Shown here in pieces: positions 1-30,166 of a stretch of 30,166 nt of DNA. The DNA is taken from positions 1 to 30,166 of IMG/VR virus record IMGVR_UViG_3300046656_000613, one strand, 5' to 3'. The notes beneath the pieces are model-generated. The model made no database searches, was not told the origin of the DNA, and worked only from the letters and a program-made list of their open reading frames with translations. Origin of the DNA: a virus (taxonomy: Duplodnaviria > Heunggongvirae > Uroviricota > Caudoviricetes). A program made the position numbers and the translations under genes. Numbering within the stretch: position 1 is the stretch's first letter; every line of letters starts with the position of its first letter.

Positions 1-2724
1 TGCTGTACGATTTACATCGAGGCTGCCGATTCGTCCAGTGGCGACTCTGAAGCAGGCGCGCGCGTCTTCGGCCGGATTGAACAGCATCAGCCCAGCGATG
101 CCGTCCTCGCGCAGCGCCCAGAGATAAGGCACGGGATTGTTCTGATAGCCCAGCTCCACCCAGGTGTCGCCATAGACATCCGGGTTATCGGGCTCGACGA
201 AATCCTCATGGATGCGCAGCAGATCGGTGGCCACGTAGTCCTGGGCATCGACATTGTAGGCCAGCTCGAAAATGCGCTTGAGATCGGAGCCGACGAAGAT
301 GCCGCGCGAGCCAACCACGACCGGGCTGATCCGGGCGGCGCCGTCATTGGCGGCCGGCTTCATGGTGATCGAGGTCGGGGTGAGCGGCTCATCGAAGGAC
401 GATGACCGCGCGCTGATCGGCGCAGCGTTGGTGCCCAGGATCAGGCGCTGAAGCCCCATGATCCACTGCGTCTGGTTGGTGAACCCGCCCGAGGCGATGT
501 TGCGCTGGATCGAGCCGGAATCGCCTTCAGTCAGAAGGTTGTAGGCATAATAGTCGTCGCTTTCTGATCCCCAGAATTTGTCCCGTCGTGCCCACCACAG
601 CCGACCGTCGAAAAAGCCGACGGCCTCGGGCCAGCCGCGCCGGTCCGACCAATCGCCCTCAGCCCAGACTTTCGAGTACACTGTATCATGAAAATCGTTC
701 AACACCTCAGCCTCGGCCGAGGTCGGCGACACATAAGCGGTCATGCGCGCGACGCCCGCGCCGCCAAAGCCGCCATATTCCACGGCCACATTCATAACGC
801 CGGAGGTGTAATTGCCGTCCTTGATCGCGTAGCGCTGCCAGAAGATCTGATTGTCGTATTCCGCTGCGGTCGCAACGGAGCCGGAGGCTGTTGACGACGC
901 AGTGGAGACGTCAACGAAGCCGGAGTCCTCGCCGTCGAAGGACCGCTGGAGATTGTAGGTTGCGACAAACGTGCCGGTGATGGCGAAGGTGAAATCGTTC
1001 TCGGTGCCGATACCGCGCGACCGGAAGGCGTCGGTGGCCACGCCCTCGCCGCCCAACTGCCATGTCGCATCGAGCCGCTCGTGGTCGATCTGAAACAGCG
1101 CCCCGACCTGCTCCGGCCGGAAGAACGGCGAGTCGGAGGTCAGGGTGATGTTGCCATGGGTGTCGCTGGGCTTGAGCCGGGCATTGGTGGTGCGCGAAAT
1201 CGTAAACGGGCCGTCGTCAGGCTGGTACTTGACCAGCGACCAGGACCGCTCCGCGCGCCGCTCGATGGTCCGCGGCTGCCAGTTGCCATTGGCCATGAAG
1301 ATGACGTCGCCGGACTGGTCGAGACGGATTTCGCGCAGATCGGTCTCGGACCACGGGGCCTCGATCACCATGGTCCCCTCAGCCTCGATCTCAATGGAAT
1401 CCACGATAACCTCGCGTTCCTGGATCGATGACAGCTCAATATGAGCGCTGTCGGCCGCGGTGCTGTAGGCGCTGGTGGGCGGCGTGAAGCTCGCGGTCCA
1501 GCGGGCGATGCCCTTGGAGATGCGCAATTCGTCGATAAAGCCGTTGAACTCCTCTGTATTAACAGAGGCTCCGGCCGATCCGATCATTGGTCGAGATGCG
1601 CCATTCAGATAAATGTAGGTGTCAGTGAAGGCGCCCTGAAGCACGCCATTGATAAAAAGTCTTGTTGTCGATCCGGCCCTGGACACAGCAATGTGGTGCC
1701 ATGTCGCCAGCGCAGGAGCCGGGCAGGTGATCCGATTGTTGCCGTCAATATACCAATAAAGCGAGGTGCCGCCATCGGTCATGTATATCAGCGGGTACGG
1801 ACCTGTGGTCGTTCCCGACGGACGAGAATCGTACAGAACATGGTTGGTTGCCGTCAGCGCAGTGCGATAAAACCAAAAATCAATGGTAAAGTCTTCATCA
1901 CCAAAAGCAAAATCGGAGCTGCCATCAAGATTGATTCCGTCGTTGGCTCCGTCAAACGCCGCGGAAGCGCCGCCAAATTTAGACTGCGCTGTCGCAATTG
2001 ACGCGTTGCCGTTACATGTCGCCGTGTGGCCATACTGCGAGCTGTCGGTGATAACGGTTGAGCCATTTGCGCCATCAAAGTGCAGCAGCAGCATCGTCAG
2101 CTCATCGACGCCGGAGAGCCCTGTTGGGATGAAAGCAAGGCTGTGCCGCCCGGCGCCGAGCGAGGTTTCCTGGAGATATTCATCGCCGCCCTGGGTCGCG
2201 CCGACCCGCAGGGTAACGGGGCCGTTGAGCACATTGACTCTGAGGGCGTGCTCCTCGCCGGTTTCATTGATGGTGATTTGCTGGCGCACCAGCGCCCGGC
2301 CGCCGCGAGCCGGCGCCGCCAGGGTGAGTATCCCGTCGGCGATCGTCGCCGTCGCACCACCTGTCTCGGTTTCCGTCCAGCCCGTCGCCGAGGAGAAGTC
2401 ACCGCTGACCACGGTCGCGGTGACGGCCGGGCGCATGATCGGCCCATCATCCAGCCAGACGCGCATGAAGCCGGCGACCGTCTCGATCATCGCAACGTCG
2501 CCGAGCCCCTTGACGAAGGGCAGCAGTCGCGGGCGCAGCCCCTCATAGGACCGGCTGAGAAATTCAAAGCCCGGCCGCATGATCGCCTTGCCGATCGAAT
2601 AGGGCATCAGATTTTCCTGATGCTCAGCATGCAGGCGAATGATCTCCTTGTCCACGCGGTTCAACGCCGCGCGAGAAACCTCACCGGCGTTGAACAAATG
2701 CGTTAAGGCGTTGACTTTGCCCAT
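1..2724 (-). CDS. Tail tubular protein B / nozzle (T7 gp12-like), 3'-truncated by the window edge, with an inserted LamG-like domain
   Basis: Not in the ORF track because it has no stop in the window. My manual translation from ATG 2724 is open to position 1: MGKVNALTHLFNAGEVS..., DLREIRLDQSGDVIF, WSDRRGWPEAVGFFDGRLWW, LGYQNNPVPYLWALREDG. These are typical gp12/stabilisation-protein motifs. Confidence 0.85.
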   Translation of the reverse strand, partial: MGKVNALTHLFNAGEVSRAALNRVDKEIIRLHAEHQENLMPYSIGKAIMRPGFEFLSRSYEGLRPRLLPFVKGLGDVAMIETVAGFMRVWLDDGPIMRPAVTATVVSGDFSSATGWTETETGGATATIADGILTLAAPARGGRALVRQQITINETGEEHALRVNVLNGPVTLRVGATQGGDEYLQETSLGAGRHSLAFIPTGLSGVDELTMLLLHFDGANGSTVITDSSQYGHTATCNGNASIATAQSKFGGASAAFDGANDGINLDGSSDFAFGDEDFTIDFWFYRTALTATNHVLYDSRPSGTTTGPYPLIYMTDGGTSLYWYIDGNNRITCPAPALATWHHIAVSRAGSTTRLFINGVLQGAFTDTYIYLNGASRPMIGSAGASVNTEEFNGFIDELRISKGIARWTASFTPPTSAYSTAADSAHIELSSIQEREVIVDSIEIEAEGTMVIEAPWSETDLREIRLDQSGDVIFMANGNWQPRTIERRAERSWSLVKYQPDDGPFTISRTTNARLKPSDTHGNITLTSDSPFFRPEQVGALFQIDHERLDATWQLGGEGVATDAFRSRGIGTENDFTFAITGTFVATYNLQRSFDGEDSGFVDVSTASSTASGSVATAAEYDNQIFWQRYAIKDGNYTSGVMNVAVEYGGFGGAGVARMTAYVSPTSAEAEVLNDFHDTVYSKVWAEGDWSDRRGWPEAVGFFDGRLWWARRDKFWGSESDDYYAYNLLTEGDSGSIQRNIASGGFTNQTQWIMGLQRLILGTNAAPISARSSSFDEPLTPTSITMKPAANDGAARISPVVVGSRGIFVGSDLKRIFELAYNVDAQDYVATDLLRIHEDFVEPDNPDVYGDTWVELGYQNNPVPYLWALREDGIAGLMLFNPAEDARACFRVATGRIGSLDVNRTA

Positions 2725-2727
2725 CAA

Positions 2728-4605
2728 TTACCTCGGGAAGGGCTCAATGAGAAAGCCGTTTGCCGTTACCTGCCCGGTGGAGGCGGTTGCCAGGGCGGTG
2801 ATTTTTGCAGTCACAACACCTAAGAGGGCTTCCCCTGGCGCGGTGATCAGCGTTGCCTGACTTGAGCCGGCAACGCCCGCGGCGCCGGTGGAGAATGCGG
2901 CCACGCCGATGGCGGCTTGCGTACCCGCCGTGGTTGTCCTGGCCACAAGAGCGTCGAGCTTCCAGGTGCCGCCAGCCAGCAGCAGCGCGCCGGTGTCAGC
3001 CACCGCCGTGGCGCCAAAATACATTCTCATCCGCTTGGTCACGGCAGTCGAAAGCGTTGAGGTTATCCCCCACGCGGTCATTTTCAGATACGATCCGCTT
3101 AGCTCAAGCAAATCAGCCGGAAGCACAAAGCTCATCAAATCGTTTTCGCTTGTGGCGCTGTTGCTTGTTGGCGTTACGTTGAAGTACCTTCCGCCAACAT
3201 TCGTTTCTGCCGTTGTGACAACGGATGCCTGCCACTGATTTCCCTGCACTCTCACTCTTGCAGGCGTGATGCTGCTGAAGAATACAAAGTATAATGTGGA
3301 GTAGGATGTCGCGTTGTCTCGACGAACAACGTTTCCGATAACAGAGATGCTTGAGATAAACGATCCCTGGACGACAATTGCTCCGCTGGCCCCGGCACCT
3401 GTATTGATATTTCTAAGAACGTTTCCGCTAACAACCGCCGCCAGCGTTCCAAAATCCGATGCCCCGCCGTCGATCAGTATCGCCCCGGCCGCCGTTAGTT
3501 CGATATAGTTATGGCTGATGTCTTTGTCAGCAGATGTTTCTGAATAGATCCCGCATCCGGCCCCGCCGCCAGTAGCAGATATGCTGTAAATATGATTGTT
3601 CAGAATTTTATCGTTATACCCCCGCGAGCGGACGCCGGCATCCTTGCATGCCTCAATATAATTGTCGCGGATGGTGTTGTCGGCGGAATTGTAATCTACA
3701 AAAACAGCATCAAAAAATTCAACTACTCCGCTTATTCCAGCAAATAAGCAATCTTCGATGTGGTTATTCAGGGCCTGCTCAGATGCTCCAGACCCAACAC
3801 CGGCAATGTGAATGCCGTAGGTAAAGCAATTCTTGATGGTAAGATCTCGAAAATGAGATTCCTGGCAATTAACTCGAATCGCCGTTAGGGTTGTTGAGGA
3901 GCCATCAAGGTATAACCCCTCAATTCCAATCCGAAGCTTGCGCGTTACACCGTAGTCTTCTGTTTGAAACAGCGGCGATGAAAACCCCGCGGTCGGCTTG
4001 ATCCGGCTAAGCTGGAGTCCCTTCCGATTGTCGCCAAACACAACAACGCCCGTCGGCACCTCCAGCGTTGCGCCGATAGCGTAGCCGAGCACCGTGTTGG
4101 GAACATAGACGCGAAACAGCCCGTCAACACCCGATGCCGCATCGATGGCTGCCTGGAAGGCGGCGGAATCATCCGTGACTCCATCCCCGACGGCGCCGTA
4201 ATCCTGGACGTTGAGGGCGCTGCTGTCGTTGGGGTTGACGAATGACACGACATCAAAGTCGATGGCGTCTACATCGATCTCGGCTGGAGTGGATGACGTG
4301 ACCCTGTAAATGCGACCGGCATTCGCGCTCCCGGCCGCGACGGGGACGCAAGTCCCCTTGGTGAAATCCGTGGCGCCATCAAAATCGACAGCGCGCGTCC
4401 AGTCGCCGGTCGAGGCGTAATAGATGCCGTTGAAGCTGGCGCTGGCCTGATCCTTGACCAGGACGCGATCGTTCTCGACCACGGCGATGCCGTCGATGGT
4501 CTGCTCGCCCGACAATGTAATAACGCCCGTGGTTGCGGCGACCACGGGCTTTTTCATGCCAAACGTTGTGCGCGCGCCCTCCAGGCGATCGATGGTATCA
4601 GGCAT
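2728..4605 (-). CDS. Tailspike / receptor-binding protein with pectate-lyase-like right-handed beta-helix
   Basis: N-terminal VVAATTGVITLSGEQTIDG...DRVLVKDQ...NGIY virion-attachment motif. LNVQDYGAVGDGVTDDSAAFQAAIDAA is a Pectate_lyase_3-type start, followed by Asn/Ile-rich beta-helix repeats. Confidence 0.8.
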   Translation of the reverse strand: MPDTIDRLEGARTTFGMKKPVVAATTGVITLSGEQTIDGIAVVENDRVLVKDQASASFNGIYYASTGDWTRAVDFDGATDFTKGTCVPVAAGSANAGRIYRVTSSTPAEIDVDAIDFDVVSFVNPNDSSALNVQDYGAVGDGVTDDSAAFQAAIDAASGVDGLFRVYVPNTVLGYAIGATLEVPTGVVVFGDNRKGLQLSRIKPTAGFSSPLFQTEDYGVTRKLRIGIEGLYLDGSSTTLTAIRVNCQESHFRDLTIKNCFTYGIHIAGVGSGASEQALNNHIEDCLFAGISGVVEFFDAVFVDYNSADNTIRDNYIEACKDAGVRSRGYNDKILNNHIYSISATGGGAGCGIYSETSADKDISHNYIELTAAGAILIDGGASDFGTLAAVVSGNVLRNINTGAGASGAIVVQGSFISSISVIGNVVRRDNATSYSTLYFVFFSSITPARVRVQGNQWQASVVTTAETNVGGRYFNVTPTSNSATSENDLMSFVLPADLLELSGSYLKMTAWGITSTLSTAVTKRMRMYFGATAVADTGALLLAGGTWKLDALVARTTTAGTQAAIGVAAFSTGAAGVAGSSQATLITAPGEALLGVVTAKITALATASTGQVTANGFLIEPFPR

Positions 4606-5236
4606 AGGGAGTGCGCCTCATGTTATTGTAGGAGTTGCGGCGGCCGGTGCGCGCCTGGACAAGGCGGCCGGGCGGCAGGACGCTCATCGGCTGGTTCACG
4701 GCATCGGAGGACTTGGCCTCGGACAGCGCCTTGCGCCGCATCTTGTCGAGCTTGTCTTCGTCCGCGGCGGACATCGAGCAAATATGCGGGCCGGCGCGCC
4801 ACGCCAGCTCCATGGCGAAGGCTTCGGCAAAAGAGGGGGTCCATTTACCGGGATCACGACCGCGCCGCGGGTCGGTGGAGACGTATTGCACCCACATCGG
4901 CGAGACGTCGGAGAAAAAGAAATCGCCCTCCTCGCTAAAATCGGAGAGCGTTGGGACGAAGCGTTCGTTGGCGGCGATGCGCACAAGGCGCATATAGAAC
5001 TCGGGCTTGTCATAGACATACTGGTAGCCGAACTGCGATTCCGCCTCGGCTGAAGGTGTCCACTCCTCGCTGGACAGCGAGAAATTCCAAAGAGCCCGCT
5101 CCAGCATCCAGTCGAGCGTCTCGCTATACACCGAATCCAGATCCCGGCGTTCGGAACGGTTCTCGGTCAGCGTGGCCAGCCGGCGCGATTTCAGCGCCAG
5201 CAAAGCCCGATTGTAGACGGTCAGCTTGGTTGCCAC
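4598..5236 (-). CDS. Tail tubular protein A / adaptor (T7 gp11-like)
   Basis: YNRALLAL...L.ENRSE...Y...L...LWNFS...YQYVYDKPE pattern, typical size (212 aa), located between the capsid genes and the nozzle. Confidence 0.8.
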   Translation of the reverse strand: MATKLTVYNRALLALKSRRLATLTENRSERRDLDSVYSETLDWMLERALWNFSLSSEEWTPSAEAESQFGYQYVYDKPEFYMRLVRIAANERFVPTLSDFSEEGDFFFSDVSPMWVQYVSTDPRRGRDPGKWTPSFAEAFAMELAWRAGPHICSMSAADEDKLDKMRRKALSEAKSSDAVNQPMSVLPPGRLVQARTGRRNSYNNMRRTPYA

Positions 5237-5251
5237 AGCGGGCTCCTCAGA

Positions 5252-5851
5252 TTAGGCGGGCGCACTCTCTTTCGAGGCGGCTTCGGCCGCAGCGGTCCTG
5301 GTCTTGGCGTGCGCGATCAGCTCATCATCGGTGGGATTGCGCATGTTGAGGGCGACGAGATAATTGGCCAGCACCACCTCGGCTTCCTTCTGGGTCTTGA
5401 TGTTGCGCTGCACTTCGGCGCCGCCCAGGCCAAGCACACGGAAGTCGGTCTTGGGCAGGAACTGCGTGCGGCAGACCGGCTTGCCGTCGGGGGCGATCGG
5501 CGCCACGACAAGGCGCAGCGCCTCATTGCGGGCATCGGTCTCGACCTTGTAGGGATCGATGCCGCGCGGCGGGCGGCCGGAGAAGAACTCGACGAGCAGA
5601 CCGTTGGCCACCTTGTGGACCACGTTCACGATCACGTCGAAATCACCCAGGGCGTGGCGCAAGCGAACCAATGTATTCGGCCCGAGGCCGACATGGTGAC
5701 GCCAAAAGCCAGGGTGGAAAAGATCCTGATATTCGATATCTTCGGGAAGGATCTCGAAGAGTTGCTTGACAGTCATGTCATACTGCGAAGATCTTGTCAG
5801 GCATTTCGCAGAGATAACCTTGTCGTCTCTCGGCTTGGTCTCGTCGGTCAT
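5252..5851 (-). CDS. Hypothetical phage protein (199 aa, start MTDETKP)
   Basis: Protein-like composition and position in the structural operon. Start moved to ATG 5851 because the upstream extension overlaps the previous gene. Confidence 0.65.
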   Translation of the reverse strand: MTDETKPRDDKVISAKCLTRSSQYDMTVKQLFEILPEDIEYQDLFHPGFWRHHVGLGPNTLVRLRHALGDFDVIVNVVHKVANGLLVEFFSGRPPRGIDPYKVETDARNEALRLVVAPIAPDGKPVCRTQFLPKTDFRVLGLGGAEVQRNIKTQKEAEVVLANYLVALNMRNPTDDELIAHAKTRTAAAEAASKESAPA

Positions 5852-5915
5852 GGATTTTCCAGGGTTGAGAGGGCGGCGACCTGCGCCGCCGCCCCGTAAC
5901 GGCCTCGCCCCAGAA

Positions 5916-6227
5916 TTAGGACGAAGTTCCAAGAATCGTCGCGCTCGCACCATTGGTGGAGAAGGACGAAATGCACAGCGTATGCAGCGCCTGCGGGATC
6001 GCCGGCACCGCCGTTGACACGCGGACGAAATCCACGATGTCGCCGGGACGCATGTTGAGCTTGTTCGGACCGCCCTCGGTGAAGTAACCGGTGGCGATCA
6101 CGGTAGCGATGGCATCGCTGGAACGGTACATCCAGCGATTGCCACCGGCGTCTGATGAGCCGACGCCGAAGCCCCCTGCGACTGCCGCGACAGTCAGGAA
6201 GGGGCGGTTTGCTGTTGAATAAGGCAT
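5916..6227 (-). CDS. Small virion protein, candidate capsid cement/decoration protein
   Basis: 103 aa, beta-strand-like, directly downstream of the major capsid gene. Function is inferred from position. Confidence 0.55.
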   Translation of the reverse strand: MPYSTANRPFLTVAAVAGGFGVGSSDAGGNRWMYRSSDAIATVIATGYFTEGGPNKLNMRPGDIVDFVRVSTAVPAIPQALHTLCISSFSTNGASATILGTSS

Positions 6228-6256
6228 GGTTCAAGTGTTCCCTTCGCTTAACGGGC

Positions 6257-7096
6257 TTACGAAGCCACGAATGCGGAGCCGTCGTGAACCATCTTCACGA
6301 TGCCCGAATTCTGGAGCTTCTTGGCGCCGTGCCAGAGAGTTGCACGAGACCAGCTCAGATCCTGCTTGCCGTCATAGTCCACAAGCACCTGCATTTCCTT
6401 GCTGTTGGCAGCATGGCCCATGCTATTCTTGTGGTACATGAAGCAGCTCTCACTGGCGGTGCCGACACCCGGCACGTTCGGATGGATGATCCAGTTCAGG
6501 CCAGCCCACCGGCGCATGCGCTTGGCGGGGCCGACGAAAGGCTTGATCTCCACATAGTCCGCAGAAGAGAACTCCGGCACCTGCATGAGGTAGCCCTCGA
6601 ACGCGGGCGAGATGACCGCGAACATGTTGTCTTCTTCGGTGGTCGGCACCTCGTTGACGCCCAAAATGACCTTGGACTTGATCACGAGGCTGAGATTGGC
6701 CGTAACAGCCGCGCCCGTCGTCAGGGTGGCGGTGTCCAGCTCATCCATGATGACCTGATCGATGTTGCGGTTCATCACCGCGACAGAACCAAGCTGCATG
6801 ATGCGGCGCTGGTCGCCCTGGCTTGCAAAGATGTTGAAGCCGGTGCGCTCGAACGGAGCGTGGTACTCCTGGAGGACGGCAGTGTTCTGCACGTTCTCGA
6901 CAGTGGTGTAGGGGATCAGGCCATTCAGGCCGCGAGTCACAGCGGCAACGCCGCCCGAGCCGGAGACCAGAAAGACCGCCTGATTACCCTTGATTACCGC
7001 TTCTTGCACGCAAGTCATTCTGAGCACTGAGTAATTCTGCTCGAACGCTGCAATGTGCTCGTTGCGGTAATGCGTTTGAAAGGCTGAGTCAGCCAT
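6257..7096 (-). CDS. Major capsid protein (HK97-fold, BPP-1-like podovirus type)
   Basis: AFQTHY...AAFEQNYSVLR...G.QAVF..G...A.TRG..G.IP N-terminus, AVMNRNIDQVI, and C-terminal SW...LWHGAKKLQNSGIVK. Lies downstream of the scaffold; RBS AAGGA. Confidence 0.85.
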   Translation of the reverse strand: MADSAFQTHYRNEHIAAFEQNYSVLRMTCVQEAVIKGNQAVFLVSGSGGVAAVTRGLNGLIPYTTVENVQNTAVLQEYHAPFERTGFNIFASQGDQRRIMQLGSVAVMNRNIDQVIMDELDTATLTTGAAVTANLSLVIKSKVILGVNEVPTTEEDNMFAVISPAFEGYLMQVPEFSSADYVEIKPFVGPAKRMRRWAGLNWIIHPNVPGVGTASESCFMYHKNSMGHAANSKEMQVLVDYDGKQDLSWSRATLWHGAKKLQNSGIVKMVHDGSAFVAS

Positions 7097-7131
7097 GTCG
7101 CATTTCCTTGAGACAAATTGAGGGGAGGGGT

Positions 7132-7193
7132 TCGAGCCTGCGGGAGAAGGTTGGCCGAGCGGTCGGGCCTGCGGGGTGCGGGTTGGCTATGCT
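7132..7193 (+). repeat. Imperfect ~31-nt tandem repeat in the capsid gene leader
   Basis: tcgagcctgcgggagaaggttggc (from 7132) vs tcgggcctgcggggtgcgggttggc (from 7163). Confidence 0.5.
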
Positions 7194-7551
7194 CTCGTCA
7201 GAACACAGGGCCGCGGGGGCAGGGACTATCGGGGCTTTCCGTGGGCGGGGTAGGCGAGAAACGCTCGGCGCGGGGCTGTGGAAAACAGGTTAGCCGCTAT
7301 GAGTGGTCACTTGAAAAAGGGACAAATCTATTGCATAAAGAAATCAGGCAATACCAATACCCGGCACTTAGTGATCGAACTGATTCATTTTGATCTCAAC
7401 CGTGCCGGTGACGTGAGCCTCTGGCGTCAATGAGCAAGCTTCCGGCTCACTGCGGAGTCCGTGCTCGCTCATGGACTCCGCTTTCACTCTCTTCCTAGGC
7501 GGTGACAGGCGCTGACGGTCCCGACCCCATGAAGGCGGGGCCGTCTTCGTG

Positions 7552-8769
7552 TCAGCGCTTGCCGCGCCGCGCTGCCTTGCGCTCGATCTCGGTCTGGATC
7601 GTGAGCGCTTCGTCGGCAAGGTTCTCGCGATGATAGCGATCGAAATCGACGCGCATGATCTCGTTGATCTCGTCCAGCCGCGACTTGCCGCCAGGACGGG
7701 TGCCGTCGCCGGAAGGCATGCCGGCGTCGCCGTAGCGATCCAGCGCCAGCCCGATCAGGCCGCGCGCCACGCCGGGGATCGAGGTGAGCCGGCGCCAGAT
7801 CCCTGCATCCTCATCAAAATACCGGGCTGACATGATCTTCTCGGCATTGTCCTCGCCGAATACGTCATTGTCTTCGATCAGCCGCTTCATCGCGGTCATG
7901 TGCGGCTTGAACTCGCGCACGCCGAACTCGGAGCGGATCTGGTCGTAGCAGGCTTCGCGATCCTCCGCGTCATGCCGCTTCAGCGCGCCATCCATTTCCT
8001 CGGCGACGCGCTGCTGCTCCAGGATGTGCCAGTTGACCAGCTTGTTGACTTGGCTCTGATTGAGCCCGCCCTCAAAAGCCGCGGTGCGGAAGGCGTCGAT
8101 GGTCGGCTGGTCTTTTTCGGTCCAGGTATGACCGGCGACAACCGGAATCTCATACTTGTCGGCCGCTTCCGGGATATCGTTCTCTTTGCGCCATGCCGCC
8201 TGCTCTTCGGCGGTAGCGTCCTCGGGCGGACGCTTGTGGTCGCCGGCCCGGAGCTTTTCCTGGGCGAGCATACCGTTGACGATCGCATCGTCGATCGACT
8301 TGGCGCGCTTGAGCTGGTTGATGATCTGCTCGCGGCGCTGCTCGAACTTCTTCGCGCTGAGCTTGTCCTTCAGCGGCGCCAACATCTTGTCGGCGACCCG
8401 ATCGCGCCACTGCGCATCGGCAGCTAGGCGCTCGCGTTTTTCGTCTTCAGTCTCAGTCTTTTTGTCAGCCTCTTTGTCGCCGGACTTATCCGCCGCTTTA
8501 TCTGCGGCATTGTCTTTGGCGCCATCGGCTTTGTCGTCTTTGCCATCGCCATCGTCATCGTCGAGGCCGTCGAAGAGATTCCCGCCTGCCTTCTTGTCCG
8601 CCTTGTCCGCGCCCTTGTCGGCGGCCTTGTCGTCAGCGGATTTGTCGGCACCGTCGGGCTGCTTGTCGTTTCCGGCGCCGCCATCGAGCGCCTTATCGGT
8701 GGCCTTGTCTGCGGCATCGTCTGTGGCGGAGTCGTCGGTCGGGCGGTCCTTGATGGCCTGATCAGTCAT
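7552..8769 (-). CDS. Capsid assembly scaffolding protein
   Basis: Acidic low-complexity N-terminus (DKAAD repeats), RPPEDAT.EE.AAWRKENDIPEAADKY motif, helical charged body, basic C-terminus. Located upstream of the capsid gene. Confidence 0.8.
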   Translation of the reverse strand: MTDQAIKDRPTDDSATDDAADKATDKALDGGAGNDKQPDGADKSADDKAADKGADKADKKAGGNLFDGLDDDDGDGKDDKADGAKDNAADKAADKSGDKEADKKTETEDEKRERLAADAQWRDRVADKMLAPLKDKLSAKKFEQRREQIINQLKRAKSIDDAIVNGMLAQEKLRAGDHKRPPEDATAEEQAAWRKENDIPEAADKYEIPVVAGHTWTEKDQPTIDAFRTAAFEGGLNQSQVNKLVNWHILEQQRVAEEMDGALKRHDAEDREACYDQIRSEFGVREFKPHMTAMKRLIEDNDVFGEDNAEKIMSARYFDEDAGIWRRLTSIPGVARGLIGLALDRYGDAGMPSGDGTRPGGKSRLDEINEIMRVDFDRYHRENLADEALTIQTEIERKAARRGKR

Positions 8770-8800
8770 GTATCATACCTTGGGAAACTCCAGGTCCGGT

Positions 8801-9157
8801 CTATGCAGCGCCCGTGCGGCGCTTGCGAAGGCGCTGCTGTACGGGCAGAGATACGGAGGGAGCGATGGGTTTTGGGGTCAGTTCGGGGCGCAGCATCTTG
8901 CGGATCTGGATGCCGACGAAACGCTTGCCTTCGGCGAAGATCATCGCATCGGTGCCCCCCTTGTCGGCCGGGCGGAACGACAGATCTGCGAATTCTTCCG
9001 ACGCCGTGGTGGCGTACATCAGCCAGCGGAAGAAGGTCTGCTGCTGCGCGGCGTTGGCCTTGCCCTCGAAGACGGCGCGGACCGCCATAACGACTTCATC
9101 GGTGTAGTCGGACGGGAGCCAGGGCAGCGACTTGGGCAGCCAGGGCGTGATGGGCAT
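8801..9157 (-). CDS. Bbp19-like protein
   Basis: SFRP....TDAMIFAEGKRFVGIQI motif; standard position between portal and scaffold; RBS GGAGG. Confidence 0.7.
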   Translation of the reverse strand: MPITPWLPKSLPWLPSDYTDEVVMAVRAVFEGKANAAQQQTFFRWLMYATTASEEFADLSFRPADKGGTDAMIFAEGKRFVGIQIRKMLRPELTPKPIAPSVSLPVQQRLRKRRTGAA

Positions 9158-9172
9158 TTAGTATTCCTCCAA

Positions 9173-9212
9173 TGGATACACAGTCTATACGCCATGTCAA
9201 CAAATAATTATT
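9173..9212 (-). promoter_or_regulatory. Candidate sigma70-type promoter for the head-assembly genes
   Basis: Minus-strand TTGACA (9200-9195), a 16-nt spacer, then TATCCA (weak -10). AT-rich palindrome AATAATTATT (9203-9212) lies just upstream. Confidence 0.4.
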
Positions 9213-9218
9213 ACCATC

Positions 9219-9905
9219 CTAAGCATTGCTCATCTCGATGTAGCAACTGCCCAAGCAATTTGATCCTTCATCGGCCATGTCAATGGTCGTATCTGCTGGG
9301 GAACTATTGTAAATTTTATACGCCATCCAGAGATCGCCATCGTCGGTTCCGTCTGATATGCCTTCGATCTCGCCGTCCTTGGTCGTGCTAAATGTGCGCG
9401 GATTGACAAGGCCGGAGCCGCCCGGCTGGGCGGTATAAAAACCAAGCACCACCAGCGGCGGCACGCCGCCGGAGACCGTCACCACCTGACTTGACGGATC
9501 GTTATTTGTCCCCTGACTACCGGGATCGCCGAGGGTAACGGAAGTCGCCGCTACATTCCCACGAAAGACATAGCAAACCTTCACCGCGGCATACCCGCCG
9601 TTGCCAGCCATGCCCGTGACACTCGTGCCGCCCTCGGTCCCAACCGCAAGCTTATAGCTAGCGCATAGTCGGATGCCCGTTGCATTGACGCTAGTGATTG
9701 CCGCGGTGAATCCAGTCGGCGTGACGGCGGCGGGCGTAGACGATCCCATTGCGCTATCGGCAATAACGATGAGGTCTCCAGCCTGAATTCCTGATGGCAG
9801 TGTGATGGTCGAGCTGTTGCCAGGGCTTGGTGACGTCGCTTGAAGCGCTAAAGTAATTTCCGCAAGCAAGACCTCAATTGCATTAATGTAAAGAAATATC
9901 GGCAT
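9219..9905 (-). CDS. Fibre-like / beta-rich virion accessory protein (228 aa, start MPIFLY)
   Basis: Ser/Thr/Gly-rich, with TITLPSGIQAGDLIVI and LCASYKLAVGTE motifs typical of phage fibre domains. ATG 9905 follows the stop of the previous gene at 9910. Confidence 0.55.
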   Translation of the reverse strand: MPIFLYINAIEVLLAEITLALQATSPSPGNSSTITLPSGIQAGDLIVIADSAMGSSTPAAVTPTGFTAAITSVNATGIRLCASYKLAVGTEGGTSVTGMAGNGGYAAVKVCYVFRGNVAATSVTLGDPGSQGTNNDPSSQVVTVSGGVPPLVVLGFYTAQPGGSGLVNPRTFSTTKDGEIEGISDGTDDGDLWMAYKIYNSSPADTTIDMADEGSNCLGSCYIEMSNA

Positions 9906-9909
9906 GATG

Positions 9910-10383
9910 TCAGGCCGTGGAGGTCGAAGATGTGAGGCCATAACGAAAGGCGATAGAGAAGGCGAACCCAGCCACGGTCGTGCCGGTGCCAAGCACCATG
10001 GCAAGGTCGTCTCCGGTCGAGAAACTGTTCCCCGTGGAATGGGTCTGGGCATTCTCGGCTGTGGACACGGTATGCGCGGTGCCGCCAATCGACGTGCCAT
10101 TGATTGTAAAATAGGCGCTGCCTGAGCCGATTGAGCCGAGCACGGTGGTCAGATCGATAGTGCCAGCGAGCGGCGAGTTGATCAGCAGGGGGATAATGCC
10201 GGAGCTGGCAATTGGCAAATATCCAGAAATGGCATCGGTCTGGAAACGCTGCGGCAACACCGACAGGGTGGACACGACAATATCGTGGGGCTCGTTCCAG
10301 TCCGATGCCTGAACGCGCTCTGGATTGGCGGTGGAGTCCGAGACAGTGGAAACACGATTGTGCGTGACAGTGAATTGGCTCAT
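9910..10383 (-). CDS. Fibre-like virion protein
   Basis: VTH......D.....RVQASDWNEPH N-terminal motif and beta-rich body. ATGA overlap with the upstream gene. Confidence 0.6.
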   Translation of the reverse strand: MSQFTVTHNRVSTVSDSTANPERVQASDWNEPHDIVVSTLSVLPQRFQTDAISGYLPIASSGIIPLLINSPLAGTIDLTTVLGSIGSGSAYFTINGTSIGGTAHTVSTAENAQTHSTGNSFSTGDDLAMVLGTGTTVAGFAFSIAFRYGLTSSTSTA

Positions 10384-10913
10384 GCGGCAAGCGCCAAAAT
10401 CAACATCAGCGCCCTTTCTTCATCATCTTCGGGAATTTCGCCCACCTCTTCGCGGGCGCTCTTAAACAGATCGAGCAACTCCTTCCGCTCGCGACGCTCA
10501 ATCTCATCTGGATTCGGCTCCTCCGGCCATTCGCCGTAGCGAATGGTGTGAACCTTGGGCTTGCGGATCTTTACCCGCGGGGCAACGCCGGGGATTTGCG
10601 TCGCCCCGCCGCCGCCTGCCGGCGCATTGCTCACGGGCGTTGCGGGAATAATAATTTCGCTATCGCCAACCGCCACCGCGGTCGCGACACCGCCCGCACC
10701 CATTGCGCCATCGACCGCCGTAAGCAACTCAGCAACAGCGATGGCCGTGGCCGCGCCCGCAGCGGCGGCCGCCGCATCAATAGTGGCCTGCGAAGCGGCG
10801 ATCGCCGTTGCCGCCCCGGCCGACAGCATGGCGGCCTCAATAACGCTGGCATCCGGGTTATTCGCCTCGAATGCCGCGTATTCGAACGCGATTCCTTCAA
10901 AAGCTGGGGGCAC
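10380..10913 (-). CDS. Ala-rich hypothetical (probable virion) protein
   Basis: GTG start with RBS AGGAG; AAGA/ATAIA repeats; acidic C-terminus; coupled to the downstream gene. Confidence 0.55.
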   Translation of the reverse strand: MPPAFEGIAFEYAAFEANNPDASVIEAAMLSAGAATAIAASQATIDAAAAAAGAATAIAVAELLTAVDGAMGAGGVATAVAVGDSEIIIPATPVSNAPAGGGGATQIPGVAPRVKIRKPKVHTIRYGEWPEEPNPDEIERRERKELLDLFKSAREEVGEIPEDDEERALMLILALAA

Positions 10914-10925
10914 CTTCCGCTCCTA

Positions 10926-11357
10926 TTAGCTTTCGGTAATCGACGATCCCGTCGTCAGGCGCACCACTGTATTTTGCTGATAGCTCACGTTCGGCGAGAT
11001 GGTGCCCTTGTAATACAACGCGCCGCCCGTCGAAGCAGAGCTGGCGCCACAACCAAAATGCGTCAGCGTACCCGTAGAGGTGGATGTCGCCGACGGATAG
11101 GTGATTGCCGTCACTGGCGACACCGAGCCGCCAGTGACGGCCCAACCCGCCGTGGTTCGCGCCACAGAGACACGCGCATAGCCAGCATAATTCGCCTCAT
11201 TGGTGCCCTGCGTGCCGGCCTCACCGGGATCTGAGGTATGCAGAGACACCCAAAGACTGGTCAGCGGCGAGATGCCATTTTGGGCAATATTAGCGATTGA
11301 GGTTGCATTGAATAGCAATCCTAAAATCGCGCTTTCATAAACGGCCGTTTTTGACAT
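10926..11357 (-). CDS. Minor structural / 'tail fibre'-family protein
   Basis: WVSLHTSDPGEAGTQGTNEANYAGYARVSVAR motif of a widespread phage structural family. TAATG coupling to the portal stop. Confidence 0.7.
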   Translation of the reverse strand: MSKTAVYESAILGLLFNATSIANIAQNGISPLTSLWVSLHTSDPGEAGTQGTNEANYAGYARVSVARTTAGWAVTGGSVSPVTAITYPSATSTSTGTLTHFGCGASSASTGGALYYKGTISPNVSYQQNTVVRLTTGSSITES

Positions 11358-13435
11358 TACGCCCGCGCCCCTTCAATAAATTTGCCCTTGCCTGCTGTGG
11401 CGGTGGCGCCCGAAAGCTTGCCGTCCTTGCCCTTCTCCAGGCTGATCTTGCGCGGCTGCTGCATGGTCTCATTCAGCGCCGCCAGCTCGTTGAGGATGCG
11501 CCGCAGCAGCATCTCGCTGGTGTTGCCACCCGACGATTGTACCGGCGCCGGCTGCCCGCCGCCCGCCGCCGCGCCCGCCCCGAGGGCCGCGATCAGGCCG
11601 GAGATGTCGGCACCGCCCTGCATCGCCGGGCCACCGCCGCCTGGGCCAGACGCTGGAGCGGCCGACGGCAGCGGCATCGCGCCGGATGGGGCTGGGCCAG
11701 GAGGTGGCGCGGCCCCACCGCCCTCGGCCGGAGCGCCACCCGCGGGCGCCCCCTTGCCAGGGGGAGCGATCATGCCGAGCGCCTGACCGGCCTTGCCGAC
11801 CTGCTCGGCCGCCATGCCGCCTGCCCCGATCTGCTGGATGGCGCTGTCCATGCCCATCTGCTCTTCGTTCGCTGCGGCGGCTTCGTCCTGCTCTTCCTGT
11901 GTCATGCGCCATGAGGCCGGGCCGCCGACGCCGCGGATCGCATCGCGCAGCGCGCGATTGAAATGCAGCGGCACTGCGATGGCCGGCTCCGATTCCTTGG
12001 CGACCGCGACCACATTGGCGGTATCGAGGAACTGCTCGACCAACAGGCGAGATTCCATGCCGGTAATCGGCGTGTCGAATTCCCAGATCGTGTCCACCTC
12101 GGACATCGAGTCGGGCATCCGGCTGAAGTCGATCTTCTTCATGGTCACGAGGAGGTTGAACACGGTGTCCAGCATGCGGCTGTGCTCGACCTGGGCCGGC
12201 TCGAACAGCGGCAGCAGATCGCGGATGTGCTCTTCCAGGCGACGCGCCACCTCGAAGGCGGTCATCTCCTTGGCGCCGGTCTCGGGGAGCCGGAGCTTGT
12301 CGAGGAAGAACGCCTTGCTCAGCATCTCGCGCACGTCCACGCGCATCTGGAAGCCGACCCGCATATCCGCGTCGATCTTCAAGATGTCGAGGGCGTCCGA
12401 AAGCTTGGTGTCGTGGTCGAGATCCACCCAGGAGATACCGCCCGCGGCGATGTTGGGCTCGCCGATCACGGCCTCCTGCTTGCCCACCATGGGCGGGTCG
12501 ATGGCCTTCTCGCCGCTCTCCAGCAGGATCTGAGAGAGCATCTGCGCCATGCGACCATCGGGCAGCGCCGTCATGGTTGCCGGGCTGAAGGCGTATTGAG
12601 TATTCGACAGCCGGTGCCAGCGCGAGACGATGTAGTTGAACACCGGAGAGCCGCCGTCCTTGATCATCCGGCAGTTCTCGACGTCGATGCAGCAATTGAC
12701 GAAATCGAGATTGCGCCGTTTGGAGTTGCCGTTCTTGGCGGTGTCCTCAGCGAAATCATCATATTCGTCGCCGGGCATCGAGACATACCGAATCGGAAAC
12801 TCGCGATTTGGCTCCTTGCGCGCGGCGCGCCCGATGCTCTCATGCAGCCGGTTCTCGCCGAAGGTGCGCACCATCTGCCGGGCGCTCATCGACTCGCGCC
12901 GGTGGAGGTGGTCAACCTGCTGGAGCTGGTTGTTCAACCACACGACGTCTTTGATGTGATGATTGCGGAAGAACAGATGCTCGCGATCGACCGGGCTTTC
13001 CTCAATCGACAGCACACCCTGGCCGAAGCCGACATATTGCCGGTCCCAATCCTTGGCGGCGGCGATGAAGCCGGTCTTGGCGCGATACATCTCGCGGCGC
13101 ATGACGCCCGAGACATACTCGTTGAACTGCGCCGTGGCCTCATCCCGATCCAGCTCATTGTCGCCGGTCGAGGATGTAAACCACTGCTTGTTGTAAGGGC
13201 GCAGCATAATGCCGAGCTGACTGCACAGCTCGGCATATGCCTGTTGTGGAAAGCTGTCCATGCGGTCAGCCCCCCAATCTTCGCCGAGATCGAGGGGGGC
13301 CATGAACTCAGCCAAATCTGGCGCGAACTGCCAAGCGATGTCTTGGAGCAAGCTGTCCAGCGGCTTCCTCTTGTCGAAGAGGTGATTGCCGAGGTCCAGG
13401 ATTTCCTTCGCCCGGCTGTCCTTATAGCGCGCCAA
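11357..13435 (-). CDS. Portal (head-to-tail connector, T7 gp8/BPP-1-like) with long C-terminal extension
   Basis: FNYIVSRWHRLSNTQYAFSPATMTALPD..M, PPM, and EMTAFEVARRLEE motifs; position downstream of terL. Confidence 0.9.
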   Translation of the reverse strand: MARYKDSRAKEILDLGNHLFDKRKPLDSLLQDIAWQFAPDLAEFMAPLDLGEDWGADRMDSFPQQAYAELCSQLGIMLRPYNKQWFTSSTGDNELDRDEATAQFNEYVSGVMRREMYRAKTGFIAAAKDWDRQYVGFGQGVLSIEESPVDREHLFFRNHHIKDVVWLNNQLQQVDHLHRRESMSARQMVRTFGENRLHESIGRAARKEPNREFPIRYVSMPGDEYDDFAEDTAKNGNSKRRNLDFVNCCIDVENCRMIKDGGSPVFNYIVSRWHRLSNTQYAFSPATMTALPDGRMAQMLSQILLESGEKAIDPPMVGKQEAVIGEPNIAAGGISWVDLDHDTKLSDALDILKIDADMRVGFQMRVDVREMLSKAFFLDKLRLPETGAKEMTAFEVARRLEEHIRDLLPLFEPAQVEHSRMLDTVFNLLVTMKKIDFSRMPDSMSEVDTIWEFDTPITGMESRLLVEQFLDTANVVAVAKESEPAIAVPLHFNRALRDAIRGVGGPASWRMTQEEQDEAAAANEEQMGMDSAIQQIGAGGMAAEQVGKAGQALGMIAPPGKGAPAGGAPAEGGGAAPPPGPAPSGAMPLPSAAPASGPGGGGPAMQGGADISGLIAALGAGAAAGGGQPAPVQSSGGNTSEMLLRRILNELAALNETMQQPRKISLEKGKDGKLSGATATAGKGKFIEGARA

Positions 13436-13439
13436 GTGA

Positions 13440-13625
13440 TTATTTCCCCAGGAAATCCACAGAGTCGGTTCCGCCGCCCGTGCCGGTCATGTCCGTGTAG
13501 TCACGGCCACGACGCGACGACAGGGCGGCTTGAGCCCGCTTCTTAGCGGCGACTGCTGTGGGATCTTCGGGGGTTGGCATCCGCACGACGGGCGGAGCCG
13601 GGGGCATTTTGGGTTTAGAGGCCAT
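13440..13625 (-). CDS. Small Pro/Arg-rich protein preceding the portal
   Basis: KPKMPPAPP...AAKKRAQAALSSRRGR.....GG......LG resembles small ORFs found upstream of T7-like portals. Confidence 0.65.
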   Translation of the reverse strand: MASKPKMPPAPPVVRMPTPEDPTAVAAKKRAQAALSSRRGRDYTDMTGTGGGTDSVDFLGK

Positions 13626-13689
13626 GGGGTTCTCCTACGGGGAAGGGAACGGGACGCGCGGCTGCCCCGCGCGCCAATGGCCGAAGGAC

Positions 13690-13941
13690 TTACGCTGCCG
13701 CTTCGAGGGCGGGCTCGACGCCGATGCCGGTCAGCCATGCATAGCTGCGGCCCTTGATGATGGCGTGAACGGAACCGATGCTGATGCTGTACTTCTCGCT
13801 GAGCATCTTCAGTGTGACGACGCGCGGCTTGTATTCGCCGACCAGCTCCAGTACCTGCCCGTCGCTGAGCTTGCGGGCGCCACGTGATTTGCCGGCTGAG
13901 GTCTTCTTGATCGCAGTTTTTTCTGCACGCTGCTTGGGCAT
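13690..13941 (-). CDS. Stand-alone HTH DNA-binding protein (resembles the C-terminal HTH of phage homing endonucleases)
   Basis: RKLSDGQV.E......TLKMLSEKYSISIGSVHAIIKGRSYAW pattern. Confidence 0.6.
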   Translation of the reverse strand: MPKQRAEKTAIKKTSAGKSRGARKLSDGQVLELVGEYKPRVVTLKMLSEKYSISIGSVHAIIKGRSYAWLTGIGVEPALEAAA

Positions 13942-13979
13942 GTCTATGTCCTAGATGAGATTGTTGGGGATTTCTGAAC

Positions 13980-14002
13980 AGAACAGTCTGTTATACTGTT
14001 CT
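13980..14002. promoter_or_regulatory. Inverted repeat AGAACAGT-N7-ACTGTTCT, candidate operator
   Basis: Perfect 8-bp arms in an AT-rich intergenic region upstream of the HTH gene. Confidence 0.4.
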
Positions 14003-14067
14003 AATTCTCTTCTTTTACCCAAGCAAATCTTATCAGTACATATGCAATGCGGCAAGATGTCGCAGGG

Positions 14068-15675
14068 CTAATGCCCGCGGCGCTTTTGCAGCGCGCCACG
14101 CCGGGTGGGCGTGGAATGTTTGGGGAGGTTATGGCGGGGATTGCTGGATTCGCTGGCGGCGGCCCGCTTGCGATTGGCGGTATTGCCGTCATGCCAGCAG
14201 ATCACCACAGAGTCCCCCTTGCCAGGGGAGCGGCCCAGGCGCTTCCGCAGCGCCTCCTTGGACTCGATCTTGATGCCGCCCATCTCGACCGTATAGGTGG
14301 GCGCGGTGAGATCGGCGCGCAGCTCAGCGCCGGGCGGCAAAGCCATGCGCGCACCACCGGGCTGATCGGGATCGAGCGCCTCACGGAACTTCCACCACAC
14401 CTCGGAACGGTGGTTGAAGAACTTCAGCTTGCCGGACTGGTCGCGGCCGACGCCCTCGTGATTGCCGTTATAAAGGTGATAGTCCACCTTGTTGTCGCGC
14501 AGGCGCAGCGAGGTCTGGCCGGCATAGCCGCCACCGCTGTCGATGACGATGATCGCATTGTCGCGCCGGTGCTTGAAGATATGCGCCACGGTGAGCGAGC
14601 CATCGACGGTCTCGGAGCCCTTGGTGGTGACGATCTCGTCGTACCAAAAGTCCCGGCGCATCGCGAGTTCCGCGGTATCCCGCCCGCCGCCTGCCGGGTC
14701 ATAACCCATGGCGGTCATCGTCTTGCCGCGCCCGCCATCCTTGTGCCAGCGGTTCTGCGCCTCGATCACCCAGGTGGTCGGGATGAGCTGATTGGAGGCG
14801 TCCGAGCGCGCGGCCATGAAGTTGCCGTCGCGGATCGCGGAGCGCAGCGGCTCGGGCAGCGCGTCGAGCGTAGCCTGATAGCCGGACTTGATCAGATAGG
14901 GATTGTCAGAAAGCTTGGCGGGGATGAAGCTGCGCGATTTCGGGATGTATGTGGTCTTGTCGCCGTTCACCACATATTCCAGCGGCGTCGGTCCATCCAC
15001 CTCCATATCCTCGCCGTCGGGATTGGTGATGAACCAGCGGATCTCGCCATGCCGGGCCGGGTTGGGGTGGGTCAGATCGAGCCAGGGACGATAGCGCCGG
15101 ATCATCCAGTCGCCGGCCGCGTCCACGGGCGGATTGGACACCAGCAGCGCCCGGCATCGCTGATCCTCGCGTGCCGACCGCAGCCAGCCCAGATGGAACA
15201 GGATCTGTGATTCCAGATGCTGGCAGGCTTCGTCGAACACCTTCAGATCGAAGGGTTGCCCCTGGAAGGACTGCTCATCGCCAGGGTCTTTATGCGCACC
15301 GAACACCAGTAGGCGCTCATCCTTGGTGCGCAGCTTGGGCGGGATCGAGCCGGAGAAGCCGTCGCGCGAGCCGTTGATCTCGATGGCCCGTTCGGTCAGG
15401 CCGCCCAGATCGACATACTGCCGGCGCAGGATCAGCGAGCGGTAATGCGCGGTGAAGGCGAGGCCGAGCGCCAGATCGGATTTCCCGCCCCCGCCCTGGC
15501 CGCCGTAAAGCAGCTCCTGGGCGGGATGGTAATAGGCCGTGTATTGCGGCCCATAATTGGGAATCCAAACCTGCTCGGCCTCGCCTTCAATGCTCTTCTC
15601 CAGCTCGACAAGCTCGGCAGGCGACATCTTGTCGAGCTTTTGCAGCAGCTCATCGAGCGGAGAGAGGGTCATCAC
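14068..15675 (-). CDS. terL: Terminase large subunit
   Basis: Walker A LYGGQGGGGKS, Walker B LKVFDEA, coupling motif SNPP, nuclease MGYDPAGGGRD, C-terminal GDSVV. Confidence 0.92.
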   Translation of the reverse strand: MMTLSPLDELLQKLDKMSPAELVELEKSIEGEAEQVWIPNYGPQYTAYYHPAQELLYGGQGGGGKSDLALGLAFTAHYRSLILRRQYVDLGGLTERAIEINGSRDGFSGSIPPKLRTKDERLLVFGAHKDPGDEQSFQGQPFDLKVFDEACQHLESQILFHLGWLRSAREDQRCRALLVSNPPVDAAGDWMIRRYRPWLDLTHPNPARHGEIRWFITNPDGEDMEVDGPTPLEYVVNGDKTTYIPKSRSFIPAKLSDNPYLIKSGYQATLDALPEPLRSAIRDGNFMAARSDASNQLIPTTWVIEAQNRWHKDGGRGKTMTAMGYDPAGGGRDTAELAMRRDFWYDEIVTTKGSETVDGSLTVAHIFKHRRDNAIIVIDSGGGYAGQTSLRLRDNKVDYHLYNGNHEGVGRDQSGKLKFFNHRSEVWWKFREALDPDQPGGARMALPPGAELRADLTAPTYTVEMGGIKIESKEALRKRLGRSPGKGDSVVICWHDGNTANRKRAAASESSNPRHNLPKHSTPTRRGALQKRRGH

Positions 15676-16559
15676 ATCAGCCCGTTAACCAACTCCGGGA
15701 CCGGCGTGGTGCCCCAGGTGACTGTCTGGGCCTCCCGCATCCTGATGATCTCCGGCCCCACCGCAGGAGACGGCGCGATCGGATCGGCCTTGGTCGGCAC
15801 CTCCGCGCTCGCGGGCGCCTGGGGCGGCGGCAGGTAATCGAACCCGGAGATCAGATCCACCGCGGTGCGATCCTGGACCCAGGTAGCGCGGATGTAGTTC
15901 ACATCCTCGATGGCGCCGCGCAGTTGCAGGATCTCGTTCTTGGCGTTCTCGTAGGTGTTGGTCGCCATGGCCACGCGCTGTTCCAGCTCGTTCTTGCGAG
16001 CCAGCAGCTTGAGATCCATCGGGTCCAGCTCACGGAAGCCATAGAGCGGGGTTGGGCGCAGCAGATCGGACTGCGGCGGCACCGTCACCTTGATGCCCAT
16101 CTCCATCGCCTTGCCGATGAAATACTGGCAGCCGGCGCGCTGGTGGGTATAGACTTCCTCGGCGGCTGACATATCGACGCCCCAAAGGCCAATTTCCTTG
16201 GCACCGGACGCGATCGCCAGAGCAAACATCCATGACAGCGATGAAGTGTAAAAGAAGGTCGCGCCGGGACCGAACAGGCGCATGATCTCTTCTTTGGGGT
16301 AGGGCACCGAACCTGGGATCGCGGCCACATGTTCGAGCATGTAAACAGGCACTGGTAATTTCGCCATGAAATCGATATATTCAGGCGAAAACCATGGTTG
16401 ATGTGGTTCCCAGAGATGGATCTCGAACCACGCATCGACCTTCTTGACATAGGGACGCGCACCCGGTGAGCAGCCCCAGATTTCCCAAGTCGGGTCGGAG
16501 TAGGGAGCCAGCGCCACTGATGATGGCGCTGACCCGATCAAAGCGATCTTCTTCGTCAT
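15672..16559 (-). CDS. Putative Maf/Cst-II-like (GT-A variant) nonulosonate transferase
   Basis: N-terminal KIALIGSAPS, IWGCS, FYTSSLSWMFALAI, and GAKEIGLWGVDM parallel the IIAGNGPS...KEIYLSGIDF architecture of CMP-nonulosonate transferases. C-terminal coiled coil. Stop overlaps the terL start. Confidence 0.5.
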   Translation of the reverse strand: MTKKIALIGSAPSSVALAPYSDPTWEIWGCSPGARPYVKKVDAWFEIHLWEPHQPWFSPEYIDFMAKLPVPVYMLEHVAAIPGSVPYPKEEIMRLFGPGATFFYTSSLSWMFALAIASGAKEIGLWGVDMSAAEEVYTHQRAGCQYFIGKAMEMGIKVTVPPQSDLLRPTPLYGFRELDPMDLKLLARKNELEQRVAMATNTYENAKNEILQLRGAIEDVNYIRATWVQDRTAVDLISGFDYLPPPQAPASAEVPTKADPIAPSPAVGPEIIRMREAQTVTWGTTPVPELVNGLM

Positions 16560-16566
16560 GAAGTCC

Positions 16567-17034
16567 TTACGAAGATGTTGAGATGGTGAAATACAAGGAA
16601 GACTGCGGGAACGAGACCGGCGCCCACTGCGCAGTCGAGATCGCGCGCAGAACCACGCGGGCGCCGACGTTGAGCAGGTTGAGGCGCTTGACGTTGCCTT
16701 CCGTTGCGCCTTCCGTGGTGCCCGATGTCACCGGCAGGAAGTTGCAGGCCCCGTTCGCGGTGGAACGGACGATCGCCATCGTCGCCGTCGAGATCGACGA
16801 AGCGTTGATGATCTCCTTCTGCTGGCCGACCTTCTCGGGGGCGAGCAGTGTGAAGGTGGCGGTGGAGCCGGTCAGGACGGAAGTGCCGACCGAGTCCAGA
16901 GTCGATGCGGCGCTCACGCTCTCCAGCGGCTCACGGAAACCGGGAGGGCCGGCGAGGAAGCGGTCATTATCGAGGCCAAGTTCCCGACCCCGGATCGAGG
17001 TCTGAATCTCTGCGCCCCAGCGATTTGCAGGCAT
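16567..17034 (-). CDS. Ser/Thr-rich hypothetical, probably a small virion protein
   Basis: 155 aa, beta-rich and Ser/Thr-rich; RBS AAGGA; ends 7 nt before the next gene. Confidence 0.6.
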   Translation of the reverse strand: MPANRWGAEIQTSIRGRELGLDNDRFLAGPPGFREPLESVSAASTLDSVGTSVLTGSTATFTLLAPEKVGQQKEIINASSISTATMAIVRSTANGACNFLPVTSGTTEGATEGNVKRLNLLNVGARVVLRAISTAQWAPVSFPQSSLYFTISTSS

Positions 17035-17157
17035 GGGGATATCCTTTGCTTAAGTGCTTGTTGCTTGAAGGTACACACGGCTACGGAGGGGGAATGACAC
17101 TGCATCACTGGCTGAAAGCCCGGATCATCACGCTAATCAAGCTGATGAGGCCACCCG

Positions 17158-17406
17158 ATGCGGGACAGAAGCAGATCAGAGCGCCGGCACCACGCCGCGC
17201 GCTTGAAAGCCAGGGCGCGATGGATCGCCGGAAACATTTGGGGTCAGGATCGTGAGCAGCGCATTCACGCTGAGCGACTCGCAGATCACTTGGCATATTG
17301 CATGCGACCATGCTGCAATCGTCGGCGGCTACACGAGGGCCGCACTATTCAGGAGAAACGCTATGGGCTGGGGTCCGGTGACGACAATCAAGATGCCGAA
17401 GAATGA
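17158..17406 (+). CDS. Small basic Cys-containing phage protein
   Basis: RSRSERRH...K.R...LA.....C..PCCNRRR...G.T.QE pattern that I recognise from small phage ORFs; RBS GAGG. Confidence 0.55.
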   Translation: MRDRSRSERRHHAARLKARARWIAGNIWGQDREQRIHAERLADHLAYCMRPCCNRRRLHEGRTIQEKRYGLGSGDDNQDAEE

Positions 17407-18529
17407 AGACTTGCTGGCTGATTACGCTAAATACATACGCGAGCATCTTGATAAGAAAATCTTCTCATCCATGTTTATCGGAACCTTCCCGACGATGCTG
17501 GGCGACCCCCAGATCAACATGCCGATGACAGCCACGGAAGTCCGAGCAAAAAAAGAGGCCGCATACAAGGCCCTCAAGACCCGTCTAACCACGCAACTGA
17601 AGGAAAAGAGTATGGAGTCCGAAGAGATCCTGGAAGAGGCGGCGGTGCCGACCCAGCCCATGCCGATGACGCATCACAACCTCATGGCAGCCAGAAATGC
17701 ATTGGTGGCGCGCGGCGTCAGCCCCAGCGATGTTTCGATCGTCCTGCCCGGAGAGAGCTTTCGCTATATTCTCTGCTCGATCAACCAGCCGCCAGCATAC
17801 CGTTTCCGCTTTGCCGACATGGAGATTCTAACTGGCAACGACACCGGACCGCACGGGCGGCGTGAAACGCAGATCTACTTCGCCGGGCACGTCCCGCCGA
17901 ACATGGAACCCGTTGCCCGCGAGGTATTCGCATGCCTCCTGGGGTGTCGCGTCAGTGAACTGCCACATCGCGCCCGCTGCAACAGCGTGGGCACCATGGC
18001 GTATAGCATGAGCGAAATCGCCGTAACCCCCCGCCCCGCCAGCGGCAACAACCGGAATCCGCGTCGCCTCAGCGATCTCTCTTATGAGGAGAAGGTCGTA
18101 GCCGCAAAGGAGTCCGTCGCGGCTTACACTCGTGACAAGAAGCTCCCCAGCGCCGAGATGCTCGCATTGTACCGCGAACTTGACGGCATCCGCACGGCGA
18201 AGAAATGGACCGGAGCGGGCGCGGTCGGGCGCGTCGATCAGCTTGGCAACCTCACCATCAGCGGCCTGCCCGAGGGCGAGCTGGTAAACTGGACCACCGA
18301 GCCTCTTCGGGTCCGGGCCACCAGCATCGTCATCAACTTCCGGCCCAAGGGCGGGGAGCTGAAAAGCGCGCTCATCCCCATCGTCTACGATGTCGATGGC
18401 AACCGTCACGGCCTGACTTCCGAAGCACTCAGCCGCGCGGCTGATAAGGTCGGGGGCTTCGAGCGCGGCGGTCCGAATCGCGACTTTATCGGCGCCGCAG
18501 CGCAGAGCTTCGCGAAAATGCTCGACTGA
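17393..18529 (+). CDS. Hypothetical protein (378 aa from ATG 17393) whose 3' 702 nt overlap the HisF-like gene antisense
   Basis: The first 145 codons do not overlap HisF and read as protein (DLLADYAKYIREHLDKK, EVRAKKEAAYKALK). The ATG overlaps the end of the upstream + gene. There is no stop until 18529. Confidence 0.55.
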   Translation: MPKNEDLLADYAKYIREHLDKKIFSSMFIGTFPTMLGDPQINMPMTATEVRAKKEAAYKALKTRLTTQLKEKSMESEEILEEAAVPTQPMPMTHHNLMAARNALVARGVSPSDVSIVLPGESFRYILCSINQPPAYRFRFADMEILTGNDTGPHGRRETQIYFAGHVPPNMEPVAREVFACLLGCRVSELPHRARCNSVGTMAYSMSEIAVTPRPASGNNRNPRRLSDLSYEEKVVAAKESVAAYTRDKKLPSAEMLALYRELDGIRTAKKWTGAGAVGRVDQLGNLTISGLPEGELVNWTTEPLRVRATSIVINFRPKGGELKSALIPIVYDVDGNRHGLTSEALSRAADKVGGFERGGPNRDFIGAAAQSFAKMLD

Positions 18530-18781
18530 GCGTATTCCACCACCAACAGTGAGCGGGGACATGATCACCCCGCTCAATTCCTTGATCAGCTCGAAATCCG
18601 GCTCCCGGCCTTCCGGGGTAGCGCCGATATCGAGGAGCACCAGCTCATCGACCCCGCGCCGGGCATGCACCCGCACCGCGTTGACCACGCTCCCCACCGA
18701 TCGCCACCCGTCGAACTGCTTCCCTTTCACGGCTTGATGGCCGCGATATAAAATTACTGGAATTATTCTAGTTTTAAGCAA
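17828..18781 (-). CDS. HisF-like (WbuZ/AglZ-type) protein associated with acetamidino sugar modification, with an internal insertion
   Basis: TTG start LKTRIIPV, VKG, VDELVLLDI, PLTVGGGIRS, GADKV, GAGELLVTS..RDG..GYDL, PVVAAGGAG. The position of HisF catalytic Asp11 is Leu. Adjacent to an N-acetyl-sugar amidotransferase. Confidence 0.8.
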   Translation of the reverse strand: MLKTRIIPVILYRGHQAVKGKQFDGWRSVGSVVNAVRVHARRGVDELVLLDIGATPEGREPDFELIKELSGVIMSPLTVGGGIRSVEHFREALRCGADKVAIRTAALEAPDLISRAAECFGSQAVTVAIDIVDDGDERAFQLPALGPEVDDDAGGPDPKRLGGPVYQLALGQAADGEVAKLIDAPDRARSGPFLRRADAVKFAVQCEHLGAGELLVTSVSRDGLLCGYDLLLIREIAEATRIPVVAAGGAGGYGDFAHAIRHGAHAVAAGAMWQFTDATPQEACEYLAGNGFHVRRDVPGEVDLRFTPPVRSGVVAS

Positions 18782-18839
18782 TCCGTGCCTTGCCCTGCCC
18801 TGCCAATCCACGCCCGGCCATGCCATGCCCCACCGTGCC
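18780..18839 (-). repeat. Twelve consecutive 5-nt GGNNN units (consensus GGCAN)
   Basis: Minus strand: GGCAC GGTGG GGCAT GGCAT GGCCG GGCGT GGATT GGCAG GGCAG GGCAA GGCAC GGATT. Confidence 0.8.
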
Positions 18840-18844
18840 GTAAC

Positions 18845-19972
18845 CTACCTAGCCAAAAAGGAATTTTCCCAGACGGCGGGCTTCATCATCGGCCACTGGC
18901 CCGGCGCATCCGAGACATCGAACAGATCTTTGTTCGCATAATGCTGGGCGATCGCGATGAACTCGTTGAAGGTCAGACCGATGTGGCTGAGGGCGTCAAC
19001 CAGATCGATACCCATGTAGTTCCACGGGATTTTCCCGTCGTCCTGGCGGACAATATCGATAGCTTCCTCACGAGAAATCATTCCGTAACGGATGTCAACA
19101 GAAATCTGCGCGCAAAGTCTATTGTACGCGAATTTAAGATACCCAAAATAGTCATGAATTGACGTCTGCCCGTTATCGAGATTCTCTGCTGTCCACCAAG
19201 AATGCGGCATTGGCTTGACTGCCTGCATGCCGGCCGCCACCGCCACCCTTGCATTGCGATGACTGTCCCAGGGGAAGTAAGCCCCGAGGAAGTGGGCCTC
19301 GATCCCGTCGGTGTCCGCGGGCATCATGTAATAAGCTATGTCCTCCCGGCGCAGCCCATGCTGTCCCACCAGATCGACCGGACGCATGCCGAGATGGCCG
19401 CCGAACTCGGTGATCCAGCGGCGAGTCATCTGCCGGGCCTCAAGCGAATCCATCGGCCCGCCATAGGCGTTCTGCGGGCACTCGCCATAGAAGATCAGGG
19501 GGATTTGGTGCATTTTGGCGATGCGCCAAGGCACGTGGAAAATGCTTACGTGTTCCGGCCAGCCGATGTCGCCCACCAGCTCCAGACTTAAGCGGTTTAA
19601 CAGTGCCCGAACCCGCAGGTTCGGAGTGGCCTCGATGGTGTCGGCGTATCGGGCAAGGTTGCGGATGTTCGCCTTGCCGATTTCTGTGAGCATACAGGTA
19701 GTAGCTGTAACAACAAGGGGTCTCACCCCAAGTTCAATAAGCTTTAATACCTGCCAATGACTGTCCTTGCCACCCGAGGACGGCACAATGCAGTGGTAGC
19801 CGTCAGGAGATACTTTGGCAGATTCGAGAATACCCAGCAAGTCCTCTTTACGCCGCTCCCAATCGATCTCATGACGTTTTTTGAAAGAGATGCAGGCCGA
19901 GCACACCCCATCCACGAAGGCGGTATCGGGCCGGGTCGTGGGCATCAGGCATTCTTTGCAGCGCACCAGCAT
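18845..19972 (-). CDS. N-acetyl sugar amidotransferase (WbuX/PseA-like, PP-loop)
   Basis: RCKECLMPTTRP...DGVCSAC, PP-loop CIVPSSGGKDS, WPEH, FYGE, and ISVDIRYGMISREEA. Confidence 0.9.
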   Translation of the reverse strand: MLVRCKECLMPTTRPDTAFVDGVCSACISFKKRHEIDWERRKEDLLGILESAKVSPDGYHCIVPSSGGKDSHWQVLKLIELGVRPLVVTATTCMLTEIGKANIRNLARYADTIEATPNLRVRALLNRLSLELVGDIGWPEHVSIFHVPWRIAKMHQIPLIFYGECPQNAYGGPMDSLEARQMTRRWITEFGGHLGMRPVDLVGQHGLRREDIAYYMMPADTDGIEAHFLGAYFPWDSHRNARVAVAAGMQAVKPMPHSWWTAENLDNGQTSIHDYFGYLKFAYNRLCAQISVDIRYGMISREEAIDIVRQDDGKIPWNYMGIDLVDALSHIGLTFNEFIAIAQHYANKDLFDVSDAPGQWPMMKPAVWENSFLAR

Positions 19973-20598
19973 CAGGCGACCTTCTCAAATAGGGTATATA
20001 CGAGGTCATCTTGAGGGGCGACCGGATCGCGGCTCCAGGCGAAGCCGACATTGCGCACCTCTAGGCCGGGGAACATGTCCAGCATGTCCGCGGCGAAATC
20101 TCTTTTCCATAATTTACCTGCGTGCCCGCGATATTCCACCTCGACCGGCACAGGATTATGATATTCGGCCAAAAAGATAAAGCGCCGGCTCGCCCGGTAC
20201 AGCGCCCCGTAGGCGCGAGCCAATTGCTGCGGGGGGACGTGAATCAACAGGCCCTTGGATAAAACCAGATCATAGCCCCCGCCCCAGGGCTCTTCCGGCT
20301 CCAGCATCGACATCTGAAACGTCTTCACCCCAGCATCGCACAGCTTGCTGGCCGCGAGGGCGTTCACCTCGACTCCGGTAAACTCGCAGTGTGCATAGGC
20401 ATTGATCTGCCGGAGTGCGGCGATGTTGAGGCCGACATTGGCGCCGAACTCAATCACTCGGGTTGGCGTGGCGAAAAACGTCGGCGACAACGCCTTGCGG
20501 AATAGAACCACATTGTTAAATATCAGTCTATCACTTTGATTTCTTTGGGTATAGCTGTCCCCAAAATCGCCTTCCCAGAATTTTTCCGTCTCGCTCAT
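19972..20598 (-). CDS. Pseudaminic acid biosynthesis-associated SAM methyltransferase
   Basis: FWEGDFGDSYTQRN, IEFGANVGLNI, GLLIHVPP, AEYHNPVPVEVEYRGH..KLWKRDFA. ATG 20598 with RBS AAGGG; TGATG coupling to the amidotransferase. Confidence 0.9.
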   Translation of the reverse strand: MSETEKFWEGDFGDSYTQRNQSDRLIFNNVVLFRKALSPTFFATPTRVIEFGANVGLNIAALRQINAYAHCEFTGVEVNALAASKLCDAGVKTFQMSMLEPEEPWGGGYDLVLSKGLLIHVPPQQLARAYGALYRASRRFIFLAEYHNPVPVEVEYRGHAGKLWKRDFAADMLDMFPGLEVRNVGFAWSRDPVAPQDDLVYTLFEKVA

Positions 20599-20603
20599 GG
20601 CCC

Positions 20604-20646
20604 TTGACACCCGTTATAATTATAACTACGTTTGCGCCACATCCAA
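20604..20646. promoter_or_regulatory. Overlapping divergent promoters around a 14-bp palindrome GTTATAATTATAAC (20613-20626)
   Basis: Plus strand: TTGACA (20604-20609)-N17-TACGTT (20627-20632). Minus strand: TTGGAT (20646-20641)-N16-TATAAT (20624-20619). Confidence 0.65.
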
Positions 20647-20659
20647 CCAGAAGGGTCAC

Positions 20660-21385
20660 ATGTCGCAAACATCCATCACGCTTTTGCTCGACCGCTCCGG
20701 CTCCATGAACCAAATCCTTGAGGACACCCTCGGCGGGTACAATTCCTACAAGAATGGCCTCAAGGGAATCGACGCGCTGTTCTCCCTCATTACTTTCGAT
20801 TCCATCGGGATCGACAAGATCCATCTGCATCTGCCGATCAACGACGTGCCGGACCTGACCCGCAAGGAATTCATTCCGCGCGGCAATACCCCGCTGCTCG
20901 ATGCCGCGATGAAAACCATCCAGGCGGTGGAGCGCGCGGTCTCCGACAAGCCCGACACCAAGGTGGTGATCACCATCCTCACTGACGGCGAGGAGAACGA
21001 CTCCAAGCTGTATGCATGGCTGGACCTGGAAGACACGATCCGCAGAAAGCAGGAACTCGGCTGGCAGTTCGTCTTCCTCGGCGCCGGCATCAATGCCTAC
21101 AAGCAGGCTGGACGGATGGGCATCTCGGCCGGGCAAACCGTGTCTTATGACAGCTCAGATCGGGTCTCCACCCAGAGCGTGTTCGAGGAAACTGCCGCCA
21201 ACACCCGCGCCTATGCGTCCGGCGAAGCCGCGACCATGGAATACACAACTGATCAGAAGGCCGCCGCCAAGGACGCCTATATCCCCATGGCCGACCATGC
21301 GGTCTGGGATCTGATGCAGAAAAGGCCGGCAGCTCCAAAGCCGGCGCCGCAGCCGCTCGGCCCCGTCCAGGACTTCGATCTGTAG
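20660..21385 (+). CDS. von Willebrand factor A (VWA) domain protein
   Basis: MIDAS motif LLDRSGSM, PRGNTPLLDA, ILTDGEENDS, WQFVFLGA. ATG 20660 with RBS AAGGG. Confidence 0.9.
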   Translation: MSQTSITLLLDRSGSMNQILEDTLGGYNSYKNGLKGIDALFSLITFDSIGIDKIHLHLPINDVPDLTRKEFIPRGNTPLLDAAMKTIQAVERAVSDKPDTKVVITILTDGEENDSKLYAWLDLEDTIRRKQELGWQFVFLGAGINAYKQAGRMGISAGQTVSYDSSDRVSTQSVFEETAANTRAYASGEAATMEYTTDQKAAAKDAYIPMADHAVWDLMQKRPAAPKPAPQPLGPVQDFDL

Positions 21386-21392
21386 GAGTTTC

Positions 21393-21698
21393 ATGAAGCC
21401 TCCTGGCCCAACCAAGTACGGCGCCATGCTGAAGCGTCTGATTGAGCAACGCGGCGTCACCCAGACGCTGCTTGCCAATCGCGCCAAGGCAGCGAGCGGC
21501 CTCTCGATCTCCCAGGCAAGACTCAATCTTGTGCTGAGGGGGCGGATCAAGGTGCCGCCCCATTGGGTGGCGGTCTTGCCCAGCGCGATCGATGCCTCGC
21601 CGCACCAGCTCAACCTGTTGAGAATGGCGGCAGAAAAGGATCACGGGCACAAACTCGACATCCCGCCCATCCCAGACAAAAAAGAGGCCCCGGAGTGA
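21393..21698 (+). CDS. XRE/Cro-like HTH transcriptional regulator
   Basis: LKRLIEQRGVTQTLLANR.......SQARLNLVLRG; RBS AGGAG. Confidence 0.7.
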   Translation: MKPPGPTKYGAMLKRLIEQRGVTQTLLANRAKAASGLSISQARLNLVLRGRIKVPPHWVAVLPSAIDASPHQLNLLRMAAEKDHGHKLDIPPIPDKKEAPE

Positions 21699-21711
21699 TC
21701 CGGGGCTTTTT
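21678..21711. terminator. Bidirectional intrinsic terminator
   Basis: A-tract, then stem GCCCCGGA / loop GTGA / TCCGGGGC (21687-21706), then TTTTT. It lies between the convergent HTH and pseI stops. Confidence 0.85.
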
Positions 21712-22748
21712 CATATCCACTTCACCATGTGCTCGGCCAGCGGCGTGCCGGCCGGAAGGTGGGTGGTGGCCAGCGAGCCGATCACCTTGGAATACATCGA
21801 CGGCGCCATGCCCAGCCCCGGCCGAATCGAGCGGACATTGTTCGAGGTGAACATGTCCCCCTCCCCCATGGCCTCCACGACGTACAGAGAGCGCCGCAGG
21901 GGCGCATGGACGCTATCGTCGCGGGCAGCGTTCCAGGGCGCGTCCCGCGGCCCCAAAGCCACGCTGGCGCGGGTCACATCGTTGACAAAGGCGGCGAACT
22001 GATCCGCCCCGAGCGCGAACCGATCGTCGGCACCTGTCCCGCCCGGCGTCAGCGTGATATGCTTCTCAATCAGACAGGCCCCCATGGCGACCGCCATCTG
22101 CGCCGTCGCGACCCCCAGGCTGTGATCAGACAAGCCGACGTAATTGTGCCGGCGCATCAGCATCTGCATGAACCGCAGGTTGGCTTGCTCCAGCAGCGTG
22201 GGATAGGTGGAGACGCAATGCAGCCAGATCGAGGGGTGGCTGCGCACGACATCATCGGCCATGCGGATCTCGCCGAAGCTGGCCATGCCGGTGGACAGGA
22301 TCAGCGGCTTACCCTCCCAGACCGCCGCCTTGATCAGGATGGGATCGACCAGCTCGAAGCTGGCGATCTTGAGCGCGGGCGGATCGAACTGCTTCACGAA
22401 GGCGATGTCCTCAAGCGAGAACACCGACGGGAACAGCGGGATGCTCATCTCCTTGGCGACCGCGTACATCTCCGGGAACCACTCGCGCGGCGTATAGGTG
22501 TCGCTGTAGAGATCGTGGAGGTGCCGACCGGCCCAGGGGCCGCCCTGGATGATGAACTCGGGCCGATCGAACTTGGCGGTGATGGTGTCCGGCGTAAATG
22601 CCTGGACCTTAACCGCATCAGCGCCAGCCCCCGCCGCCCGGTGGATCAGCTCCAGCATCGCCGACTTGGAGCCGTTATGCGCGCCGCCGATCTCGGCGAT
22701 GATCATCGGCCGCAGGGCGGCGGCAAAATCGAAATTGGCTATCTTCAT
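21711..22748 (-). CDS. pseI: Pseudaminic acid synthase (NeuB/PseI family)
   Basis: IIAEIG..HNGS, ADAVKVQ, KIASFELVD, KPLILSTGMAS, LHCVSTYP, GLSDHS, IEKHITL, and C-terminal SAF/AFP-like RRSLY...IRPG.G. Confidence 0.9.
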   Translation of the reverse strand: MKIANFDFAAALRPMIIAEIGGAHNGSKSAMLELIHRAAGAGADAVKVQAFTPDTITAKFDRPEFIIQGGPWAGRHLHDLYSDTYTPREWFPEMYAVAKEMSIPLFPSVFSLEDIAFVKQFDPPALKIASFELVDPILIKAAVWEGKPLILSTGMASFGEIRMADDVVRSHPSIWLHCVSTYPTLLEQANLRFMQMLMRRHNYVGLSDHSLGVATAQMAVAMGACLIEKHITLTPGGTGADDRFALGADQFAAFVNDVTRASVALGPRDAPWNAARDDSVHAPLRRSLYVVEAMGEGDMFTSNNVRSIRPGLGMAPSMYSKVIGSLATTHLPAGTPLAEHMVKWI

Positions 22749-23188
22749 TCGCGCACCAACTCATAGGTGTTCTGACAATGCCGAAATCCCAGCGCCTCAA
22801 ACATCCCGATCGAGCGCCCATTGCTGGGGTTGATGTTGGCCAGATACCGGCCCGGCCCATGATGCGTCATCGCCGTCTGGATCGCTCGCTTGCCGTAACC
22901 CTGGCCGCGGAATTTCTTGCGGATGAAAATGCCGAACTCACTGCCGGAAACGCTCGGCCGCGGCGGCTTGGTGAGGTAGAGCGAGCCGACGGGTTCACCG
23001 TGCTCATTCTCCAAAATGTACCACGCCTGATAGGGGTGATTCTCAACGAAAGCCTTGTGGCTTTCATAGGTGACGCTCTTGGGATCGTGCGAAATATTGA
23101 CCTTCGAATCCCCAGCGCGCTCGCTCAAAATCTCATAGAGAACATCCACTGCATTGGGATGAATCACTATGTCAACCATTCGCATCAT
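22745..23188 (-). CDS. GNAT N-acetyltransferase (PseH role inferred from context)
   Basis: GIFIRKKFRGQGYGKRA acetyl-CoA motif, NPSNGRSIGMFEALGF. ATGA-coupled on both sides. Confidence 0.8.
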   Translation of the reverse strand: MMRMVDIVIHPNAVDVLYEILSERAGDSKVNISHDPKSVTYESHKAFVENHPYQAWYILENEHGEPVGSLYLTKPPRPSVSGSEFGIFIRKKFRGQGYGKRAIQTAMTHHGPGRYLANINPSNGRSIGMFEALGFRHCQNTYELVRE

Positions 23189-23844
23189 GCTCTCGCCACT
23201 TCCAGTAAGTTGGCCGCACCCTTGGCGCCCTGGAACACCTTAACGATGCGCGCATAGTCGTCGATCGTGTCCAAGGTCCACCTCAAATGCGAGTAATCGC
23301 CATAGGGGCAGGGCACATTGACATGCCGCGCACCCGTCGCCGCCGCGCGCATCTTTGTCGTCACGTGCTCACGGGATTCGCTATCCCAGGTGTTGTGCAC
23401 ATGCCAGTCCAGCGCGCGCATGGTGAACGCCTCGCAGGCATAGCCCAGCGGCCATGTGTCCGGCAGGACGTTGCAGGCATATGCTAGCCCATGAACGTTG
23501 CGTTGCGCAACAACGGCGTCGATCATCTCGCTGGGAATCGCCGGGCAATCAGAGGTGACGCGCACGATGATGTCCGCGCCAACGGATCTGGCCGCCATGT
23601 GGTAGCGCATCAGCACGTCACCTTCTGGCCCATAGACGATGCTGGCCCCACCCGTGAACGGCGTGAGGATCTCGCTATCCTCGCTGTCGGGCATGGCTAC
23701 CACCACCTGATGGATCGAGCGCGCCTCGCGGCAGCGATAGATCACTTCCTCCAGCACGGTGCGCCCGGTCGGAAGCGGCAGCAGGATCTTGCCCGGCAGC
23801 CGGGTGCTGCGGAGCCTTGCCTGAATCACGGCGACTGTCTTCAT
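23185..23844 (-). CDS. pseF: Acylneuraminate-type cytidylyltransferase (SpsF/PseF-like)
   Basis: AVIQARLRSTRLPGKILLPL, G.EGDVLMRY, IVRVTSDCP, REHVT, RWTLDT.DD. Confidence 0.82.
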   Translation of the reverse strand: MKTVAVIQARLRSTRLPGKILLPLPTGRTVLEEVIYRCREARSIHQVVVAMPDSEDSEILTPFTGGASIVYGPEGDVLMRYHMAARSVGADIIVRVTSDCPAIPSEMIDAVVAQRNVHGLAYACNVLPDTWPLGYACEAFTMRALDWHVHNTWDSESREHVTTKMRAAATGARHVNVPCPYGDYSHLRWTLDTIDDYARIVKVFQGAKGAANLLEVARA

Positions 23845-24494
23845 TGGAATGCCGGAAACGTTGAGAGATCAGGATAGTCGGAGCGCAACAAATCAGCGTT
23901 GTGACGCGGCAGCGAGGAGAGCTTCCACAGCAGCGCGGCCGAGACGTCTGGCGATAGGTATGCGTGCCACGCCCGCCCCTGATGCCGCACGCCGTCAGCG
24001 ATTGGCGCCCCCTCGGTGCGCCCGTCGAAGCGCGCGCGGCGCAGCCAGCCGTCTGCGGCAGCGTTGTTATGGAGGATGGCGCCGCCCTGAGTATGGCCGA
24101 GGATCTTGGTGTTATGGAAGCTCACGCACTGGAAAAATGAATGGGCGTCTCCGGCATCCCACAAATTTGACTCGATGGCCGAGAACATCCCTCCGGTGAA
24201 CCGCCGCGCAGAATCCCAGAGCAGCAGCGGGCTGATTTGGTGTTCACCCTGCCAGTCCTCATCGCGGAACTCCACCCTATAGCCGGCCTCCTTCAGCGCA
24301 TAAACAACTCCGATGTACGTCAGCCGAGGCAGGGAAACGATGTCGCCATATGGCGCGTACCGATGCTGCCGCAGCCACGCGGCTGCGATCAGGATCGCCA
24401 TCGTGCAGCTATTGACCACCACAGCATAAGGAGCGCCGGTGTATTTGCACAGCGCCGCTTCGAAATCGCGAGTGATCTGGAAGGGGTCGCTCAT
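23841..24494 (-). CDS. pseC: DegT/DnrJ/EryC1/StrS PLP aminotransferase (PseC-like), unusually short
   Basis: FEAALCKYTGAPYAVVVNSCT.A, WDSA, and CVSFHNTKILGHTQGGAIL containing the PLP lysine. Only 217 aa. Confidence 0.78.
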   Translation of the reverse strand: MSDPFQITRDFEAALCKYTGAPYAVVVNSCTMAILIAAAWLRQHRYAPYGDIVSLPRLTYIGVVYALKEAGYRVEFRDEDWQGEHQISPLLLWDSARRFTGGMFSAIESNLWDAGDAHSFFQCVSFHNTKILGHTQGGAILHNNAAADGWLRRARFDGRTEGAPIADGVRHQGRAWHAYLSPDVSAALLWKLSSLPRHNADLLRSDYPDLSTFPAFQ

Positions 24495-25378
24495 TTGCCT
24501 GGATGCCTCTCATCGAACCATTGGCGGATATGCTCGCGCAGCTCCTCCACCGTCATCCGCCGCGCGGTATCGGACGATCGCTCGAAATCCATGCTTTCAT
24601 GCTTCTTCTCATGCGGGGGCAGGCCAGTGATCTGCATGCCCACCCGCAGCGCGTTGACCAGATCCTCCAGCCGATAGGCCGGCAGGTTGGGAATCGCGAT
24701 ATCGCCGGGCTTGCCGTGAACCGCTGCGCCCATCACCAGCTCGACCGCCTCCTGCATCGACATCCAGAATCTGGTGCATTCAGGGTCCGTGACCGGCACG
24801 GTTCGCGCCCCCGCGCCGATCATCTCCACCCAGCGCGGCAGCACCGAGCCGGCAGACCCCCAAACATTTCCGTATCTTGTGATCACGAAGGTCGGGCCGT
24901 GCGCGCCTGATGTCTCGTTGGCCGCCAGCAGAAGCTGTTCCATCAGCAGTTTGGAGGTGCCGTAGGCTGAGATCGGCTGGAACGCTTTGTCTGATGACAG
25001 TCCCACCACCTTGCGGACCGCGGCCAGCCGGGCCGCCTCAACGACGTTGATGGCACCGAGCACGTTGGTCTTAACCATCTCCTCGGGATTAAAGCGGCCC
25101 ACCTCAATCCGCTTCAGCGCGGCGGCATGGACCACGAGCTGCACGCCCTGCATAGCGCGCACCAGCCGGGCCTGATCGCGCACGTCGCCGATGAAGAACC
25201 GCAGTCGCGGATCATCCTTCAGCTCCGCGCGCATGGCGGCCTGGGTGTGCTCGCCCCGAGAATAGACGCAGACCCGCTCGGCGAGGTCGTGCTGGAGCAA
25301 GAAACGACAAAAGGCGCGACCGAACGAGCCGGTCGCGCCTGTGACTAGAATATTGGGTATTGTTGAGAGATCAAGCAT
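24491..25378 (-). CDS. pseB: UDP-N-acetylglucosamine 4,6-dehydratase (PseB/FlaA1 family)
   Basis: ILVTGATGSFG, IGDVRD, HAAALK, LSSDKA..P..AYGTSKL, RYGNVWGSAGSV, TRFWM. Start placed at ATG 25378 (295 aa). Confidence 0.9.
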   Translation of the reverse strand: MLDLSTIPNILVTGATGSFGRAFCRFLLQHDLAERVCVYSRGEHTQAAMRAELKDDPRLRFFIGDVRDQARLVRAMQGVQLVVHAAALKRIEVGRFNPEEMVKTNVLGAINVVEAARLAAVRKVVGLSSDKAFQPISAYGTSKLLMEQLLLAANETSGAHGPTFVITRYGNVWGSAGSVLPRWVEMIGAGARTVPVTDPECTRFWMSMQEAVELVMGAAVHGKPGDIAIPNLPAYRLEDLVNALRVGMQITGLPPHEKKHESMDFERSSDTARRMTVEELREHIRQWFDERHPGK

Positions 25379-25439
25379 CGCCCCAGATTGGAGGGCTTCG
25401 CCCATGCCGACAAGACCGATGGACACTTTGTCCACCAGC

Positions 25440-25733
25440 TCAGTACAGCCCCCAGATCGCAGTCGTGCCCGAGATCGAATACACCGCCTTGGCCCCGATC
25501 GGATTGTCGAACGCTTTAATGGGAAATCCATCAAGCGTCGTTCCAGCGTGATCCATGAAACTCATGGTTCCGCTGGAAATACTCTGGATCGCCCGGCATG
25601 GACCGAACGGCAATAGCGCTGCCGTCGTGCCCGTGGCCGGCGTGATCGGCTGGATAAACATCGCCGGATCACCGCGCATTCCAGAATAGCTGCCCCTGTT
25701 GGCACCGCTGGTGCCGGCTTCAACTCCGCTCAT
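25440..25733 (-). CDS. Head-spike base-like protein (resembles RcGTA Rcc01079 family)
   Basis: ITP......L..RAI....G......G......P.G...V....GTT.IWGLY pattern; about 97 aa; RBS GGAG. Confidence 0.55.
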   Translation of the reverse strand: MSGVEAGTSGANRGSYSGMRGDPAMFIQPITPATGTTAALLPFGPCRAIQSISSGTMSFMDHAGTTLDGFPIKAFDNPIGAKAVYSISGTTAIWGLY

Positions 25734-25792
25734 TTTTCATTTCTCCATTTTGCTAGAAATCTAGATTTTATTCCCAGGTTTGGGTGGTCATG

Positions 25793-27268
25793 TCAGGAGA
25801 GCACCGTTGCGTTATAGAACGCCTGCCCAAGGGATTTCATTCCGGCCGCGTTGTAGTGCACAAGGTCGCCAAGCAGCGCAAGGCTGTCTGTGTCTATGAG
25901 CGTAGCAAAGCCGGAATTGGCTGCTACAAAAGCCGCCTGCGCGGCTCGCACCTGCGCAACCGCTGTTGGGTTAAATGTCGGGTCTTGATCTCGGATGCGG
26001 GCTACGACGGCCTGAAGGCCTGTGACAGCGGTATACAGCTTCGCCTGATCGTAAAGCGACTGTAGACTTGCCTGATACCCAGCTGACGCTGTTGTATTGG
26101 TGGCGTCTTGCTCTCCTTGCATCCACCACAGTCCCCGCAACCTAGGGCCGATGCCCAGGCTCAAATAGTATTGCTCAAGGTCGTACCAATTGCGCAATGC
26201 GTTCTGGAACAGCGATGATTCGACTGGTTCCGCAGTATTCCACGACGTCCCCGACGTTGCGACGCCAGCCGATGTCGGTGAGAGATAAGTCGAACCCACC
26301 GCAGTTTTGGAAAACATCAAACCCGTCGCGCCGCCGCCGTCTTCACGTAACCAAGCGGCACCCATTTCCGGGCCAAAATCAGTGGCGGGCAAAGTCTGCT
26401 GTTGATTTGTCCCCATAGTTAGCGAGGCAGGAGGGTAAATAAGACTGTTGCCCAGCGAGCCGGATGCGGACAGGATGAAGCTATTCGCAGGCGTCGTTCG
26501 CGCTTGATCGGCACCCGATAGGCCGGAAATAGGCGCGCGCCCGTCAGCGTTTGATTGCCCCCATAGCGCAACGACATTGCGGAAGGTTGAGCAATCCCGC
26601 CAATCAATGGGTTTGCCGCGAAGTTTGGCTAAATTCCGCACATATCCATACGCGTCTGATCGGTTCTGATCTGTCAGTTGCCCCGACCATGCCGCCGCCC
26701 ACATGATCTCAAAATCTGCACAGCGACTGCTTGTGAGGCCGTATCGTCCACCAAAACCGAAGGGGTTGCTAGCGGCTGCGTTGAACTCGCAAAAGAGAAG
26801 GATAAATCCGCCACGGTTTATTCTGTCTGCAAAAGTGCCATTAGACCTTTTGCGCAACGGCGCCACCCCTTGGCCGCTACCAACAAGCCATGTGTACGTT
26901 GCCGAGGCGTAAGCCCCCTGAGCACCGTCGCTACTCCCGGCTGTCCCTCCCGAGAACTCAAAACCTGCCGCCTCACCGCGCCCCACCCGGTAGAGGAACG
27001 CAACGGTGCGGCAAGATGTTATCGCAGGCGTTTGAATCAGCCCTGCTGCCAGCGAAATGCCGTAAGGCTGCCACGTGAAATTCGGCGTCGTCGGCAGTGC
27101 CAAGTTGATATCGTTCGCGCCAACCTCATCATTGACGCTGTTGCCGCTGCCTTCGGCGAAGCGCCATTCGGAGATCAGACCGGACGCAGGCAATGGCGGC
27201 ACGGGAGCAGCCCCTCCCCCACCTCCCAGCGCCCCGATGCCGAGACCGATTTCTAGATTTATAGACAT
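25793..27268 (-). CDS. Head-spike/fibre-like protein with C-terminal sialate O-acetylesterase (SASA, SGNH hydrolase) domain
   Basis: N-terminal LEIGLGIG..GGGG anchor-like motif. SGNH blocks WGQSNADG, WWMQGEQDA, DLVHYNAAG. ATG 27268 with RBS GGAGGAG (491 aa). Confidence 0.8.
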   Translation of the reverse strand: MSINLEIGLGIGALGGGGGAAPVPPLPASGLISEWRFAEGSGNSVNDEVGANDINLALPTTPNFTWQPYGISLAAGLIQTPAITSCRTVAFLYRVGRGEAAGFEFSGGTAGSSDGAQGAYASATYTWLVGSGQGVAPLRKRSNGTFADRINRGGFILLFCEFNAAASNPFGFGGRYGLTSSRCADFEIMWAAAWSGQLTDQNRSDAYGYVRNLAKLRGKPIDWRDCSTFRNVVALWGQSNADGRAPISGLSGADQARTTPANSFILSASGSLGNSLIYPPASLTMGTNQQQTLPATDFGPEMGAAWLREDGGGATGLMFSKTAVGSTYLSPTSAGVATSGTSWNTAEPVESSLFQNALRNWYDLEQYYLSLGIGPRLRGLWWMQGEQDATNTTASAGYQASLQSLYDQAKLYTAVTGLQAVVARIRDQDPTFNPTAVAQVRAAQAAFVAANSGFATLIDTDSLALLGDLVHYNAAGMKSLGQAFYNATVLS

Positions 27269-27299
27269 CTTAAATCTCCTCCCAGATTTTCGCCCAGGA

Positions 27300-27986
27300 T
27301 CATTCATGGATCGTGACCTTTTCTTCGATGATGTGAGGAATACCTTTCAGCTCACCACCTTCATCGGCGGCCCGCTGCATGATGTTGAGCACGCGACGCG
27401 CAATCTCGATCTTCGACTGCCGGGGCTGGCCCACCGGGTGAAGCGGCGCACCGTCGGCACCCGTCACTTCGCGACGATCTTTCCACTTATCCGGGCGCCG
27501 GTTCTTCAGCCAGTTCATCGCCGCCTTGGGATCGGGGGGAATATGCTCGATAACTTTGGCACGTGAAACATTGCCGTCCTTATCGAAGTGAACCTTTTCG
27601 GACGGAAGTTCGTAGCCAAGCGCGCGCTTCACCAGCGCCTCTTCGACACGATCATCGACCACCGCCTTGCCGAGCTTGCAGGCTTCGGCGAATTCGGAAT
27701 ATTGCGCGCGCCACAGGCGCAGCGTTTCCACGTGAACTTCGAGAAACTCGGCCACCTCAACGTCGATCCAGCCCTTGGTGAACAGCTTGCGCGCCTGGGC
27801 GCACATCTCGGGCCGGTATTTGGTTTTGGATTTCCGCTCCTCGGAGAACTGATCGCGCAGCCACGCGATATATTCCTCGTGCTCGGGAGTGCCAAGCCGC
27901 GGCGGCTCGCGACCGACATAGACCGCGCCGCTGCGATACATGTGATCGGCGTTCTCGCCGAGATCGACATCATCATCCTCAAGCAT
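27300..27986 (-). CDS. terS: Terminase small subunit
   Basis: KYRPE......G..D.EVAEFLEV...TL..W...Y.EF.EA.K.GK...D..VE.AL..RALGY...PPDPKAAMNWLKNRRPDKWKD. ATG 27986 is TGATG-coupled to the upstream gene (228 aa). Confidence 0.88.
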   Translation of the reverse strand: MLEDDDVDLGENADHMYRSGAVYVGREPPRLGTPEHEEYIAWLRDQFSEERKSKTKYRPEMCAQARKLFTKGWIDVEVAEFLEVHVETLRLWRAQYSEFAEACKLGKAVVDDRVEEALVKRALGYELPSEKVHFDKDGNVSRAKVIEHIPPDPKAAMNWLKNRRPDKWKDRREVTGADGAPLHPVGQPRQSKIEIARRVLNIMQRAADEGGELKGIPHIIEEKVTIHE

Positions 27987-28342
27987 CAGTGCCTCGTTTC
28001 CAGATGGGGGATGGAGAATCCGATCGGCCATTTGCCGACCGCCGCAAGCTCGCGCAGGACTCTCTCGCCGAGCTTGAAGGTGTAGGGGTAATAGTGATCC
28101 ACGCCGTTGATCGGCAGCCAGAACACGAACACCACCGTGGCGATCATGTGAAATTCTTGTATGACAAAATTGTCCTCGGTCAGCGTGATGTCCTTCGGCG
28201 CGCCGGCCTTGTGGAAATAGTTCGCCGCCTCCTGCGCCGCCTGCTCGACCATGCCGAGGATGCCGGCCCACTTCTCCACGGGCGCGACCTTGCCGCGGCC
28301 GATGCCTTCGAGAAGTTCGCCTTCGGTTTTGTTTAAGCCCAT
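27986..28342 (-). CDS. Hypothetical protein upstream of terS
   Basis: Protein-like 118 aa; its stop overlaps the terS start. Confidence 0.65.
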   Translation of the reverse strand: MGLNKTEGELLEGIGRGKVAPVEKWAGILGMVEQAAQEAANYFHKAGAPKDITLTEDNFVIQEFHMIATVVFVFWLPINGVDHYYPYTFKLGERVLRELAAVGKWPIGFSIPHLETRH

Positions 28343-28361
28343 TGCTTTTCTCGGGGGTTAG

Positions 28362-28408
28362 TTGTAGTTATACCGATTGCTGCAAATAAACTTAGGGTAT
28401 AACTACAA
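28362..28408. promoter_or_regulatory. Perfect 13-bp inverted repeat TTGTAGTTATACC-N21-GGTATAACTACAA in a divergent intergenic region
   Basis: Arms at 28362-28374 and 28396-28408; the last base is the A of the + strand ATG. Confidence 0.75.
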
Positions 28409-28827
28409 TGTTCAAATGTCCGAATTGCTGGAAGAATCCAGTCACGACTCCGGGCGCAAAACACTGCGAGCCCTGCCGGACGATGTGTGCGCGCTGCAAG
28501 AAGCAGCCCCGCTCAGACAAAACGTATTGTAAGGACTGCCGGGCGGGGATCTCGCGTGATCGCTACCGCAATCATGGCAAGCCGATTCTGGATGAAACGC
28601 AGAGGGTCGTCGATCGCGCGCGCATCTATGCGTCGGAATATATCCGGCGCGGGCTCAGGGGCATGAAGCGGGCGGAGTGTTGCGAGATGCCGGACTGCAC
28701 GGCCAAGCCGCATATCTACCACAAAGACACAGCAAAGCCGCTGGAGATATCCTGGCTATGCCAGCCGCATGCTATTGAGCTGGGTCTGTTTCAGAGGAAG
28801 AAGGATCGGCCGGCAGTCCCACAATGA
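28408..28827 (+). CDS. Cys-rich Zn-binding protein with a degenerate HNH-like C-terminus
   Basis: Multiple CxxC pairs. CCEMPDC...HIYHKDTAKPLEISWLC..H resembles the phage HH.DYSKPL.V.WLC..H endonuclease motif. Confidence 0.6.
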   Translation: MFKCPNCWKNPVTTPGAKHCEPCRTMCARCKKQPRSDKTYCKDCRAGISRDRYRNHGKPILDETQRVVDRARIYASEYIRRGLRGMKRAECCEMPDCTAKPHIYHKDTAKPLEISWLCQPHAIELGLFQRKKDRPAVPQ

Positions 28828-29119
28828 TACGATCGCCCATGTGATGGAGCATTCTGTGCCACTGCTGGCGGCCCTCGCCGCGGCTGACGGCCTCAATGGT
28901 GACGGCGTGATCCACCACAATGTGACCCTTGAGGCCCCGCCAGTGGAGCGCCAGCCAATTCGGCGCGACCACCTTCAAGTCGGTGCGCCGGAGGTGCTCC
29001 GCAAGCCGGCGCACATACAGCACATTCGTGGGATTCAAAGCAACATACACTGCATCCACCGGCGCGGCAAGTATTTGCCGCGTTGTCAAGCCCAATCCGC
29101 GCTCGTACTCGACGATCAT
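28772..29119 (-). CDS. Hypothetical phage protein
   Basis: RG.G.TTRQ...AP..AVYV...Y...LA..L.R.DL.VV.P.WL....RG....VVDHA pattern; ATGA-coupled to the upstream gene. Confidence 0.6.
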   Translation of the reverse strand: MIVEYERGLGLTTRQILAAPVDAVYVALNPTNVLYVRRLAEHLRRTDLKVVAPNWLALHWRGLKGHIVVDHAVTIEAVSRGEGRQQWHRMLHHMGDRIIVGLPADPSSSETDPAQ

Positions 29120-29421
29120 GCAGCCTCAATACGTCTAAAAGGCACCACGTTGCTACTCCCCACCAGAACACTGCCCACATCTGAGATCCCTCCGATCCAG
29201 AGTTTCGGGAAATACTGCTGTGCGAGATGGAGGGTGCTGAGATCTTCTTTGGGGAGATTGAGGACCGCCCAGGCAAGCGCCCGCTTGTCGCGCGGCGCGT
29301 CGCCCATGCTGAAGCTCCAGCCAATCAGGTGCTCGAACTCATGCATCTTAAAGGGGGTCTTTTCAACCAGGGCGGTCAACACTCGGACATCGATTGCGAC
29401 CATCTGGTTGGTTTCAGGCAT
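29116..29421 (-). CDS. Hypothetical protein (101 aa, start MPETNQ)
   Basis: The ATG overlaps the end of the upstream Zn-ribbon ORF; C-terminal NVVPFRR motif. Confidence 0.55.
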   Translation of the reverse strand: MPETNQMVAIDVRVLTALVEKTPFKMHEFEHLIGWSFSMGDAPRDKRALAWAVLNLPKEDLSTLHLAQQYFPKLWIGGISDVGSVLVGSSNVVPFRRIEAA

Positions 29422-29605
29422 CGACAGGCTCCGGGACGGACCATTTATAACGGGCGGGCACATGTTTGTGCCAATCCGCCCCGCAACCCATGCATACCTT
29501 GCTGCGATCGAGGCTGTCCGCGCATTGCGGGCAGATATCGTCGCCAACGGCTTCCTTGATCAGCACCACCGACTTCACAGGAAACACACGAAGCAGTTCA
29601 CGCAT
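29414..29605 (-). CDS. Small Zn-ribbon protein
   Basis: CPQC...CMGCGADW; RBS AGGAG. Confidence 0.6.
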   Translation of the reverse strand: MRELLRVFPVKSVVLIKEAVGDDICPQCADSLDRSKVCMGCGADWHKHVPARYKWSVPEPVDA

Positions 29606-29614
29606 ACGCTTCTC

Positions 29615-29779
29615 CTACCGATAGCTAAGCCCCGTAAGAAACCCACTCGCGAGGATCACGAAGACAACCACGACAACAACATTGCGATCAGTCATCCCAA
29701 CCGCAATCATGGCAACGCACATCACGGTGAACATCGACAACCAAAAACGGACCATAAACTCAGCAATGACCGCGCCCAT
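29615..29779 (-). CDS. 54-aa two-TM membrane protein (not in the ORF track)
   Basis: MGAVIAEFMVRFWLSMFTVMCVAMIAVGMTDRNVVVVVVFVILASGFLTGLSYR*. TGATG coupling to the upstream gene; fills the gap exactly. Confidence 0.65.
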   Translation of the reverse strand: MGAVIAEFMVRFWLSMFTVMCVAMIAVGMTDRNVVVVVVFVILASGFLTGLSYR

Positions 29780-30024
29780 CACAACTCACCCTTAAACACA
29801 TGAATCCCGGCGCGCAGGGCCGCAGCATTGATCCGGCGCGCCTTAACGTCCTCGGTCGCAAGCGGGCCGTATTTGCGGGTATAATAGTCCCGGTACTGCG
29901 CGGCCTCAAAAGCCGCCTGTTTGCCGCTCACGGTGTCGGCACCCCAGGCGTCCGCGAGACTGTGGCGCCAGGAGATTGCATCGAGCAGCGCGCGGCGGAT
30001 CAGTTCCCGGTCGGTCATCTTCAT
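29779..30024 (-). CDS. Hypothetical helical protein (start MKMTDRE)
   Basis: ATGA overlap with the upstream partial ORF and TGATG overlap with the downstream ORF. Confidence 0.6.
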   Translation of the reverse strand: MKMTDRELIRRALLDAISWRHSLADAWGADTVSGKQAAFEAAQYRDYYTRKYGPLATEDVKARRINAAALRAGIHVFKGEL

Positions 30025-30166
30025 GTGTGCCACTCGTCCATGCCGTCCTTCACCGGCTCACTGGCGCGCCACCAGCGCATGTACAGCTTCATGTACAGGG
30101 TGCGGTCCGCAGCATACAGACATGCCGGTGGCCTTGACCGATCGGTGATCTCGGGCCGCTTCGGGC
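30021..30166 (-). CDS. Partial hypothetical ORF entering from beyond the window
   Basis: Open frame ...LYMKLYMRWWRASEPVKDGMDEWHT* ending in an ATGA overlap. Confidence 0.4.
   Translation of the reverse strand, partial: PKRPEITDRSRPPACLYAADRTLYMKLYMRWWRASEPVKDGMDEWHT

Follow-up and report, generated by a model that had tools for sequence, protein, structure and literature searches.

A minimal sialyltransferase-fold protein of uncultured phages as a candidate Maf-like glycosyltransferase of the virion

A small protein encoded immediately ahead of the large terminase gene (terL) of an uncultured phage, whose genome is complete at 94 kb, belongs to a large phage family, is predicted to share the fold of the Maf and Cst-II transferases, and is paired with a gene for a fibre/spike-type protein. 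With confidence a little above even, we read this protein (hereafter the target) as a minimal Maf-like transferase of a CMP-pseudaminic-acid-type sugar that glycosylates a virion protein, most likely the product of the neighbouring gene. Given the spike-like pairing and the near-constant presence of sugar-making genes, the phage probably covers part of its own virion with sugar. The window, that is, the whole stretch of 30,166 nucleotides that was analysed, carries the features listed in Table 1.

Translation of the minus strand bears out both the open reading frame and the motifs that an earlier note, made from the letters alone, had quoted for it: KIALIGSAPS at residues 4-13, FYTSSLSWMFALAI at 103-116 and GAKEIGLWGVDM at 119-130. 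The overlap of the target stop codon with the terL start, also described there, is equally present. The minus strand reads CTG ATG TGA TGA CC. Two candidate starts lie in the terL frame (MMTLSP...): a GTG at 15675..15673, which gives a four-base overlap with the TGA stop at 15674..15672 (GTGA), and an ATG at 15672..15670, for which the overlap is a single base (TGATG). At the other end of the gene, an AAGGA ribosome-binding site stands 5 nt 5' of the ATG, and the gap to the upstream gene is only 7 nt. One search returned 1118 homologues, and a second, at E<=0.001, 3477 representative clusters. Because of these homologues, the AAGGA site and the 7-nt spacing, the target is a real gene and no chance open reading frame, and its family is a large phage family. 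The downstream gene is identified as terL by its match to phrog_979; the stretch between the two terminase genes holds the target, its partner gene and the sugar block.

Table 1. Features of the window, with positions counted from its first letter.
Feature	Positions	Strand	Basis or remark
Target gene, 295 aa (P0001)	15672..16559	-	ORF and translation; homologues; AF2 model; fold matches
Stop/start overlap of target with terL (ATG TGA TG, read GTGA or TGATG)	15670..15677	-	Sequence
Large terminase subunit (terL), 535 aa	14068..15675	-	phrog_979, E 2.2e-24
Small terminase subunit	27300..28271	-	phrog_309, E 4.7e-40; 11 kb upstream of terL
Target, G9-S-A-P-S-S14 loop after strand 1; putative counterpart of the GxGPS nucleotide-binding loop in Maf and Cst-II	16518..16535	-	Conservation, alignment
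Target, E46-I-H48, C-terminal end of strand 3 (strand 43-45)	16416..16424	-	H48 invariant, E46 at least 90% (82 sequences)
Target, core motif T105-S106 ... G127-V-D129-M130 (TSSLSWMFALAIASGAKEIGLWGVDM)	16170..16247	-	HMM alignment to GT42 chains; hhalign to PF01973 proteins
Target, E134-E135 ... Q140, conserved acidic/amide patch opening helix 137-153	16140..16160	-	E135 and Q140 invariant (82 sequences)
Target, long helix, residues 180-227	15879..16022	-	DSSP on AF2 model, pLDDT >95
Target, low-confidence C-terminal tail, ending ...PELVNGLM	15675..15842	-	pLDDT 44-69
Partner gene, 155 aa	16567..17034	-	Directly upstream of target; AF2 pLDDT 78
Pseudaminic-acid-type biosynthesis and tailoring block	17828..25534	-	Pfam, NCBIfam
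PseB-like	24491-25534	-	Part of sugar block
Short PseC-like ORF	23841-24494	-	Part of sugar block
Cytidylyltransferase	23185-23844	-	Part of sugar block
GNAT	22745-23188	-	Part of sugar block
PseI	21711-22748	-	NCBIfam PseI, E 8e-98
Two ORFs without assigned function	20531-21650	-	Part of sugar block
Pse-associated methylase	19972-20610	-	NCBIfam Pse_Me-ase, E 4e-58
WbuX amidotransferase	18845-19972	-	NCBIfam WbuX, E 4e-68
WbuZ/HisF-like	17828-18826	-	NCBIfam WbuZ, E 2e-64

The AF2 model of the target (pLDDT 88) comprises a catalytic-type core (residues 1-170), a long helix (180-227) and a tail (about 240-295) that is probably disordered. The C-terminal coiled coil mentioned in the earlier note corresponds to this helix, but it is predicted as a single helix, followed by the disordered tail. 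The model has the Maf/Cst-II/DUF115 fold, in agreement with the fold first proposed for the protein. VIA-align ranked Maf 5mu5_A first (Z 11.9, rmsd 2.8 over 154 residues, model residues 1-169 against chain residues 271-500) and Cst-I 2p56 second (Z 10.3), and the top Foldseek matches in the PDB were Cst-II chains (1ro8_B, E 3e-5, probability 1.0). Among AFDB clusters, the protein's own unnamed family came first, followed by DUF115 proteins. The Swiss-Prot fold search, headed by a Bacillus subtilis thiamine pyrophosphokinase (TPK; E 3.6e-4) and continuing with many argininosuccinate synthases at low TM-score, was uninformative. Fold alone does not fix the chemistry, because the pyrophosphokinase MptE HPPK (8sd5, Z 9.8), SteA (Z 9.5) and TPKs (Z 6-7.4) match at similar scores in VIA-align.

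Conservation in the family, mapped onto the model, falls at the C-terminal ends of strands. Across 82 sequences, G9 is invariant and S14 at least 90% conserved, and bacterial PF01973 sequences carry GAGPSL at the site of this loop. Judged from topology and spacing, E46-I-H48 may occupy the position of the first essential acid of Maf (V-D-P / L-E-G). The essential acids of Maf are E324 (MmMaf) or D272 (CbMaf) at the end of strand 3 and, later in the chain, D357 (CbMaf) or D415 (MmMaf) (bioRxiv 10.1101/2020.06.03.131540). The core motif, as far as alignment can tell, is the counterpart of the TSG...GID motif of Cst-II and the GGS...GxD motif of Maf. S106 and D129 are each at least 90% conserved in the 82 sequences, and hhalign against six bacterial PF01973 proteins places them on the conserved Ser and Asp of these proteins (E 0.023). 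Their spacing of 23 residues equals that of S334 and D357 in Clostridium botulinum Maf, two residues that the enzyme needs for activity (bioRxiv 10.1101/2020.06.03.131540). Two homologues (P0186 and P0230) have an intein inserted directly after GVDMSA, just before the E134-E135...Q140 patch, and because of these insertions the site is considered functionally critical. In the long helix, K184, R188, E191 and G215 are conserved among the 16 nearest cluster representatives. Tails differ across 80 loci, with a VNG motif in the nearest relatives and Lys/Arg-rich sequence in others; VNG was dropped as a universal C-terminal docking motif, being confined to the nearest relatives.

Sequence models recover little of this relationship. 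The single target protein gave nothing usable against Pfam, PHROGs, NCBIfam or PDB sequences, with no Pfam match at E<=10, and a Pfam scan of the 82 family members returned just scattered coiled-coil noise. PF01973 gave no match at E<=1 among the 82 members and none in a six-frame search of the whole 94-kb genome, and the Cst model PF06002 matched neither the target nor the 82 members. Profile-level similarity to Maf/GT42 is weak (E 0.02-0.9). The best PDB profile matches of the family are GT42 chains, at E about 0.3-0.95 and over only about 30 residues at the TSS...GVDM motif, where the family profile fTSs..wmlAlAie.g..eIglwGvDm aligns to the Cst-type ITSG-VYMCAVAIAMGYTDIYLTGIDF. The likeness to a Cst-II-type motif on which the first reading drew is real, but at these E-values weak in sequence.

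Among known systems, the best structural match is Maf (PF01973, MAF_flag10/DUF115; Magnetospirillum magneticum 5mu5, C. botulinum, Geobacillus kaustophilus), a group of flagellin nonulosonic-acid O-glycosyltransferases. The target shares with these enzymes a GxxPS loop after strand 1, the modified GT-A/sialyltransferase-like central domain of 5mu5, as matched by the model, and the Ser-Asp spacing of CbMaf S334/D357. It also lies beside nonulosonate genes and the gene for a Ser/Thr-rich surface-filament-type protein, a neighbour that may be its substrate. However, the target is a core of about 170 residues with one helix and a tail, without the flanking N-terminal and C-terminal domains seen in Maf proteins of 600 residues (bacterial PF01973 open frames measure 438-878 aa, against 295 aa here), and the PF01973 model does not match it. 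In further contrast to Maf, it is found in the head/packaging operon of lytic phages and is near-absent from one bacterial genome scan, and its presumed acceptor is a phage fibre/spike protein, whereas that of Maf is flagellin.

The second comparison is with the GT42 enzymes Cst-I and Cst-II of Campylobacter jejuni and their Pasteurella multocida homologue (1ro7, 1ro8, 2p56, 9c08; PF06002), the top Foldseek matches in the PDB. The target model or profile matches the Cst-II fold, the GxGPS loop and the TSG...GID nucleotide-binding motif (ITSG..MCAVAIAMGY.DIYL.GID in Cst, TSS..MFALAIASGAKEIGLWGVD in the target family); the sizes are similar, and Cst-II too has a C-terminal helical extension. However, PF06002 gives no match, the sequence similarity is not significant, and Cst enzymes act on lipooligosaccharide sugars and not on proteins. 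Cst-II uses a catalytic His188 and binds phosphate through Tyr156 and Tyr162, whereas the invariant His of the target family, H48, lies in another region of the chain.

The constant neighbour of the target is the 155-aa fibre-like gene, not the terminase. In related loci gathered with a 16-sequence family alignment, the target is immediately preceded by a member of the partner family in 73 of 81, and likewise in loci L008, L077, L083, L084, L085 and L087. The pair is thus kept in the divergent L085 and in an unrelated siphovirus of HK97 type (L087), in whose head module it follows the major capsid gene, with the target between capsid and connector genes and no terminase nearby. A motif-based scan of bacterial genomes found the target family in two short MAG contigs only; these contigs, each with the partner gene as well, are probably pieces of phage genome. 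As for terL, it lies downstream of the target, within 1.7 kb and often within a few bases, in 76 of the 77 related loci that hold it. The earlier note had taken this coupling as a sign that the target is needed at assembly or packaging. The synteny is indeed conserved in one phage group, but it is no defining link, and the terminase was rejected as functional partner because the arrangement is limited to that group and absent in L087.

An N-terminal TSIxGRxLGLD motif, a beta-sandwich rich in Ser and Thr and a C-terminus ending in ISTSS characterise the partner protein. Its modelled fold is that of phage fibres and spikes, with matches to CBA120 TSP4, Solidus gp83 and the Pa223 capsid spike (Z 8-11). 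Members of the partner family average 26% Ser plus Thr, and 44 of 53 have at least three Ser/Thr among their last six residues. On the other side, fibre proteins are often Ser/Thr-rich anyway, the Gp80-like fibre protein at 10926-11357, also in the window, reaching 30%; hhalign found no relationship between that protein and the partner. A complex prediction of target and partner, run without controls, scored 0.00 and speaks neither for nor against binding. The partner is put forward as a candidate acceptor or virion anchor.

Upstream of the pair lies the block of pseudaminic-acid-type genes. Of the 15 genomes of at least 90% completeness that carry the target, 14 have NeuB/PseI, compared with 3 of 50,697 deposited phage records for the same query, and sugar genes occur in 33 of the 35 loci with at least 6 kb of upstream sequence. 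These counts are not independent events, because they come mostly from one related phage group. The co-occurrence of target homologues with NeuB/PseI, which the earlier note had put forward as a check of its reading, thus comes out in its favour. No match to GT2, GT4 or GT28, three common glycosyltransferase families, was found in the 94-kb genome. Together with the fold and the NeuB co-occurrence, this favours the idea that the target is the missing "writer" that transfers the CMP-sugar, but its chemistry, donor, acceptor and timing are what we infer from these observations. Taken as a whole, the first reading is borne out in part: it keeps its fold and its link to NeuB; the link to terL is not defining, and the transfer chemistry retains its conditional form.

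The pathway as annotated has gaps, since the genome shows no PseG/GT28 match and the PseC-like ORF is short. The target family also occurs in two relatives that have neither NeuB nor CTP_transf_3, namely G001 (96% complete) and Microcystis phage Mvi-Yong1342-1, whose genome is complete. The donor therefore need not be made by the phage, since these two complete or near-complete phages have the family without NeuB or a CMP-sugar synthetase. Maf enzymes also use CMP-Neu5Ac and CMP-Kdo (bioRxiv 10.1101/2020.06.03.131540), a flexibility that could explain the relatives without NeuB.

In the mechanism that we propose, the target would be related to the Maf/GT42 (DUF115-fold) transferases but minimal and specific to phages, and would be made late in one operon with the packaging and head genes. 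Its donor would be a CMP-activated pseudaminic-acid-type sugar, of which the neighbouring phage genes would probably supply an acetamidino and/or methylated derivative; the few relatives without sugar genes may draw a CMP-ulosonic acid from the host. Hydroxyls of Ser/Thr in a structural protein of the phage would receive the sugar, the likeliest acceptor being the upstream 155-aa, Ser/Thr-rich beta-sandwich of fibre/spike type with its Ser/Thr C-terminus. Target and partner may then form an enzyme-plus-substrate module, as with maf beside flagellin genes.

The evidence from fold and sugar genes would fit equally well if an enzyme of the same class acted on an acceptor outside the virion, such as flagellin, pilin, S-layer or LPS of the host (where it might, for instance, serve to block superinfection), or packaged DNA. 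The known substrates of Maf are host flagellins (bioRxiv 10.1101/2020.06.03.131540), and the tight junction with terL, the packaging enzyme, also points this way. However, the target is part of a morphogenesis operon, outside the early/replication genes, its constant neighbour has a fibre/spike fold, and its place between capsid and connector genes in L087, away from any terminase, again speaks for the particle; an acceptor outside the virion is accordingly thought unlikely. For packaged DNA, named in the earlier note as an alternative acceptor, nothing was found in support: no DNA-binding or base-flipping element was seen in the target, and the literature found describes no member of the fold acting on DNA.

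A small-molecule enzyme of the same fold would be another explanation, either a pyrophosphokinase of the MptE/TPK type or a step of the sugar pathway, for instance a substitute for the missing PseG nucleotidase. MptE, a 6-hydroxymethylpterin pyrophosphokinase in the same Pfam family as Maf, and TPK (8sd5, 3lm8) have an alpha/beta core in common with the target. Their structural scores (9.8 for MptE, about 7 for TPKs), the leading place of TPK in Swiss-Prot and the gaps in the annotated pathway (no PseG/GT28, short PseC-like ORF) all lend it some credit. In contrast, the target model lacks the substrate-binding beta-sandwich domain with which TPK binds thiamine, no pterin or thiamine genes were seen nearby, and the surrounding genes are those of CMP-sugar synthesis and of the virion. 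Transferases give the best structural and profile matches, and, unlike a pathway step, the target and its fibre-like partner persist in phages without the whole sugar pathway (L007/G001). An enzyme of this kind is considered distinctly improbable. Least probable of all is a non-catalytic accessory of assembly or packaging, whether it served the fibre-like protein as chaperone or adaptor or was associated with the terminase: the proximity to terL in 76 of 77 loci, the long helix and variable, often basic tails that could dock proteins or nucleic acid, and the regulator SteA with the same fold (Z 9.5) would fit it, but the invariant or near-invariant polar positions G9, E46, H48, S106, D129, E135 and Q140 at the active-site loops of the fold, the intein at the GVDM motif and the strong co-occurrence with a CMP-sugar pathway argue against it.

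Glycosylation of the virion by a Maf-like transferase would have a parallel in mycobacteriophages. There, phage transferases are reported to act on the phages' own structural proteins, with glycans at the C-termini of capsid and tail-tube subunits (Freeman et al. 2023, Cell Host Microbe, as cited in PMC12619734). The candidate acceptor considered here likewise has a Ser/Thr run at its C-terminus. However, the mycobacteriophage genes are, by genome annotations, ordinary putative glycosyltransferase genes, whereas the system proposed here would combine a phage-made CMP-nonulosonic acid, a sialyltransferase-fold enzyme and a dedicated small fibre-like partner. Extended to the family, the proposal is that a widespread two-gene module, consisting of a spike-type protein and a minimal sialyltransferase-fold enzyme, usually with a phage Pse pathway, gives part of the virion a coat of acidic nonulosonic sugar; we hold this wider claim tentatively, at somewhat less than an even chance. 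Searches of the literature on phages and pseudaminic or nonulosonic acid, on DUF115 and phages, and on virion glycosylation did not find such a system described.

If the reading of the target is right, the particles of a large group of uncultured phages, represented by thousands of family clusters, carry a bacterial mimic of sialic acid that the phages themselves attach. Such a coat could alter adsorption to the host, resistance to host or environmental enzymes, sticking to mucus and recognition by animal immune systems. It would also give a function to a family left blank by Pfam, PHROGs and NCBIfam, and would add a nonulosonate transferase core of about 170 residues to the glycoengineering toolbox. 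The pairing of a small enzyme with its neighbour makes the idea directly testable. If the two-gene module holds as well, it would represent the first sialic-acid-like glycosylation of a bacteriophage particle, carried out by a new glycosyltransferase family that current sequence models miss.

The most economical explanation of this gene (P0001, 295 codons) is a minimal Maf-like transferase that would place a CMP-activated pseudaminic-acid-type sugar on a virion fibre or spike protein, a reading we hold to be slightly better than even. It is a real gene, lying in a complete virus genome (94,166 bp, direct terminal repeats), and its homologues numbered 1118 in one search and 3477 clusters at 50% identity in an exhaustive search. 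Its frame contains all three peptide strings quoted in the earlier note, and its 3' end reads CTG ATG TGA TGA CC, so that, as described there, the stop shares bases with the start of the next gene, which may be a GTG (GTGA) or an ATG (TGATG); that gene is the large terminase gene terL (phrog_979, E 2e-24). Only 7 nt, with an AAGGA box inside, separate it from the upstream gene, which encodes a 155-aa Ser/Thr-rich partner.

Coordinates of the features discussed (in the window unless a locus or genome is named)
Feature	Position	Strand	Remarks
Target (P0001)	15672-16559	-	295 aa
Partner	16567-17034	-	155 aa
Small terminase	27300-28271		11 kb upstream
SASA (sialate O-acetylesterase/SGNH) protein	25793-27307	-	504 aa, domain C-terminal; between terS and sugar genes
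PseC-like aminotransferase ORF	23841-24494	-	217 aa only; profile positions 32-100 of 380 matched
Two overlapping ORFs	20531-21650	-	201 and 186 aa; between methylase and PseI; no family
HisF/WbuZ-like gene	17828-18826	-	
425-aa ORF	17252-18529	+	antisense to HisF/WbuZ-like gene
Gp80-like protein	10926-11357	-	143 aa; PF23140 (Gp80, fibre I protein of podophage GP4), E 3e-18
Major capsid protein	6257-7096		Phage_capsid_2
Two probable tail-spike/fibre genes	1-4605	-	625 aa, pectate-lyase-like beta-helix; >909 aa, Laminin_G_3/ConA-like lectin domain
Fused homologue P0264	L087:4894-6408		
Intein-bearing homologue P0186	L095:8001-9713, L096:2224-3936		
Mvi-Yong1342-1 homologue	L001:34781-35584		35% identity

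In the 80 IMG/VR loci from which the context of relatives was drawn, terL follows the target in 76 of the 77 that hold it, with a T7-type portal gene next. The link to terL pointed out earlier holds in these loci as synteny but is not kept across phage architectures: in the HK97-type siphovirus fragment L087, the partner and target genes lie after the major capsid gene and before the connector genes. An iterative profile search places the partner family directly before the target in 73 of 81 loci, and most of the other 8 lack upstream sequence. It also occurs in L008, L077, L083, L084 and the divergent L085. With the partner present in L085, L087 and others, the pairing is thus kept across phage architectures, unlike the terminase adjacency. 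In the L087 enzyme (P0264), an extra domain of about 280 aa is fused to the N-terminal side of the target domain and has a weak, below-cut-off match to PhyH (2OG-Fe dioxygenase; E 0.0014). Were it a hydroxylase joined to a glycosyltransferase, the fusion would be reminiscent of hydroxylysine glycosylation of the collagen type.

The partner model is a beta-sandwich (pLDDT 78) resembling phage tailspike and capsid-spike modules (Solidus gp83, Z 10.9; CBA120 TSP4, Z 10.2; Pa223 capsid spike, Z 7.9; background Z <5), as well as many uncharacterised phage fibre proteins. Members of the family average 26% Ser+Thr and share a TSIxGRxLGLD motif at the N-terminus; a C-terminal Ser/Thr run is present in 44 of 53. 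That this partner is the acceptor is a tentative proposal, sooner doubted than accepted; the rival is a host structure or DNA as acceptor. The Gp80-like protein, with 30% Ser+Thr and the C-terminus TTGSSITES, is therefore a second possible acceptor, and has no sequence relationship to the partner family.

The gap between terS, the small terminase gene, and terL holds the SGNH/SASA esterase-like gene and the sugar genes, followed by the partner gene and then the target. The sugar set comprises PseB-like, short PseC-like, cytidylyltransferase, GNAT, PseI (E 8e-98), Pse-associated methylase, WbuX amidotransferase and WbuZ/HisF-like genes. As annotated, this pseudaminic acid (Pse) pathway is incomplete or uses unknown substitutes, and PseG/GT28 had no match anywhere in the genome. 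The SASA-domain protein may modify the sugar, or its substrates may be host glycans. Genome-wide searches for GT2, GT4 and GT28 gave no match, and the target is therefore the sole candidate transferase among the families tested. To that extent the 'missing writer' idea of the earlier note gains support, while sugar transfer itself is what we infer. The 425-aa plus-strand ORF had no match in Pfam or PHROGs, and tblastn gave weak matches only at HisF-like gene positions of related loci, a pattern that would fit a shadow ORF of a gene rich in GC.

Among relatives, 35 loci extend 6 kb or more upstream, and Pse-type genes are present in 33 of them. The co-occurrence with NeuB/PseI that had been suggested as a check was found in 14 of 15 genomes at least 90% complete, at the level of whole records; the same NeuB query matched only 3 of 50,697 deposited phage records. 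Gene order is variable, and in several phages the sugar genes are upstream of terS, with the partner gene and target still between terS and terL. In L016 (IMGVR_UViG_3300014059_000115), it is the stretch from terL to portal, not the region upstream of the target, that holds the WbuX-like and HisF-like genes, so the sugar genes shift position around the packaging module.

Exceptions also exist. G001, a 96% complete genome, holds the target family, with NeuB and a CTP_transf_3 gene not found. The complete Microcystis phage Mvi-Yong1342-1 (PP496355.1), the one deposited phage genome in which the family occurs, carries its member directly before terS-terL, and NeuB, a cytidylyltransferase (CTP_transf_3) and a partner-family gene were all undetected in its 41 kb. 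Its annotation as a 'type 11 methyltransferase' is unsupported by the fold found here. Maf enzymes can use CMP-Kdo and CMP-Neu5Ac (bioRxiv 10.1101/2020.06.03.131540), which makes a host-supplied donor plausible in both phages.

The AlphaFold2 model of the target, built from an 82-sequence alignment, is confident (mean pLDDT 88; 219 residues at least 90), with an alpha/beta core (1-170) followed by one long helix (180-227) and a tail that is disordered. Exhaustive structural comparison ranked the Magnetospirillum Maf flagellin glycosyltransferase first (5mu5, Z 11.9, rmsd 2.8 over 154 residues), then the GT42 sialyltransferase Cst-I (Z 10.3). Foldseek placed Cst-II on top (E 3e-5), and AlphaFold DB clusters gave the target's own unnamed family, then DUF115 proteins. 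On these matches, the earlier prediction of a Maf/Cst-II fold holds for the model. A rival reading is a pyrophosphokinase or pathway enzyme, and the predicted fold is common to transferases and pyrophosphokinases: archaeal MptE pyrophosphokinase scored Z 9.8, SteA Z 9.5, thiamine pyrophosphokinases and GT29 sialyltransferases about 7, and a thiamine pyrophosphokinase ranked first in Swiss-Prot.

Sequence libraries are silent: the target had no match in Pfam (E<=10), PHROGs, NCBIfam or PDB sequences, none of 82 diverse family members matched any relevant Pfam model, and PF01973 (Maf/MptE) had no match across the genome. Apparently like Maf and GT42 in modelled fold and motif, the target is nevertheless matched by the sequence models of neither family and lacks the flanking domains of Maf. 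Rather than a PF01973 or GT42 member, we would call it a new phage-specific variant of the sialyltransferase/DUF115 fold.

A last rival, a non-catalytic accessory protein, must be set beside the (nearly) invariant residues of the family: G9 and S14 (GSAPSS loop after strand 1), E46 and H48 (end of strand 3), S106, G127, D129 and M130 (TSS...GVDM motif), and E135, Q140, S164 and Y173. In the model, each of them sits at the end of a strand or the start of a helix, the places at which this fold binds its nucleotide. The best PDB sequence matches of the family profile, at E 0.3-0.9 only, are GT42 enzymes, aligned exactly on TSS...GVDM versus ITSG...GID; in a profile-profile alignment with six bacterial PF01973 genes, only TSS...GVDM was paired (E 0.023). 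By published mutagenesis, Maf activity depends on an early acid, on a conserved Ser and on a second acid that follows this Ser at a distance of 23 residues (the last two being S334 and D357 in the C. botulinum enzyme; bioRxiv 10.1101/2020.06.03.131540). S106 and D129 have the same spacing, and E46/H48 appear to take the topological place of Maf's first acid.

Two homologues, P0186 and P0230, carry inteins directly after GVDM(S/A)x (about 275 aa, Cys start, HN followed by T at the end, LAGLIDADG-like block YLAAAFDGEGH). This site fits an active-site motif, because inteins favour functionally critical sites. An intein within a glycosyltransferase-fold gene seems unusual. In L095, the neighbouring 906-aa terL also has homing-endonuclease matches.

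In the literature searched, virion glycosylation was found for mycobacteriophages only, with no description of phage-encoded nonulosonate transfer to virions. Our confidence that the target is a transferase, taken alone, is somewhat higher than in the full reading. Under the Maf-like transferase reading, target and partner would form an enzyme-plus-substrate module, in which the target, produced alongside the proteins of the head and of packaging, would move a CMP-activated pseudaminic-acid-type sugar onto a fibre or spike protein of the virion surface.

Follow-up and report, generated by a model that had tools for sequence, protein, structure and literature searches.

Can one strand of a DNA stretch encode a folded enzyme while the other strand encodes a further functional protein? 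The question is raised by a stretch of soil-phage DNA of 30,166 nt (the window; Caudoviricetes, IMG/VR record IMGVR_UViG_3300046656_000613), in which a minus-strand gene for a WbuZ/HisF-like cyclase subunit, here called WbuZ, faces a long plus-strand reading frame, X (Table 1). Long antisense genes are few and contested in bacteria and phages, because in GC-rich DNA the openness of an antisense frame says little by itself. On the comparative evidence presented below we consider it likely that two real genes share this DNA, which would code for both X and WbuZ.

Table 1. Features of the X/WbuZ locus, in coordinates of the window
Feature	Position	Strand	Remarks
Upstream ORF, 82 aa, Arg/Cys-rich	17158..17406	+	From the ORF list; homologous ORF in the relative L002
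Shine-Dalgarno sequence AGGAG	17351..17355	+	7 nt ahead of the X ATG at 17363
Candidate gene X, 388 aa	17363..18529	+	33 homologous clusters; convergent with WbuZ
X-only part, X1-155	17363..17827	+	N-terminal helices and first half of the predicted alpha/beta domain
Antisense overlap, 702 nt, in register	17828..18529	both	X156-388 against WbuZ 332-100
WbuZ/HisF-like cyclase-subunit gene	17828..18826	-	332 aa from ATG 18826; PF00977, TIGR03572, AF2 barrel
WbuZ C-terminal tail, Z311-332, low pLDDT	17831..17896	both	Encodes X157-178, within the confident alpha/beta domain of X
Putative doubly constrained segment, WbuZ 210-252 = X237-279	18071..18199	both	Predicted helical hairpin; invariant Y-x-R-x-K-x-L-P motif of X
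Strain-specific insert in the WbuZ beta5-alpha5 loop, ~X277-339	18191..18378	both	188 nt; without counterpart in a ~93% identical strain
WbuX N-acetyl sugar amidotransferase, upstream neighbour of WbuZ	18845..19972	-	TIGR03573, 230.5 bits, cut-off 203.2
Pseudaminic-acid-associated methylase, adjoining WbuX	19972..20610	-	TIGR03587, 196.8 bits, cut-off 112

The listed open reading frames, 17252..18529 on the plus strand (425 aa from a GTG) and 17828..18826 on the minus strand (332 aa), agree with an earlier inspection of the letters (the sequence-only reading), according to which both frames share their register and stay open over 17828-18529. The codon boundaries of X and WbuZ coincide across all 702 nt (register 0), in a convergent, tail-to-tail terminal overlap. 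The WbuZ stop TAG (17828-17830) is Leu156 (CTA) in the frame of X, and the X stop TGA (18527-18529) is Ser100 (TCA) of WbuZ. Codon position 2 lies opposite position 2 and position 1 of X opposite the WbuZ wobble position, and because of this in-register pairing X can acquire a stop only through TTA, CTA or TCA in WbuZ. That these codons are lacking inside the overlap had been noticed earlier; within WbuZ they are limited to residues 26 and 100, of which the latter is the X stop. An assembly error does not account for the stretch. Positions 17100-19000 recur without any difference in contigs from three runs, which speaks against the removal of a plus-strand stop near 17830-17880 by such an error, named earlier as a possible refutation, and in two runs (runs X1 and X2) single contigs span the 188-nt insert and bridge both of its junctions, the places at which a check had been proposed.

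WbuZ would be the older “mother” gene of the pair. It matches PF00977 with 1.7e-48 (165.5 bits, passing the cut-off of 23.6), TIGR03572, the WbuZ family, with 2.4e-64 (216.9 bits) and NF038364 with 203.4 bits; the last two scores fall under their curated cut-offs of 299.7 and 310 because the match is split by the insert, which divides the PF00977 and TIGR03572 matches into two stretches. More than 7800 homologues were found; homologues begin at the position equivalent to TTG 18781, not at ATG 18826. In the AF2 model (pTM 0.77) eight strand/helix units are formed, with pLDDT >90 at residues 20-148 and 210-310, and WbuZ is accordingly predicted to retain a confident (beta-alpha)8 TIM barrel. Low confidence is limited to the insert (150-208) and the tail (311-332). 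The conserved Asp that closes strand 5 (D145) and glycines of the phosphate-binding motifs (G96, G97, G225, G227, G263 and G264) are invariant in an alignment of 57 sequences; D145 we take to be the equivalent of HisF Asp130. Between AIDIV (from residue 143) and DAVKF (from residue 213) lie 65 residues, as counted in the sequence-only reading, where ordinary WbuZ has ~20-25. The 22-aa tail reported there is also real: ~20-22 aa follow VRRD, and ordinary WbuZ outside the clade has no comparable tail. Both the loop and the tail model as disordered. A search with PF00117 for a HisH-like glutaminase (WbuY) gave no match in the complete 94-kb genome with its terminal repeats, the same search being positive in 14 of 14 control genomes. 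WbuZ would serve as the HisF-like subunit of a glycosyl-amidation module in a late minus-strand nonulosonic-acid cassette.

For X, ATG 17363 is the best start, with AGGAG spaced 7 nt ahead of it, and the previously proposed start at 17393 is probably 30 nt too late. Most relatives, across lineages, likewise have a Shine-Dalgarno sequence and an ATG where X begins. An exhaustive HMMER search returned 33 clusters homologous to the plus-strand ORF, matching on both sides of the insert; plus-frame homologues, whose absence beyond ~17880 had been named as a refutation, were found through the whole overlap. The 388-aa sequence is also present, identical letter for letter, in the ESM Atlas. Within the X-only part dN/dS between relatives is 0.42-0.75, GC by codon position is 0.53/0.41/0.70, and the conserved blocks include the motifs MTATE and VSIVLP..DF. 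The AF2 model of X reaches pLDDT >90 at ~X100-195, a domain that straddles the WbuZ stop, and 86-90 in a hairpin at X236-285, while about 40% of the protein is poorly modelled, including X199-236, the 188-nt insert and the last 45 residues.

These observations bear on the view that X is no gene, the plus-strand ORF being a WbuZ shadow that chance has prolonged across non-coding spacer. Searches of Pfam, PHROGs and NCBIfam with X and eight homologues returned no family (one homologue matched phrog_267 weakly, at E = 0.013, and the remaining matches were noise), and in L002 the JGI caller omitted X and called only WbuZ. Conserved motifs in the X-only part, its dN/dS, its GC3 signature, a domain modelled at pLDDT >90 and the conserved Shine-Dalgarno sequence and ATG nevertheless make this view highly improbable, and the evidence from the overlap applies to it as well.

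For the region around X96-220, in which an HK97 fold was looked for, three structure searches repeatedly gave capsid proteins, all as weak matches (VIA Z 5.0-5.5 over 83-98 residues; Atlas TM 0.19-0.25; BFVD E = 4.8e-3). The X profile matched neither the phage's own capsid protein nor PDB sequences, an ESM Atlas feature search with X1-200 gave no usable match, and blastn and tblastn against the phage GenBank collection gave none. Scanning viral contigs with a single X sequence returned nothing; alignment-based scans succeeded. Our best guess, made with low confidence, is that X belongs to the glycosylation cassette as an accessory protein associated with the virion or its assembly. The 82-aa upstream ORF runs 44 nt past the X start in another frame and is probably co-transcribed with X. 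A homologous ORF of 92 aa lies at 1641-1919 in L002, L007 has a called 65-aa gene directly upstream of X, and a family search with the 82-aa ORF gave no match.

The open antisense frame is unremarkable in this genome alone, and becomes significant only with relatives. Given the codon usage of the 94-kb genome, the probability that the antisense frame is open over 232 codons is 0.14. Among GC-matched unrelated WbuZ genes (GC3 0.6-0.8) ~10% are open over the last 200 codons and ~90% carry antisense stops; at the high GC3 of this gene (0.72) such frames are open by chance in ~10-14% of cases. The sequence-only reading had warned that in-register antisense frames are often open by chance in high-GC genes. 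In 18 of 19 related metagenomic phages, which fall into four lineages with a mutual dS of 1-2, both frames are open over 555-825 nt in the same register; chance openness per locus is 0.03-0.20. This count should be interpreted with some caution, since several relatives were found via X-frame patterns or called X proteins and the sample is biased to open frames. Among clade members found via WbuZ alone, six of seven are open (L002, L009, L008, L098, L099 and L101). In the seventh (L100) the N-terminal half of X is replaced by a different ORF and the antisense stop lies within the replaced tract; as the front of X is lost there, X may be dispensable. Antisense stops are present in the nearest outgroups, L097 and L025, of which L025 has no X homologue beside WbuZ and L097 is represented by a contig too short to tell. 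All 33 X clusters are of the clade type, and X is clade-restricted relative to WbuZ.

The codons through which X could be stopped are distributed unevenly. Among Leu and Ser(TCN) columns, TTA, CTA or TCA is found in 7 of 17 over WbuZ 16-78 (14 of 96 codons) and in 0 of 83 in the overlap (0 of 321 codons; column Fisher p = 1.2e-6), and the X stops cluster at WbuZ residues 84-100. Selection would remove such codons from the overlap. Alternatively, only the front of X (~160-195 residues, namely the X-only part and the piece opposite the WbuZ tail and last helix) could be functional, the remaining ~200 codons being a tolerated read-through shadow ORF, devoid of function and kept open by GC-rich codon usage. 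Chance openness of 0.03-0.20 per locus fits this alternative, as do the low pLDDT over much of X196-388 and the lack of average excess constraint in the conserved overlap (see below), and passages of PMC3454372 indicate that in-register antisense frames are expected to stay open in GC-rich genes. However, it predicts neutral stops at ~1.5% per codon; the 18 genomes, which represent four saturated lineages, have none, and stops return ≤16 codons beyond the common end point. It also leaves unexplained why, at 80-120 codons into the overlap, dS drops 3.6-fold and rare codons are invariant, as well as the conservation of an insert shared by L006 and L014 in the X frame only. We regard it as unlikely, though it deserves to be kept in mind.

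A comparison of synonymous sites across related phages, as advised at the outset, placed the constraint locally, at WbuZ 210-252. Taken by region from the N-region onwards, WbuZ dS is 0.596, 0.404, 0.165 (Z210-252), 0.786 and 0.598, that is, it falls 3.6-fold at codons 210-252 and is 0.786 in the adjoining region. Within the segment 27 of 42 columns are without a synonymous difference (MWU p = 2.5e-7 by column), and permutation of a scan for conserved clusters gave p = 0.02-0.04. The invariant codons include the non-preferred GGG227, CTT230, ACG232 and GTA234, and also GCA; opposite them X has invariant Pro, Lys, Arg, Tyr and Cys, respectively, and control WbuZ genes use mixed codons at these sites. 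Averages over the whole conserved overlap revealed no excess constraint, either by an OLGenie-style dNN/dNS (0.85 versus 0.91 in controls), by dSN (0.82 versus 0.88 in the N-region), by antisense versus WbuZ identity or by identity at 4-fold sites. The local signal is cancelled in these averages because WbuZ 253-293 evolves faster than the baseline. In a BLOSUM test, X replacements arising from WbuZ-synonymous variants displayed a conservative trend only (p = 0.07). Purifying selection on the X frame is present locally, and is absent as an average over the whole overlap.

A signal concentrated in ~130 nt could also be the mark of a nucleic-acid element in WbuZ (an antisense regulatory RNA, a promoter inside the gene or a structured RNA) and not of X protein, including the case of a plus-strand transcript that acts on the late sugar operon by transcriptional interference. 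Since X and WbuZ are convergent, plus-strand transcription must oppose the WbuZ operon, which counts for such an element. Yet RNA folding of Z210-252 gave no unusual energy (z -0.5 and -0.35), Rfam returned nothing for the low-dS segment at E up to 1, and a promoter and terminator scan stayed at chance level, with no promoter-like site within the segment. In X, the variation tolerated there amounts to K/Q, V/I, A/S and S/G exchanges. What is conserved of the L006/L014 insert is its protein sequence, not its nucleotide sequence. Moreover, an element of this kind needs no open frame, and the stop depletion and the conserved Shine-Dalgarno sequence and ATG are therefore left unexplained by it. 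We hold this explanation to be very unlikely.

The loop between AIDIV and DAVKF also bears on the two frames. In a ~93% identical strain (run X4) 38 other bases replace the 188 nt; the lengths differ by 150 nt and the frame is kept. L005, with 77% identity in X, is likewise without the insert. The insert is a recent in-frame indel. No second copy of the 188 nt was found in the genome at the DNA or protein level. The plus-strand codons of the insert, described earlier as ending in C or G, have a GC content of 0.87 at X position 3. Because no relative shares these 188 nt, the case for their coding in X rests on this GC3, on the models and on analogy with the insert shared by L006 and L014. In that insert, 14 of the changes in 63 aligned codons are synonymous in X only and 1 in WbuZ only (binomial p = 0.001), with BLOSUM sums of +112 for the X frame and -1 for the WbuZ frame; conservation there is in the X frame only. 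The L014 insert module, used to look for longer proteins, matched nothing outside the X family.

These data also bear on the architecture proposed in the sequence-only reading, where X and HisF were seen as interdigitated, possibly through a block swap that preserved both frames. As a mosaic of constraint the description is roughly right, but a block swap is not supported, since X homologues are collinear: the front of X (block X1 of that reading) is always contiguous with the far C-terminus, and between them lies a hypervariable indel of 29-105 codons. That an artefact or a block swap created the interleaving gains something from an insert unique to one strain. It is contradicted by the identity of contigs from three runs, by contigs of runs X1 and X2 that cross the insert and its junctions, by a related strain in which 38 nt cleanly stand in for the 188 nt, in frame, and by collinear X homologues in 18 genomes, and we give it practically no credence. 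The shared loop would be an indel hot spot, at which modules of 29-105 codons are added to X or removed from it.

Dual coding of X and WbuZ is thus our preferred explanation. X would start at ATG 17363 behind AGGAG, run for 155 codons across the spacer between a spike-partner gene and WbuZ, cross the WbuZ stop by reading TAG as the Leu codon CTA, continue for 232 codons antisense to WbuZ 332-101 and end at the TGA facing WbuZ Ser100. Transcription and translation of X are implied by this account, and X presumably originated by overprinting; a look through the public runs listed as containing the stretch showed no RNA run. Opposite the disordered WbuZ tail and the beta5-alpha5 loop, X would be the selected reading frame; at WbuZ 253-293, which holds the phosphate-binding strands, constraint would act on WbuZ only; and double constraint would apply at WbuZ 210-252 and, to a lesser degree, at 296-305 and 126-135. 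The early suggestion of true dual coding, by overprinting into a tolerant loop of the barrel, has fared well in this respect, given open frames in 18 of 19 relatives, local purifying selection and an intact predicted barrel; the C-terminal tail would be a second tolerant region. A more tentative view, to which we assign slightly less than an even chance, is that the ~230 C-terminal residues of X had a de novo origin, antisense to the gene of a TIM-barrel enzyme, and have since become partly structured, with the beta5-alpha5 loop as a site evolvable in both directions. The helical hairpin X236-285 would then be read off WbuZ beta6/alpha6, and the modules of 29-105 codons would be beta-rich in X and carried by the enzyme as a disordered loop.

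Antisense genes of Escherichia coli O157:H7 are mostly short and of narrow taxonomic range, and among viruses HIV-1 asp, opposite env, is the classic antisense precedent. E. coli O157:H7 genes such as nog1 and asa resemble X insofar as they are described as young antisense genes overprinted on older ones and missed by pipelines, and the passages concerned rest these cases on expression data (PMC4683798, PMC6294744, PMC9927249; review PMC7457138); the X/WbuZ pair differs in having ~230 shared codons conserved across highly diverged phages. Stop depletion and codon-position constraint were likewise the arguments for olg1 and olg2, which lie antisense within tle3 and PA1383 of Pseudomonas aeruginosa and measure 957 and 1536 nt; both are long ORFs of a GC-rich genome, have a restricted taxonomic range and are ascribed to overprinting (PMC8850804). 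They lie wholly inside their host genes and have RNA-seq, Ribo-seq and mass spectrometry behind them (PMC8850804), whereas X and WbuZ form a 702-nt terminal overlap in an uncultured phage known from sequence alone; here the support from comparison goes much deeper (four lineages, dS 1-2), and the two genes have an indel hot spot in common. For HIV-1 asp, stop depletion was judged against simulated evolution of the mother gene, a method as cited in PMC8850804; asp is retroviral, and we liken X to it by type of argument only, not by sequence or structure. In tailed-phage references, antisense overlaps >50 nt are annotated in a minority, e.g. 84 of 1079 Siphoviridae (Schlub and Holmes 2020, PMC7017920). 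Those overlaps are annotation records without selection tests, whereas for X/WbuZ both frames were tested. WbuZ itself resembles the WbuZ/AglZ-HisF2 proteins (TIGR03572, NF038364), which are HisF-like partners of WbuX amidotransferases, in sequence, predicted barrel and adjacent WbuX, and departs from them in its split match with scores under the curated cut-offs, the 65-residue beta5-alpha5 loop, the ~22-residue tail and the lack of HisH/WbuY in the complete genome.

The presented data suggest that comparative data alone can separate chance from selection at this locus. The mother-gene family is very large and well understood and supplies thousands of controls without the overlap, and the pair is conserved across lineages with saturated synonymous sites; constraint can be mapped by segment to either protein or to both. 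Since single-base changes can stop one protein and be silent in the other, the question of dual coding is directly testable. Annotation pipelines drop one gene of such a pair: X was omitted in L002, and in L006 another caller shortened WbuZ to 102 aa. If the de novo view is true, the locus would be a natural model for the division of a single piece of DNA between two proteins. Through convergent transcription, X may link the expression of sugar amidation to another phase of the infection.

Our results favor a genuine pair of antisense overlapping genes. From comparison of related sequences we consider it probable that X, a + strand ORF, is overprinted onto WbuZ, the HisF-like minus-strand gene, with constraint partitioned between the two and their shared loop an indel hot spot. 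The parent genome is complete (94,166 bp, direct terminal repeats), and the window is its first 30 kb. The sequence-only reading had described a 702-nt in-register overlap, and this is borne out by ORF coordinates and register: the WbuZ stop TAG is the X Leu156 codon CTA (17828-17830), and the X stop TGA faces WbuZ Ser100. Its other details also held: 65 residues between AIDIV and DAVKF, a tail of ∼22 residues after VRRD, C/G-ending + strand codons in the insert (GC 0.87 at X codon position 3), and TTA near the WbuZ 5′ end with none inside the overlap (TTA/CTA/TCA only at residues 26 and 100, the latter the X stop). ATG 17363, preceded by AGGAG at a distance of 7 nt, is the best start for X; the resulting 388-aa product is present in the ESM Atlas without a single difference. 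A Shine-Dalgarno sequence and ATG precede X in most lineages. Where X alone is encoded, dN/dS is 0.42-0.75, and this part also shows conserved blocks and a coding-type GC profile.

Features of the X/WbuZ region and regional divergence of WbuZ (share of same-amino-acid codon pairs differing, and dS; within-lineage pairs)
Feature	Position	Strand	Remarks
Small Arg/Cys-rich ORF	17158-17406	+	82 aa; directly upstream of X
X ORF, longest form	17252-18529	+	from ORF list
WbuZ/HisF-like ORF	17828-18826	-	PF00977 1.7e-48, TIGR03572 2.4e-64; both matches split into two stretches
X/WbuZ overlap	17828-18529	both	702 nt; same codon register
WbuX amidotransferase	18845-19972	-	TIGR03573, above cut-off; adjoins WbuZ
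Pseudaminic-acid-associated methylase	19972-20610	-	family match; same strand as WbuZ
N-region, not overlapped	WbuZ 16-83		pairs differing 0.292; dS 0.596
Overlap segment	WbuZ 101-147		pairs differing 0.215; dS 0.404
Overlap segment, slow	WbuZ 210-252		pairs differing 0.081; dS 0.165
Overlap segment, fast	WbuZ 253-293		pairs differing 0.401; dS 0.786
Overlap segment	WbuZ 294-310		pairs differing 0.255; dS 0.598

In this register an X stop is possible only where WbuZ has TTA, CTA or TCA, which account for 1.16% of the codons when 67 long ORFs of this genome (GC3 0.72) are counted; from this codon usage the probability of an open antisense frame over 232 codons is 0.14. Our control was 74 WbuZ genes from unrelated phages and bacteria, and those with GC3 of 0.6-0.8 have about two antisense stops per last 200 codons, about one in ten having none. 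The caveat that such frames are often open by chance at high GC was therefore correct, and an open frame in a single genome proves nothing.

An exhaustive HMMER search with the + ORF returned 33 clusters of X homologues (E down to 2e-151), most aligning in two pieces, before and after the insert. DNA was obtained by looking up the contigs encoding called X proteins and those of the closest WbuZ proteins, and by scanning the X alignment against viral and metagenome contigs and the WbuZ alignment against viral and genome contigs. A same-register overlap of 555-825 nt, open in both frames, occurs in 18 distinct relatives. Four lineages are separated by WbuZ dS of ∼1-2: the window with L005, L002 alone, L007 with L009 and L016, and a group of nine. 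Six of the seven clade members found via WbuZ similarity alone are intact. In the exception, L100, the N-terminal half of X has given way to an ORF of 157 aa (WbuZ strand; no Pfam match at E ≤ 0.01), and WbuZ residues 212-259, in the 3′ tract, form a divergent, recombinant patch with an antisense stop in it (L100 3212-3685 and 3050-3258); the arrangement resembles what an inserting mobile gene would leave behind. The antisense frame is not open in the nearest outgroups, L097 (∼52-59% WbuZ identity, depending on alignment) and L025 (50%); L025 lacks an X homologue beside WbuZ, and for L097 the contig is not long enough to judge this.

Leu and Ser(TCN) alignment columns were counted in 15 clade sequences. 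TTA, CTA or TCA appears in 7 of 17 columns (14 of 96 codons) at the non-overlapped WbuZ residues 16-78, and in none of 83 columns (0 of 321 codons) in the overlap (Fisher p = 1.2e-6); three more WbuZ-ascertained loci are equally clean there. X stops lie opposite WbuZ residues 84, 88, 89, 90, 92 or 100, with further antisense stops upstream at residues 62-65, 43-46, 26 and 17. The main rival is that only the first ∼195 X residues matter. Functionless read-through of the remainder, however, predicts stops at the upstream rate, ∼1.5% per codon, and none was seen; we regard this explanation as improbable.

Averaged over the whole overlap, no signal emerges. Compared with GC-matched controls, antisense identity at a given level of WbuZ identity and identity at 4-fold sites are raised only modestly, and they do not exceed the values in the clade's own N-region; an OLGenie-style estimate gave dNN/dNS of 0.85 versus 0.91 in controls and dSN of 0.82 versus 0.88 in the N-region. 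The average hides a mosaic of constraint. Synonymous-site conservation, an expectation of dual coding, was found locally, at WbuZ 210-252, but not as an excess averaged over the overlap. There, 27 of 42 columns lack any synonymous difference (MWU, p = 2.5e-7 versus the N-region and 5.6e-10 versus the neighboring segment), and a column-permutation scan gave p = 0.02-0.04 for the conserved cluster. Invariant, mostly non-preferred WbuZ codons in this segment are Gly227 GGG, Leu230 CTT, Thr232 ACG and Val234 GTA, with Ala298 GCA beyond it; they encode X Pro, Lys, Arg, Tyr and Cys, the first four invariant in 37 X sequences, Cys being conserved just in the clade DNA set (14 of 15 sequences). Control WbuZ genes use mixed codons at these sites. 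Amino-acid divergence of WbuZ in the segment is not reduced (dN/dS 0.42 versus 0.22 in the N-region), which argues against recent homogenization; RNA folding energy at 18071-18199 is not unusual, and an Rfam search found no match. At WbuZ 253-293 (17948-18070) synonymous sites evolve faster than in the N-region (dS 0.79 versus 0.60; scan p = 0.0004-0.001), a possible sign of diversification in X196-236, a poorly modelled linker.

The X stretch from ELD to L-S-S-E-x-L corresponds to the WbuZ beta5-alpha5 loop and is 29-105 codons long, depending on the clade member. In a long insert common to L006 and L014 (63 codons aligned, 11 identical), 14 codons are synonymous in X only versus 1 in WbuZ only (binomial p = 0.001), and BLOSUM sums come to +112 for the X frame and -1 for the WbuZ frame; a caveat is that the columns were taken from an X-frame alignment, and independent alignments were also made. 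Because this insert is conserved in the X and not the WbuZ frame, it provides direct evidence of protein-level selection on the X frame, rather than the WbuZ frame, deep inside the WbuZ gene. The window's own insert is recent: a ∼93% identical root-metagenome strain has 38 other bases in place of 18191-18378 (188 nt; net 150 nt, in frame) and L005 also lacks it. Neither a second copy in the genome nor a source was found by searching. An X-frame reading of it is suggested by GC3 of 0.87, analogy, and a beta-hairpin that the X model predicts with moderate confidence. In the same ∼93% strain, a 50-nt stretch opposite the WbuZ tail (17840-17890) carries 10 substitutions and two indels, +1 and -1, separated by 4 nt, which together restore the frame; the contig is of low depth (3.5x) and this may be error.

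An assembly artefact was rejected: three soil or rhizosphere runs, assembled separately although the source sample may be among them, yielded contigs that match 17100-19000 with zero differences, and single contigs in two of the runs span the whole insert and both junctions. Of the two alternatives in the sequence-only reading, the block swap is rejected; dual coding is favored, given the frame open in 18 relatives, the stop depletion and the selection on the L006/L014 insert.

In structure models, WbuZ (57 sequences, pTM 0.77) is a confident barrel, with pLDDT above 90 at 20-148 and 210-310, 36-57 in the insert and 54-60 in the tail. X (37 sequences, mean pLDDT 66.8) has a predicted alpha/beta domain at ∼100-195 (pLDDT>90) straddling the WbuZ stop, its residues 157-195 encoded opposite the WbuZ tail and last helix, and a helical hairpin at 236-285 (pLDDT 86-90); elsewhere confidence is low. 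The position of the hairpin is that of the low-dS segment, an agreement that is partly circular in that pLDDT depends on alignment conservation. Fold searches with X gave weak matches only, X96-220 repeatedly hitting HK97-fold capsid proteins; the capsid protein of this phage showed no relation to X at the sequence level, and we take the likeness as a lead rather than as an assignment.

The terminase large subunit, portal and major head protein genes lie farther along on the WbuZ strand. WbuX and WbuZ are present, but no HisH/WbuY-type glutaminase (PF00117) was matched anywhere in the complete 94-kb genome; amidation would have to rely on a glutaminase of the host or on free ammonia. A terminator-like hairpin with T-run (17556-17573, -), ∼255 nt past the WbuZ stop within X-only coding sequence, could end the sugar operon; the terminator scan was overall at chance level. 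The small upstream ORF, read in a different frame, shares 44 nt with the start of X; a block around RLADHLA.C..PCCNRRRL is conserved in two lineages (L002 counterpart 1641-1919, -), and family searches gave no match. In one lineage a 410-aa HNH endonuclease gene (PF01844, PF14279) sits between WbuX and WbuZ (L003 2265-3497, same contig as L009), and the sugar cassette seems frequented by mobile endonucleases. A distant phage WbuZ (L001 3959-5269; 42% identity, 436 aa) has ∼190 barrel residues tandemly duplicated almost exactly; this may be a true duplication within the gene or an error of assembly.

Some reference genomes of phages carry annotated antisense overlaps (PMC7017920). The closest known cases of the same kind are olg1/olg2 of P. 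aeruginosa (PMC8850804) and the EHEC antisense genes (PMC4683798, PMC6294744, PMC9927249). The kind is already known; new in X/WbuZ are its length, its depth of conservation, the well-understood mother enzyme and the mapped constraint mosaic. X would have been lengthened by overprinting onto WbuZ in an ancestor of the phage clade, constraint would now be divided between the two genes segment by segment, and the shared loop may act as an indel hot spot.
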